The translations under genes and the position numbers were made by a program. Of a stretch of DNA of 64,000 nt, positions 1 through 64,000 are shown one piece after another. The notes under the pieces were generated by a model. It was not told the origin of the DNA, did no database searches, and saw only the letters and a program-made list of their open reading frames with translations. Where the stretch lies: positions 93,664 to 157,663 of the forward strand of contig NIVC01002435.1 in the NCBI GenBank assembly GCA_002269645.1. Reading direction: 5' to 3'. The stretch comes from Macrostomum lignano (lineage: Eukaryota). The first letter of the stretch is position 1, and every line of letters starts with the position of its first letter.

Positions 1-232
1 GTCGAAAAATCAGTTTCTAAAGCTTAATTAAACAGTTTCAAATGTACATGCACTTTACTTCATAATCTTATCACATCGCACATACCTACTAAAAAGCGTC
101 ATATGCAAATTAGGTACCATATATAAATTCGTAGGCATTTGGCATATACATGTAACAGCTAGTAGGTAGTATAACTATAACACAGCAGCCCCAGTCCCTT
201 GCTTAATATAAACAAATCTGCTTTTATTCCAG

Positions 233-1244
233 GCGTCTCCAGAAATATCCTCATCTTCGGAGGCTGAAACCGATACTTTCGGCACTTCGGGCCTTCACGT
301 TCGCAAATTCCACTCCAACTCCCAGCCTCGCCCCGGGGTCAATACCACTAACAGTAATCCCAATTCTCCAGCTCCAGCTCCAAAACCTAATCCGGTTCTT
401 CAACAGTCCAGCTCCCTGCCGAGCCCGGACTCCACAGCTAAGCCGAACTTGAATCCCGTCCCAAAGTCCGATCCGGTTCCGATTCCTAATCCCAACCCCA
501 ATCCCGCGCGCATTCCTAATCCCAACCCAGCCAAAGTCCCAAAACCCATTCCCGCCCGCAAGCCCAAACCGGACCCGGTTGCCAGTCCCGGTCCCAGACA
601 AAACCTGCGAGCTCATCCAGGCCGCATGGAGCCGCGAGCTTCGGCAATTCTGGCTGGCGTCGGCCACCTCCTGGTGCTGCTGATGCTGGGCGCCGCCTGC
701 CTCATCGTCCACTTCGCCGTCAAGCCGTTCCAGCGCGGCTTCTACTGCGACGACGAGAGCATCGGCTACCCGCTGAAGGAGGGCACCGTGCCCTTCAGCA
801 CCTGCATTGGCGTCGGCGTGGTCCTCGGCCTGTTCGTGGTGGTCACTGTCGAGTGCCTGCGGCACTGGCACGCCCCGAGCGGGTGAAATCCGACCGGCCG
901 GCCCACCCCACCCTACTGTCAGTAGTTGGCCGCATATTGCCGGAAAAATTTGCTCCGCTATTTGCAGCCATAACAGCCGGGCTCTACCAGCTGGCCTTCG
1001 CCTGTCTGGCTAACGAGATTTTCACCGTGGTCGGCAAGATGGGCTTCGGCCGGCAGCGGCCGCACTTTCTGGCAGCCTGCCAGCTCAACACCACCTGCGT
1101 GCGCGGCAAACTGTACACCCCCGACTTCTGCCGCCCGCCGGACTCCGGCAAATTCACAAATGCGATGAAGTCTTTTCCCAGCGGGCACTCCTCCTTCTCC
1201 ATGGCCGTGTGCGTCTACCTGGCTGTCTACATGCAGGTCTGTCC

Positions 1245-1308
<64 letters not shown>

Positions 1309-1669
1309 TAGTGTATAAGGGTATCTAGGGTATCTATCTATCCCACAGGCCCGCCTGGCCTTCCGTCACCCGCTGCACTCGCTGAAAAACCTGGCGCAGG
1401 TGGCGCTGGTGCTGGTGGGCTCCAGCGTTGCGATGTCCCGCGTCTCCGACTATAAGCACCACTGGAGCGACATTCTGGCCGGCAGCCTTATCGGCACCGT
1501 CTGCGGCGCCCTGCTGGCCGCCAAGTTCTTCTCGCCGCTTGCGCCAGCTCGCGCTCTGGCTGACGCCCCGGCCGCTGTCGTCTACTCCGAGTCGCCGTCG
1601 CGCGCCGCTGACGGTGGCAACCGCGGCGGCGGCGGCGGCAGAAGCGGCGGGCACGACTTTGTCGCCTAA
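233..1669 (+). CDS. PAP2-family phospholipid phosphatase (PLPP/wunen-like), 3 exons: 233-~882, ~923-1236, 1349-1669
   Basis: Catalytic motifs C1 KMGFGRQRP, C2 PSGH and C3 SRVSDYKHHWSD, plus PFQRGFYCDDESIGYP. Intron 1237(GT)-1348(AG) is phase 0 and joins the frames. The frame is open from 212 through a Pro/Asn-rich N-terminus after the acceptor ttttattccag at 232; first in-frame ATG is at 626. The exon1/exon2 junction cannot be resolved by a canonical in-frame GT-AG (see findings). Confidence 0.9.
1238..1308. repeat. (TCTG)n microsatellite starting at the PLPP intron donor
   Basis: Directly visible: cag|gtctgtccgtctgtctg... Confidence 0.95.
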
Positions 1670-2150
1670 AAAATTTTAATTACTTTGTGCAAAGTTTTAA
1701 CGAAATATTCTTGTTTCGCTACTGCTGTTCCTAAGTAGCTGATCTGCGGTCGCGTTTTATTGGATTGCTGGCGTGCGCTGTTATTTGTACTGTTATCTAA
1801 ATCCTAGATTGCCGAGTTTATAGTTGCTTTTGTTTTAAATGATTTTAAATTGATTTGCGCTGTGATTGCTTTAATTATCCCGAAGTGTGCCGATATAGCC
1901 TTTTTAACTGCGCGCTTCAAATAACATTGATTTTAATTTTGGCTTTCCATCAGTTCTCTCAAATTTCTAATTTGCAGTTAATCATTTACAGCAGAAGTAC
2001 CTAGGGGCAAGGGGGTGGGGCTTTTTGCTGCGTCCATAGTCCATAGTCACCTGGTGCCACCTGTTGAAGGTTCAGGAGCTCCGCCTGGGTGAAGGCCAGT
2101 GACCAATCAAGTCAGCTGATGCAGCCACGTATTTAACGAGCTGATGAAAT

Positions 2151-2248
2151 TTGGGAAGGCTGCACTTAGGGATGTCTTGGGAAGGCTGCACTTAGGGATG
2201 TCTTGGGAAGGCTGCACTTAGGGATGTCTTGGGAAGGCTGCACTTAGG
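2151..2248. repeat. 26-bp tandem repeat, ~3.8 copies
   Basis: Unit ttgggaaggctgcacttagggatgtc. Confidence 0.9.
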
Positions 2249-2975
2249 AGCAGTGCTGGTTGGCGCACATGGCCGGGTGATTTAATAATAGTGGCGCTTA
2301 AGGAAAAATCCGATCTTTTAGCAGAATCCTTGAATATCTCGACGGTCTGGAGGGCTCGTGACTTGATTCTTGTTTGAGAAGGCTGAGCAAAAAAGTTAGC
2401 CTGTGATCTTGAATTTTGTTTGCCTGCGTTGCTTCGTTCTGGCGCAGCAAAAATGTTAGAAATTCCCCGCCCCCTTCGTGGTTCGACAGTAGGAAAAGTG
2501 GCTTGGTGTTCCTACTGTTTAATAAGCTCTCTTCGCAATATACCGTACGCGTGTGTTAAATTAATCAGTAGTTGATGATTATATTTATGCTCGCTGATGT
2601 TCGGAAGTTTGAAGTCATATTTGAGAATTAGTTTAATTAACTGGAGAAGGAAATCGGCGAGAAAGCCAGGGCGGACTGGCAGCTCCGGTCGCTTCGACCC
2701 CAGCCCACCCAGCTCTGATAATCGTGATTTATTGGTCACAGCTTTCATACCTACTGCGCCTTGGATCTGGCATGGCCCCTTCCGCTGCCGGTGGCGCAAA
2801 ACGTTGCTAAATTATACGTTCGTATGGGCACAAATTGATACCGCTATGGATGGCGGTTTCACTACAAGAGAATTATACAATGTACGGTTGAGCAATAGTT
2901 TTGAAGTAGGTGCCACTCTATTATAACGACCATTTCCTGTCGGATGCTCAGCAGTCTCTTGTCTCTAAGTAAGAA

Positions 2976-3355
2976 AAGTGAGCACTCCTGTCTTGAAGTG
3001 AGCACTCCTGTCTTGAAGTGAGCACTCCTGTCTTAAAGTGAGCACTCCTGTCTTAAAGTGAGCTCTCCTGTCTTGAAGTGAGCACTCCTGTCTTGAAGTG
3101 AGCACTCCTGTCTTGAAGTGAGCACTCCTGTCTTGAAGTGAGCACTCCTGTCTTGAAGTGAGCACTCCTGTCTTGAAGTGAGCACTCCTGTCTTAAAGTG
3201 AGCACTCCTGTCTTGAAGTGAGCACTCCTGTCTTGAAGTGAGCACTCCTGTCTTGAAGTGAGCACTCCTGTCTTGAATGGGCATACCGATAACTCCTGTT
3301 TCAAAGTGAGCACTCTTCTTAAATTGAGTACTATTGTCTTGAAGTGAGTACTTTA
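2976..3355. repeat. 20-bp minisatellite
   Basis: Unit aagtgagcactcctgtcttg; explains ORFs 2965-3313. Confidence 0.95.
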
Positions 3356-3698
3356 ACTGAAGGGAGCTCTTTTATATTGGAAAGGCACGCCCCAATGTTA
3401 AAGAGGATTTTCGAAAATAAAGTAAACAGTGAACACCCTCCATTAAGAATTGTGCATCATTTTAGAATTAGAATTTACGAGTAGTATATGTGGATAGTGA
3501 GCATTAGGTATTAGAACTGGATAATGGCAAATATTTTTAGCATCCATTACTTATCCCATTGGGCAATGAAAAGTGCTTTTTGTTTACTTTTCCTCAATAG
3601 CTATATAATTTAGAAGTCCCTGCTATAGTCCAGGTGACACTTAAAAGTCCTTGCTAGCAGAAGTCAAGCAGTCTAAAATCTGTCCCAGTCGCAGCAGT

Positions 3699-6467
3699 TC
3701 ACGGCGGCATGGGACGGCACGCCCGCCGAAGCAGCGCCGCGGAGAACTCGACGAACTCGCACAGTGTGACGATGCTGATGCCGAGCCAGAGGCCGCTGAG
3801 TCCGCCCAGCTGAGACATCAGACTGCTCAGCGGTAAGCTGGTCTTCTCCTCAGTGAACTGGATGTCCAGACTGCGGGGAAACACGCGCAGCTCAAGGAAG
3901 TTTCTCTCCATGAAGCTGTACAGTTGGGAGTGCAGCCGGGCTGAGCAGGCGCTTCTGTTGCAGGCCCGAAGCTGTCCGAACAGTTCCGCAAAATCCTCGC
4001 CCAGCGGCCTGATGAGGGAGCTCAGCCGACCCAGACTCTCCAGCGGTTCAAAGTACTCGCGCGAGATCGTGTCCAGCAGCATCTCCTTGATGCGGTCGAG
4101 CATCTCGGCCTGCGGCCACATCGCTTGCGAGATCGCCGTCACATAGTTCTCGTAGTTGCAGGGGTTCGGGCAGGCCGCCAGCACGTCCAACGGGGACCCC
4201 TCCTGGCGGGCTTGCTGGAAGCAGTCGATTACCCGCGTAACCGGCGCCGCAACGCTGTCCAGCACCCGCAGGGCCTCCGCGGCGGCCCGTCCGTCGTGGT
4301 GATCGTGCGGCTTCCGGCGCAGCTGCATGACGAAGTCCAGCTGGTGCCGGGTGATGTTGAAGCTCGAGTGGCAGTTGGGTCTCCGCGGCCAGTCGAAGCC
4401 GTTCCGCCAGTGATCGTCGACGTGCACGGAGCAGTTGCAGATCTCCTCGGTGCGGCGCAGGATCTGGTGGTAGAGGCAGTCCTCGGTGCGGTAGTTGTAC
4501 TCGTCTAGATGTCCAGTGGCGTGGTTGAAGTGCGGGATCTTGTCACCGTCAGAGCACGGAGCCACCGGCGTGTTGATTAGTGAGCTCCTGTGGGTGGGAA
4601 GCTTCCGTTGCTTGACTTTGACTAAATGAGACTCCAACCCTCCCTTGGACTGGCTGAGCTCATTACCACTCCAGAACAAGCTGCCCTTCCTTGTTGGACT
4701 CGCTGAGCTCGAGTCCGAGGCTACACTCTCAACCGAACAATCTTAAGTCGTTTAAGCTGACAAAGCGGATATCACCTTCAGAGTTATGAGCATGAGCACA
4801 TGCACAGTTCCAAACCCCTTGTCGCTATTTATCACTCTCGCGCCTGCTATCTCCTGTTTTCCTGGAGAAAAGGAGATGGGAAGCGGATGTTTTCGCCTTC
4901 GCGCCAAGGTTTATTAGCCTGTTTTATCTGTCCAGACCGGGACAGCAGCTGCTCCGGCAGATAAGGTTCGGTTGGAGGAGAAAGAGGCGGGGATGCGCTT
5001 CCAGGCTCCGCTCTGAGCTGCATCGCTACTCTCAGTTTTCTCTGCTGTGTCTGCTATTTTATTTGGGCCGTTTTTTCTAACACAACCTGATCTCGTCCGT
5101 GCTATTAAGGCATGAATAATTGATGAACTGCTCCGGCCCAGAGGGAAAAGAAGCAGGATTCAATAGCCGAAATTGCTTCTCGGGGCTCGGGGGAGGGGAC
5201 AGAATGCTCTCGGGGCTCAGGTGCCCATTGAGATGTCACGCATTTTGGGGCGAAACTGGCCGTAATTATTATTAATTTAGACAATTCGAAGATTAATAAT
5301 CATTCGTCCGCCTGCAGTCAATCGCAGTCAATCGCATCAATCGATGAGTGACTACTACAGATAATGAAAATAACAGCATGACACAATAACAGCACACCTA
5401 AAGTGCCACAGGTTGATCTCGGTCAGCATGCCCTTGGGCAGCACCCAGCCGCCTTCGCTCGGGTGCGGAATGGTGCCCTGCTGCTGCAGCGACACCCGCA
5501 ACCCCAGCGGCAGCAGGGCCTCCTCGTACTTCTCCCCGAAGCCGGAGAAGGACTCAACAAAACGACGCTGCGGCACGTTCAGCACCAGCGTCAGGCCGTT
5601 GTCGGTGCCGGCGGCGCTCATCTTCCGCGTCGGCGGCTGGAAGGCAAAGCAGTTCATGAAGTCGTGGTGGTAGTACACGGAAAAGTTCAGGAAATTGCAC
5701 GGCTGCTTCTGGTAGCGACAGAAGATGATGTAGTCCTCCGGGCGCAGGGCGCTGCTCGGCAGGTCGATGAAGTGGCTGAGGAAGAAGCGCGACTTGTCGG
5801 TGTGCTGCAGCTCGCCCCAAAACATCTGCGGCAGGATGGCGACGCCGTCGGAGCTTTGCAGCAGGTCGTGGTGGCCGGTGCCGTTGAAGGCGCGCAGTAT
5901 CAGATCCGGCCGGATGGGCCCGATCGGGTCGCAGATGATCACGTCCGGGAAACTGAAGGCCCCCATCAGAAAGCTGGTCTGCACGTTAACCGGGTAGCTG
6001 AAATAGTAGTGAATTTCGTTGGCCAGGTGGGTGACCCAGCCCATGGTCACCAGGGCCAGGACGCTCGCCCACAACAAGCGTCGCAAGCAGCTGTCGGCCG
6101 CGGCCAGCTGCCGGATGCCGTGCGCCGTGGTGTCGTTGGCGAAGGAGCGAAACAGTGTCTGGAAGCTGGCCGCCCGCTGCATGCTGGACCAGCTGTAGGG
6201 CCCACTGCCTGGGCGCCGCTTCCGTAAGCGAACTGCTGGCCGGAGGCGCCGCACGAGGCGTCCGTCACCGTTGGCCGGTGAAAAGCCGCTGCCGGGCCGC
6301 CCGGCCTCCGAAGCCGCCACAGGCATCTCCGCATCTTCCTGGGTCGGCGACACCGTTAAATCATCGCGACACGAGCGTGGGTCCGGGATGGACGAGCATT
6401 CAAAGCTGACGGTGCGGCTGACGTTGCCTGGCAGCACGGGGATCAGGGAGCTGGATCGGCCGGACAT
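3699..6467 (-). CDS. DEG/ENaC family amiloride-sensitive channel (ENaC/degenerin/FaNaC-type), 2 exons: 6467-5398 and 4587-3699, ~652 aa
   Basis: Pre-TM1 FANDTTAHG; TM1 followed by YFSYPV and FPDVIIC; GTDNGLTLVL; GLRV; Cys-rich CNC and CPNPC; SQAMWP; TM2 LMSQLGGLSGLWLGISIVTLCEF. Donor tttag|gtgtgc (5397) and acceptor cccacccacag|g (4588) are both phase 2, giving EINLWHFR-SSLINTPVAPC. Confidence 0.92.
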
Positions 6468-7147
6468 CACTCAAGGGGATAATTTTGTCGATTGGAATTA
6501 ACTGAGTTTAACAAATATGAGCTCGTGGCATGGACTCAGCTTTTGGATGGGACACTTTTATTCTACCAAAATCTTCCCACCATTTCCCTCATTGGCTGCC
6601 GAATCCAGCGCAGCCTCAGCCTATTCTTCATTACTTCCTGATGAAGGGGAAAATTCTGTCTGTCAGATTTTCAATAGGCAGCCACCTCTGCCTGAGCAGC
6701 ACTGCAGTCCTCCTTTTAATTCGGGGAAAACTACTAGTCCGTACCTTAAGCCTGGCCGAGAGGTCTTACTTTAAAAACCGATTGAGATATTTCTCAGTAT
6801 TTTATCAACCTAGTACGCTCATAATGCCTGGGCATGTCTGTTGCGAAGGTTCCAGCTCTGAACAGACTTGACTAATGGTTGGTTGGTGTTTCAGCTTTCC
6901 GCCTCTCTTGCATCGGCAAATCAGCTAATATCCAATGAAGTTCAGCCTTTGGCTGCGTGCGTGCCCTAGGTCTATGCGAGGTCTCCCTGACTTCGGCTCT
7001 CCCACGCTTTCATATTTGTGTCAGCAGAAGGACCTAAAGCAGAATTTAAACAGTGATTTAACCTGGAAGCTCGGATTCTGTGCATCGCTGCTTCAGCTTA
7101 TTGGATTATCCTCAACTTCTCTACTCAGCCAAGCTCAGCGGTCGATC

Positions 7148-9584
7148 ATGCTGCTCACTGAGTTTCTGGATCGCCTTGGAAAGCTGGACGCCCTGGGCCA
7201 CGTCGGCTTGGACGACTTTGCTGACCGGATCAACTTTCTGTTTACAGGTAGTGACTGACATGCTGTGCAAGGTGTGGTTAGTACGCAAATGAATAGGCTT
7301 GCGTTGCAACAGCCGCCTTGAGCGATCGTGTCATATTGCACCCGTGTCCTATAGTCTCAACCCTACATGCAGCTTCAATCTTCAATTGGAGCTTCCACCC
7401 GATGCCCCAATTTCAGTGCTGCTGCTGATAGTGTTCAGCAGCATCACCACGCTGAAGACTTACTTCCTCAACCCCATCACCTGCTACGTGCCCAACATTC
7501 TGGGCTCGCACGAAGGCCAGACAGCCTACATAACCAGCATGTGTTACACCGACGGTCTTTACAATGTGCCCCTGGACGAATTTGAGATCAAGAACCACTT
7601 GGAGACCTGGTCGGATCGGTACCGGGACCGGAAGATCTACTACTACCAGTGGCTGCCGTTCGTCCTTGCGGCTCAGGGCGTGGCATTCTACGCACCGAGT
7701 CTGTTCTGGCGGCTGTTTGTGCAGTCCAGGGCCAGCTGCGATTTGTGGCAGCTGGCGCGCGCTACCGCCGAGGCGCAGCGATCCGACGGGGAAAAGCGCG
7801 AGAAGACGCTGCGGCAGGTGGCCAGGCAGCTGGAGCTCTGGCTGCGCAGTACGCGGCCTTTGGCGGGCTCCTGGTCAGACAAGCTGCATCGGGGTCTGCG
7901 GGGAAGGTGAGACCCTGTGGAGCGTTCAGGGATGCTTTGCGGAGTATTCGGGGATGCTTTGTGGAGTGTTCAGGGATGCTTTGTGGAGTGTTCAGGGATG
8001 TTTTGTGGAGTGTTCAGGGATGCTGTGTGGAGTGTTCAGGGATGTTTTGTGGAGTGTTCAGGGATGCTTTGTGGAGTGTTCAGGGATGTTTTGTGGAGTG
8101 TTCAGGGATGCTTTGTGGAGTGTTCAGGGATGTTTTGTGGAGTGTTCAGGGATGCTTTGTGGAGTGTTCAGGGATGTTTTGCTGGGTGTTCAGGGATGCT
8201 TTGTGGAGTGTTCAGGGATGTTTTGCTGGGTGTTCAGGATGTTTTGTGGAGTGTTCAGGGATGTTTTGCTGGGTGTTCAGGGATGCTTTGTGGAGTGCTC
8301 AGAGATGCTTTGTGGAGTGCTCAGAGCTTCTTCGTATAGTGCTCATTATATCGTCAATAAATATTAAGTTTTTTTTAAATTCCGTTATTCCATTCATCCC
8401 ATTCTCAAATTCGATGGCCTCCTTCAGCCTGGCCCTCAGCCTACCATCAAAGCGCCTCGGCACTCGACTTGTCTGGGCGTACATCGCTGTCAAGTTGATG
8501 TACATCGGAAATCTGGTCGGCCAGCTGCTAGTGATGGCTTACCTAGTTCGCCCGGACACCTCAGTATCGTTGCTGAGCTCGGTTCTCGGCTTCAGCTCCG
8601 ATCTGGTCGGACACTTGGCGACTGGCGCCGACTGGAGGCGAACCGGTCTGTTCCCGAGATCCGGCTGCTGCGCTGTGGCGCTCAAGGGGCGGCTGGGAAG
8701 ACTCAGGTAGACGCCTTGCTCCATGATCAGTTAATGATTTGTGGATTAGAGTAGAAACCTCTTATGTAAACTGGTTCTAACATGGCTGTGTACAGTGGTG
8801 CTATCAATAGCTCTATCTACAATCGGTAAAAACTTGTGCTTCAAAGGGCTTCATAAATGCCATGTACATCGGTGCTATCGATTACAGAAAAATCAAAGTG
8901 CGAATGCGCTACATGTATGCCTCCCTCCCGTGTCAGATGAGCCTGGCCCAGTGCGCTCTGCCGGTGAACATGATCCACGAGAAACTCTTCGCATTCCTGT
9001 GGCTCTGGTTCATTGTCGCGCTCTTCGCCACTTTGCTCAGCCTCTGTCTGTGGTGCACCCGTTTGGCGCCGGCGCGCGGCCGAAGGCGCCAACTCACGCG
9101 CTGCCTCAGGCTGGCCGGAACCATCGTCGGCCAATCGGAAGAGGACGGCGCCCATCTGAAGCTCGCCAGGGTTCTCGATGGCTTCCTTGACGACTTTGTG
9201 AGGCCAGACGGCTGTCTGGTGCTCAGACTGCTTGAGCTGAGCAGCGGCGACACCGCGGTGGCAGAGATCTGCGCCGGCCTCTTCCGCGCTTACGCCCGCG
9301 CCGCTGACGGAGCTCACAGCGACACCATCGTCCTCACCACGGCGCCCGATGAAGCCGCTGTACCGTCGGCGCCGCCGCTCGCTGGCCAGCAGCACCGCTT
9401 GCGACGCCGCAGCTGCAGCGGGAGCGGCCAGCAGCCGCACTGCCATCATCACCACGGCGGCGGTCTGCATCAACGGGACAGCTTCCTGCGCCAGCAGCAG
9501 CAGCAGCTGCTGAGCCCGGTCGAGTCCTCCACGGAGGCTGAGGCGGCCAGGAAGAAGTTGCCGGAGGCCAACACGTATTTGTGA
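7148..9584 (+). CDS. Innexin (invertebrate gap junction protein), 4 exons: 7148-7247, 7417-7906, ~8428-8706, ~8888/8942-9584
   Basis: N-terminal DDFADRIN; EL1 cysteines (ITCY...MCY); YYQWLPF; TM3 YIAVKLMY; EL2 GLFPR...QCALPVNMIHEK; His/Gln-rich tail. Introns 1 and 2 are phase-consistent. The last acceptor is ambiguous: both 8887 and 8941 are phase-compatible with the 8707 donor. Confidence 0.92.
7918..8330. repeat. 22-bp minisatellite filling innexin intron 2
   Basis: Unit agtgttcagggatgctttgtgg. Confidence 0.95.
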
Positions 9585-10514
9585 GAGGAGCGGGCATCGG
9601 AGTCGGTGACAAACTTGTTAAAAACTCAATAATTATTCAGCTTAAACTATTCAGTATTCAGTAGTGCTATGGTAGAAGATCAATTGTGTTATTTTTCTGC
9701 TAAGACTTAAGAAGAGAGTCTGCAAATTGTTTCAACGAGAGTGTAATATTTTGGCGGCTTGGGTATCCTTTGAGTCGCCACCTTTGAGAGTGCCCAGTAA
9801 ATTCTAGCTCATGCAGTGTTGACTTTTGAGTGACGCAACTGGATGAGGAGGGATTGGGAAGAGCGGAGGACGAAGATTGGATGGATTGAAGCTTCCGCCC
9901 GGATTTCATTGTTTTTTCAAGCATTTTTTAATATCAAAATGGTTGGCCAGGTGATGGTCGCTGGTCGAAAGACACTGCTCACTGGGCGGCGACTTTTCAA
10001 TGTTGCTGAGCATACATTTATCAGAGTTTTTTATAAACGTTTGAATTCTCCCAACGCAGTAAAAATATGGGTGCATTCCATTGCTCCACAATTACTTGGC
10101 AAACAGCACAGCATACACTGTTGCGACAAGCTTTCCTTCAGCCAGCTCAAATTGCAGAGGCCGATTGCCTGGCTTAAGGCGGGCCAGGACAATTAACCGA
10201 TCAGGTTTCGCGGGAACAGGAGATCACCAAGCACTGAAGCGTGGATGTCAGCTCGCAGAGTTTGCTAGTACTCGACTGAAACAGCGATTCGCGCTTTAAA
10301 AGTTCGCGTTTCTTGCGCCCGCTGTTATCAGAAGCAGGCGCAGCATCTTTTGCGCACAGCGCAGTCTCGATTTGAGAAAGAAAACTTTGTCTAGGAATTT
10401 AGCTACTGCTGCATCTTTTAACAGCACAGCATCTTTTTTAGGCTAGTCGCAAAAAAGAATAGTTTAACTTTCTACAGACTTTCACAACTGCTTTGGCGCG
10501 CAAGTACTTTTACC

Positions 10515-11350
10515 AAACCGCATCTATCAAGGAAACACCCTGATCTAGCAAGGAGACACCCTGATCTATCAAGGAAACACCCTGATCTATTAAGGAAACA
10601 CTCTGAGCTATCAAGGAAACACCCTGAGCTATCAAGGAAACACCCTGATCTATCAAGGAAACACCCTGATCTATCAAGGAAACACCCTGATCTATCAAGG
10701 AGACACCCTGATCTATCAAGGAGACACCCTGATCTATCAAGGAAACACCCTGATCTATCAAGGAGACACCCTGATCTATCAAGGAAACACCCTGATCTAG
10801 CAAGGAGACACCCTGATCTATCAAGGAAACACCCTGATCTATTAAGGAAACACTCTGAGCTATCAAGGAAACACCCTGAGCTATCAAGGAAACACCCTGA
10901 TCTATCAAGGAAACACCCTGATCTATCAAGGAGACACCCTGATCTATCAAGGAAACACCCTGATCTATCAAGGAAACACCCTGATCTATTAAGGAAACAC
11001 TCTGAGCTATCAAGGAAACACCCTGAGCTATCAAGGAAACACCCTGATCTATCAAGGAAACACCCTGATCTATCAAGGAAACACCCTGATCTATTAAGGA
11101 AACACTCTGAGCTATCAAGGAAACACCCTGAGCTATCAAGGAAACACCCTGATCTATCAAGGAAACACCCTGATCTATCAAGGAGACACCCTGATCTATC
11201 AAGGAAACACCCTGATCTATCAAGGAAACACCCTGAGCTAGCAAGGAAACACTCTGAGCTATCAAGGAAACACCCTGATCTATCAAGGAAACACCCTGAG
11301 CTATCAAGGAAACACCCTGATCTATCAAGGAAACACTCTGATCTATTAAG
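10515..11350. repeat. 21-bp minisatellite, ~40 copies
   Basis: Unit tatcaaggaaacaccctgatc; explains ORF 10510-11394 (SLIDQGV)n. Confidence 0.95.
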
Positions 11351-11904
11351 GAAAAATCAATTATGTTGAAAGTAAATAGGAAGCAAAATGCCATTAAATA
11401 TTTTCTGATTGCATGACCTTAATAGAGAAAATTGTGTAGTCAATCAGTTTAGCAGAGATTCAAAATGTGATGATAAGTATTAAATAGATGCATTTGCAGA
11501 TTCAGGGGCAAAAGACATCAAACAGAATCAAACAATACAACATGCAGCAAAGCGGATGCCACTATGAGCATTCAGATACAACTTGCTAATTTAATAACAG
11601 CTAAAAAAATGATACACAAGGGACCTAATTAAAGCAAACAATTTGAAAATTTTAGGCTCACCAAAATTTTCGACTTTTATATGCTACGAATGCTACTTGC
11701 GTGTACTAAGTAGACTAATGCGCGCATTATCAGTGCGCTAAATAAAATGCTCCAAAACAACGCGTTAAAAATGGTGTTTGAACAAAAGGCCTGTTCAGCT
11801 GTAACAGCTCAATTTCTTGAGATTTGCGGAACAGAGATTAGAACTATTACAGAAAACCCACTAAATAAAAAGGAAATACAATGTGCAACCTTTTTGTGCT
11901 TATC

Positions 11905-12610
11905 GCTCCCTCAGATCCTTCAGTGGGTCACCGCAGCTCCTGCCCTCAGATCCTTCAGCGGGTCACCGCCGCTCCCCCCTCAGATCCTTCAGCGGGTCAC
12001 CGCCGCTCCCCCCCTCAGATCCTTCAGCGGGTCACCGCCGCTCCCCCCCTCAGATCCTTCAGCGGGTCAGGCTGCTCCCCCCCTCAGATCCTTCAGCGGG
12101 TCACCGCCGCTCCCCCCCTCAGATCCTTCAGCGGGTCACCGCCGCTCCCCCCCTCAGATCCTTCAGCGGGTCACCGCTGCTCCCCCCTCAGATCCTTCAG
12201 CGGGTCACCGCCGCTCCCCCCCTCAGATCCTTCAGCGGGTCACCGCTGCTCCCCCCCCCCTCAGATCCTTCAGCGGGTCACCGCTGCTCCCCCCCCCCTC
12301 AGATCCTTCAGCGGGTCACCGCCGCTCCCCCCTCAGATCCTTCAGCGGGTCACCGCCGCTCCCCCCTCAGATCCTTCAGCGGGTCACCGCCGCTCCCCCC
12401 TCAGATCCTTCAGCGGGTCACCGCCGCTCCCCCCCTCAGATCCTTCAGCGAGTCACCGCTGCTCCCCCCCCTCAGATCCTTCAGCGGGTCACCGCTGCTC
12501 CCCCCCCCCTCAGATCCTTCAGCGGGTCACCGCCGCTCCTCCCCTCATATCCTTCAAGGGAGTCACCGCAACTCCTGCCCCCAGATCCTTCAGGGAGTCA
12601 CCGCAACTCT
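11905..12610. repeat. ~32-36-bp minisatellite with a variable poly-C tract, downstream of AP2S1
   Basis: Unit cagatccttcagcgggtcaccgccgctcc(c)nt. Confidence 0.95.
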
Positions 12611-12774
12611 TCTAATAACTAATTGATCAGAAAACTTGTATAGGTAAACTATTAAAATTCATTGATTTTATGATACCATAATTCGATAATGAAAACTGTA
12701 TCAATGGAATATTTTATAACAAAGTCAACAACTGTTATAAAGCACAGTCTCTGGATTATTGGACGAGCCATTTG

Positions 12775-13203
12775 TCACTCCAAGGTTGACAGCATCATCA
12801 GCTGGCGCAGCACTTTGGTCTGGCTGGTCTCTCGGATCTCTCCAGCCAGAAACATCTCGTCTACCACGGTGTACACCTTGTAGAAGTTGAACACCAAGTC
12901 CAGTTCGCAAACGTTGTGAAAGTATTCGTTGAGCACTTCAACAAAGTTGTGTATGGCCTCCAGGTACATGAGGTTGTTGTCGCCGATGTCAACGCAGATG
13001 CAGAAGTAGAGACCGGCGTAGCGCCTGTAGATGATTTTGTAATTTCGGAATTCAACAAAGTTGGTGTGCTTGGCGTCGCGGACTGTGACGGTGGCGTGCA
13101 CCTCCTCTATGAGCTTCTGCTTCTCCTCATCCTCGAAGTGCATGTACCACTTGGCCAGGCGGGTCTTGCCAGCCCGGTTCTGGATAAGGATGAAGCGGAT
13201 CAT
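12775..13203 (-). CDS. AP2S1: AP-2 complex sigma subunit, 142 aa, intronless CDS
   Basis: [20 protein letters not shown]...[10 protein letters not shown]...[33 protein letters not shown] closely matches the highly conserved sigma2 sequence. Start context is gccgccATG at 13203. Confidence 0.97.
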
Positions 13204-13448
13204 GGCGGCTGGCTGGGCATGAGAGAAACATTGCACATATTATGCACACAATGTACATGATAAAAGGATAATTTGGTCAATTTAATTCAAATTTAAATGA
13301 AACCTTTGAGGTTGATCTAGGAATTATTGGTAGTTTTTTGTCAACTGGTCACTAATCTTTACCTATATTATATCACACATATGGTATTATACCTAATTAA
13401 GAACTTTTACTAAGAGCTCTACCACTACTGCTACTAGTCTACTACTAT

Positions 13449-14055
13449 AGCTTTTGTCTATGGTAGCAAGGCTGGCATAGCAGCATTCAATTTGGTTCAT
13501 AGCTATATTTGCAACTGCTATGGAGGAGCAAGAGCAGTCCCAGAATTATGGACCAAATGCTAGGGCAGCTAGGCTATTGAACAAATGCCATTGGCTTGTG
13601 ATTGAAGCACTCAACAGAGGCAAACACCCAATAGACATAGCAAAGCTGCTGAATATAAGAAAAGATGGTTTATAATATTCATCAGTGCATTGAAACTCTG
13701 CCAACAGAGATTGCCTACAAAAGGATGGCAATCCTCAAAGGCAAGTTGCTTGAGAGCCTCAATTCCAACTGCTAATCAATGCAATTAAGATGAACCCTTT
13801 GTTGATATTATAGAAAATGTAGCAGAAGTTGAAGGAGTAGTTCCAGTAGGTTATCAGATTTTGATGAGCAGAGCTCTAGAAAGTGACAGAAATTATTATT
13901 AGAGATGCTGACATTCTAATGGTATATAGCAACCTACAGACAGTTGTGAGTAGGCAAGAGCTTCTCTAATGGCTCACAAGCATTTGGACTAAGTTGATGC
14001 TTGTTGAACCAAATTATATGCTATTGTACTAGCCTTGCTACTATAGACAAAAGCT
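13449..14055. mobile_element. Degenerate non-autonomous TIR element (MITE)
   Basis: Inverted termini agcttttgtctatggtagcaaggct (13449-13473) and agccttgctactatagacaaaagct (14031-14055), 24/25 identity. No clear TSD. Confidence 0.6.
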
Positions 14056-14539
14056 CTGTTACATTGGCAAACATATCTTAGATTAAATTCAATGCTTTTC
14101 TTGCTTGCTTTTCTTAGGTTAAATTAAGTCCAAATGGGCTGCAAAAATGATATAAATTTAATATTTTCTAAATAAATAATAATAATATATAATATACATA
14201 TTAAACAGACTAACATAATACCATTTATATGAATATATATTTATTTTATTTCTTATTTAATTAAGCCTAGCCAAAAGAATCAAGCTTATTTAATTAAGTA
14301 CAAATATAAGCTGTCTAAAAATAATAAATAAAGTTATTATTAATAATAAAATGGCATAGTTTTTAGTGTAGGCCTATTTAAGATAGGGAAAAAAAAGCCA
14401 TTTTTTTAATGAAAAATTTCATAACTTTTTTATTACTTGATTAATTTTCAAAAGTTTGGTGTCATTTCACTCATAACATCTAGGGCTATAACATAGCATG
14501 GTTAAAAATACAATTTTGAAAAAATTTTTTACTGGACAC

Positions 14540-15467
14540 TAGTGTTCTACCATAAGGAGGGTCCATGTACCGTAGCCGTAGCCATAAGCAAAACTATGGC
14601 TTATTCCAGTTCTCTGTATTCTGTAGCCGTAGGGACCCCAAAATTACCATATTCCCGTAGTTACCATAGCCTTAGCCATAGTTTTAACAAAAAGTCTAAA
14701 AAAACAAAATATTTTGAATCAAGAAAATAACCTAGTGCTTAAACAACTGCAAATTAAATTAGAAAAAAAGAAACACTTAATTGTCTTTCTAAGATTACAT
14801 TTCGTCTTTTTTCAAAGCAACAATACTTAGTTGTTATTGAAAGTACTAACACTAAACTTTTTCTCATTAATAAAAATTAGAGTTTGCTAGTGTTTTATTA
14901 TACTTTTTTAGGTATATTTTATAAGTTTCTAGGTTGATAATACAGTTTACTAAATTTATCTTTGTTTTACTCTACCTGTTTCTAATATTTTTTCAATTTT
15001 TACATTAATAACTATGGCTACAGGAATCCCTGATTGCAGCGCATGGGCATTTTGGCGGACGGCGTCCGGCGCGGATCTAATACGGCGCGGCGCGGCGCGT
15101 ACGGCGCGCGGCGATTAGTACGGCGCGGCGCGGTACTAATTAGATGCCGAGGCATTTAGGCTTGATAAGACAGTCATAGTTACTCCTGCCGTTTACCCAA
15201 AACTGCGTTAATTTTGCTTTAGGGTTTCTTTCACAGGTAAGTCATTTCACAGCGTGGCGCAGGTTGTGTAGGCGTCTGGCGTACTTAAGCCATGCGCTGC
15301 AATAGGGCAGGAATCTACAAAATGTGACAGCAACTACTATATTTCCGTAGTCGTAGCCATAAGAGCAGCTAGCTACCATAGGCATATCCGTAGCTGCCAT
15401 AGGCACCTATTTTACCATATTTGCCATAGGATCCCATAGCCGTAGCTACGGCTATGGCAGAACACTA
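14540..15467. mobile_element. hAT-like MITE
   Basis: Termini tagtgttct(a/g)ccata in inverted orientation; flanks ctggacac / ctggacta (6/8, decayed 8-bp TSD); many subterminal ccgtag/ccatag motifs. Confidence 0.65.
15029..15307. mobile_element. Small TIR element nested in the hAT-like MITE
   Basis: Termini cctgattgcagcgcatgg / ccctattgcagcgcatgg (16/18) with an exact 8-bp direct repeat caggaatc at 15021-15028 and 15308-15315. Confidence 0.75.
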
Positions 15468-16793
15468 CTGGACTAGACACCCTACTATTATATTTTATCC
15501 ATAACTTTTTTATTTTGTTTATTTTAATAAATGTTAAAAACTGATATAAAGAAAAGACTTGCTACTACAAAATTGTGCAGTCACATTATTTTGACCATCA
15601 GAATGAGATATTGGAATAATAGGAACAAAAATAAAAATAAATTATAAAATATACTAAAATAATGACATGGAGATGAACCATTCAGAACCAAACTTCCATA
15701 AACAAAGTCTGAATTATATAAGTTTGTCATAAGCTAAAGCTTAAACCTTTAAGAAATGGAACCACAATAAGCATTCAGAAGATGGCCTATGCATCCGGCA
15801 TCCAAAAAATTTCCCCTATGCCGAGTATGACAATGCAGATGCAGCATGGCTTGACTAGCTATAGTGACATATACAGAAGGATATAGCTGTGTTGTATGAG
15901 AAACAACAGCAATAATAGGTGGGTTTCTCGACAGATATTTAGACGAACAGACATTAAAAAATTGTCAGTAAATTTGACAAAACTTAGGATTCACCTGTGC
16001 TGTGGGCTGTGCTGATACCAGTGACAGGCAATAAATAGAATCTATTGCGATTTAGAAATTACTCATACAAGCCAGAGAGAGTTTTCGTAAGAGTCTTTTT
16101 AATTATTATATTATGTTTTATTATAAGTACATAATTACTAAAAATCTTCTTCTACTCCTAAACATTGCTGAAATCAAGAATATGTTAAATCAATTTGTTT
16201 AAAATTGATTTGAACAAATGCCATTGGCCCCGTTGAAAAAAAAGTTTATCCCACTCGCCCCATAAGCGGAGATAATTTTATTCTTAAAATATCTGTCTTC
16301 GCGATGCAATTAATTGACTAAGAACCGAATAAATGCTAATCTTTTGGTGTAACTTACCCGCTTTTGTGACGAACTCTCAAGAAATCAAACATTTTTCCGT
16401 AGTGTGGATTTTTCTGAATCAATTTTATCTATGGTTGATATCTAAACCCCCTTCATGCTATGCGTTTATTGAGCATACTAAATGTACTGTTCTAATGGTA
16501 CAATTCCAGGAAAATTGATTGTAGTATTCGATTCCAGTTGTCCATGACAATTGTCAATTGACAATCCGAACTTATAAAAATTTGCGAGAACTATTAATTT
16601 TACGTAAGCCTGCGACATAATCGAAAAAGTTCTAAAGGGTTTGTAAAAAATTCTGAGCCCGTAGTCATCAGAAAATTTGGGTCCTCAAAATTTAAATCAC
16701 AAATTATTGCCTATTGCAGGAGTCTGCACCAAAGACAACAATTAAAAACTGCTTAGTTGCATGGTCCCAAATTTACGTGTAACTGCATTGTAA

Positions 16794-16958
16794 AAAAGGA
16801 AAAAAACTGTAGACTTCAGATCGGCCCTCGTGTCTCTATCGCAGCCGAAGTATTACAAGTTTGAGTTTCCTCCCAATGTCTCGCCTGTGCAGGTTAGAAT
16901 GGTCTCAGACGACATGCTGTGCATGCGGGTGTCTGTACAGGAAACGACACTTAGATAA
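16794..16958 (+). pseudogene. Orphan coding fragment resembling the extracellular domain of SID-1/SIDT dsRNA transporters
   Basis: Translates VSLSQPKYYKFEFPPNVSPVQVRMVSDDMLCMRVSVQ. This matches the pattern SQPxYxxxxFP..V..V.V...S....C..VSVQ that I recall from SIDT1/2. It is a GC-richer island in AT-rich DNA, has a possible acceptor cttcag at 16819, stops at 16956, and no other SID exon is visible. Confidence 0.5.
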
Positions 16959-17524
16959 AAATTTAAGCCTTTCTTTTAGTCGTCTCGATTTAAAAACTTC
17001 AATGGTATTTGCCATACCTACTTAATTAGAACTATAATTCTAAAGGTGTCATGATATATTGCAGATTATTACTTAAATCAAAACATTGCTTCCACAATGT
17101 TCGAAAAGCCTTCATTAATTTGCAAGTCACTTTCTCCAGCACACAGCTTCAACAAATTCGTATGAAATTTGTGTGAAAATGAAAATGAAAAAGAGTATGA
17201 AATTTCAAACTTGTGAAATTTCGACCTATGAAATATTGTAAAGTTAATATACATTAAGTTAAAGGAAATTAATGTACTTGCTTCAATCGCTGATAAATGC
17301 AATCTATTAACAAGCCCTAATACTCCCGAATACTCGTACAGTAGGATATGTAGCTTCTCATCTGATTGGTTGGGATTTGATATCTGGCGTTGAACAAATC
17401 GCTGGCGATTTACAAATAAGTGAAATAAGCTGAAATGAAGCGTGCTGCTAGGGTATCCTTCTAGTCAGTTGTTTGTATCTTCATTGCTAGAAAGCTCTCA
17501 GAATCATTGTTTTATCAAAGCGAG

Positions 17525-18412
17525 ATGAAGAAGGCTGGAAAGTCCACCATCTCCGCCAGCGACTGCAGCTCGGCAAAGGAGCAGCAGGCGGAGCAGCAGG
17601 CGGAGCAGCAGGCGGAGCAGCAGGCGGAGCAGCAGGCGGAGCAGCAGGCGGAGCAGATTTTAGCCGCGGCCGACGCTCTGCTGGAAGTCAACCGGTGCCT
17701 GACGTCGCACCAGTCGGCGCTGCAGTCGCTCAGCAGCCGTGTGGCGGGCATCGAGGAGGCGACTCACAGATTTGAGCTGCAGGCGGCGCTGCCGTCTTTC
17801 GTTTGGTGCATCGACAATTTCGGGCGCAGCTTCAGTCAGGCCAGGGCCGGGCAGCAGGAGAGGCTGGTCAGCGAGCCCTTCCGCCTGGCCCCGTACAGCT
17901 ACGTGATGCGGATGTCCGCCTGCCTGTTCGGGGAATCCGCAGGTGCGACAGAAGCTGATTATCTGCTGGGTTGATGTGACTTTTTGATTGGTAGATTGAT
18001 TGATTGGTTGATTTAATTATTTATTTATTTATTGGTTCATTGATTTACAACCCCCTCCCCTCGATCCGCAGTCCGCGGCCGCTGCCTCTCCGTGTTTGTC
18101 TGCTTCCTGCCCGGCGAGTTCGACAGCCTGCTGGAGTGGCCCTTCAACAAGCGGCTGTACATCACCGCCCTGGACCTGAGCGGTGCCGGCCGCCACCACA
18201 GCCGGGTGCTGATCCCGGGCCGGTTGGAGGGCAACTTCAACCGGTCCTACCTGCGGCGGCCCGCCGGCGGCCAGAGCCCCTGGTTTGGCGTGCGCAACTT
18301 CATGGAGCTGAGCCGGCTGGAGAACGGCGGCCAGTTCGTGCGCGGCAACCGCCTGCACCTGCGGCTGGAGGTGCCGCTGGACGAGCCGCTGGTTGCCACG
18401 GGGACTGAATGA
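17525..18412 (+). CDS. TRAF-like protein (coiled coil + MATH domain, no RING or zinc fingers), 2 exons: 17525-17942, 18072-18412
   Basis: FVWCIDNF, SEPF..PYSY.M, LSVFVCFLPGEFDSLLEWPF, FGVRNFMEL and LHLRLEV are MATH/TRAF-C motifs. Phase-1 intron gcag|gtgcga...ccgcag|tc. (EQQA)n is encoded by a 12-bp repeat. Confidence 0.85.
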
Positions 18413-18599
18413 AAGAGAATTGATCCGCCTGACCCGGCGCAGTGACATTTGATTCACAGTTTAAAAAGCACCTGTCTGATATCTGTTTCAAACTTTCTCT
18501 GCCGACTATCTGTAGCTTAAGCCTCTGTCTTATTAACTAAGCTGACTGCTGCGAAATACAAGCTTGCAAAGGGAAGCTTGCAACTTCCGCCTTGTGTTT

Positions 18600-18830
18600 C
18601 TCTCACAGCTCAGAGCTGCTGCCCAATCACAGCAGGGTGAACTGCAGCTCAGAGCTGCTGCCCAATCACAGCAGAGTGGACTGCAGCTCAGAGCTGCTGC
18701 CCAATCACAGCAGGGTGAACTGCAGCTCAGAGCTGCTGCCCAATCACAGCAGGGTGAACTGCAGCTCAGAGCTGCTCCCCAATCACAGCAGAGTGAACTG
18801 CAGCTCAGCTTCAATTGCCACTCGCTCACA
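18600..18830 (-). repeat. 39-bp minisatellite (~5 copies) plus a short flank homologous to the element at 24135-25253
   Basis: Unit cagctcagagctgctgcccaatcacagcagggtgaactg. Its flank cagcttcaattgccactcgctcac resembles cagcttcattcgccagccgctcac at ~25027. Confidence 0.85.
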
Positions 18831-19822
18831 TGTTGATGCAAAATGGCCGGTTCAGCTGCGTTCTAACGGCAAACAAGAATTTATCGATTGAAAGTTCCCA
18901 CTTGACTCCCGCATGAAAGTCCCATACGGCATTGACAGTCAGATTAAATATATTTACACCAGTTTCGTATAGGCAAACGATTGCTAGAAAACTCGGGTCT
19001 AAAAAGTTCGAATTACTTGACCGTGTTAGATCGAAGCGGCGCACAACAGGGGCTCGAAAATTCGAGGCCCGCGGGCGCATGGGGGCCAAACACAGAGACA
19101 CAGGAGAGAGAGTCAACAGTCAGGAGTCCCTGTGCCGTCTGCATCGCATCGGAGGACCCTGCAGAAGGCGCAATGTCAACACCTAACGAGCAAACTTCTC
19201 CGCCTATGTGAGTCTCAAGCACTCGACTCAGGCGCTGAGAGCCGTTTAATGTTTGTCATGGCTGTCATGGATCTGGCGGCAGAGCGCTGCACTTTAGACC
19301 GCTTGGTCACTTGGTCACGACTTGCCAGTCCTATAAGTATGATTATGTTCGTTTTGAGAGCCTTTTTAAAATGGATTCTACATGATTTTTGTAATAAAAT
19401 AAATGTACTTTTACGCTCTATGCGGTAAGCTTCAAGGTAAAAAATAAACTGACCAATCAATTTTCCAGCAGCAGGGTGAATAAGTCGGGAACACAATGCC
19501 TTCTTTGTTGCTGACTCCTCACCAATCAATGCTCAGCCGATCAGCCTTGAGTACTTTGGTATCGCAGGGATAGAGAAATCTTTTTTAATAAGCAGTCGGA
19601 TCCAAACTTCTATAGGAATAAATTGAATTTGAATTTGAAAAGCTAAAAATCTTTGGATTTACGATCCCCCTACTCGCCTGTGCTCAAAGCAGCCAGTGAC
19701 AGGCCGGGGGGGGGGAGGCCGGGGGCCGCTGAGCACAAGTGGGCCGGTCGCATCTCCAATGAAAAAGTGAAACCGAGGCGAAAGAAAAGCGGGAGAGGCG
19801 GCTGAGAGCGGGCCATGCAGGC

Positions 19823-21603
19823 ATGCCGGCAGGCGGCAGGCAGCACCCGTGGCGCAGTTGGCGCATCGCTGAAAATCAAAACGCCTGCGCTGACGAGCAA
19901 CTGCGCAGGCGGATGCGCGCGTTTGAGGCGGCGCATCGGCGCGAGGTGGCGCGCATCGCGGCCGAGTGCCGCCAAGCGAGGGGCGGCGACGGCGACAGCA
20001 AAGGCGGCGGCCCCGCCTTCCCCTACCTGGAGAAGCGGAACGCGATCGCGGTGCGGTCGGCGGCGAGGCCGGAGGGCCCGGGCAGCAGAACGCTGCAGCT
20101 GGCGCGGTCGGCGCTGGCCCGCCTGCGGCTCGAATCCGGCGCCGTGACGGCGGCGCGGACACGCGACGGCGAGAGCGCGCGTGAGCGCCGGGGACTTGAT
20201 TGGGGGATGTGGCTGCAAGGGTTGTGCAGTGCTACATGTACTCCGGCTGGGTGTACAGAACTCCTTGATGCTGCAGTCTCAGTGATGAGAAACTGCAATG
20301 CCAGAATACTAAACACAACAAATCCAATGCGATGTTTGGGCCTTTGGTCACTGCTGACTGGGTGTACAGCGGCCCAGACACTTGAATCGTCAGGCATGTA
20401 CACGGGGACCCGGGGACTTTGGCTCGAGAATGTGCCCTCATATAGATCAGGTGTCGGCAATTATTATTACCTCAAGAGCCAGATAAAGAATTCAGATAAT
20501 TGCTGCATGAGGGCCGGGTGAGGGAGGAAAGGAGTGGGAATAGAGGAAAGAGAAGAGAAGAGATTAGAGGTGAGAGGCGAGATAGGAGATGGGATGAGAG
20601 CGAAGAGTCGAGAGAAGAGAGGAGATGAGAGAGAAGAGAGGAGATGAGAGAGAAGAGAGGAGATGAGAGAGAAGAGAGGAGATGAGAGAGAAGAGAGGAG
20701 ATGAGAGAGAAGAGAGGAGATGAGAGAGAAGAGAGGAGATGAGAGAGAAGAGAGGAGATGAGAGAGAAGAGAGGATATGAGAGAGAAAAGAGGAGATGAG
20801 AGAGAAGAGAGGAGATGAGAGAGAAGAGAGGAGATGAGAGAGAAGAGAGGAGATGAGAGAGAAGAGAGGAGATGAGAGAGAAGAGAGGAGATGAGAGAGA
20901 AGAGAGGATATGAGAGAGAAGAGAGGAGATGAGAGAGAAGAGAGGATATGAGAGAGAAGAGAGGATATGAGAGAGAAAAGAGGAGATGAGAGAGAAAAGA
21001 GGAGATGAGAGAGAAAAGAGGAGATGAGAGAGAAGAGAGATGAGAGAAAATAGAGAATAGGGAAGAGAGAAGAGAACTGAGAGAAGAGCTGAGAAGGGAC
21101 AAAACCTTAGGCGGGCCGGATTGTGGAGTTCAAAGGACCCGAAGGCCGGATAGAGAGACTTCGTGGGCCACATGTGGCCGGATTTTGCCGCCGATCCCTG
21201 GAACGCTCGAAGACACCTACAATCCAGTCGTGCTGGATGATCATTTTGATCTTATTCTGAAGCCACTGATGAAATCCCCCGGTTTCTGCTTTCAGCGGTC
21301 AGCATCGAGGTACGGCAGGGGCGGCCGCCGCCGCTAGCGCCGATCCTGCCGGCGCCCCTGCGTCTGCAGCTGCTGCCGGAGGGCCGGGCGGCGGAGCTCC
21401 TCGCCGACGCGGAGCGGCGCCGCCTTCGCCGCCTCGAAGCAGCCCGCGCCAGCGCCCGCAGCCTGGACGGCCAGGTCTCCGACTTCGGCCTGCTGCCGCC
21501 GATCGCGCCGGCCCGCTGTCACCATGGCAACCAGGAAAGCAAGGACTCAAAGATAGCGGCTTTGTCAGACGAACAGGCGCGGTTTTCAGCAATAAAATCT
21601 TAG
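19823..21603 (+). CDS. Uncharacterised ~221-aa protein with an N-terminal helical/coiled-coil segment (weak resemblance to the CCDC190 family), exons 19823-20180 and 21296-21603
   Basis: GC-rich open frames joined by the donor gcgc|gtgagc (20181) and acceptor ctgctttcag|cg (21295), both phase 1. ENQNACADEQLRRRMRAFEAAHRREVARIAAEC is amphipathic. The family assignment is only a recollection-level resemblance. Confidence 0.55.
20520..21090. repeat. 19-bp purine-rich minisatellite in an intron
   Basis: Unit gagatgagagagaagagag. Confidence 0.95.
21518..21531. promoter_or_regulatory. RFX X-box motif (GTCACCATGGCAAC); a second imperfect X-box lies at 22156-22169
   Basis: Fits the GTNRCC-N0-3-RGYAAC consensus exactly. 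Function is untested. Confidence 0.4.
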
Positions 21604-22624
21604 CGGCCTTAGCGGCAAAAATAGCCATATTTGATTCATTTATTCTGCCCTGACTGGATTTCTCATTGCGCGACTCAAGCGCGCAGGCCGCAGAGGGCAG
21701 CCGTGACAATATAATAGAGAAAGCACAGGTGAGAGTTTTATTAACAGGCCAACAGTAATGCAGTTCTTAATGACCCGACTAAAGCCAGCTGCAGTGCTGA
21801 GCAATAAATTCCATATAATTAATTGATTGCTGAGCTACCAAACTACATGTATCTGGCTGCGATGGCCCACAGCATGCGCTGCCGGCTGTTCCAGTCAACC
21901 CAGCAGCCAAGAATTTTTTTGCTGCCCCCCCCGAAAAGAGCCCGAAAGCAGACCAGAGGCTTCTTTAACCCGCTTTCTGTTGCTTGAAGCCAACAATAGC
22001 GAGCGGAGAAGCCGAGAGCTCAGGAAACACAGGCGGCATTCACTGCCTGCCGTAGCGACTGAGCACGGCTTTATCCGGAATCCGCATTGAGCAGCCGGGA
22101 CAAAGCATGCGGGTTGAAATTATCCGCGAAAAAAGTGAAACAAAAGGAGACACAAAACGCCATGGCAACAGGCGATAGATGAAGGCCCAACTAACAATAA
22201 AATTTGCTAATTGAAAATTTAAACAAATTTTTGCTTCCAGCTTTAATCTTTTAAAAATCAGAATTCCGTTTAGTAGCTGAGCCAAGAATTAAAACAAAAG
22301 AACTGTACATGCAAGCTAACAAATCAATAGATACATTTTGTCTGCACATGTAATGGAATAATTTTTACTATTCGGCTGTAAAATATGAGCCAACTAAAGT
22401 CATTTATTCTTACAACAAAACAACTCGTAGAAAATATTCTTGAAGAAAATGTTTTTTTTGGACGGAACTAACTGGCAATTCCTGATAAATTAAGGATGAT
22501 TTTCAAAGCATAAAGGATTTAATAAGTTAAGAGGTAAAATGAAAAGCTGAATTGGTATTGGGAACGAATTTTGTGAAAGTGGCTGGCAACTGTTGCAGCA
22601 GAAATTAACACAAAGTAATTCAGG

Positions 22625-23220
22625 CAGGCAAGCGATCGATATTTCGGGGTGGGGGTACAGAGGCAAAAAATTCAAGCGATTAATATTTTGGGGTAGGGGT
22701 AGAGAGTCAGAGAACCCAAGCAATCGATATTTTGGGGTGGGGGTAGAGAGGCAGAGAATCCAAGCGATCGATATTTTGGGGTGAGAGTAGAGAGGCAGAT
22801 AGTCCAAGCAATCGATATTTTGGGGTAGGGGTAGAGAGGCAGAGAATCCAAGCAATCGATATTTTGGGGTAGGGGTAGAGAGGCATAGAATCCAAGCGAT
22901 CGATATTTTGGGGTGGGGTACAGAGGCGGAGAATCCAAGCGATCGATATTTTGGGGTGGGAAGAGAGGCGGAGAATCCAAGCGATCGATATTTTGGGGTG
23001 GGGGTAGAGAGGCAGATAGTCCAAGCAATCGATATTTTGGGGTAGGGGTAGAGAGTCAGAGAACCCAAGCAATCGATATTTTGGGGTAGGGGTAGAGAGT
23101 CAGAGAACCCAAGCAATCGATATTTTGGGGTGGGGATACAGAGGCGGAGAATCCAAGCGATCGATATTTTGGGTGGGGTAGAGAGGCAGATAATCCAAGC
23201 GATCGATATTTTGGGGTGGG
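22625..23220. repeat. ~40-43-bp minisatellite downstream of NICN1
   Basis: Unit approximately aagcgatcgatattttggggtgggggtagagaggcagagaatcc. Confidence 0.95.
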
Positions 23221-23324
23221 GTAACGGGGCAGGCGATCATCACATTACGCAAAGCAATTCAGTAAAAGCATTCAGAGGACTTAGAGAATTGTCAATCCGC
23301 CTGCACAAATGTCCTCCGGCGGTG

Positions 23325-25391
23325 TCAGGCGGCAAAGTGCAGCAGACTGACGTCGTAAGCATCGCCAGATTCATAGGCAGCCGACGCCGGCGCCGCCGAG
23401 GACAGCAGGCGATGCCGCAGGTAGGCCGTCGAGGCCGCAAACTCGGCGAGGCGTCGCGACATGCCGGGAAGTCGGGCGAGGCCGCCGCCACCGCCGCCAC
23501 CGCCGGCTCCGACGTCGTCCTCGGCGCAGCGGACTCGGGCCAGCGGGTCGGCTGGAGCGGCGAAGGCGGAGCCGCTCGGGCCCCCAGCGTGGCGACGAAC
23601 AATCTGCAGCGCCTCGATGCCGAACTCGCGCCACACCGGCGAGGGCTGCATGAGGACGAGGCGGACGGCCGCCACGCCGGTCACGGGCGCCTGCCAGTCT
23701 GGCTGGCCGAAGCGGAACTGCGCCAGGCCGCCCAGCTCGCTGTGCGGGTCCGGCATGAGGCGCCGCCTGTGCAGGCAGGTGCGCCACTCACCCGGCGAGG
23801 CCGCCGCCGCCGCCGCCGCCGCTGACCGTCGGCCGCCGGACGACGCGGATGGCGGAGGCGGCGGATGCTGCGGCTGCTGGGCGTAGCGGACCCGGATGCT
23901 GATGAAGCCGGTGTGGCAGTTGCGGAACCGGATCTCGTCGATGTCGACCCGGCCGACGCCGATGAAAGTCACCTCCTTGATGATGCAGCCTGCGGGCGAT
24001 CGGCGAGATTCTAAATGTACTTTTACTCAGTTTTCCGGTTTAGATTGACAGTGAAGTTTTGACCCAGCAAGCGCAAGTTCAGCGAGACTACTGCATGGAT
24101 GATATGAAATTTCAAGCCTATGAAATTCCCCTGCCCAGAGCTGCTGCCCAATCACAGCAGGGTGACTGCAGCTCAGAGCGTCTGCCCAATCACAGCAGTG
24201 TGAACTGCAGCTCAGAGCTGCTGCCCAATCACAGCAGGGTGAACTGCAGCTCAGAGCGTCTGCCCAATCACAGCAGGGTGAACTGCAGCCCAGAGCTGCT
24301 GCCCAATCACAGCAGTGTGAACTACAGCTCAGAGCTGCTGCCCAATCACAGCAGGGTGACTGCAGCTCAGAGCTGCTGCCCAATCACAGCAGGGTGACTG
24401 CAGCTCAGAGCTGCTGCCCAATCACAGCAGGGTGACTGCATCTCAGAGCTGCTGCCTAATCACAGCAGGGTGAACTGCAGCTCAGAGCTGCTGCCCAATC
24501 ACAGCAGGGTGACTGCAGCTCAGAGCTGCTGCCCAATCACAGCAGGGTGAACTGCAGCTCAGAGCTGCTGCCCAATCACAGCAGGGTGACTGCATCTCAG
24601 AGCTGCTGCCTAATCACAGCAGGGTGAACTGCAGCTCAGAGCTGCTGCCCAATCACAGCAGGGTGAACTGCAGCTCAGAGCTGCTGCCCAATCACAGCAG
24701 GGTGAACTGCAGCTCAGAGCTGCTGCCCAATCACAGCAGGGTGAACTGCATCTCAGAGCTGCTGCCTAATCACAGCAGGGTGAACTGCAGCTCAGAGCTG
24801 CTGCCCAATCACAGCAGGGTGAACTGCAGCTCAGAGCTGCTGCCCAATCACAGCAGGGTGAACTGCAGCTCAGAGCTGCTGCCTAATCACAGCAGGGTGA
24901 ACTGCAGCTCAGAGCTGCTGCCCAATCACAGCAGGGTGAACTGCAGCTCAGAGCTGCTGCCCAATCACAGCAGGGTGAACTGCAGCTCAGAGCTGCTGCC
25001 TAATCACAGCAGGGTGAACTGCAGCTCAGCTTCATTCGCCAGCCGCTCACTGTGGCTTCATTGAGAGAGGTGACGCTACCAGCCTCATTCACCAGCTGTG
25101 TATGCTAACCGTGGCCAACTTCGTTTAACCTGTAGCTCTAGCACCGCGCTTGTCCTCGACAATTTTTGTTCACCAGCCCATTAATTTGGAATCGAACCAA
25201 GGGACTCTGGCGAGAGAGTCGGACGCGCTCATCGCTAAGCCGCTCTCTGCCCCTTGGACAGCCGGTCAGGCAGTCAAATTAGTCTGCATCAGAAATGTCT
25301 GCATCAATCGATGCTCACCTGATGCGGTCTGCTTGACTCCCTCCAGCTGGCAGGGGTGCGGCGGACCCACGTTCAAGGGGACGATCTCGGC
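23325..25391 (-). CDS. NICN1: Nicolin-1 (tubulin polyglutamylase complex subunit), exons 25391-25319 and 23989-23325; no genomic ATG
   Basis: IRFRNCHTGFISIRVR, WRTCL...LMPDPHSE, LVLMQPSPVW..FGIEALQI and YDVSLL match nicolin-1. Phase-1 intron tcag|gtgagc...cccgcag|gc. Exon 1 (AEIVPLNVGPPHPCQLEGVKQTASG) starts at the acceptor ttgcag| with an in-frame stop just upstream. Confidence 0.9.
24135..25253 (-). mobile_element. tRNA-derived SINE carrying an expanded 39-bp minisatellite (~23 copies, 24135-25030), in the NICN1 intron
   Basis: Head ggggcagagagcggcttagcgatgagcgcgtccgactc...ggttcgattcc, with an A-box-like segment, a D-stem GCTT/GAGC and an exact B box at 25198-25188. The body runs directly into the array. 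Confidence 0.7.
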
Positions 25392-25429
25392 CTGCAATTC
25401 AATTTAAAATCCGTTTCTTACACTTTATG

Positions 25430-28400
25430 TCATATTCTGCCCTAGTCTGCCCTCTTCATCTTCTACTCTGCTCTATTCTCATTCTATTCTATTCGATTCT
25501 CATTCTATTCTGTTCCGTTCTCATTATATTCTGTTCTATTCTCATTCTACTTCTGTTCTGTTCTCATTCTATTCTGTTTTATTCTCATTCTATTCTATTC
25601 TGTTCTCATTCTATTCTGTTTTATTCTCATTCTATTCTGTTTTATTCTCATTCTATTCTATTCTGTTCTCATTCTATTCTGTTTTATTCTCATTCTATTC
25701 TGTTTTATTCTCATTCTATTCTGTTCTGTTCTCATTCTATTCTGTTTTATTCTCATTCTATTCTGTTTTATTCTCATTCTATTTTGTTCTGTTCTCATTC
25801 TATTCTGTTTTATTCTCATTCTATTCTGTTTTATTCTCATTCTATTCTGTTCTGTTCTCATTCTATTCTGTTTTATTCTCATTCTATTCTGTTTTATTCT
25901 CATTCTATTCTGTTCTGTTCTCATTCTATTCTGTTTTATTCTCATTCTATTCTGTTTTATTCTCATTCTATTCTGTTCTGTTCTCATTCTATTCTGTTTT
26001 ATTCTCATTCTATTCTGTTCTGTTTTCATTCTATTCTGTTTTATTCTCATTCTATTCTGTTCTGTTCTCATTCTATTCTGTTCTATTCTCATTCTATTCT
26101 GTTCTGTTCTCATTCTATTCTGTTTTATTCTCATTCTATTCTGTTCTGTTCTCATTCTTTTCTGTTCTATTCTCATTCTATTCTGTTCTGTTCTCATTCT
26201 ATTCTGTTCTATTCTCATTCTATTCTGTTCTGTTCTCATTCTATTCTGTTTTATTCTCATTCTATTCTGTTCTGTTCTCATTCTATTCTGTTCTATTCTC
26301 ATTCTATTCTGTTCTGTTCTCATTCTATTCTGTTTTATTCTCATTCTATTCTGTTCTGTTCTCATTCTATTCTGTTCTGTTCTCATTCTATTCTGTTTTA
26401 TTCTCATTCTATTCTGTTCTGTTCTCATTCTATTCTGTTTTATTCTCGTTCTTTTCTCATTCTATTCTCATTCTATTCTGTTCCGTTCTCATTCTATTCT
26501 GTTCTGTTCTCATTCTATTCTGTTTTATTCTCATTCTATTCTGTTCTGTTCTCATTCTATTCTGTTCTGTTCTCATTCTATTCTGTTTTATTCTCATTCT
26601 ATTCTGTTCTGTTCTCATTCTATTCTGTTTTATTCTCATTCTATTCTGTTCTGTTCTCATTCTATTCTGTTTTATTCTCATTCTATTCTGTTTTATTCTC
26701 ATTCTATTCTGTTCTGTTCTCATTCTATTCTGTTTTATTCTCATTCTATTCTGTTTATTCTCATTCTATTCTGTTCTGTTCTCATTCTATTCTGTTTTAT
26801 TCTCATTCTATTCTGTTCTGTTCTCATTCTATTCTGTTCTATTCTCATTCTATTCTGTTCTGTTCTCATTCTATTCTGTTATATTTTCGTTCTTTTCTCA
26901 TTCTATTCTCATTCTATTCTGTTCCGTTCTCATTCTATTCTGTTCTATTCTCATTTTACTTCTGTTCTATTGTGTTCTGTTCTCATTCTATTCTGTTCTA
27001 TTCTCATTCTATTCTCATTCTACTCTGTTTTATTCTCATTCTATTCTATTCTATTCTCATTCTATTCTGTTCCGTTCTCATTCTATTCTATTCTCATTCT
27101 ATTCTATTCTATTCTGTTTTGTTCTCATTCTACTTTGTTCTATTCTCATTCTATTCTGTTCTATTCTCGTTCTTTTCTGTTCTATTCTCATTCTATTCTG
27201 TTCTATTCTCATTCTACTCTGTTCTATTCTCATTCTATTCTGTTCTGTTCTCATTCTATTCTGTTCTGTTCTCATTCTATTCTGTTTTATTCTCATTCTA
27301 TTCTGTTCTGTTCTCATTCTATTCTGTTCTATTCTCATTCTATTCTGTTCTGTTCTCATTCTATTCTGTTTTATTCTCATTCTATTCTGTTCTGTTCTCA
27401 TTCTATTCTGTTCTATTCTCATTCTATTCTGTTCTGTTCTCATTCTATTCTGTTCTATTCTCATTCTATTCTGTTCTGTTCTCATTCTATTCTGTTTTAT
27501 TCTCATTCTATTCTGTTCTGTTCTCATTCTATTCTGTTCTATTCTCATTCTATTCTGTTCTGTTCTCATTCTATTCTGTTTTATTCTCATTCTATTCTGT
27601 TCTGTTCTCATTCTATTCTGTTCTGTTCTCATTCTATTCTGTTTTATTCTCATTCTATTCTGTTCTGTTCTCATTCTATTCTGTTTTATTCTCGTTCTTT
27701 TCTCATTCTATTCTCATTCTATTCTGTTCCGTTCTCATTCTATTCTGTTCTGTTCTCATTCTATTCTGTTTTATTCTCATTCTATTCTGTTCTGTTCTCA
27801 TTCTATTCTGTTCTGTTCTCATTCTATTCTGTTTTATTCTCATTCTATTCTGTTCTGTTCTCATTCTATTCTGTTTTATTCTCATTCTATTCTGTTCTGT
27901 TCTCATTCTATTCTGTTTTATTCTCATTCTATTCTGTTTTATTCTCATTCTATTCTGTTCTGTTCTCATTCTATTCTGTTTTATTCTCATTCTATTCTGT
28001 TTATTCTCATTCTATTCTGTTCTGTTCTCATTCTATTCTGTTTTATTCTCATTCTATTCTGTTCTGTTCTCATTCTATTCTGTTTTATTCTCATTCTATT
28101 CTGTTCTGTTCTCATTCTATTCTGTTCTATTCTCATTCTATTCTGTTCTGTTCTCATTCTATTCTGTTTTATTCTCGTTCTTTTCTCATTCTATTCTCAT
28201 TCTATTCTGTTCCGTTCTCATTCTATTCTGTTCTATTCTCATTTACTTCTGTTCTATTGTGTTCTGTTCTCATTCTATTCTGTTCTATTCTCATTCTATT
28301 CTCATTCTACTCTGTTTTATTCTCATTCTATTCTATTCTATTCTCATTCTATTCTGTTCCGTTCTCATTCTATTCTATTCTCATTCTATTCTATTCTATT

Positions 28401-31060
28401 CTGTTTTGTTCTCATTCTACTTTGTTCTATTCTCATTCTATTCTGTTCTATTCTCGTTCTTTTCTGTTCTATTCTCATTCTATTCTGTTCTATTCTCATT
28501 CTACTCTGTTCTATTCTCATTCTATTCTGTTCTGTTCTCATTCTATTCTGTTTTATTCTCATTCTATTCTGTTTTATTCTCATTCTATTCTGTTCTGTTC
28601 TCATTCTATTCTGTTTTATTCTCATTCTATTCTGTTTTATTCTCATTCTATTCTGTTCTGTTCTCATTCTATTCTGTTTATTCTCATTCTATTCTGTTCT
28701 GTTCTCATTCTATTCTGTTTTATTCTCATTCTATTCTGTTCTGTTCTCATTCTATTCTGTTCTATTCTCATTCTATTCTGTTCTGTTCTCATTCTATTCT
28801 GTTTTATTCTCATTCTATTCTGTTCTGTTCTCATTCTATTCTGTTCTATTCTCATTCTATTCTGTTCTATTCTCATTCTATTCTGTTCTATTCTCATTCT
28901 ATTCTGTTCTGTTCTCATTCTATTCTGTTTTATTTTCGTTCTTTTCTCATTCTATTCTCATTCTATTCTGTTCCGTTCTCATTCTATTCTGTTCTATTCT
29001 CATTTACTTCTGTTCTATTGTGTTCTGTTCTCATTCTATTCTGTTCTATTCTCATTCTATTCTCATTCTACTCTGTTTTATTCTCATTCTATTCTATTCT
29101 ATTCTCATTCTATTCTGTTCCGTTCTCATTCTATTCTATTCTCATTCTATTCTATTCTATTCTGTTTTGTTCTCATTCTACTTTGTTCTATTCTCATTCT
29201 ATTCTGTTCTATTCTCGTTCTTTTCTGTTCTATTCTCATTCTATTCTGTTCTATTCTCATTCTACTCTGTTCTATTCTCATTCTATTCTCATTCTATTCT
29301 GTTTTATTCTCATTCTATTCTATTCTATTCTCATTCTATTCTGTTCCGTTCTCATTCTATTCTATTCTCATTCTATTCTATTCTATTCTCATTCTAATTT
29401 GTTCTATTCTCATTCTATTCTGTTCTATTCTCATTCTATTCTGTTCTATTCTCGTTCTTTTCTGTTCTATTCTCATTCTATTCTGTTCTATTCTGATTCT
29501 ACTTTGTTCTATTCTCATTCTATTCTGTTTTGTTCTCATTCTACTTTGTTCTATTCTCATTCTATTCTGTTCTGTTCTCATTCTATTCTGTTCTATTCTC
29601 ATTCTACTTTGTTATATTCTCATTCTATTCTGTTCTATTCTCGTTCTATTCTGTTCCGTTCTCATTCTATTCTGTTCCGTTCTCATTCTATTCTATTCTC
29701 ATTCTATTCTATTCTATTCTGTTTTGTTCTCATTCTACTTTGTTCTATTCTCATTCTATTCTGTTCTATTCTCGTTCTTTTCTGTTCTATTCTCATTCTA
29801 TTCTGTTCTATTCTCATTCTACTTTGTTCTATTCTCATTCTATTCTGTTTTGTTCTCATTCTACTTTGTTCTATTCTCATTCTATTCTGTTCTATTCTCG
29901 TTCTTTTCTGTTTTATTCTCATTCTATTCTGTTCTATTCTCATTCTACTTTGTTCTATTCTCATTCTATTCTGTTTTGTTCTCATTCTACTTTGTTCTAT
30001 TCTGTTCTATTCTCGTTCTATTGTGTTCGATTCTCATTCTATTCTGTTCTATTCTCATTCTATTCTTATTCTATTCTGTTCCGTTCTCATTCTATTCTGT
30101 TCTATTCTCATTCTACTTCTGTTCTATTCTGTTCTGTTCTCATTCTATTCTGTTCTATTCTCATTCTATTCTCATTCTACTTCTGTTCTATTCTCATTCT
30201 ATTCTGTTTTATTCTCATTCTATTCTATTCTATTCTCATTCTATTCTGTTCCGTTCTCATTCTATTCTATTCTCATTCTATTCTATTCTATTCTCATTCT
30301 ATTCTGTTCTATTCTCATTCTACTTTGTTCTATTCTCATTCTATTCTGTTCTATTTTCGTTCTTTTCTGTTCTATTCTCATTCTATTCTGTTCTATTCTG
30401 ATTCTACTTTGTTCTATTCTCATTCTATTCTGTTTTGTTCTCATTCTACTTTGTTCTATTCTGTTCTATTCTCGTTCTATTGTGTTCGATTCTCATTCTA
30501 TTCTGTTCTATTCTCATTCTACTTTGTTCTATTCTCATTCTACTTTGTTCTATTCTCATTCTACTTTGTTCTATTCTCATTCTACTTTGTTCTATTCTCA
30601 TTCTACTTTGTTATATTCTCATTCTATTCTGTTCTATTCTCGTTCTATTCTGTTCTGTTCTCATTCTATTCTGTTTTATTCTCATTCTACTTTGTTCTAT
30701 TCTCATTATATTCTGTTCTATTCTCATTCTATTCTATTCTATTCTCATTCTATTCTGTTCTATTCTCATTCTATTCTATTCTATTCTAATTCTATTCTGT
30801 TCTATTCTCGTTCTATTGTGTTCTATTCTCATTCTATTCTGTTCTATTCTTATTTTATTCTGTTCTATTCTCATTCTACTTTGTTCTATTCTCGTTCTAT
30901 TGTGTTCTATTCTCAGTCTATTCTGTTCTACTCTCATTATATTCTGTTCTATTCTCGTTCTTATCTGTTCTATTCTCATTCTATTCTGTTCTATTCTGAT
31001 TCTATTTTGTTCTATTCTCGTTCTATTCTGTTCTATTCGTATTCTATTGTTCTATTTGCG
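25430..31060. repeat. 5.6-kb pentamer-based satellite (ttcta/ttctg/ttctc/attct) with 20/25-bp periodicity and internal block duplications
   Basis: Directly visible; explains the 1901-aa, 1143-aa and (MRIEQNR)n ORFs. Confidence 0.97.
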
Positions 31061-31337
31061 TTTATATTGCAATCATCCATCTCTAATCCACTAATTCTAT
31101 TAATACCTTGTACTACTACGGCACAATTTTAATCCCAAATATGTTCTGCAGTAGTTGACCCACGTAGAAAAAATCTAACAATAGTGCAAACTGTAAGCGA
31201 ATAAATCGCACTAAAGGACATCATGTACTTTGATAAGGACGGAATTACAAGTGCATTAAATTTAAGGCAAAAAACGAAGAACACAAATGGAAACTTTTGT
31301 TATAAAGCCTACAGTAGCACAATAAAAATCAGACACT

Positions 31338-31812
31338 GTGCAGGCTAGATTAGCAATCCACTCTGATCCCCAGCTCATCCGTGCAGGCTAGATTAGCAAT
31401 CCACTCTGATCCCCAGCTCAGCCGTGCAGGCTAGATTAGCAATCCACTCTGATCCCCAGCTCATCCGTGCAGGCTAGATTAGCAATCCAATTTGATCCCC
31501 AGCTCAGCCGTGCAGGCTAGATTAGCAATCCACTCTGATCCCCAGCTCAGCCGTGCAGGCTAGATTAGCAATCCACTCTGATCCCCAGCTCAGCCGTGCA
31601 GGCTAGATTAGCAATCCACTCTGATCCCCAGCTCATCCGTGCAGGCTAGATTAGCAATCCACTCTGATCCCCAGCTCATCCGTGCAGGCTAGATTAGCAA
31701 TCCACTCTGATCCCCAGCTCAGCCGTGCAGGCTAGATTAGCAATCCACTCTGATCCCCAGCTCAGCCGTGCAGGCTAGATTAGCAATCCACTCTGATCCC
31801 CAGCTCAGCCGT
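31338..31812. repeat. 43-bp minisatellite, ~11 copies, beginning ~17 nt after the PIH1D2 stop
   Basis: Unit gtgcaggctagattagcaatccactctgatccccagctcagcc. Confidence 0.95.
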
Positions 31813-31828
31813 GATCAGTCCAGCCGCC

Positions 31829-34800
31829 CTAGGCCGGAGGCAACGAGCCGACCACCGGCGCCCGCAGCAGCAGCTGCCGTTTCGCTCGCAGGAATCGCGC
31901 CGTGGCGTCGTCCGGGGCCACTTCGCAGGGCAGCTCGGCCTGCAGCAGCGGCGGCTTCGCGCTGTCATCGGCGTCGGCAGCGCGGCGCAGCGTCAACAGC
32001 CGGGGCTCCAGCCGGACGTCCAGCACGGCAGCTGATTCGGCGACCTGGCCGACGGAGACTCGCATGGTGAGCAGGCGCTCCACCCTGTTCACGGAGGTCG
32101 TGAGCTGCAACTGCTGCGGCTGTTGCTGATGAAGTCTTCCGCTGGGATTCTCAGGTCCGCCAAGCAGCAGCTGCGGCGATGCTGGCGAGTCGGATACGCT
32201 GAAAGAAACACGAAAGATTGCTGCTGAAGATTGTTGTGCATTATGAAGGCAGGCAGAGAAGACAGGCGCGTAGCTAAGTGCTAAGTTTTAATCATTAAGG
32301 ACAGCAAAAGAGCTGCAATACAGTCTCACTCAGGCCTCACTCAAGCCTCACCCAAGCCTCACTCAAGCCTTACCCAAAGCCTCACCCAAGCCTCACTCAA
32401 GCCTCATCCAAGCCTCATCCAAGCCTCACCCAAGCCTCACCCAAGCCTCACCCAAGACTCACCCAAGCCTCACCCAAGCCTTACCCAAGCCTTACCCAAG
32501 CCTTACCCAAGCCTCACCCAGGCCTCACGCAAGCCTCACCCAAGCCTCACTCAAGCCTCACCCAGGCCTCACCAAGGCCTCACCCAAGCCTCACCCAGGC
32601 CTCACCCAAGCCTCACCCAAGCCTCACGCAAGCCTCATCCAAGCCTCACTCAAGCCTCACCCAAGCCTCACTCAAGCCTCAAACAAGCCTCACGCAAGCC
32701 TCACCCAAGCCTCACCCAAGCCTCACGCAAGCCTCACCCAAGCCTTACCCAAGCCTCACTCAAGCCTCACGCAAGCCTCACCCAAGCCTCACGCAAGCCT
32801 CACCCAAGCCTCACCCAAGCCTCACCCAAGCCTCACCCAAGCCTCACCGAGGCCTCACCCAAGCCTCACCCAGGCCTCACCCAAGCCTCACCCAAGCCTC
32901 ACGCAAGCCTCATCCAAGCCTCACTCAAGCCTCACCCAAGCCTCACTCAAGCCTCAAACAAGCCTCACGCAAGCCTCACCCAAGCCTCACCCAAGCCTCA
33001 CGCAAGCCTCACCCAAGCCTTACCCAAGCCTCACTCAAGCCTCACGCAAGCCTCACCCAAGCCTCACGCAAGCCTCACCCAAGCCTTACCCAAGCCTCAC
33101 TCAAGCCTCACGCAAGCCTCCCCCAAGCCTCACCCAGGCAAAGGCGCCACTAGCGGTGCTGGAGTCTCATGCTGCGACTGCGTCTGGCGCTTGATCTGTG
33201 TCTGGGCCTCCACCAGCCGCTGCAGCGCCAAGTCGCCAGGCTGGTAGCCGAGGCCGCGGTGCAGCGCGGCCAGGAAGCCCGGCTCGACGAACAGCTTCTC
33301 CGACGCCGCCTGCAGAAGGTCGATGGTACCGTTGGCGTCGTCATCCTGAAGCTCGCCGGACAGCGGCCGGAGGTAGGCGCGCAGCCGCTGGGCGAGGCAG
33401 TGGCGCAACGCATGGACAACGAAGGCGCGAGCGTCGGCGTCGCGTTTCAATGCTGCAGCGGCGGAAGTCGCGGATGTCGTTGAAGACGACTCGGCGAGGC
33501 AGGCGGCTGGCAGCGCCTGTTGCAGAGTCTCGACATTGAAAGCAATCGGCAGCAGCAGGGCATCCGGCAGCTGCTGGCTCGGGAAGGGCCTGCCGACGTG
33601 GGCGCTTATGGTGGCCGAGGGGTCGGCGAGGTCGCAGCTGTGGGTGGGCGCGGCGGGTTGAATGCATATTCAAGGGTTAACCTAGGGTCACGGGTTCACC
33701 TAGGGTCACGGGTTCACCTAGGGTCACGGGTTCACCTAGGGTCACGGGTTCACCTAGGGTCACGGGTTCACCTAGGGTCACGGGTTCACCTAGGGTCACG
33801 GGTTCACCTAGGGTCACGGGTTCACCTAGGGTCACGGGTTCACCTAGGGTCACGGGTTCACCTAGGGTCACGGGTTCACCTAGGGTCACGGGTTCACCTA
33901 GGGTCACGGGTTCACCTAGGGTCACGGGTTCACCTAGGGTCACGGGTTCACCTAGGGTCACGGGTTCACCTAGGGTCACGGGTTCACCTAGGGTCACGGG
34001 TTCACCTAGGGTCACGGGATCACCTAGGGTCACGGGTTCACCTAGGGTCACGGGTTCACCTAGGGTCACGGGTTCACCTAGGGTCACGGGTTCACCTAGG
34101 GTCACGGGTTCACCTAGGGTCACGGGTTCACCTAGGGTCACGGGTTCACCTAGGGTCACGGGTTCACCTAGGGTCACGGGTTCACCTAGGGTCACGGGTT
34201 CACCTAGGGTCACGGGTTCACCTAGGGTCACGGGTTCACCTAGGGTCACGGGTTCACCTAGGGTCACGGGATCACCTAGGGTCACGGGATCACCTAGGGT
34301 CACGGGTTCACCTAGGGTCACGGGTTCACCTAGGGTCACGGGTTCACCTAGGGTCACGGGTTCACCTAGGGTCACGGGTTCACCTAGGGTCACGGGTTCA
34401 CCTAGGGTCACGGGTTCACCTAGGGTCACGGGTTCACCTAGGGTCACGGGTTCACCTAGGGTCACGGGTTCACCTAGGGTCACGGGTTCACCTAGGGTCA
34501 CGGGTTCACCTAGGGTCACGGGTTCACCTAGGGTCACGGGTTCACCTAGGGTCACGGGTTCACCTAGGGTCACGGGTTCACCTCTCACCTTTTGACGCGG
34601 CTCCAGCTCACAAACACGACGACCAGGCGGGCGGGTGCGAAGCCAGCGGGGAAGCCGACGACGGCAGTCTGGGACCCCGATGCCTCGGCCGAGGTGTCGC
34701 CGCCGTCGACGACCTTCAACTCGGCCAGGAAGCCAGACAGCAGGCTCTCCGAGTCGCCACCGGCGTCAGCGGAAGACGACGAGGCCTCGTCGGCGTCGTC

Positions 34801-34998
34801 AGCGAGAAGGCGGTGCAGCAAATGTGGCGAGGCGACGCGGACGTCGATGGCGGCGCAGAAGAGCGGCCGCGGCGGCTCCAGCATGCTGCGCCCGTCGGCC
34901 AGCTGGCGATCGATGAAGCTGCGGTAGCCGGCCGGGTCGCGGGAGGCCAGCTCGTCCAGCATCGCCCACAGCTGGGAGGCCTGGGCCTGCAGGCTCAT
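31829..34998 (-). CDS. PIH1D2: PIH1 domain-containing protein 2 (R2TP-like co-chaperone / axonemal dynein assembly), exons 34998-34589, 33637-33134, 32198-31829, 427 aa
   Basis: N-terminal QLWAMLDELASRDPAGYRSFIDRQL matches the PIH1D2 signature; PIH segment HVGRP...IAFN; C-terminal CS domain LQAELPCEVAPDDATARFLRAKRQLLLRAPV. Both introns are phase 2 and the total of 1284 nt is divisible by 3. Confidence 0.9.
32330..33133 (-). repeat. 11-bp minisatellite (gtgaggcttgg)n, ~70 copies, PIH1D2 intron 2
   Basis: The array begins at the donor and its unit reproduces G|GTGAG. Confidence 0.95.
33680..34582 (-). repeat. 18-bp minisatellite (gtgaacccgtgaccctag)n, ~50 near-identical copies, PIH1D2 intron 1
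   Basis: Directly visible; explains the (LGSRVH)n and (LGEPVT)n ORFs. Confidence 0.97.
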
Positions 34999-35689
34999 CG
35001 CTGGGCTGCGGGGCGAAGGCCAAAATTTGTATTTAAATCCAGCAATGCTAATTGAGACTACTAATAGTAGGTGAAATGCGTGCAAAAAATAACTGTAGAA
35101 TGGAACAATTCTGTACTGGAATATTCGAGTACCAAAACGAGAGAAGAAAGGCGCACACTATTTAAAGGCAGTCATTGCGCAACAGTATATTTGGTGTTAA
35201 TCGGAATGTACTGTAAATAATAGACTATTAGTAATATCATAATAATAAATACGTACATGGAATGAATCAGCAATTTACACATCTTAAAGTCACAGCCATT
35301 GGATAGCAAAATACCAGCAAAAAGCCGATGAAGTGAAGGAATTTATCGTAGCAACAAAAGTGCAAATTAAAAAACCCAAACAGCTTGAAGCTGGAAGCTG
35401 GCTAAGAGACTGTATTATTCGGGTAACAAATATGATGGGACTTGTAGAAATTTTACTTTTAATATTAAACTCAAAGATGATATGATATGATAATTTCAGA
35501 GAGCAGCAGTCAGTGAGTTCGCTGTGCGCTGAGGTGAGTTGGATCCGGTGGATCCCAGCCTCCCAGCATCAGGCAGAGTTCAAAATCAAATTAAATATAT
35601 TGTACCGACGTCTCTACCCTATTCCTGAATATTTAATCAAGTATCCTTGATTAAATATTAGACGTCATGGCAGAGACAGTCACTATCTC

Positions 35690-36370
35690 GACTGCATCGG
35701 GCAGCTCAACCGCTTAGGCGCCTCTAACAAGGTGTCCCTAAGGTGGATCCTTGGGCACTCGGACCACCCCGGCAACGAGCTGGCCGATCGCCTGGCCAAG
35801 GCCGGCTCGACCGGTTCTTTTACTGGTCCCCTGCCCGTGGCCCCCACCCCCATCGCCGTTGTCAGCATTCGGATCAACCAGTGGGTGGCTTCAAAGCACA
35901 GGGAGAGGTGGGCTAACGCCCCCGACTGCCGGCAATCCCGCGCGGCTGTACCCTGTCCTTCCTCCGCTCCTGCCAGGGATCGCCACCCCAACGAAAAATC
36001 CGCCCTGAGGAATGCCCATCTGCCTCTCCGGTGTCGAGAATTCGGAGCGCTTCATCTGTGAATGCGCCTTTACTCAAAATATTCGTGTTTCTAAAAATAC
36101 AATACGATTTCGTTTCTTAGAGGACAGGCTCACCTACCTCGGCCCACCCGGACGTCTCCAACGTTTTCAAGAATCTCTGCCAGCTCGTCCGCTACCTGAG
36201 GGCTACTGGGCGAGCGACAATCCACCTCCTGGACCCTCCGGAGGGGGACCGCGCTGCGGAGACCGGCACCACATAATCTCCCTACGCGACACCGCAGCAC
36301 CAGCTGCCTCCCGCTCCCGCTGGTCGCCTCCCGCTGTATCCGGATGCTCGGAATCCCCTGCAGCAACATG
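35690..36370 (+). mobile_element. Degenerate non-LTR retrotransposon 3' fragment with an RNase H domain
   Basis: [25 protein letters not shown] matches the RNase H WxPGH...GNExADxLAK motif; downstream FICEC resembles the C-terminal zinc knuckle; frameshifted. Confidence 0.75.
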
Positions 36371-36742
36371 AAAAATTTTTAAGTGAGCTCGATTTTTTCT
36401 AAACAAAAGATGCCAAAAAGGCATTGTTGAAAAATACTTAAGCACTAATAAACTGCCTTTCAACACCTCAAAATGATTAATAAATACTAACAGTACTCAC
36501 TTCTCATGGGTGTTAAAAAGGGGTTTAACGATTGTTTAACAATGTTCGTTTTTGGCGCGAGTTTAAATTTGGAAAGGAACGTATGCCAAAATTCCGGTCC
36601 AGTCAAAGCCCATTTAGAAGCCCATGATCTGCTGTCTTGTGTGCGAAGAAAGGTACACAAAGGTCCAAAGACTACGAGAAGGCCAATTAGTAGAAATTTC
36701 GAGTAGTTTAGTACATAATCAGCCATCCAGCCCCTCAGCCCC

Positions 36743-39892
<3,150 letters not shown>

Positions 39893-41395
39893 TTCTTTCT
39901 TTGCTTGAGTTTACTTGCTGACTTTGTGAAGCAGAAAATTTAAAGCCTTAATAAGAATAAAAAAGACTTAATGGTGACAATTTTTGTCATGACCTACTTA
40001 TAAAATGCTTCTCTTGTGTTGTCAGTCACTAGCGAAAATTCACTTACTAAATAAGTCTTGAAAACTGCAAAGATGAACAATTCATGACATATTACAATTC
40101 AAAAGACTTTTTGGTCTTCACTAGGCACTAATGGTTTCTTTAATATAATTGTTTTTTAAAAGAATTTTACCAACAATATAAAAGCAGTCAGTATATCTAA
40201 TGGATAAATAGGATTAAAGCCATAACTATATCTAATGTATTGGCTTTTATAAAATATCTAAACCATATTTCTTTTTTCATATAACTTGTAAATTTACATT
40301 TTTATATTTTTACAAAAGTTACATTGATTTTTTACTGTGAAAACATACAAGCACGCATAGATCAAGGTATTAATATTTGAATTGAAGTAAATATATATAT
40401 TGAATAAAAAGTACACTTGTAATTTAAAAAATCATTCTACATACAAATTTACTTAAAAATAAAATCAATTACATTGTTTTTTGTTTCACTAGATTATGAA
40501 TACGTTTTAATTGATCTCAATATAAGCATATTTTAGCTCGTTTTGGCTTCAAATGAAATTTACTTATCAATAAAAATTGAAAATGCCTTAATCGGTTGGG
40601 AAATTTCTTAGGCGGATGCCATGGGCCGCAAGCCGCGACTTTCAATACTAAAAATGTGTTCATTTTTTTCATTCAAAATTCAGCGATGTCTCAAAGTTAA
40701 GCATAAAAACAAAAAGTTTTTCTTTGCTATTTTGATCATAATTTAATTTATATTCACTATACGTAACGTAAATCTTAGATTTTAGATAGATAGTTTTTAG
40801 CTTGTGAAATCGGAACTTTTAAACGATCTTTTAATGAGTATACTAGTAGTCCTGTCCTGTCCGTTAAGAGTCCTTATCAATAATTTAATTTTTTTCAGAA
40901 TAACTTTATTTAAACTTGAGTTCAGTCGTATGTATGACAGTGGCTGCGAATGCAGCGAATGGTTAGATTTTTTATAAAATCGAGTCTCTATTTTATGGCA
41001 GTGGCTGCTGACTGCTGCTGCAGCAAGCAGGGATTCTCATCTTGGAATTTATCAAAAATGAACCAACTAATCTTGACTTACTGACAAGCAATGAGATGGT
41101 CCACTCCATTTGAGATGCTGTTGCAATAGGCCTAGTCTAGTCCTAGATATAAATCTTAAATCTTGGTCCAATGGCAATGGTGTAATCTAGATTAATACTA
41201 ATAGCATATTATCTTTTCCTACAGGGTAATAATATGCCCTGTTAGTGTTATCTCCGATTCTCCTTTAATATGAACCTTTATCTCCTTTCTTCTACTTTAT
41301 TTGGCAAACCCTTCTTCATCTCCTTTATTTGGAAGATTTTTGGGACTTTCTCCTTTATTTTAGCCACTCTAGGCCCCTAGCTCCTAAGATTTTTA

Positions 41396-41726
41396 GGCTA
41401 TCCTGGAGAATTGTTCATTAAATTCGCTGTATGTACATTTTTTAGCTATTGACATAAAACTTTCTAAAAATGAATACTTTAATTATGCCAACATTTTAGA
41501 AGTGTTTAGAAGTGTCTACATTTCATATTTGGAAAGTTCCATGGTTCCTAGAAAAACCTAGAAATTGCAATAAAATATAACTTACAACCCCCTGCACAAA
41601 TTGAATTTTAATGTCAAAACACTTCTAAAATGTTGGCATAATGAAAGTATTCATTTTTGGCAAGTTTCACATCAATAGCTAAAATGTGCATACAGTGAAT
41701 TTAATAAACAATTTGGTAGGATAGCC
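41396..41726. mobile_element. Foldback MITE with ~115-bp inverted repeats
   Basis: ggctatcct...attatgccaacattttagaagtgttt (41396-~41507) is the reverse complement of ~41615-41726. Confidence 0.75.
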
Positions 41727-42159
41727 AATTTTTAGCATACAATACATACTTAATACATTATTAGTTTAGCCTTTAGGGTCCTTTTAAATAATAATTTATA
41801 AGAAGACTATTCTATTGACTTGTATTATTTTCCTAGACAAAGTTATGTAGAAGAATAGTTTGTAAGTCTCAACAAAATGGTTTGTATATATGATTAGTTA
41901 CTAATTGAATATACTTTAAAGCATCAATCCTAGGTTAGCCACGATATCAGATTGGCCCTATGTGGAACTATGGAGTTGGTGATATATAAGTTACTTTCAG
42001 GGCTGCAAATTGGCCAGAAGGATGACCTGATCAAAGCAATCAACAAATGGGCCACAGAATAAAACAACCATGAGAATACTATGTCCTACAAACTGGCTTT
42101 CAAAGCAGGGATTGGTAGATTTAAATTGTCTTTTACCTTAAAAGCTAGATAAAGAAGCT

Positions 42160-42720
42160 AGCTAATGGCTTCAGGGGCAGATGAGAGTAGAAAAAGGAAT
42201 GAATTGACAATAAAAAGAGAGGAAAGGTAAGAGAAGGGATAAGAAAGAAAAATATAAGAGGATACAGGAGGGTAAAGAGAGAGGGCAGACAAGAAAGAAA
42301 GAGAAATGAAAAGGCAGTAGAAGAGAAAAGGAGATAAGAAAGATAAAAAAGAGTAGAAAGGAAAAAGAAGCAAGTAAACAGAGAAGAGAACAGATAAAAG
42401 AAAAGAAATTAAAGAGAAAAGATAATAAGGGAAAGAGAAAAGAGAAAACAGAGGAGATAGAAAGGACAAGAAAGAGAAAAGATAAAAGAGCTAAGTGAAG
42501 AAAGGAAAGATGAGAGAGCTAAGAGTCAAGATAAAAGATAAAAGAGCTAAAAGAAAAGAGGAAAAAGATGAGAGAGCAGAGGGTAAGAGGAAAGAGTTAA
42601 GAAAGAGTGGAGATGAGCAAGATAAGAGAGAAGAGTAGAGAAGACAAGAGAAAGGGAAAAAGAGAAAAGAAACAAAAGGAGATGGAAGTTTCAGAGCACC
42701 CAAGGTATATAGAGAGATGC
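42160..42720. repeat. Degenerate GA-rich low-complexity tract
   Basis: Purine-rich with no stable period. Confidence 0.8.
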
Positions 42721-43339
42721 AGAGGCAAAAGGCCAGAGTTTGTTAATACAGGCCTTAGACAGACATTGCTTGTCATTCTATGGTAATACCAACTAAGAAG
42801 ATCAATGTACCCTCAAATCTTAAATTACCACAAATTTACTCCAATTTTTATTTATCTTTCTTCTAACTATTAATACGTTTTTCTTAGAGTATGACTTCAC
42901 ATTTAAAAATATTGTTCCAGGGATTGAACTCATTTAAAATCTGTAGGTTATAGCAGTTTGTTGAAGTATAAATGTAACAAATGAGTGATGTATATTTAGG
43001 TCCATATTGTTATGTTACATATCAGTCAGTCTTCTTTATTTTACTTGCTCAAAATGTGTGGGCACCCTGTTCCTAATAAGTAATTTATAAATGGCCTAAA
43101 TATGCCTAGATCAATTATTATTTTTAGTTCAATCTAGATGTTAAGCTGATTAAAAGTCTAAAGATATAATATAAAAATGTAGGTCTAGGCAATGTGCCTA
43201 ATCATTTTACTTTTAGAATGTTGGCCTATAATTAGAAATAATAACTATAGGCCTAGCCCTAGCTAGGCCTTAAAAGTTTAATAAAAAGGAAGCTTCTACT
43301 CTATTACATAGATTAATACAATGACAACAACAATATATA

Positions 43340-43577
43340 TTTATTATTGCGGTAGAGAAGCACTCTTAACAGATAATAGTAAGACAAAACTCAATATTAT
43401 TTGCGACGCGTTTCGGCTAAAACTAGCCATCTTCAGGCACTATCGAACAGAATTTATTTCAACCTATTAAATACTGTGTAGACGACAAAATCAGGTATTG
43501 AAAAGATATAAAAGGACTAAAGGATCAATGTACAGTATAGCAATGTTCATAATATTTTGTGGAATGACAGGACAGAG

Positions 43578-43620
<43 letters not shown>

Positions 43621-44200
43621 GCGTATGCGCCCCAAATGTACTCTAGCTTAGAACACCAACAGCTGTTCACTCGCACCTCCTCCAGATAGTTGGACATTGA
43701 GAGTGGGTTTGTGTAACTTAATGTGCAGAGCTTCAAGAATGTTAAGTTTATGCTCATTTTTGCTGTTGTCTATGACCTTGAAATGAGAGGTTATGTCTGG
43801 CTCATCACAACAACCATGGCATTGTAGCAAATGTTCATGAATCGGAGAGTTTCGTTGCCTATGTTCCTTGGCTCTCGTGAGAAGGTGTCGCTTGGTTTTA
43901 CCAATGTAGGTAATGCTCTGGTCAACAGAGCAACGAAAACAATAGATGACACCTGCCTTGAGAGCACATGGAACACGAGACTTTAAACTCCCAACAAATT
44001 GACTGACTTTATGAGTACGGAACACTACATGAATCTTAGTCTTAAAGAATTTTTGGCAAGTTTTGCGAATTTGCCTCTTAAACACAATCGAAGAGTTGCC
44101 CAAAAAAGGAAGAGTCAAGATTGGTTCTCCTGGTTCTCTATCTGGCCGCTTAGGTTTAACCTTTTTTTTCAATTTTTTCATCTAATAAATATAATAAATA
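43340..44200 (-). mobile_element. 5'-truncated Penelope-like element: GIY-YIG endonuclease ORF (44181-43648) plus a 3' pLTR region
   Basis: LPFLG, GVIYCFRC...YIGKTKRHLLTRAKEH...LNILEALHIKLHKPTLNVQ is the Penelope-type GIY-YIG domain; a hammerhead motif lies ~210 nt downstream. Confidence 0.88.
43402..43439 (-). ncRNA. Minimal type I hammerhead ribozyme
   Basis: UGC-CUGAAGA-U-GGCUA(GUUU)UAGCC-GAAA-CGCG-UC/GCA: complete catalytic core, 5-bp stem II, 3-bp stem I, palindromic ACGCGU stem III; predicted cleavage after GUC at 43405. Confidence 0.85.
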
Positions 44201-44829
44201 TATTTATTAGCCAGTCAAACAAGTTAAAGTCAAATATAATTATTATAAGATATATTTGAAGGCCTAGAATCAATATAAATAGTCTATATTAGACTACACT
44301 GCTAGCAATGTCTAGGGTGCTGGTATCAGCTAGCAGGCAGCTAATAATTAATAAAGCAAGCACCAAGATAGAGCCTATCTTTCCCAGTACATTATTATTT
44401 ATTAGATAATCTAGATTAATATTATGTTATAAAATAGGCCTAATAGTAACTATTATTATTATTAGGCCTAATAGAAGGTTTAGTATAATAATAATATAGG
44501 TTAGACCTATTCATCACCTTCATTAATATAATTGCCATAAATTATAAAAGCATATGATAATAAGAATATAAGTGTCTTGATTATAGCTTATAGAGACTAT
44601 TAAAATAGGCTTTAACCTAAATGCTAAGGGGTGCCTTTATTTATTTACAACTACTTCACTTCAGTTGCTAAGCATTTTTGGTATTTCCATAAGCTTAAAA
44701 ATCAAATATATATATATTTCAATATTTAATTATTAATAATTAGGCCTAATTATTATAATTATACATCTTTATAAATAGAGTAACTATTGTACCATAATTA
44801 TATAACTCAAAAGATTAACTATTAAATAA

Positions 44830-45330
44830 ATATTTTAGTGCATGCCTGCCTCTGCTGATAAGGTGCCTGCAACATTAGCAATAGCATATTTTGTACTGGT
44901 TCTGGGTAGTACAACTTGGCACAGATGATGTGGACTACCAGCTGGAGTTGCTGATGGTGCAGCAGTTTGCTTGGATAGACCCAGACTAGTGTGGTAATAC
45001 AAAGCTGCATTGGTCACTTGCTCATAGCCAATCTTGAAGGTGGCATATAGTAGGCCAGTGTGCACCAAATCAACTTGTTGCTTGAGCAACTCTATCAGTG
45101 TCCAGGTCTCAGCATTGTATAGCAGGATGGTCTCAACATTGCCTAGAACAATGCCACCCTCTGGTGGTCAAGTAAGGCCTTGGACTGTAGGACTGCCCTC
45201 ACAGACCAAAAGGCAGCCCAGGCAAGCCCGTGGCAATGTTGCACCTCATAGACACTGGGAACCAGACTGCCGAGATAGACAAACTGCTGACAATGCAGTC
45301 ACCTGTCCATCAGCGCCTTGGCACTAAATT
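44830..45330 (-). mobile_element. Degenerate RTE-clade LINE (C-terminal part of the RT ORF)
   Basis: Interrupted frames give QFVYLGS, GLAWAAF..RAVLQSKAL, ETILLYNAETWTL and VTNAALY, with stops and frameshifts. Confidence 0.75.
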
Positions 45331-45403
45331 GCTGCCTCAATGTCGTCTGGCATGCAGAACACAAATGTCTTTTGTATGTTGACCACCAGGTATGTTTGCC
45401 TCA

Positions 45404-45490
45404 ATAAGACAGTCATAGTTACTCCTGCCGTTTACCCAAAGTTGTGTCAATTTTGCTTTAGGATTTTTTTTACATGTAAGTCGCATTTTT
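45404..45490 (+). repeat. Dispersed repeat fragment shared with the nested element at ~15165-15250
   Basis: taagacagtcatagttactcctgccgtttacccaaa...aattttgctttagg occurs at both loci. Confidence 0.8.
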
Positions 45491-46364
45491 GGCCAAAAAC
45501 TAATTCGCACGGCTGACCAAATTTTGGAGGTTGCGCATGTATGTTGGAAGAGCAGTCTGCAGCACCCAGTCAAGCACCAGAATGAATAGTTACCAAGGTT
45601 TATAATGGCGTCCATAATAATCCTGAAGACTATCACTAAAGTTATGATAAGGCTATTTCCTTTACTATAGTTTACTCTTATTGCTGGCACCAAGCTGTTA
45701 CAATGGCAAATTAGGTGAATTTCTCAGATCCTATATCTGGATATCCTTACCCTTTGATAGGAATTCTGCCTTCTAAGGCGATTTCTCTTAGATTTTAAAT
45801 CTGGAGGTCTCATTCTCTGAGAATAGAGTGAATTCTCCCAATCTTGGGGCTTTCAATGCTCCTAAATAACCAAGACAGAAGTATTGCTTAAGCTTTTTAA
45901 TGTAGAAGCAAATAAAAGAACAGGTTGACTCCTCTTCTACTGGCTACTCATGTTTTGATCGGCTTTCCTTGCTGTGATTTAAACCAAGAAAATTTTACAA
46001 TATTTATAATATTCCTAATATTATAATGTTTGAACGAATTAGCATATTTTTAAAACAATACTTTCTAAGAAAGCATTTTTAAATAAGGCCTATTTCATAT
46101 AGATAAATAAGTATCTATATATAGCAAAGACAAGCAGGGCTTGTTATGTTTGGTACAATTTTATACTTTAAAAAATATATTCATTTAAAAACTGTGAAAA
46201 GCAAGAAAGCATGCATTTTACAAGGCCTTGTGGATTTTATTGGACTAGAAATTCTCAGAAAGTATAGTTTTTGAATTTCCTATTAAATTTCATATAGATT
46301 TTAAAGACTATTGAGTATTCTACTGTAGAACTTCTGCTCAATTGAGTCAACCCAAATATCTCAG

Positions 46365-49300
46365 GCATTTGCTGGCTCCAGCAGCGAGCAGCCGCCACCC
46401 AATCGGCAGCGCTGGTGGTGCAGCCTGTGCAACTGCGGCACCAGCAAAGGCTCCAAATTGGCCAACCACCTCACCGACCAGGAGCACACCTTGCAGCTGC
46501 TCACAGCTGGTGTCGGCTTCGCCCGCTCCGACCTGCTGCTGACTTGCGGCGTCCAGTCTGGGGATTCGCTGCGCAGGTGGAACAAGTACATCATTGGCCG
46601 GACCCTGCTGGACAAGGCTGCTGGTGCCTGGTGCCTGCAGGCCGGCCTCCTGTCTGAGCAGCAGTGGATGAGCATGCTCAACTCTGTTAACAATGCGGTT
46701 GAGCAGTCTGGCGGCTGGATGAAGCCGCTCTACATTCAGTTGTCTAACGATGACGTCTTCGCAGCCTCCGCGGCGGCTGCCGCCTCTCTTGAGCCGGCGC
46801 CATTCCTGCTTGTGCACAGCCTGCACTGCTCCATTAAGGATCTTACCAGACTGGTGTCCGACCTGGGCCCCGAGGCCAAGAAGCCCGTCTTCCTCGGCAG
46901 CACGGCGAGCTGCTGCGCTCTTGTGCCGCTCGAGCGCCAGCCGCCACGCGCCGCCACGCGCCTGGCGTTTGACGCCGCAGTCGGCGCCATCAAAGCCAGC
47001 AACAGCTTTAGCGGCTCAGCGGAACCGCTGCTCAACTTCCTCTGGCTGGAGGCCGGCCCTCCCGTCCGGCTCGGCCGCGACCCCGGCCAGCGCCTGGACC
47101 TGGACCCGCCCAGCTTGGCCGCTGCGGCCGCCTCCGCCGCTGCCGGGCCCGCAGGCCTCAGCCTTGGCGTCTTCTGCGACATGACTGTGCCAGAGGAGAT
47201 CGATTTTGGTGAGCGGCTGCCTTCTTCATTACACTGCCCCTCCGCCACTCAGCTCACACTGCTGTCACTCAGCTCACACTGCTGTCAGTCAGCTCACACT
47301 GTTGTCACTCAGCTCACACTGCTGTCACTCAGCTCACACTGCTGTCACTCAGCTCACACTGTTGTCAGTCAGCTCACACTGCTGCCACTCAGCTCACACT
47401 GTTGTCAGTCAGCTCACACTGCTGTCACTCAGCTCACACTGTTGTCACTCAGCTCACACTGTTGTCACTCAGCTCACACTGCTGTCACTCAGCTCACACT
47501 GTTGTCACTCAGCTCACACTGCTGTCACTCAGCTCACACTGTTGTCAGTCAGCTCACACTGCTGTCAGTCAGCTCACACTGCTGTCACTCAGCTCACACT
47601 GTTGTCAGTCGGCTCACACTGCTGTCAGTCAGCTCACACTGCTGTCACTCAGCTCACACTGCTGTCCCTTCGCACTGACAGACGAGCCCAGCGAAGCCGC
47701 CATCAACAGCACCGACAGCTTCTACAACGACGCAGACGATGCGGCAGACGACCCAGAGATCCGGAACGGCCAGGCGCCTGCTGCTGCCGACGGGGCCTCG
47801 GGCAGCGGTGGCCCAGCCGAGAAGCGGCGTCGTCGGGACTCGCGAGTGACCTGCGGCTTTAGCGTGGTCGGACCGGACAGCCTGCCGCGGGTCTGGCGTC
47901 TCACCGGCTTCAAGCTGACGGCCAGAGCTGACGACATCGAGCTGGCCTTGCGGCGCCGCGTTTCTTTCCAGTTTGATCAGGTCTGGCTTTGCCGCTGACT
48001 GTGTTGCCTGCTGCTGACTGTGTTCCCTGCTGCTGACTGTGTTCCCTGCTGCTGACTGTGTTCCCTGCTGCTGACTGTGTGTTCCCTGCTGCTGACTGTG
48101 TTCCCTGCTGCTGACTGTGTGTTCCCTGCTGCTGACTGTGTGTTCCCTGCTGCTGACTGTGTGTTCCCTGCTGCTGACTGTGTGTTCCCTGCTGCTGACT
48201 GTGTGTTCCCTGCTGCTGACTGTGTGTTCCCTGCTGCTGACTGTGTGTTCCCTGCTGCTGACTCTGTGTTCCCTGCTGCTGACTGTGTTCCCTGCTGCTG
48301 ACTGTGTGTTCCCTGCTGCTGACTGTGTTGCCTGCTGCTGACTGTGTTCCCTGCTGCTGACTGTGTTGCCTGCTGCTGACTGTGTTCCCTGCTGCTGACT
48401 GTGTTGCCTGCTGCTGACTGTGTTTCCTGCTGCTGACTGTGTTTCCTGCTGCTGACACAGGCCTGCCATTGCAAAGCCAGTGAGAGCTGACACAGCCTGC
48501 CACTGCCATTGCAAAGCCAATGAGAGCTGACACAGCCTGCCATTGCAAAGCCAGTGAGAGCTGACACAGCCTGCCATTGCAAAGCCAGTGAGAGCTGACA
48601 CAGGCCTGCCATTGCAAAGCCAGTGAGAGCTGACACAGCCTGCCATTGCAAAGCCAGTGAGAGCTGACACAGGCCTGCCATTGCAAAGCCAGTGAGAGCT
48701 GACACAGGCCTGCCATTGCAAAGCCAGTGAGAGCTGACACAGGCCTGCCATTGCAAAGCCAGTGAGAGCTGACACAGGCCTGCCATTGCAAAGCCAGTGA
48801 GAGCTGACACAGGCCTGCCATTGCAAAGCCAGTGAGAGCTGACACAGGCCTGCCATTGCAAAGCCAGTGAGAGCTGACACAGGCCTGCCATTGCAAAGCC
48901 AGTGAGAGCTGACACAGGCCTGCCATTGCAAAGCCAGTGAGAGCTGACACAGGCCTGCCATTGCAAAGCCAGTGAGAGCTGACACAGGCCTGCCATTGCA
49001 AAGCCAGTGAGAGCTGACACAGGCCTGCCATTGCAAAGCCAGTGAGAGCTGACACAGGCCTGCCATTGCAAAGACAGTGAGAGCTGACACAGGCCTGCCA
49101 TTGCAAAGCCAGTGAGAGCTGACACAGGCCTGCCATTGCAAAGCCAGTGAGAGCTGACACAGGCCTGCCATTGCAAAGCCAGTGAGAGCTGACACAGGCC
49201 TGCCATTGCAAAGCCAGTGAGAGCTGACACAGGCCTGCCATTGCAAAGCCAGTGAGAGCTGACACAGGCCTGCCATTGCAAAGCCAGTGAGAGCTGACAC

Positions 49301-51908
49301 AGGCCTGCCATTGCAAAGCCAGTGAGAGCTGACACAGGCCTGCCATTGCAAAGCCAGTGAGAGCTGACACAGGCCTGCCATTGCAAAGCCAGTGAGAGCT
49401 GACACAGGCCTGCCATTGCAAAGCCAGTGAGAGCTGACACAGGCCTGCCATTGCAAAGCCAGTGAGAGCTGACACAGGCCTGCCATTGCAAAGCCAGTGA
49501 GAGCTGACACAGGATTGCCATTGCAAAGCCAGTGAGAGCTGACACAGGCCTGCCATTGCAAAGCCAGTGAGAGCTGACACAGCCTGCCATTGCAAAGCCA
49601 GTGAGAGCTGACACAGCACACAGGCCTGCCATTGCAAAGCCAGTGAGAGCTGACACAGGCCTGCCATTGCAAAGCCAGTGAGAGCTGACACAGGCCTGCC
49701 ATTGCAAAGCCAGTGAGAGCTGACACAGGCCTGCCATTGCAAAGCCAGTGAGAGCTGACACAGGCCTGCCATTGCAAAGCCAGTGAGAGCTGACACAGGA
49801 TTGCCATTGCAAAGCCAGTGAGAGCTGACGCAGTCACGGCCACCCGCCGGTTTCAGGTGATCAGCTACTCTGACTGCTCAATGTCGGACAGAAGCTTTGC
49901 CGGGGTGCCGAAGTCCAACCTGCCCAAAGACCCGAACTGCCGGGCCGCCCTGCTGACTGAGAGCTCCGGCCTGCCCGCCGAGGCTGCCCAATCCGCCCTG
50001 CTCTGCGCCGCTCAACAACCGGAAGTTCAGCTGCTGTGCGATCGAAAGCTCGAAATTTCAACTTCCAGCCGCCGCGACCGGCCGGACTGGCTGCCGCTGG
50101 GGTTTGGCGACGGCCTGTCCAGCAGGAGCCAGTTCCTCGTGCTGGCCGACTTTGCCCCGGCACTGCCCTGCACACAGGAAGTCGCCTTAAAGCAACTGCG
50201 GAGTCTGCTGCCCCTGGCGCGGAGCTTTCATCTGCCGGGTGAAACTGTGGGGCACAGTAGCAGGCATCCGTCCAATGGGTGAGTTTTTAGGAAATGACAT
50301 TTGAGGGTCAGTTTTATAGCTTTTCACTTACAGTTTGGCATGCTCAATCGAGATCTGGATTTGCATTTGCTCTGAGTGGGGAAGATTCTGGACTCGGAGA
50401 TCGGGATGGGGAAGATTCTGAACTCGGAGATCTGGATTTGCATTGGCTCTGAGTAGGGAAGATTCTGGACTCGGAGATCGGGATGGGGAAGATTCTGGAC
50501 TCGGAGATCAGGATGGGGAAGATTCTGGACTCGGAGATCAGGATGGGGAAGATTCTGGACTCGGAAATCGGGATGGGGAAGATTCCTGACTCGGAAATCG
50601 GGATGGGGAAGATTCTGGACTCGGAAATCGGGATGGGGAAGATTCTGGACTCGGAAATCGGGATGGGGAAGATTCCTGACTCGGAAATCGGGATGAGGAA
50701 GACTCTAGACTTGGAAATCGGGATGGGGAAGATTCTGGACTCGGAAATCGGGATGGGGAAGAGTCTGGACTCGGAGATGGGATGGGGAAGATTCTGGACT
50801 CGGAGATCTGGATTTGAATTGGTTCTGAGTGGGGAAGATTCTGGACTCGGAGATCGGGATGGGGAAGATTCTGGACTCGGATATCAGGATGGGGAAGATT
50901 CTGGACTCGGAAATCGGGATGGGGAAGATTCCTGACTCGGAAATCGGGATGGGGAAGATTCTGGACTCGGAAATCGGGATGGGGAGGATTCTGGACTCGG
51001 AAATCGGGATGGGGAAGATTCCTGACTCGGAAATCGGGATGAGGAAGACTCTAGACTTGGAAATCGGGATGGGGAAGATTCTGGACTCGGAGATCTGGAT
51101 TTGCATTGGCTCTGAGTGGGGAAGATTCTGGACTCGGAGATCGGGATGGGGAAGATTCTGGACTCGGAGATCTGGATTTGCATTGGCTCTGAGTGGGGAA
51201 GATTCTGGACTCGGAGATCGGGATGGGGAAGATTCTGGACTCGGAACTCGGGATGGGGAAGTATCTGATGTTGGAATTCGGGATGAGGAAGATTCTGGAC
51301 TCGGAACTCGGGATGGGGAAGATTCCTGACTCGGAAATCAGGACTGAGAAACTTGGACAGTAAGCCATTGCGTATTAAAAGTCAGTTTAGAAATGGAGAA
51401 TCCGCAGCTTTTATTCCTGATTGAAGCCGCTCTCCTCTCCAGCCGCAAATTGGTCAGCGTTTTGGCCATCGCCCGGTTCGACCGGCACGAGGACTGCGCC
51501 AAGTCGCTGGGCCTCGTCACCGCCGAGGGCATCAGCAAGTCCAGCTCCCAGCAGCTGCTCTGCCGCTTCGCCGCCATGCCGCAGCACGCGACCCTTGGGC
51601 CGCTCCGGCTGCCGGTGCACAACTGCGTCATCTGGACCCGGCTCGGCGAATCCTCCGCCGGCTCCGTCGCTGGCGATACCTTGACGATGGACGGGGCGCC
51701 CTTCGTCTGCGAATGCCACACTGGCGGCCGCTACTGTCACGCCGCTACCAGCTTCCGCCGCTGCGTCGACGCCGCCTCCGACATGGCGCAGCGACTGCCG
51801 CGAGACGCTTCGCCCGAGGAGGCCAGGCGGATCGCCCTGCAGTGCCTGAAGCCGCTGCTGTCCAGCAGATCGGCGCCTTGGGAGAGGGACCTGGCAGCTT
51901 ACAGATAG
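46365..51908 (+). CDS. Uncharacterised ~677-aa protein with an N-terminal U1/matrin-type C2H2 zinc finger and two putative RRM-like segments; exons 46365-47208, 47682-47980, 49857-50278, 51443-51908; no genomic ATG at the 5' end
   Basis: CSLC-x12-H-x5-H (WWCSLCNCGTSKGSKLANHLTDQEH). Three GT-AG introns of phase 1, 0 and 2 give a continuous 2031-nt frame with coding-like composition. The RRM assignment is inferred from beta-alpha-beta patterns only. Confidence 0.72.
47235..47665. repeat. 20-bp minisatellite, intron 1 of the zinc-finger gene
   Basis: Unit cagctcacactgctgtcact. Confidence 0.95.
47995..49830. repeat. Compound array in intron 2: 19/21-bp unit (47995-48455) followed by a 35-bp unit (48455-49830)
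   Basis: Units ctgctgctgactgt(gt)gttcc and gacacaggcctgccattgcaaagccagtgagagct. Confidence 0.95.
50350..51350. repeat. 30-bp minisatellite, intron 3
   Basis: Unit gaagattctggactcggaaatcgggatggg. Confidence 0.95.
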
Positions 51909-51914
51909 GACTGG

Positions 51915-52070
51915 CCTGTCCGTGTCTGCCTGCCCATGTCTGCCTGCCCGTGTCTGCCTGCCCGTGTCTGCCTGCCCGTGTCTGCCTGTCCGTGTCTGCC
52001 TGCCCGTGTCTGCCTGCCCGTGTCTGCCTGCCCATGTCTGCCTGCCCGTGTCTGCCTGCCCGTGTCTGCC

Positions 52071-52145
<75 letters not shown>

Positions 52146-52320
52146 GTCTACCTGCCTGCCTGTCTGTCTGCCAGTGTCTGTCTGTCGTCTGTCTGTCTGT
52201 CGTCTGCCTGCCTGTCTGTCTGCCAGTGTCTGTTTTTCTGTCTGTCTGCCAGTGTGTCTGCCTGTCTCTCTGCCAGTGTCTGTCTGTCCGCCCGCGTGTC
52301 TGCCCATGTCTGTGTCTGCA
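51915..52320. repeat. (ctgcccgtgtctgc)n / (tctg)n array directly after the stop codon
   Basis: Directly visible. Confidence 0.9.
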
Positions 52321-53094
52321 CCTTTTCCGTATTAACTACCAGCGGCAGTGAGTGCAGTTGGCTCTGTAAATTAGATTTCTACTTACCCTGAACAAAAATT
52401 CCTTAGCGTGTTTTCAATGCCTGACCGCTCCTATTTTTACTTGAGTGCATTTTGATGCTCAGTTTTTGTCAATTGCAGTTGTGAGCAATACTGTTACTGT
52501 TGTATTGAGATGCTATGATAGCTCTGGCCAGTTGTTGGTATGTAGAGTTTAATACAATTTGGCTGCATTTGCTGCTAATAAGCAGGGGCTGTTTCCTGCC
52601 CCTGTCTGTACAGTAATGTGTAAAAGTACCCTCTGAACCAATCGGATAACATATTTGAAATTCATATTCGGCAATTTATTATTTTATATTTGTACGAGAA
52701 CTTGTGCCTCAATGACAATGAGTAATATAAATGACAATTGAAGATTGTATTAGCGCGAAGAATACTACTTGCAGCTGTACCGCTGGTCCACAAGTAGTAT
52801 AGTGCGGGTATCAGTGACAATTATAAAATGTGTTGGCAACAAATTTGAATAGGAAATTCCTGTTAAGGCGAGCCTACAGAATTCGAAAGTCTCGGCGATC
52901 AGTTGCGAAATGTAGGCCGCCTGATTTCCTGTAATATCGAATGTTCGAAACTGCGGTGCAAGCTGGGGCAGTGACTGGGCTGGGGAGAATGCTCTGTACA
53001 TGGCGATCGGTAATTTTCACGATTGGGGCTGTGTCTGTGGTGAGTAGAGGCCTCGCTTGAGTGACTCGGTGGGGGTCTCAAGGGAGAACACGGT

Positions 53095-53406
53095 GCAGCA
53101 TGGGATGCAGCTAAGCATCCTACGGCTCAGTATCCCACAGCTCAGCATCCCGCTATTCAGCATCCCACAACTCAGCATCCTGCTATTTAGTATCCCACAA
53201 CTCAGCATCCCGCTATTCAGCATCCTGCTATTCAGCATCCCACAGCTCAGCATCCCGCTATTCAGCATCCCACAGCTCAGCATCCCGCTATTCAGCATCC
53301 CACAGCTCAGCATCCCGCTATTCAGCATCCCGCTATTCAGTATCCCACAGCTCAGCATCCGTCTATTCAGCATCCCACAGCTCAGCATCCCGATATTCAG
53401 TATCCC
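53095..53406. repeat. 15/30-bp minisatellite seeded at the stop codon of the 153-aa gene
   Basis: Minus-strand units gggatgctgaatagc / gggatgctgagctgt; the first unit is GGGATACTGA containing the stop. Confidence 0.9.
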
Positions 53407-53858
53407 AAGCGCCGCACCACGGCAGCGTGAGTCACGAGCCACTGGCGCCGCTTGCGGCAGCCGGCCTCCAGCCAGCCCGTCATGCTGTAGCCCTGTCGAA
53501 AGTCCGCGTCGGTGACCCGAGTTGTCAGGCAGAGGAAGAAGTCGCGCTGCTTCCTCTGCTCCGGCGGCTGCGGCTCCTTCGGCTTGGGAAAGCGGCCCAG
53601 CACGGCCATGAAGCCGTCGCTGGAGTGGCTGACGGTGGCCCAGCCGCGGCGGCGCCGCCTGCCTCCGCTGAACTCCGTGACGCGGCACAGGCGGCCGGTG
53701 AAGAAGCAGGGGAATTCGACCAGCCAATGACAGCTGAGCGCCGGGCAGCCGAGGCCCTCCTCCTGGTGCAGCGTCACTCTGATTGGCGCGCCGCCCTCGT
53801 AGCCAATCAGCTTCTTGCACTTGGCGCCGACGTTCTCGTAGTAGAAAAGCTGCACCAT
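53397..53858 (-). CDS. Uncharacterised 153-aa protein, single coding exon, probably beta-rich
   Basis: Complex non-repetitive ORF with GC3-rich codons; acceptor ctctcgctcag just before the ATG; upstream donor aaag|gtgagt near 54145 suggests a 5'UTR exon. No family recognised. Confidence 0.65.
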   Translation of the reverse strand: MVQLFYYENVGAKCKKLIGYEGGAPIRVTLHQEEGLGCPALSCHWLVEFPCFFTGRLCRVTEFSGGRRRRRGWATVSHSSDGFMAVLGRFPKPKEPQPPEQRKQRDFFLCLTTRVTDADFRQGYSMTGWLEAGCRKRRQWLVTHAAVVRRLGY

Positions 53859-55299
53859 TTGATTTCTGAGCGAGAGCGAAGGCGAAACCCCTTCATGTTG
53901 GCATTATCGGTGCTACTGCCGTCCTTAGAATTCTCCGGTCACTCTAGCACTCCAGCATCTGGCTCTTCCAGTCTTCTGTCACCAGTATTGCTTATTTGCA
54001 TTTCTAGTACGTCTTCTAACGGAATAGCCGCTCCTAGCACTCCTGTGAATACTGCTAAGCACTCGTGCACATCAAGAGCTCTACTAGAGGCTCTACTCAT
54101 ACTTGGCAAAATGCTGGAAAAAGCTTCTAAAACACAGAACTCACCTTTAATTTGGTGCAGCTGGCGTCAGTCGAATATCGAGCTGGCCTCTTGCCTGTCC
54201 GCTAATCTAGCAGGGAAGAATGCAGCCGGTGATGAGGCAAGGGAAGGCCAAATCCCAGCAGCTCCCTTTGAGGCTTTCCGGGGCTTGGAAAGAGGGAAAG
54301 GCAGCCTCAGTTGCTAACGAGCCGGTATCGCCCACCTCTCTCACAAATCCTTGTAGCCGAAATCCGACTCGCGGCCGCGTCCTCCCAGCCAGCCGGGCGG
54401 GTCAAACGGTGAATCGCGCAGCCGCCCAGCCTCCGCGTGTTCGGAGCCGCCCGCAGCTGGTAGAGGGTGCAAGATGAAGCCGAAGGAAACGCGGAGCAGC
54501 TACAGAAGGAGGTTGAGAGCGGGGAACACAGAAGCGAGGGAAGAGCTGAGGCTGAGCTGTCTCTTCATCCCCTTCCTTAATAGCCGTGAGCGGAGGCTGG
54601 GGTGGCGTCTCGGCGGGGGGTGGCCAAATCCTTGCTGCTCCTTCGCCTATCCCAGTCTCTATCTCCCGTCTCTTCGCTCCCAGCCATTGAGCCGGCGTCT
54701 TTCCCGCGCCTCCCCCCCCCCGTGAGAGCTCAGGAGGAGAGCTCTGCTCGGTGAGGGGAGGAAACCGACTCATCCTCATTGTTTATCCCACAGCAGCGAT
54801 ATCCCATTCCCAATGCGTTATCATGCCTCTCGTTTCTCTCCCTACTCCTCTCTTGCCGCTGACTTTCACTGCCGCCCGGCTGCAGCAACTTTCTTCAACT
54901 GCTTTTGTCCGGATGAGTTCAGTAGTGCGGTATAAGCAGCTCCGCACGCGACGTCCCTTTTATCGATGCAGGCAAAACGAAATGCTGCAGTTGGAGATTG
55001 CAAGAAAATGATGAAAACTTGCAGGAAGTTACCTACCTTACCGGGGAAGGTAGCTGGCAGGAGGCAAGCCGGCCTTCAACCGAGACCGGCTCCACTACCT
55101 CGGGCCCAACCCGTCCCTGGACGACGCTTGCCGGCCCGAGAACATCCGGTTCCTCCGGGCCACCGAACGAGTCTCCGCCTTCCTATCTGACCGGCCCCTC
55201 GCCCTAGCCTATGCGGCCTCTCAGGGATTGGCGCAATGAGCGACGCTCGTCTCCCCCGATGCGTCTTCGGACTGCCCTGAAGCTGAGTCTGAGAGGAGG

Positions 55300-55910
55300 A
55301 TAGTGAGAGGAGGATGAAAGTGTGGCACAGGGAGGCATGAGAGGAGGATGAAAGAGTGGCAGAGGGAGGCAGGGGAGGCATGAGAGGAGGATGAAAGAGT
55401 GGCAGAGGGAGGCAGGGGAGGCATGAGAGGAGGATGAAAGAGTGGCAGAGGGAGGCAGGGGAGGCATGAGAGGAGGATGAAAGAGTGGCAGAGGGAGGCA
55501 GGGGAGGCATGAGAGGAGGATGAAAGAGTGGCAGAGGGAGGCAGGGGAGGCATGAGAGGAGGATGAAAGAGTGGCAGAGGGAGGCAGGGGAGGCATGAGA
55601 GGAGGATGAAAGAGTGGCAGAGGGAGGCAGGGGAGGCATGAGAGGAGGATGAAAGAGTGGCAGAGGGAGGCAGGGGAGGCATGAGAGGAGGATGAAAGAG
55701 TGGCAGAGGGAGGCAGGGGAGGCATGAGAGGAGGATGAAGGCGGAGAGAGAGGCAGGGGAGGCATGAGAGGAGGATGAAGGCGGAGAGAGAGGCAGGGGA
55801 GGCATGAGAGGAGGATGAAAGAGTGGCAGAGGGAGGCAGGGGAGGCATGAGAGGAGGATGAAAGAGTGGCAGAGGGAGGCAGGGGAGGCATGAGAGGAGG
55901 ATGAAAGAGT
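55300..55910. repeat. 43-bp purine-rich minisatellite
   Basis: Unit ggcagagggaggcaggggaggcatgagaggaggatgaaagagt. Confidence 0.95.
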
Positions 55911-56864
55911 GGTAGAGGGAGACAGAGGAGGCAGACAGACAGGTACAACAAAGAACCCGAGCAGCTCAGAGCAGATGAAGCAGGAAGGCAGCTGGGCCCA
56001 GAGGCGGCACAATAGAGCAAAAAACTGAAAGGAAACCAGAGAAAAATGGCAAACTGATTTATAAGGCAGAAGCGGGCAAAATGGCTTCATAGCTGCATAG
56101 CCCTGGGCTGCAGAAAGTAAAGTCCTTACATCAGCTTATTTGGAGCAAGCAGAGGCGGAAGCCGCCCCGCCCCTGCCTGCGGAATAATGCGATTTCCCGC
56201 AGTCTCCGTCTCCCCCGGGCTGTCCCCTCAAACTCCTGATAAAAAGGCCGAGACTGGGCATCCGCCACTTCCCAGCCGAGTCCCGGGGAAAAAATGGTTC
56301 ACAAAATGAGTTAAGAAGTGAATGACAGAGAGCTGGGATAAGCTGGGCAGCCGGTCGCATTCCCGCACTGCTGCCCCTCAAAATCGGTGGGCAGAAAAAA
56401 GTGAAGTTGCCAATTTCTCAGGCGACCTCTTCGTCCCAATCTTTTCCCCATCTCCCAGCCTGATCCCCAGGCAGCTCCACAGGCCTCTCTGAAATGATTA
56501 ATTAAGAGCGCAGGCCCTGGTCTCAGAGCTGATATGGCCAGCTCAGAAGTACGCATAGCCTTGGCAGCCCGGCCCCCGATCTGTCCCGCCCTCCCTCCTC
56601 CCTTGGCCTCGAATTTCAGCAGCCGGAACACGCGAAACTCGACCAGATCAATTCAGCTCGGATAGCTGCTGCTGCTGCTGTCTGCTGGCCTGTCTGCTTC
56701 AAGGGCAGCAAGGCGGCTGCAACATCGATTCGTTGCCGGGCCTCCTTGGGACACCCGACACGACAAACAAATATTTGCTTTTTTTTAGTCGAAACTCAAT
56801 TTCCTCGCATACTATCTGCTTCTGCTACGCAGTTCAGGTTGTGTGATAGTTACCCTGTCTCGAG

Positions 56865-57720
56865 AGCATCTACTGAGTGTCTATAGAGATAATCCTAGCA
56901 TCTAGCGAGTGTCTATAGAGATAATCCTAGCATCTACCGAGTGTCTATAGAGATCCTTCTAGCATCTACCGAGTGTCTATAGAGATCCTTCTAGCATCTA
57001 CCGAGTGTCTATAGAGATCCTTATAGCATCTACCGAGTGTCTATAGAGATCCTTCTAGCATCTACCGAGCGTCTATAGAGATAATCCTAGCAGCTACCGA
57101 GTGTCTATAGAGATACTTCTAGCATCTACCAAGTGTCTATAGAGATCCTTCTAGCATCTAACGAGTGTCTATATAGATAATCCTGGCAGCTACCGAGTGT
57201 CTATAGAGATCCTTCTAGCATCTACCAAGTGTCTATAGAGATCCTTCTAGCATCTACCGAGTGTCTATAGAGATCCCTCTAGCATCTACCGAGCGTCTAT
57301 AGAGATAATCCTAGCAGCTACCGAGTGTCTATAGAGATTCTTCTAGCAGCTACCGAGTGTCTATATAGATAATCCTAGCAGCTACCGAGTGTCTATATAG
57401 ATAATCCTAGCATCTACCGAGTGTCTATAGAGATCCTTCTAGCATCTACCGAGTGTCTATATAGATAATCCTAGCATCTACCGAGTGTCTATAGAGATCC
57501 CTCTAGCATCTACCGAGCGTCTATAGAGATAATCCTAGCATCTACCAAGTGTCTATAGAGATTCTTCTAGCAGCTACCGAGTGTCTATATAGATAATCCT
57601 AGCATCTACCGAGTGTCTATAGAGATCCTTCTAGCATCTACCGAGTGTCTATATAGATAATCCTAGCATCTACCGAGTGTCTATAGAGATCCTTCTAGCA
57701 TCTACCGAGCGTCTATAGTG
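56865..57720. repeat. 32-bp minisatellite with two alternating variants
   Basis: tagcatctaccgagtgtctatagagatccttc / tagcatctaccgagtgtctatagagataatcc. Confidence 0.95.
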
Positions 57721-58249
57721 ATCCTGCAGCCTCTACTGTGCCTGCAGATATTCCTGGAACCATACAGCATCATTGAGACAAGCTTCAAAACCCTACCAAG
57801 AATCCCTATTGGAGCTGTTAAGCCAGCAGCCGCGACTGAATGGTAAATACGGCCGGAGAACCTGGGCGCGACACGCCAAATCCCGGGCTAAATTACAGCC
57901 CCGCGCTCCTCAGACAAGAAAGCAAGTCCAGCAGTGACGGGCGGCGCTCCTCATTGCAAATTAACGAGATTGACTGCGCGGGAAGGCGAGAAAAATTAAT
58001 CATCCCGCGGCACTCCGCCCACATTGCGGGTCCGGCCGCCCAAAACCAACAGTTTTTCCCTCTCTGCAGCAAAAGAAGAGGCCCGGAGCCTCCTCTCCAG
58101 CTACCCACTCTGCCTCCCGAGACACCCTCAGTTATTTCTAGCGCAGAGCGCAGTCCCTGAGCCCCCGCCATTAATTCCAATTGCAGAAGCTGCAAACAGG
58201 TGGCGCGCACTTTTGTCCGGCCACATCGAAGCAGCGTAGCACTGAGGAT

Positions 58250-58545
58250 AGGCTGGGGTGGCACTGAAGGACAGGCAGGGGTGGCACTGAAGGACAGGCA
58301 GGGCTGTCACTGAAGGACAGACAGGGGTGGCACTGAAGGACAGACAGGGGTGGCACTGAAGGACAGACAGGGGTGGCACTGAAGGACAGGCAGGGGTGGC
58401 ACTGAAGGACAGGCAGGGGTGGCACTGAAGGACAGGCAGGGCTGGCACTGAAGGACAGGCTGGGGTGGCACTGAAGGACAGGCAGGGCTGGCACTGAAGG
58501 ACAGGCAAGGGTGGCACTGAAGGACAGACAGGGCTGGCACTGACA
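58250..58545. repeat. 23-bp minisatellite
   Basis: Unit ggggtggcactgaaggacaggca. Confidence 0.93.
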
Positions 58546-59299
58546 GGCAAAAAGAGGGTCGAGTCAAGTGAGAAGAATGAACACCAGCCAGCAATATTTA
58601 GTTTCAGATCTCCTATTTGAAATGAATAGCCAGTCGTATATATATTTATGTGCATAAATATGTTTTCAAATTGTTGATATTCTACTAGTTGACGCCTCTG
58701 TCAGATCTAGCAAAAAGTACAACCGAATGACACTAATAATAGTAATAATAATAGCAATAATTATTATTTACAAAACTAGCTGGGCCAAGTTGACACTGGA
58801 GACTGGGAGAGATAATAAATAATGTAACGCTGGTCTGTATGGGTAGAAATAAAAATGACAGTTGATACGCGCAGCATACTACTGGTCTAAGTAGGAAATA
58901 ATGCGGACAGAATGTTTACTTTTTATATGCGAGCAATAACTGGCTTAGGGACTACATGAAACCAACTATAACAGTTTAAAATGATAGACAGGACCAAATG
59001 TGACAGTAATTACTGCTAGTCATGTCAATTATGTTAGTGACAATTAACTCAGAGCTAAACTAAGAATTGAACTCCGAATGCGACTCCAGAGCCTGGGGGA
59101 CAGACAGGTTTCAATAAACCACATGGCAGACTTCAGTTAGGCTGGTAAAATGTTGCAATGGATCCCCGGGCACTCGGGCAAAAATATTGATTAATACTAG
59201 GACTTACAATTAGAAAATATATATTAGCATGGATTCACACGTCACAATGGATAAGTTAACAATTAATAATTTAGTGACACTAACAAAACTAGTGACTTC

Positions 59300-59525
59300 T
59301 CCCTATTAGAGAAGTCCCTGAACAACCCTACTAGAGTAGTCCCTGAACAACCCTACTAGAGAAGTCCCTGAACAACCCTACTAGAGTAGTCCCTGAACAA
59401 CCCTACTAGAGAAGTCCCTGAACAACCCTACTAGAGTAGTCCCTGAACAACCCTACTAGAGAAGTCCCTGAACAACCCTACTAGAGAAGTACCTGAACAA
59501 CCCTACTAGAGAAGTCCCTGAACAA
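59300..59525. repeat. 25-bp minisatellite
   Basis: Unit gtccctgaacaaccctactagagaa. Confidence 0.93.
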
Positions 59526-59794
59526 AGTTGACAGAAAATAATGGAAATCATAACAAAAATAGGGAGAAGAAAAAACATTGAATATTATGAGTTAAGAAAT
59601 TAACATCAACACGGGAAATGCCCGCGGAAATTTAACAATGCAACCATTGAAAGCAGCAATTGTCTGAAATAGCCCAGCCATTATTGCTTTTGTTGGAACA
59701 ACTTTGCTGCTTTGACAATTTTTGTGTAAGTGCCAAGCCTAAAGCAATTACTTTGCGTAATCTGAAAATAGAAAGACGCCCTAGGAACGCACTG

Positions 59795-60120
59795 CGAGTT
59801 CTCTGTGGGGTCATTGAGTCCCCTAATGTTCTCTGTGGGGTCATTGAGTCCCCTAATGATCTCTGTGGGGTCATTGAGTCCCCTAATGTTCTCTGTGGGG
59901 TCATTGAGTCCCCTAATGTTCTCTGAGGGGTCATTGAGTCCCCTAATGTTCTCTGTGGGGTCATTGAGTCCCCTAATGTTCTCTGAGGGGTCATTGAGTC
60001 CCCTAATGTTCTCTGAGGTGCCATTGAGTCCCCTAATGTTCTCTGAGGGGTCATTGAGTCCCCTAATGTTCTCTGAGGTGCCATTGAGTCCCCTAATGTT
60101 CTCTGTGGGGTCATTGACCT
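59795..60120. repeat. 30-bp minisatellite
   Basis: Unit gttctctgtggggtcattgagtcccctaat. Confidence 0.93.
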
Positions 60121-60286
60121 TATTATTCCCCATGGGGTCGCTTACTCCCCTAATGTACTCTGAGGGGCCATAGCACGGCTGGCCAGAGAATCAAGAAGTT
60201 GGTACCGCTCGCAGCCACTGCCCCGCCCATTCTTCTCGGAATTCCCCACCCAAGCAAATAAAAAATTCATACAATTTTATAAATTC

Positions 60287-61969
60287 TTAGCTGGTCCGAC
60301 GTGCGGCCAGCGCTTCATCGACCAGCTGCAGTTGCTGCAGGAGCCGCTCCCGCCTGTCCAGCAGATCTGCCAGAATGCCGTCTCCATCGTCGTCGGCCAC
60401 GCCGCCATCGTCGGCCGCAGCAGCTGTCGCCGCCGCAGAAGCCGAGTCCACGGTCAGACGAGCCAGGCCGCCAGCCAGCGATTCGTAGCTGCCGGTGAGA
60501 GACGTCACGCGGCTTTCCTCGTCGTAACGCGTCATTGGCGCTGCGGACGGAGGCGGCGGCGACGGTGTCTGCGTCGACTTCGACCGGCGCGCGGCCGCCT
60601 TCGTCGGCGGCTTCAATGCCTCATTGGCGACATCAGCTGTCTGCGCGTCCCGATGCCGGAAGTCGGGCTCGTCGGTCTGCGCCGCGGCCGACTTGAAGCC
60701 GCTGCCGGCCGGCCAGTCGTCGGTCTGGGCCCAGCGGTCCACCGGGCAGGCCTGGCCGAGCCTGGCCAGACGGAGCCGGAGCCGCTGCTCGATCTCGGCC
60801 GCGTGCAGCCGCTCCGACAGATGATTGGCGACATCGTTCAGCGGCCGCTGGAACAGCGACACGTCAGTTCCGTGTGCGTCCGGCGCCGACTGCGGCACAA
60901 ACTCGCCGTCAGCCGGGGCGGCGGCAGCGTCTCGGGCCAGCTGCAGGCGGCGGCGCGAGCGCCACTGCGCCAGGATGTCGTCCTGCTGGTTGGCGGAGTC
61001 GTTCTCGGCTGGCGCTGCAGCTGCTGACGAAGATTCGACAAAGCGCGGCCGGTACGGCGTCTCTTCGACCTCCTGCGATTGGAATCGGATTCTGACGGTC
61101 AGTTGAATGGCGGAGCAGCTGAACGCGTCTGACTCGAGCGCCAGGACCCCCGGTTCGATTCCGTGCACAGGCACAGAGAGTGTACGTGCCTGACGATCAG
61201 GGCCGCTGTACACCCTGTATGAGTGCGGGCCTGCGTGCAGTACTGGCGCGCTAGAATGCGCTCAGGAGTCGGCGGCATGGGCAGAATCGCCTCAGCGTCC
61301 AAGTTGCGAGACGATTTCGCCAAAGGCGTCGCACCAGGGTGTCCGTAGCCCTCGGTTGCATAAATTTATTTGTTTTAATTAGCTCCTTTGTCTGCAGGGG
61401 GCTTATAATACTATTGGAGACCGGAAACAAGCCAGCGCATCTTTTCGAAGAGAATGTGATAAAGGGTGGACTTTGTACTTAATTCCAGTGTTCCTTAACT
61501 AGCCAAGAACCGGAAACACGCGCGAGCCCGGCACAAACCTGGACCAACTCGAACTCGTCCGAGTTGGCAGTGGCGGTGTCCTCGGCCTCCTCCTCGGCGC
61601 ACTCGTCCGGCCCGAATCCGGCCACGCCGCCGGAGCTCCGGCTGAGGCTGCGCGGCCTCTCCCGCCGGCCGTACGGCTCGAAGTGCTGCGGATTCGAGCG
61701 GCGCCGAAGCTTTCCGCCGGCGCCGGTGCCTAGCGACGCGTCCGGTGGCGGCGACGGCGACAAGGCGGAGGCGTCGGCACCAGCTGAGTCGGGGCCAAGC
61801 CACCAGAAGTCGGCCGGATTGGCCGGCTCGCGATCGCCTCGGCCAGCTGGCGGTTAGCGCGAAATCTGGCGATGTACTGCCCGATGGTGGACGGCTCGGC
61901 GTTCGCGGGCGGCGCCGCGGCGCTGGCGCCGGCGGCCGAGTTGGCCCTGTGTGCTGCGACCGTGGCGCG
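60287..61969 (-). CDS. PROSER3: PROSER3-like (C19orf55) protein, exons 61969-61539 and 61072-60287, with an apparent 1-nt frameshift near 61855
   Basis: Three PROSER3 blocks in the expected order: IGQYIARFR, PADFWWL and DDILAQWRSRRRLQLA, plus a C-terminal coiled coil ILADLLDRRERLLQQL. Phase-0 intron cag|gtttgt...tcgcag|gag. Confidence 0.72.
61097..61375 (+). mobile_element. tRNA-derived SINE in the PROSER3 intron (antisense)
   Basis: A box tggcggagcagctg (61108-61121) and B box ggttcgattcc (61152-61162). The head shares cgcgtc.gactc....cgccag with the SINE at 25253; AT-rich 3' end. Confidence 0.7.
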
Positions 61970-61989
61970 CTGCAGAAATTGGAATTGAA

Positions 61990-62360
61990 TGCCGGATGTG
62001 AGGGCTGACAGCTTTGATGTGGGTGCTGACAGCTTGGATGTGGGTGCTGACAGCTTGGATGTGGGTGCTGACAGCTTGGATGTGGGGGCTGACAGCTTTG
62101 ATGTGGTTGCTGATAGCTTTGATATGGGGACTGACAGCTTGGATGTGGGGCTGACAGCTTTGATATGGGGGCTGACAGCTTTGATGTGGTTGCTGACAGC
62201 TTTGATGTGGTTGCTGACAGCTTTGATGTGGTTGCTGACAGCTTTGATGTGGGGGCTGACAACTTGGATATGGGTGCTGACAGCTTCGATATGGGTGCTG
62301 ACAGCTTTGATATGGGTGCTGACAGCTTCGATATGGGTGCTGACAGCTTCGATATGGGAT
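61990..62360. repeat. 21-bp minisatellite upstream of the first PROSER3 acceptor
   Basis: Unit tgacagctttgatgtggttgc and variants. Confidence 0.93.
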
Positions 62361-64000
62361 GACTTGTACAAGATATAATTGTTAATTGTTATTAATTACT
62401 TTTTACAGAAAGAAAATTTATATCTTTTAATCATTTTTAAAGGATATTTTACAATACCAATAGAATGTTTTCTAATAATTTGGTTTTCCTTTAAGTTTTT
62501 TGTTAAAAAATCACTATTTATAATTTTATAAAATGTGTTTGTGCTTCAACTTATTTTGTTACAAAGAAGTTCATATATTACACAAATATTTACATCAATA
62601 TTTATAAAGCTATTTCCAAAATACAACATTAGCCCATTAGCTGTTTATATGCATATGTTTGTATGCAAAGTGTTCTTCATCCTCTTGCCATGCTCTGCTT
62701 ATTAGTAGCCCTGTACATTAAAACGAGACAGCCCACATTAAATAACCAACTCACAATAGGTGGGGTTAGCCATCAACTAAGCATATTTTAATTGACCTTG
62801 CAAATAACTAGACTGGAACAAAATTGACATGCATTCTCCCCCTATAAATATTGTTTCTTTTTCAATTAATATGTACAAGTTTTTTAAACCATCAACATTC
62901 AATAAAATTATGTACTTTCATATTTTCTTTCTCCATTCACTATTTATACTGTTTACTTGTTAAATCATTTGGTTTTCAAATAAATTTTGACCTTGAAGAT
63001 GACCTATTGTTGGACAAAATGCATCAGCAATTCAAATAAATACAACTAACACTTCATGTTGATACTGACTTTTATTTAGAACATGTCTTATATCACTAGT
63101 TTGCAATAACATATAGACTTCTCTTAAAAATAAAAATGCAGTCAGAGTATCCAATTATTGCTTACAATTACCCATAGTACTCAAATCAGTTCTTTCTAGT
63201 CTCGCAATACCAAACTTTCAATGCACATATGAAAATAATTGTATCTGGTTTTGCATCTTCTGTTTTTACAAAGCCAATTATTTCAATTGCTCAGGTAGAA
63301 ATCATCAAGCAACTTATCCTGCCAGAATTTTATTATGTCTATATTGATAACACTGCCAGGAGACACATTCAGCTATTGCAGAAAGAAATTAATTATAATT
63401 ATAGATGTCACCTATACTACAAAAACTGCTGCTTGATTGCTATACCTTCAAATTGTTACAGACTTATAGATTTTGCCACTACTCACATACAAGTATCTGC
63501 ACTACTCCTGCTGGATCTGCTAGGTGGTTTCTAGCTTATCAACCAAAAAGCAAATAGCAGTCTAGCACCCATATATGCCTGATACCACCTAGGCCAACCA
63601 TAAACTGCCCCAAGGAAAACCTACAGACACAACTTAAAGCCAAGATAAAGACATGGAAAAGTGCTATACTAGGTAGCCAAACAATGTAGCTAAGGCATGC
63701 AAATGATTTTGGTAAGCAGAGAGCACTAAGGACCAAGGCACTAATAACATTAACCCTTTTGTGTTAAAGCTAAAAATATAAAAACTATACTCCTGCCAAC
63801 ATGGTCAGCTGGGCTGACTATAGACTATAGCTAGAATCTTAATATATCCATATGCAAAAAGCTTTTCTAGCCAAGAAGGGAACCTTTTATAAAATGCAAG
63901 GTAAAAAATAGTTCAAATAGGCATTTCACTTGATGCTTTTTAAGTAGATTATATAGTGTATACACTTGACATCTAGCAATAAATAATATAGTTCACTTTA

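What the first reader, a model, noticed from the sequence alone, without database searches (positions are those of the whole stretch)
25319..25410. NICN1 has no start codon: initiator Met probably donated by a trans-spliced leader
Seen in the sequence: exon 1 begins at a clean 3' splice site (ttttaaattgaattgcag|GCC GAG ATC) in phase 0, with an in-frame TAA just upstream. The first in-frame ATG lies deep inside the conserved nicolin core (RRRL-M-PDPHSE), downstream of the conserved FRN...SIRVR block. Upstream lie only 5.6 kb of satellite and the PIH1D2 3' end. Established: flatworm spliced leaders end in AUG, and that AUG can act as the initiator Met (shown in Schistosoma). Inference: SL-AUG + GCC gives M-A-E-I-V..., with a +4 G.
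Basis: partly seen in the sequence, partly recalled or inferred. Interest (0 to 1): 0.85.

Follow-up and report, generated by a model that had tools for sequence, protein, structure and literature searches.

The report
Nicolin gene borrowing spliced-leader start codon
The nicolin-1 gene of the flatworm Macrostomum lignano has no start codon of its own and almost certainly takes its AUG from the spliced leader trans-spliced onto its first exon; flatworms are already known to do this, so it is a clean new example, not a new phenomenon.

Summary
The window is Macrostomum lignano (GenBank contig NIVC01002435.1). Nicolin-1 lies on the minus strand as two exons, 25391..25319 and 23989..23325. Exon 1 starts directly after gaaTTGCAG|GCC, which matches the published M. 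lignano trans-splice acceptor motif [T/C]TNCAG. An in-frame TAA lies five codons upstream. The mature mRNA has no ATG in any frame for 306 nt. The first ATG is the invariant internal Met of the LMPxPH motif.

The M. lignano spliced leader is CGGTCTCTTACTGCGAAGACTCAATTTATTGCATG. It ends in ATG and would read M-AEIVPLNV. That N-terminus is 11 residues to a conserved Pro; the mode in 66 orthologues is 12.

GenBank's transcript-based models of both gene copies are labelled 'partial'. One starts exactly at the acceptor. The other starts 6 nt downstream, after a second AG that is also in frame.

The 6.4 kb upstream contains no phase-0 ATG…|GTRAG exon. All but 365 nt of it is satellite, and a same-strand PIH1-family gene precedes it, so the layout meets the published operon rule.

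I could not reach any SL-junction reads, so trans-splicing at this exact site is inferred. Initiation at the SL AUG is established in Schistosoma and Echinococcus and has been noted in passing for Macrostomum.

The parts
25392..25397 (-). Trans-splice acceptor TTGCAG (AG = 25393-25392). The SL would be joined to base 25391.
   Evidence: It matches the M. lignano trans-splice acceptor motif [T/C]TNCAG (PMC8629364). The GenBank CDS of the duplicate copy starts at the equivalent base.
25404..25406 (-). In-frame TAA five codons upstream of exon 1. It closes the reading frame in the outron.
25319..25391 (-). NICN1 exon 1 (73 nt, phase 0 start). It encodes AEIVPLNVGPPHPCQLEGVKQTAS plus the first base of Gly, and has no ATG in any frame.
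   Evidence: It is homologous to the N-termini of nicolin orthologues and forms two beta-strands of the predicted sandwich.
25386..25387 (-). Second AG (GAG|ATC), 6 nt inside exon 1. It is a possible alternative in-frame trans-splice acceptor that would give M-IVPLNV.
   Evidence: The GenBank CDS of this locus (P0001, Mlig033480g3) starts at ATC 25385. It does not match the [T/C]TNCAG motif. Its use is inferred.
23990..25318 (-). Intron 1 (GTGAGC...CCCGCAG). It contains a 39-bp satellite (24136-25029) and a tRNA-like fragment (about 25140-25260).
   Evidence: The junction is confirmed by P0001 and P0002.
23325..23989 (-). NICN1 exon 2 coding part, ending at stop TGA 23327-23325. It contains the conserved FRN..SIRVR, W.TC...LMPDPHSE, LMQPSPVW and C-terminal YDVSLL motifs.
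23754..23756 (-). First ATG of the mature mRNA in any frame (Met104). It is the invariant Met of LMPxPH and is not a plausible start.
   Evidence: A product starting here would lack 6 of the 9 predicted beta-strands.
25398..25460 (-). Unique proximal outron. It contains the only GTRAG donor-like site in the 6.4 kb upstream (GTAAGA at 25421, 30 nt before the acceptor and preceded by an in-frame TAA).
25461..31056 (.). 5.6-kb satellite (21-nt unit TTCTATTCTGTTCTATTCTCA on the + strand) filling the intercistronic region.
   Evidence: Its length differs in the duplicate locus.
31057..31828 (-). 3' flank of the upstream gene: 43-bp satellite (31338-31813) plus 281 nt of unique AT-rich sequence.
31829..32110 (-). 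Last coding exon of the upstream same-strand PIH1-family gene (PIH1 CS-like domain), with stop TAG at 31831-31829.

Best explanation
The nicolin-1 gene of Macrostomum lignano is a two-exon gene whose genomic sequence lacks an initiator codon. I propose four steps.

1. Its pre-mRNA is probably the downstream part of a polycistronic transcript that also carries a PIH1-family gene.
2. That transcript is cut at the 3' splice site TTGCAG|G (25392/25391, minus strand) by SL trans-splicing.
3. The 35-nt spliced leader ends in ...UUGCAUG. This places its terminal AUG directly in frame with GCC GAG AUC, and the SL AUG becomes the only AUG in the first ~310 nt of the mRNA.
4. The SL AUG is used as the initiator, giving a 246-aa protein M-AEIVPLNVGPP... 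Some molecules may use the AG 6 nt downstream and give M-IVPLNV...

Shown here: gene structure, absence of any genomic ATG, the fit of the acceptor to the motif, the frame, the fit to orthologue N-termini, the absence of an upstream cis exon, and 5'-partial transcript-based annotation ending at the acceptor.

Inferred: that SL reads map at this exact site, and that ribosomes start at the SL AUG.
For: 1. Species and SL. P0001 and P0002 are M. lignano proteins, and the window is identical to NIVC01002435.1. The SL sequence, the acceptor motif and the ~30% trans-splicing rate come from PMC8629364.
2. Acceptor. TTGCAG|GCC is in phase 0 with a TAA five codons upstream. The chance expectation is about 0.014.
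3. No ATG in any frame for 306 nt. The first is the invariant Met of LMPxPH.
4. Exon 1 is coding. In 25 of 95 hits (excluding the two M. lignano copies), the phmmer alignment starts within the residues exon 1 encodes. BLASTP aligns residue 3 with residue 4 of an isopod nicolin. AlphaFold places exon-1 residues in two beta-strands of an XRCC1-N-like sandwich.
5. N-terminal length. With the SL Met, 11 residues precede the conserved Pro. The orthologue mode is 12, and 31 of 66 lie within +/-2. Only the Met is missing.
6. No cis exon. There is no phase-0 ATG..|GTRAG exon in the 6437 nt back to the upstream gene's stop. The single GTRAG there is preceded by a stop codon. No SL copy is present in the window.
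7. Annotation. The GenBank models come from a pipeline that cuts transcripts at mapped SL reads (PMC5730564). Both copies are 'partial'. P0002 starts at GCC, not IELQAEIV, so its transcript ends within 2 nt of the acceptor.
8. Operon layout. The same-strand PIH1_CS gene ends 6437 nt upstream, and only 365 nt of that is non-satellite. This is below the 1-kb repeat-adjusted operon threshold of PMC8629364.
9. Precedent. The SL AUG acts as initiator in Schistosoma (Cheng et al. 2006, cited in PMC12582326 and PMC5832876) and in Echinococcus, where 143 of 187 SL cDNAs are full-length only with the SL ATG (PMC3510090). The SL ATG was noted as a start codon in Macrostomum (PMC10468722).
Against: - I saw no SL-exon junction read, cDNA or peptide. 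Protein searches that included the SL-encoded peptide found no transcript-derived entry.
- The SL AUG has U at -3, a weak Kozak context. Judging from the S. mansoni SL as I recall it (not checked here), the schistosome SL that is used as an initiator ends in the same UUGCAUG.
- The annotation of this exact locus starts 6 nt downstream of the proposed site, so the precise junction is uncertain.
- The meaning of the '.g3' suffix in the locus tags (third gene of a transcriptional unit?) could not be verified.
- The duplicate copy carries a 1-bp deletion in exon 2. This shows that at least one copy may be decaying or mis-assembled.
Confidence: 0.8

Rival explanations
1. Same mechanism at a different junction. 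The SL is joined mainly, or also, at the AG 6 nt downstream (GAG|ATC, 25386/25385). The protein then begins M-IVPLNV and lacks Ala-Glu.
For: The GenBank CDS of this very locus (P0001) begins at ATC, immediately after GAG. The junction is in frame (6 nt). The N-terminal length (9 residues to the anchor Pro) is still within the orthologue range.
Against: GCCGAG does not match [T/C]TNCAG. The sequence-identical duplicate locus is annotated from GCC. The conserved Glu aligned with orthologues would be lost.
Confidence: 0.3
2. A small upstream exon ending in ATG (or ATG plus a few codons), missed by the annotation, is cis-spliced to 25391 and supplies the start codon.
For: The acceptor is a normal 3' splice site, and flatworms share acceptors between cis- and trans-splicing (PMC12582326). 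There are 21 weak ATG..|GT phase-0 candidates in the upstream 6.4 kb.
Against: None of the 21 has a GTRAG donor, the motif found at most M. lignano introns. The only GTRAG is 30 nt from the acceptor and follows a TAA. 94% of the region is satellite. The transcript-based annotation found no such exon and left both copies 5'-partial.
Confidence: 0.07
3. Translation starts inside the gene, at Met104 or at a near-cognate codon in exon 1 (in-frame TTG, GTG or CTG at residues 7, 9 and 17). The SL AUG is not used.
For: Near-cognate codons exist in frame. The SL AUG has a weak -3 U.
Against: The SL AUG would be the first AUG met by a scanning ribosome and is in frame. Met104 is an invariant internal residue, and a product starting there would lose 6 of the 9 predicted beta-strands. 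Exon-1 residues are conserved with orthologues from residue 3 onward.
Confidence: 0.05
4. The locus is a decaying or untranslated duplicate, so the missing ATG reflects loss of function and not a mechanism.
For: M. lignano is a hidden polyploid with many duplicates (PMC5730564, PMC10468722). The other copy has a frameshifting 1-bp deletion.
Against: The window copy has an intact 245-codon frame. All invariant nicolin residues and the C-terminal YD..LL motif are present. Both copies have the same ATG-less 5' end and an identical acceptor. The deletion lies in a G5 homopolymer of a PacBio-based assembly and may be an error.
Confidence: 0.03

Closest known systems
Flatworm SL 3'-terminal AUG used as initiator methionine (Schistosoma; Cheng, Cohen, Ndegwa & Davis 2006, J Biol Chem 281:733, cited in PMC12582326 and PMC5832876)
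   Same: The SL ends in ...UUGCAUG (the schistosome ending is from my recollection, not checked here). It is joined at a 3' splice site directly in frame with an ORF that has no AUG of its own. The conserved N-terminus is complete only with the SL Met.
   Different: The species is a free-living macrostomorph, not a neodermatan parasite. Use of the AUG is inferred here, not shown by translation assays.
Echinococcus granulosus SL-bearing cDNAs (PMC3510090)
   Same: The same argument applies: the SL AUG is required if the N-terminus is to correspond to conserved orthologues. 143 of 187 SL clusters are full-length only with the SL ATG.
   Different: That study had cDNAs carrying the SL. Here only genome sequence and a transcript-derived annotation are available.
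slORFs: open reading frames created by SL-supplied start codons (slORFfinder, PMC9851317)
   Same: The start codon is supplied in trans by the leader, and genome annotation therefore misses or truncates the ORF.
   Different: slORFs in nematodes, ascidians and Euglena mostly use NUG or near-cognate codons and often create new or alternative ORFs. Here a canonical AUG completes a conserved protein.
M. lignano operons with repeat-inflated intercistronic spacers (Ustyantsev & Berezikov 2021, PMC8629364)
   Same: There is an upstream same-strand gene, a trans-spliced downstream gene, and a repeat-adjusted spacer (365 nt) below their 1-kb threshold.
   Different: The raw spacer of 6.4 kb, with 5.6 kb of one satellite, is large. 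The polycistronic precursor was not observed here.
Nicolin-1 (NICN1)
   Same: There are 95 further homologues at E<=1e-3. Named ones are nicolin-1 or nicolin-1-like from insects; the best hit, from a snail, and an isopod hit are unnamed 'hypothetical' proteins. Invariant N46, M101, QP..W motifs and the C-terminal Y..L tail are present.
   Different: It carries low-complexity Pro/Ala/Gly inserts, and no genomic start codon.

Membership tests
mRNA that takes its initiator AUG from a flatworm spliced leader | The species has an SL RNA whose leader ends in AUG | tested here: met
   Species identified as M. lignano. The published SL is CGGTCTCTTACTGCGAAGACTCAATTTATTGCATG (PMC8629364).
mRNA that takes its initiator AUG from a flatworm spliced leader | [quoted passage not shown] | tested here: met
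   TTGCAG|G matches [T/C]TNCAG. There is only one GTRAG in the 6437 nt upstream, 30 nt from the acceptor and behind a stop codon.
mRNA that takes its initiator AUG from a flatworm spliced leader | SL-containing reads or cDNA across the junction | not testable with these tools
   No M. lignano transcript data could be reached. Indirect evidence: the SL-read-guided annotation ends both copies at or within 6 nt of the acceptor and marks them 5'-partial.
mRNA that takes its initiator AUG from a flatworm spliced leader | The SL AUG is in frame with the conserved ORF, with no intervening stop | tested here: met
   ATG+GCC GAG ATC... reads MAEIVPLNV... through to the stop.
mRNA that takes its initiator AUG from a flatworm spliced leader | No alternative AUG near the 5' end, and the N-terminus is complete only with the SL Met | tested here: met
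   The first ATG in any frame is at nt 306 and is the invariant internal Met. N-terminal length is 11 against an orthologue mode of 12.
mRNA that takes its initiator AUG from a flatworm spliced leader | Translation actually starts at the SL AUG (peptide, Ribo-seq or reporter) | not testable with these tools
   This needs an experiment.
Nicolin-1 (NICN1) | Significant full-length sequence similarity to proteins named nicolin-1 | tested here: met
   phmmer found 97 proteins at E<=1e-3. Named members are nicolin-1 or nicolin-1-like from Gryllus, Nesidiocoris, Bacillus rossius and Cloeon. There is no Pfam model.
Nicolin-1 (NICN1) | Family-invariant residues and the C-terminal Y-D/E-x-x-L-L tail | tested here: met
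   Invariant G23, N46, M101, Q137, P138, W142 and F145, and near-invariant Y234 and L239, are all present in P0001.
Downstream cistron of an M. lignano operon | Same-strand upstream gene with a repeat-adjusted distance below 1 kb, and a trans-spliced downstream gene (rule of PMC8629364) | tested here: met
   The PIH1_CS gene stop is at 31829. Of the 6437-nt spacer, 6072 nt is tandem repeat and 365 nt is unique. Trans-splicing of the downstream gene is itself inferred.
Downstream cistron of an M. lignano operon | A polycistronic precursor transcript spanning both genes | not testable with these tools
   There is only the locus-tag suffix 'g3' in both copies, and its meaning could not be confirmed in the paper.

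The most novel reading that the evidence does not exclude
Obligate dependence on the SL AUG for a deeply conserved ciliary/tubulin-associated protein, in Macrostomorpha, an early-branching flatworm lineage. This would imply that SL-supplied initiation is ancestral to Rhabditophora and not a neodermatan (parasite) trait. It would also imply that many of the M. lignano proteins labelled 'partial' in GenBank are in fact complete once the SL Met is added. In addition, two in-frame acceptors 6 nt apart may produce two N-terminal proteoforms (MAEIV... and MIV...).
Probability: 0.45. Interest if true: 0.4.

Novelty: new member of a known kind. Interest (0 to 1): 0.3.

Why it matters
- It gives a concrete, easily tested case of a conserved protein whose start codon is not in its gene. 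This extends SL-AUG initiation from parasitic flatworms to a free-living model that has transgenesis.
- It explains why GenBank lists this protein, and probably many other M. lignano proteins, as 'partial'. Adding the SL Met would complete them.
- It shows that an operon spacer can hold 5.6 kb of satellite and the downstream gene still be processed.

The mechanism itself has been known since 2006, so a specialist would not be surprised.

Tried and rejected
- Whole-protein search. It was swamped by low-complexity words and returned only the two M. lignano entries.
- Search with the SL-encoded peptide VSYCEDSIYCM fused to the low-complexity-free protein, aimed at transcript-derived ORFs carrying the SL. 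It gave only 12 candidates and no such protein.
- Search for the name of the upstream PIH1 gene, to confirm a shared transcriptional unit. It returned only an older, error-ridden UniRef model.
- Junction pattern SL-3'end + N{0,6} + exon 1 in metagenome contigs. No hits, which is uninformative because that collection holds no M. lignano transcripts.
- Supplementary files of PMC5730564, PMC8629364 and PMC5816591, and a full-text search for Mlig033480, Mlig013537 and NICN1. Nothing found.
- Cheng et al. 2006 is not held in the library, so it is cited only through papers that cite it.
- Rfam across the window: no SL RNA or any other RNA family.
- SL sequence in the window with up to 3 mismatches: none, so the ATG is not supplied by a nearby genomic SL copy.
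- ARAGORN on the tRNA-like intron fragment: negative.
- Pfam on the protein: there is no nicolin model, so family assignment rests on phmmer hits and their names.
- A 30-nt micro-intron from GTAAGA (25421) to the acceptor: rejected, because every ATG upstream of that donor meets an in-frame stop codon before it.
- ATG depletion of the first 306 nt as evidence: rejected, because 2.1 ATGs are expected and P(0) is about 0.12.
Full report
**Where and what.** The finding lies on the minus strand. Read as reverse complement, 25410..25319 is ttttaaattgaattgcag|GCC GAG ATC GTC CCC TTG AAC GTG GGT CCG CCG CAC CCC TGC CAG CTG GAG GGA GTC AAG CAG ACC GCA TCA G|gtgagc.
- The acceptor AG is 25393-25392.
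- Exon 1 is 25391..25319 (73 nt).
- The donor GT is 25318-25317.
- The in-frame TAA is at 25406-25404.

The sequence shows the acceptor cgcccgcag|GCTGC, with exon 2 at 23989..23325 and TGA at 23327-23325. The spliced CDS is 738 nt, which is 245 codons plus the stop.

**Organism and published models.** A protein search returned two GenBank entries from Macrostomum lignano, both named 'hypothetical protein ..., partial'.
- P0001 is BOX15_Mlig033480g3. It is 243 aa, 100% identical, and starts at IVPLNV.
- P0002 is BOX15_Mlig013537g3. It starts at AEIVPLNV.

Both contain ..KQTASGCIIKEV.., which confirms the exon 1-exon 2 junction from transcript-based models. The locus of P0001 (NIVC01002435.1) is base-for-base identical to window 13325..35385. 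The locus of P0002 is a near-identical duplicate on another contig. Its 120 nt upstream of the exon are identical, and its CDS begins exactly at the G of GCC. P0002's different C-terminus comes from a 1-bp deletion in a G5 run of exon 2.

**Family.** A full HMMER scan of 1.84 billion representatives found 97 proteins at E<=1e-3, mostly 190-240 aa. Those that carry names are nicolin-1 or nicolin-1-like, from Gryllus, Nesidiocoris, Bacillus rossius and Cloeon. The best hit, from the snail Bradybaena, is annotated only as a hypothetical protein, as is the isopod Armadillidium hit. Pfam has no model for the family. A 30-sequence alignment shows that P0001 has every invariant residue, including the Met of LMPxPH (M101 in P0001 numbering).

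**The missing start codon.** The spliced CDS has no ATG in any frame for 306 nt. The first is in frame at 23756-23754 and is that invariant internal Met.

Exon 1 is clearly coding.
- In 25 of the 95 hits other than the two M. lignano copies, the best HMMER alignment begins within the 22 residues of P0001 that exon 1 encodes.
- BLASTP aligns residue 3 (counting a donated Met as 1) with residue 4 of the isopod protein, at 40% identity over 58 residues.
- An AlphaFold2 model (mean pLDDT 75.8) puts exon-1 residues into two beta-strands of a sandwich. The closest solved relatives of that sandwich are the XRCC1 N-terminal domain and IFT25.
- A product starting at Met104 would lack six of the nine predicted strands.

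In an N-terminal alignment of 66 orthologues that begin with Met, the distance from Met to a conserved Pro has a mode of 12 residues. The M. lignano protein with one added Met has 11, and 31 of 66 orthologues lie within +/-2. So only the Met is missing, not an N-terminal exon.

**Where the Met can come from.** M. lignano trans-splices about 30% of its genes to a single 35-nt leader, CGGTCTCTTACTGCGAAGACTCAATTTATTGCATG. The top motif at trans-splice acceptors is [T/C]TNCAG, positioned at the junction (PMC8629364). The acceptor here is TTGCAG|G. That motif occurs 0.0028 times per nt per strand in the window. One ending in phase 0 in the five codon slots between the TAA and the first homologous residue is expected about 0.014 times. 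Joining the SL gives ...UUGC AUG GCC GAG AUC, which reads MAEIVPLNV with G at +4.

The alternative is a cis exon ending in ATG. I enumerated every ATG-initiated open frame ending in phase 0 at a GT in the 6437 nt back to the upstream gene's stop codon. There are 21, and none has the GT[G/A]AG donor typical of the species. The whole region has a single GTRAG, at 25421, 30 nt before the acceptor and preceded by an in-frame TAA. No copy of the SL lies in the window.

**Annotation as indirect transcript evidence.** The GenBank models derive from the Mlig_RNA_3_7 assembly. In that assembly, SL-containing reads were trimmed and mapped, and their peaks were used by the TBONE pipeline to cut transcriptional units into mRNAs. 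ORFs were then called by TransDecoder (PMC5730564). A 5'-partial ORF starts at the first in-frame codon of its transcript. P0002 begins AEIV, not IELQAEIV, even though the frame is open back to the TAA. Its transcript therefore ends within 2 nt of the acceptor. This is what a cut at an SL peak would give.

P0001 begins at ATC 25385, directly after a second AG (GAG|ATC). The two loci are identical here. The simplest reading is that both AGs receive the SL. Both junctions are in frame, but this is inference.

**Operon context.** Upstream on the same strand lies a gene whose last exon (31829..32110) encodes a PIH1 CS-like domain (E = 5e-5). Further upstream is a Ser/Thr kinase. Between the PIH1 gene's TAG (31831-31829) and the acceptor lie, in order:
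- a 43-bp satellite (31338-31813);
- 281 nt of unique AT-rich sequence;
- a 5.6-kb satellite (25461-31056);
- 69 nt of unique sequence.

That leaves 365 nt of non-repeat sequence in all. Ustyantsev and Berezikov found that repeats inflate operon spacers in this genome, and they call pairs operonic when the repeat-adjusted distance is under 1 kb. This pair qualifies. Downstream cistrons must be trans-spliced to be capped, so the layout fits the proposal.

**Comparison with what is known.**
- All reported flatworm SLs end in AUG, and Cheng et al. (2006) showed it can serve as the initiator (cited in PMC12582326 and PMC5832876).
- In Echinococcus, 143 of 187 SL-bearing clusters are full-length only with the SL ATG, and the same argument from orthologue N-termini was used there (PMC3510090).
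- Such ORFs now have a name, slORFs (PMC9851317).

The mechanism is therefore established, and has been noted for this genus. What is new is the specific gene, and the clean demonstration that its genomic copy cannot encode its own start.

**What remains unshown.** I could not reach any M. lignano reads or cDNAs. The following all gave nothing:
- a protein search that included the SL-encoded peptide;
- a junction-pattern scan of the metagenome collection;
- supplementary tables of three papers;
- a full-text search for the locus tags.

The meaning of the 'g3' suffix was not confirmed. Trans-splicing at this base and initiation at the SL AUG are therefore well-supported inferences. I put them at about 0.8 jointly. 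The exact junction (25391 or 25385) is open.

**Verdict.** This is a new member of a known kind, with interest about 0.3.

Noticed in passing
window 25385-25391 (minus); L002 9995-10001: GenBank's CDS for this locus (P0001) starts at ATC, 6 nt inside exon 1 and directly after a second AG (GAG|ATC). The identical duplicate locus is annotated from GCC. This suggests two in-frame trans-splice acceptors 6 nt apart.
   Followed up: partly
L001 about 11885 versus window exon 2 (about 23585): The duplicate NICN1 copy (Mlig013537g3) has a 1-bp deletion in a GGGGG run. This frameshifts the C-terminal third of P0002. It is either a decaying homeologue or a homopolymer assembly error.
   Followed up: partly
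window 25461-31056: A 5.6-kb satellite (21-nt unit built on TTCTA, about 266 copies) sits between two same-strand genes that otherwise look operonic. The spacer is about 2.4 kb shorter in the duplicate locus (about 4.0 kb in L001 against 6.4 kb here).
   Followed up: partly
window 24136-25029 and 18606-18808: The same 39-bp satellite (CAGAGCTGCTGCCCAATCACAGCAGGGTGAACTGCAGCT) fills most of NICN1 intron 1 and recurs 5.5 kb away.
   Followed up: no
window about 25140-25260 (minus), in intron 1: A tRNA-like stretch (…GGTTCGATTCCAA… T-arm motif) that ARAGORN does not call. It is possibly a tRNA-derived SINE fragment.
   Followed up: partly
window 25416-25421 (minus): A perfect donor-like GTAAGA lies only 30 nt upstream of the trans-splice acceptor, inside the outron. 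It is the only GTRAG in the 6.4 kb upstream.
   Followed up: yes
window 22629-23221 and 20610-21039: A 44-bp satellite begins about 100 nt after the NICN1 stop codon, and a 19-bp GA-rich satellite lies further downstream. The 3' UTR and poly(A) site of NICN1 were not defined.
   Followed up: no
window 36743-39892 (minus): Exons of a Ser/Thr (MAPK-like) protein kinase lie upstream of the PIH1-family gene on the same strand. It has its own ATG and may be the first gene of the same transcriptional unit.
   Followed up: partly
window 35732-36061 (+): An ORF with an RNase H-like motif (…[20 protein letters not shown]…), probably a retroelement remnant, lies between the kinase and the PIH1-family gene. 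This identification is by eye only.
   Followed up: no
window 34990-35010 (minus): The PIH1-family gene has its own ATG 7 nt after a CAG acceptor (ccccgcag|CCCAGCGATGAGC). If the SL were joined there, the SL AUG would be out of frame. The real trans-splice site of that gene is unknown.
   Followed up: no
model m0ec286cc3d13 (P0001): The predicted nicolin fold is a beta-sandwich closest to the XRCC1 N-terminal domain (E = 2.5e-5) and to IFT25. A C-terminal helix follows a disordered Gly/Ala-rich linker.
   Followed up: partly

What the first reader, a model, noticed from the sequence alone, without database searches (positions are those of the whole stretch)
46326..46670. Third ATG-less gene start: the zinc finger is translated only if Met comes from outside
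caaatatctcag|GCA TTT GCT is in phase 0, with an in-frame TAG at 46326. The first in-frame ATG (46668) lies downstream of an intact C-x2-C-x12-H-x5-H finger. The 6 kb upstream show only AT-rich DNA and transposon relics. Three genes in one 64-kb window start cag|GCN in phase 0, which argues for a systematic mechanism (SL-supplied AUG, Met-Ala N-termini) rather than chance.
Basis: partly seen in the sequence, partly recalled or inferred. Interest (0 to 1): 0.75.

Follow-up and report, generated by a model that had tools for sequence, protein, structure and literature searches.

The report
Flatworm gene borrowing its start codon
This Macrostomum lignano (flatworm) gene has no start codon of its own and most likely takes its ATG from the spliced-leader RNA added to its mRNA, a mechanism described in flatworms in 2006; this gene is one more case of it, and it explains why databases list the gene as "partial".

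Summary
A coding exon begins at the acceptor ...atatctcag|GCATTTGCT (46365). An in-frame TAG lies 13 codons upstream (46326). The first in-frame ATG is codon 102 (46668). An intact C-x2-C-x12-H-x5-H finger lies between them (46419-46487). Codon usage shows that the ATG-less stretch is translated in frame 0.

The window is the last 64 kb of Macrostomum lignano scaffold NIVC01002435.1. The gene is BOX15_Mlig003869g2 (PAA57901.1). This gene and its two near-identical copies all have RNA-seq-based models annotated "partial". Each model starts 6-12 nt after this acceptor and has no upstream exon.

The M. lignano spliced leader ends ...TTGCATG, so trans-splicing here would give AUG|GCA and a 677-aa Met-Ala-Phe-Ala protein. 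No SL-containing read could be inspected.

The mechanism is not new. Use of the flatworm SL 3'-terminal AUG as initiator Met was described in 2006 and was noted as likely for Macrostomum in 2023.

The statistical argument from phase 0 and GCN is weak. A second ATG-less start was found at 25391(-). A similar-looking "cag|GCG" start at 39710(-) does have an upstream ATG exon.

Interest is low. The practical value is for annotation.

The parts
39893..46364 (+). Intergenic region and presumed outron. It is AT-rich DNA with transposon relics, lying between the divergent MAPK gene (ATG at 39892 on the - strand) and the target gene. The transcription start site is unknown.
   Evidence: GC is 0.30-0.36. 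GIY-YIG relic at 43651-44181(-). No convincing phase-0 ATG exon. The last 62 nt are identical in the three gene copies, while a 167-bp indel at about 46129-46295 separates the copies.
46326..46328 (+). In-frame TAG, 13 codons upstream of the exon start. It closes the reading frame on the 5' side.
   Evidence: Conserved in all three copies.
46359..46364 (+). 3' splice acceptor TCTCAG|, the proposed spliced-leader trans-splice site. The AG is at 46363-46364.
   Evidence: It is the only AG between 46347 and 46379 and coincides with the GC change point. An ab initio model (A0A1I8JHP6) uses the same acceptor. It is close to the M. lignano trans-acceptor motif YTNCAG, with C instead of T at -5.
46365..47208 (+). 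Coding exon 1 (844 nt). It starts with GCA TTT GCT GGC (Ala-Phe-Ala-Gly) and ends at the donor G|gtgagc.
   Evidence: The translation from residue 5 onward is identical to PAA57901.1.
46419..46487 (+). C-x2-C-x12-H-x5-H zinc finger (CSLCNCGTSKGSKLANHLTDQEH), similar to the zf-met/U1 type.
   Evidence: phmmer match to the repeated zf-met fingers of KAM0911430.1, E=8.5e-6. It falls below Pfam's own detection.
46668..46670 (+). First genomic in-frame ATG (codon 102). UniProt model A0A1I8HZW6 starts here and lacks the finger.
47209..47681 (+). Intron 1, filled by a 20-bp minisatellite.
47682..47980 (+). Coding exon 2.
47981..49856 (+). Intron 2, made of 19-bp and 35-bp minisatellites.
49857..50278 (+). 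Coding exon 3.
50279..51442 (+). Intron 3, made of 30-bp minisatellites. A second in-phase acceptor lies at 51385|51386.
51443..51908 (+). Coding exon 4, including the stop TAG at 51906-51908.

Best explanation
The locus is Macrostomum lignano gene BOX15_Mlig003869g2. It is a four-exon gene encoding a 676-aa orphan protein with an N-terminal zf-met-like zinc finger.

Its first genomic exon begins at a 3' splice acceptor (46365), not at a start codon. The proposed sequence of events is this:
1. The pre-mRNA is transcribed from somewhere in the AT-rich upstream region.
2. The 5' part (the outron) is removed by spliced-leader trans-splicing.
3. The 35-nt SL (...AATTTATTGCATG) is joined to GCA, giving ...UUGCAUG|GCAUUUGCU.
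4. The SL's terminal AUG sits in a good Kozak context (G at -3, G at +4). It is in frame and becomes the initiator, giving Met-Ala-Phe-Ala-Gly-... (677 aa).

What is shown:
- The exon boundary, and the coding status and frame of the ATG-less 101 codons.
- The absence of any genomic AUG or near-cognate start upstream of the finger.
- The organism and its SL sequence.
- The absence of an upstream exon from three transcript-based models.

What is inferred:
- That the SL is actually spliced at 46365.
- That its AUG is the codon used.
For: - The window is identical (0 mismatches in 25,532 nt) to NIVC01002435.1 of M. lignano.
- PAA57901.1 equals the window's spliced translation from residue 5 onward.
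- PAA57901.1, PAA76760.1 and PAA55279.1 are three copies at 98% identity. All are annotated 'partial'. They begin at +12, +9 and +6 nt from the same acceptor.
- That annotation was built from RNA-seq after trimming the SL.
- The M. lignano SL is CGGTCTCTTACTGCGAAGACTCAATTTATTGCATG, and 30-39% of the genes are trans-spliced.
- All flatworm SLs end in AUG, and this AUG serves as initiator Met (Cheng et al. 2006, as cited). [quoted passage not shown] - Coding signal runs from 46365: codon-usage score +26 to +38 bits in frame 0 and strongly negative in the other frames; GC3 is 0.82.
- The GC step and the only available AG fall at 46363/4.
- The in-frame TAG and the 62 nt before the acceptor are conserved in all copies.
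- A second gene in the window, nicolin-like at 25391(-), shows the same architecture.
Against: - No SL-containing read, cDNA or protein starting MAFAG was found. The 90% cluster holds only the partial and truncated models.
- The annotated 5' ends are ragged (+6 to +12) rather than exactly at the acceptor. They may therefore come from read coverage rather than from a mapped SL peak.
- The polypyrimidine tract is weak (53% Y), and the site misses the YTNCAG motif at one position.
- One phase-0 ATG micro-exon candidate at 45151-45171 (CAA|GTAAGG) is preserved in all three copies.
- The complete absence of ATG in all frames of 46365-46667 is also what a 5'UTR would show.
Confidence: 0.8

Rival explanations
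1. An unannotated upstream cis-spliced exon supplies the ATG. The acceptor at 46365 would then be an ordinary internal acceptor in phase 0.
For: - The same window holds a precedent. The MAPK exon starting tttcag|GCGCCGGC (39710, - strand) looks ATG-less, but a 109-nt ATG exon in lower-GC DNA lies 73 nt upstream.
- A scan found 99 phase-0 ATG...|GT candidates in the 6.5 kb upstream. Of these, 23 are preserved in the most diverged copy.
- The best candidate is 45151-45171 (MPPSGGQ, donor CAA|GTAAGG).
Against: - None of the three RNA-seq-based GenBank models has an upstream exon.
- The candidates are what chance gives in 6.5 kb. None shows coding composition, and the best one lies inside a retroelement relic on the opposite strand.
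- The 600 nt upstream are AT-rich and closed in all frames. They include a 167-bp indel between copies.
Confidence: 0.08
2. Translation starts at the first genomic ATG (46668). On this view 46365-46667 is a 5'UTR, the zinc finger is never made, and the protein is the model that UniProt A0A1I8HZW6 proposes.
For: - One database model starts there.
- The 303 nt contain no ATG in any frame, as expected of a scanned leader (P=0.043).
- Transcripts that escape trans-splicing would have to start here.
Against: - The stretch has the same codon-position GC pattern and codon usage as the downstream CDS (frame-0 z about 6-7).
- It is open in all three copies.
- It encodes a finger with all four ligands conserved, and the finger matches zf-met repeats.
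Confidence: 0.06
3. Either translation starts at a non-AUG codon on an un-trans-spliced transcript, or the copies are decaying pseudogenes with no functional start.
For: The differences between the copies show nonsynonymous changes at least as numerous as synonymous ones. The protein has no detectable homologue outside M. lignano apart from the finger.
Against: - There is no near-cognate codon in frame in codons 1-18.
- Upstream of the acceptor the frame closes at TAG after 12 AT-rich codons.
- All three copies keep a 676-codon frame open across three introns.
- The models are transcript-based, so the gene is expressed.
Confidence: 0.03

Closest known systems
[quoted passage not shown]
   Same: - The SL ends in AUG.
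- The acceptor is joined in frame to an ORF that has no start codon of its own before a needed N-terminal domain.
- The gene is monocistronic and has an outron.
   Different: - The case here is in a free-living macrostomorph, where use of the SL AUG has only been remarked on (G3 2023) and has not been analysed.
- The evidence here is genomic sequence plus annotation, not cDNA or translation assays.
slORFs: ORFs created by start codons inside spliced leaders (slORFfinder, Brief Bioinform 2023)
   Same: The start codon is supplied by the SL, so ORF finders working on genomic or SL-trimmed sequence miss the start.
   Different: That work covered nematodes, Oikopleura and trypanosomes, using ribosome profiling. 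No flatworm ribosome-profiling set was used.
zf-met / U1-like C2H2 zinc fingers (Pfam PF12874, PF06220, PF12171)
   Same: C-x2-C-x12-H-x5-H spacing, W before the first Cys, Leu three residues before the first His, H-L after it. There is a phmmer match to zf-met repeats.
   Different: It does not reach any Pfam threshold. It is a single finger in a protein that is otherwise an orphan.

Membership tests
SL-AUG-initiated flatworm mRNA | The organism has an SL RNA whose leader ends in AUG | tested here: met
   The window is M. lignano NIVC01002435.1. The SL ends ...TTGCATG.
SL-AUG-initiated flatworm mRNA | [quoted passage not shown] | tested here: met
   tctcag|GCA at 46365. It is the only AG at the GC change point. 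The same acceptor is chosen by an ab initio model.
SL-AUG-initiated flatworm mRNA | No upstream cis exon or donor is spliced to that acceptor | tested here: inconclusive
   Three transcript-based models have none. The sequence scan gives only chance-level candidates. Absence cannot be proven without reads.
SL-AUG-initiated flatworm mRNA | SL-containing reads or cDNAs end at that acceptor | not testable with these tools
   No read data or transcript contigs for this gene are in the collections.
SL-AUG-initiated flatworm mRNA | The SL AUG is in frame with the main ORF, with no stop between | tested here: met
   The exon starts on codon position 1 of a 676-codon ORF.
SL-AUG-initiated flatworm mRNA | No genomic start codon would preserve the N-terminal domain | tested here: met
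   The first ATG is codon 102, after the finger. There is no ATG in any frame and no near-cognate in frame before the finger.
SL-AUG-initiated flatworm mRNA | Translation from the SL AUG is demonstrated | not testable with these tools
   This needs ribosome profiling, N-terminal proteomics or a reporter assay.
zf-met / U1-like C2H2 zinc finger | C-x2-C-x12-H-x5/6-H ligand spacing | tested here: met
   CSLC-x12-H-x5-H at residues 19-41. The ligands are conserved in all three copies.
zf-met / U1-like C2H2 zinc finger | Score above the Pfam gathering threshold | tested here: not met
   No zinc-finger family is listed even at E<=10. There is only an indirect link: phmmer E=8.5e-6 to a protein made of zf-met repeats.
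FIST domain protein (the name UniProt gives to A0A1I8HZW6) | Match to the Pfam FIST models | tested here: not met
   No FIST hit at E<=1 or E<=10. The AlphaFold model is too poor to test the fold (pLDDT 39.5).

The most novel reading that the evidence does not exclude
A sizeable class of M. lignano genes may have lost, or never had, their own start codon and depend wholly on the spliced leader's AUG. Two or three occur in this 64 kb alone. There might be selection for phase-0 acceptors followed by G/GCN (Kozak +4, Met-Ala N-termini).

If so, many GenBank 'partial' CDS would in fact be complete. The choice between trans-splicing and no trans-splicing could also switch between a full-length protein (with the finger) and an N-terminally truncated protein starting at the next ATG. 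No analysis of SL-AUG dependence in Macrostomum turned up in the papers searched here.
Probability: 0.35. Interest if true: 0.4.

Novelty: new member of a known kind. Interest (0 to 1): 0.22.

Why it matters
The value is mainly for annotation.

In M. lignano the public gene models were built after the SL was trimmed off. SL-AUG-dependent genes therefore end up in one of three wrong forms:
- as "partial" CDS (PAA57901.1 and its two copies);
- as N-terminally truncated proteins that lose a domain (A0A1I8HZW6 loses the zinc finger);
- as chimeras (A0A1I8JHP6).

Adding the SL ATG back at mapped trans-splice sites would complete such models.

Biologically, the case confirms that the flatworm SL-AUG mechanism probably operates in a basal free-living flatworm. 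A genome-wide count would show how much of the proteome depends on it.

Tried and rejected
- Word-indexed homology searches with exon 1, with its N-terminal part and with the neighbouring ENaC-like exon found nothing. Only the exhaustive HMMER search found the M. lignano proteins.
- Exact look-ups of the AP2-sigma protein (MIRF... and PAAMIRF...) found no record. I therefore could not calibrate how the annotation treats a certain SL acceptor.
- Rfam and ARAGORN found nothing in the window, and no SL RNA gene copy is in the window.
- My first exon-4 acceptor (51386) was wrong. The GenBank proteins show that 51443 is used.
- Counts of synonymous and nonsynonymous differences between the three copies are uninformative: only 2-5 differences in the 101 codons.
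- The single-sequence AlphaFold model is unusable (pLDDT 39.5), so I did not run a fold search.
- I considered reading the '.g2' suffix of the gene name as evidence that the annotation pipeline (TBONE) cut the transcript at a trans-splice site. I rejected this because name prefixes come from 95% clustering.
- The gene ids occur in no paper of the library, and the 2021 trans-splicing paper has no supplementary files held here.
- Pfam does not support the retrotransposon reading of 44838-45167(-) or the nicolin reading of the 25391(-) gene.

Full report
**1. The observation**

The sequence reads ...ctactgTAGaacttctgctcaattgagtcaacccaaatatctcag|GCATTTGCTGGCTCC....
- The TAG at 46326 is in frame with the long ORF.
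- The exon starts at 46365.
- The first in-frame ATG is at 46668, which is codon 102.
- Codons 19-41 (46419-46487) read CSLCNCGTSKGSKLANHLTDQEH, which is C-x2-C-x12-H-x5-H.

**2. Is the ATG-less stretch really coding, and where does the exon begin?**

- GC content jumps from 0.28 to 0.65, with a maximum-likelihood change point at 46359-46375. The only AG between 46347 and 46379 is at 46363/4.
- In 46365-46667 the GC content by codon position is .58/.53/.82. In the rest of exon 1 it is .67/.52/.80, and the same pattern holds in exons 2-4 when read in their phases.
- A codon-usage log-likelihood was trained on other genes of the window, or on the gene's own downstream exons. It gives +26 to +38 bits in frame 0 and -29 to -64 bits in frames 1 and 2, z about 6-7 against shuffles.
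- The 150 nt before the acceptor show no periodicity (.30/.30/.28).
- No ATG occurs in any frame of the 303 nt (P=0.043).
- None of codons 1-18 is a near-cognate start codon (read).

So a translated reading frame runs up to a splice acceptor and has no possible genomic start ahead of the finger.

**3. What the locus is**

Word-indexed protein searches found nothing. An exhaustive HMMER search found one cluster at 98% identity. Its members are named as follows:
- PAA57901.1, BOX15_Mlig003869g2;
- PAA76760.1, Mlig033722g1;
- PAA55279.1, Mlig030774g1.

All three are 'hypothetical protein, partial [Macrostomum lignano]'.

The contig carrying PAA57901.1 (NIVC01002435.1, 157,663 bp) is identical to the window over 25,532 nt. 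The window is the last 64 kb of that scaffold, and record coordinate = window coordinate + 93663.

The spliced translation of exons 46365-47208, 47682-47980, 49857-50278 and 51443-51908 is 676 aa. It equals PAA57901.1 exactly from residue 5 onward. My first guess for the exon-4 acceptor (51386) was corrected by these proteins to 51443. Each of the three introns is filled with minisatellites.

The protein has no Pfam domain. It has no homologue outside M. lignano except that its finger matches the repeated zf-met fingers of a grass protein. A single-sequence structure model was useless.

**4. How the databases handle the start**

- The three GenBank models begin SSSEQ, GSSSEQ and AGSSSEQ. These are 12, 9 and 6 nt after the same acceptor, and none has an upstream exon.
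- That annotation was assembled from RNA-seq mapped end-to-end, with SL sequences trimmed from the reads and from the de novo transcripts.
- A UniProt model (A0A1I8HZW6) starts at MSMLNSV, the ATG at 46668, and so drops the finger.
- Another UniProt model (A0A1I8JHP6, 2109 aa) is a chimera. It splices an antisense ORF of the neighbouring MAPK gene onto exactly this acceptor (...HRSTLL|AFAGSSS).

**5. Mechanism**

The M. lignano spliced leader is CGGTCTCTTACTGCGAAGACTCAATTTATTGCATG, and 30-39% of the genes receive it. Every reported flatworm SL ends in AUG. This AUG has been shown to serve as initiator Met (Cheng et al. 2006, cited). [quoted passage not shown] Joining the SL to 46365 gives UUGCAUG|GCA. 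This is in frame, with G at -3 and G at +4. The product would be Met-Ala-Phe-Ala-Gly..., 677 aa.

I rate this explanation at about 0.8. What is missing is a read or cDNA with the junction, and none is reachable with these tools.

**6. Rivals**

(a) An upstream ATG exon.
- The window itself shows that this can happen. The MAPK exon starting tttcag|GCGCCGGC (39710, - strand) is preceded by a 109-nt exon, at 39892-39784 on the - strand, with an ATG and a 73-nt intron, and it is in phase 1.
- For the target, a scan of the 6.5 kb upstream gives 99 phase-0 ATG...|GT candidates. Of these, 23 are preserved in the most diverged copy. The best is 45151-45171, MPPSGGQ with donor CAA|GTAAGG.
- None has coding composition, and no transcript model includes one.
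- The last 62 nt before the acceptor are identical in the three copies, but a 167-bp indel lies just upstream.

(b) Start at 46668 with a 303-nt 5'UTR. This is contradicted by the coding signal and the finger. It is compatible only with the lack of upstream ATGs.

(c) Non-AUG initiation or pseudogenes. There is no near-cognate codon, and the frames are intact in all three copies. The substitution counts are too small to say more.

**7. The 'systematic' argument**

I found a second gene of the same architecture.
- At 25391(-) the sequence is aattgaattgcag|GCC GAG ATC GTC, with an in-frame TAA five codons upstream.
- Exon 1 is 73 nt and has no ATG.
- It splices to an exon at 23989.
- The product aligns with human nicolin-1, whose sequence I recalled from memory, at E=8e-25. 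The conserved part starts inside exon 1. Pfam has no model to confirm this.

Other acceptors in the window sit just before a genomic ATG:
- AP2 sigma: cccag|CCAGCCGCC ATG. The SL AUG would be in frame.
- The gene at 35005(-): cgcag|CCCAGCG ATG. The SL AUG would be out of frame.

So SL-type acceptors are common here.

The statistical argument is weak, for three reasons.
- Phase 0 is required by construction for any gene chosen because its ORF reaches the acceptor. The prior is 1/3 per gene.
- CAG|G is the ordinary acceptor consensus.
- GCN is 29% of G-starting codons in this window's coding sequence, and the protein is 13% Ala.

**8. Verdict**

The mechanism has been known in flatworms since 2006 and has been noted for Macrostomum, so this gene is a new instance of a known kind. 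Its main value is for annotation: many 'partial' M. lignano CDS may be complete once the SL ATG is restored. A genome-wide census of SL-AUG dependence in Macrostomum did not turn up in the papers searched here, and it would be a modest but useful study.

Noticed in passing
window 25391-23989 (- strand): A second ATG-less gene start. The acceptor is ttgcag|GCCGAGATC in phase 0, with a TAA five codons upstream. Exon 1 is 73 nt (25391-25319) and has no ATG. It splices to 23989. The product resembles nicolin-1 (BLASTP E=8e-25 against the human sequence recalled from memory). It probably also depends on the SL AUG, giving MAEIVPLNV...
   Followed up: partly
window 39892-39710 (- strand): The MAP-kinase gene has an exon that starts tttcag|GCGCCGGC and looks ATG-less. 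In fact a 109-nt exon with an ATG (39892-39784 on the - strand) and a 73-nt intron precede it, and it is in phase 1. This is a warning for 'cag|GCN' pattern hunting.
   Followed up: yes
window 13212 (-) and 35005 (-): Two acceptors lie directly before genomic ATGs. For AP2 sigma the sequence is cccag|CCAGCCGCC ATG, so an SL AUG would be in frame and add MPAA. For the gene at 35005 the sequence is cgcag|CCCAGCG ATG, so an SL AUG would be out of frame and would have to be bypassed.
   Followed up: no
window 51386 and 51443 (+): Exon 4 of the target gene has two acceptors 57 nt apart, and both keep the frame. The GenBank models use 51443. Use of 51386 would insert 19 residues (LEMENPQLLFLIEAALLSS), so alternative splicing is possible.
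   Followed up: no
whole window, e.g. 25461-31056, 47246-47666, 48000-49833, 50377-51343: Minisatellites with units of 11-120 bp fill nearly every intron and much of the intergenic DNA (42 TRF rows). They include a 5.6-kb array of a 21-bp unit built from TTCTA. Array lengths differ between the gene copies: the gene spans 5532, 4350 and 4322 nt.
   Followed up: partly
window ~46129-46295; L003 ~9926: There is a 167-bp insertion/deletion between the copies about 70 nt upstream of the acceptor. The 62 nt next to the acceptor are identical in all three copies. Further upstream, identity to the most diverged copy drops to 83-88%.
   Followed up: partly
window 31833-62000 (UniProt A0A1I8JHP6): A 2109-aa UniProt model named 'RNase H domain-containing protein' is a chimera. 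It strings together antisense and repeat ORFs across about 30 kb, including the target gene.
   Followed up: no
window 61090-61240 (- strand): Read by eye, this stretch resembles a tRNA-derived element (...ggaatcgaaccggggg...) inside an open frame of a GC-rich exon-like region. ARAGORN calls no tRNA there.
   Followed up: no
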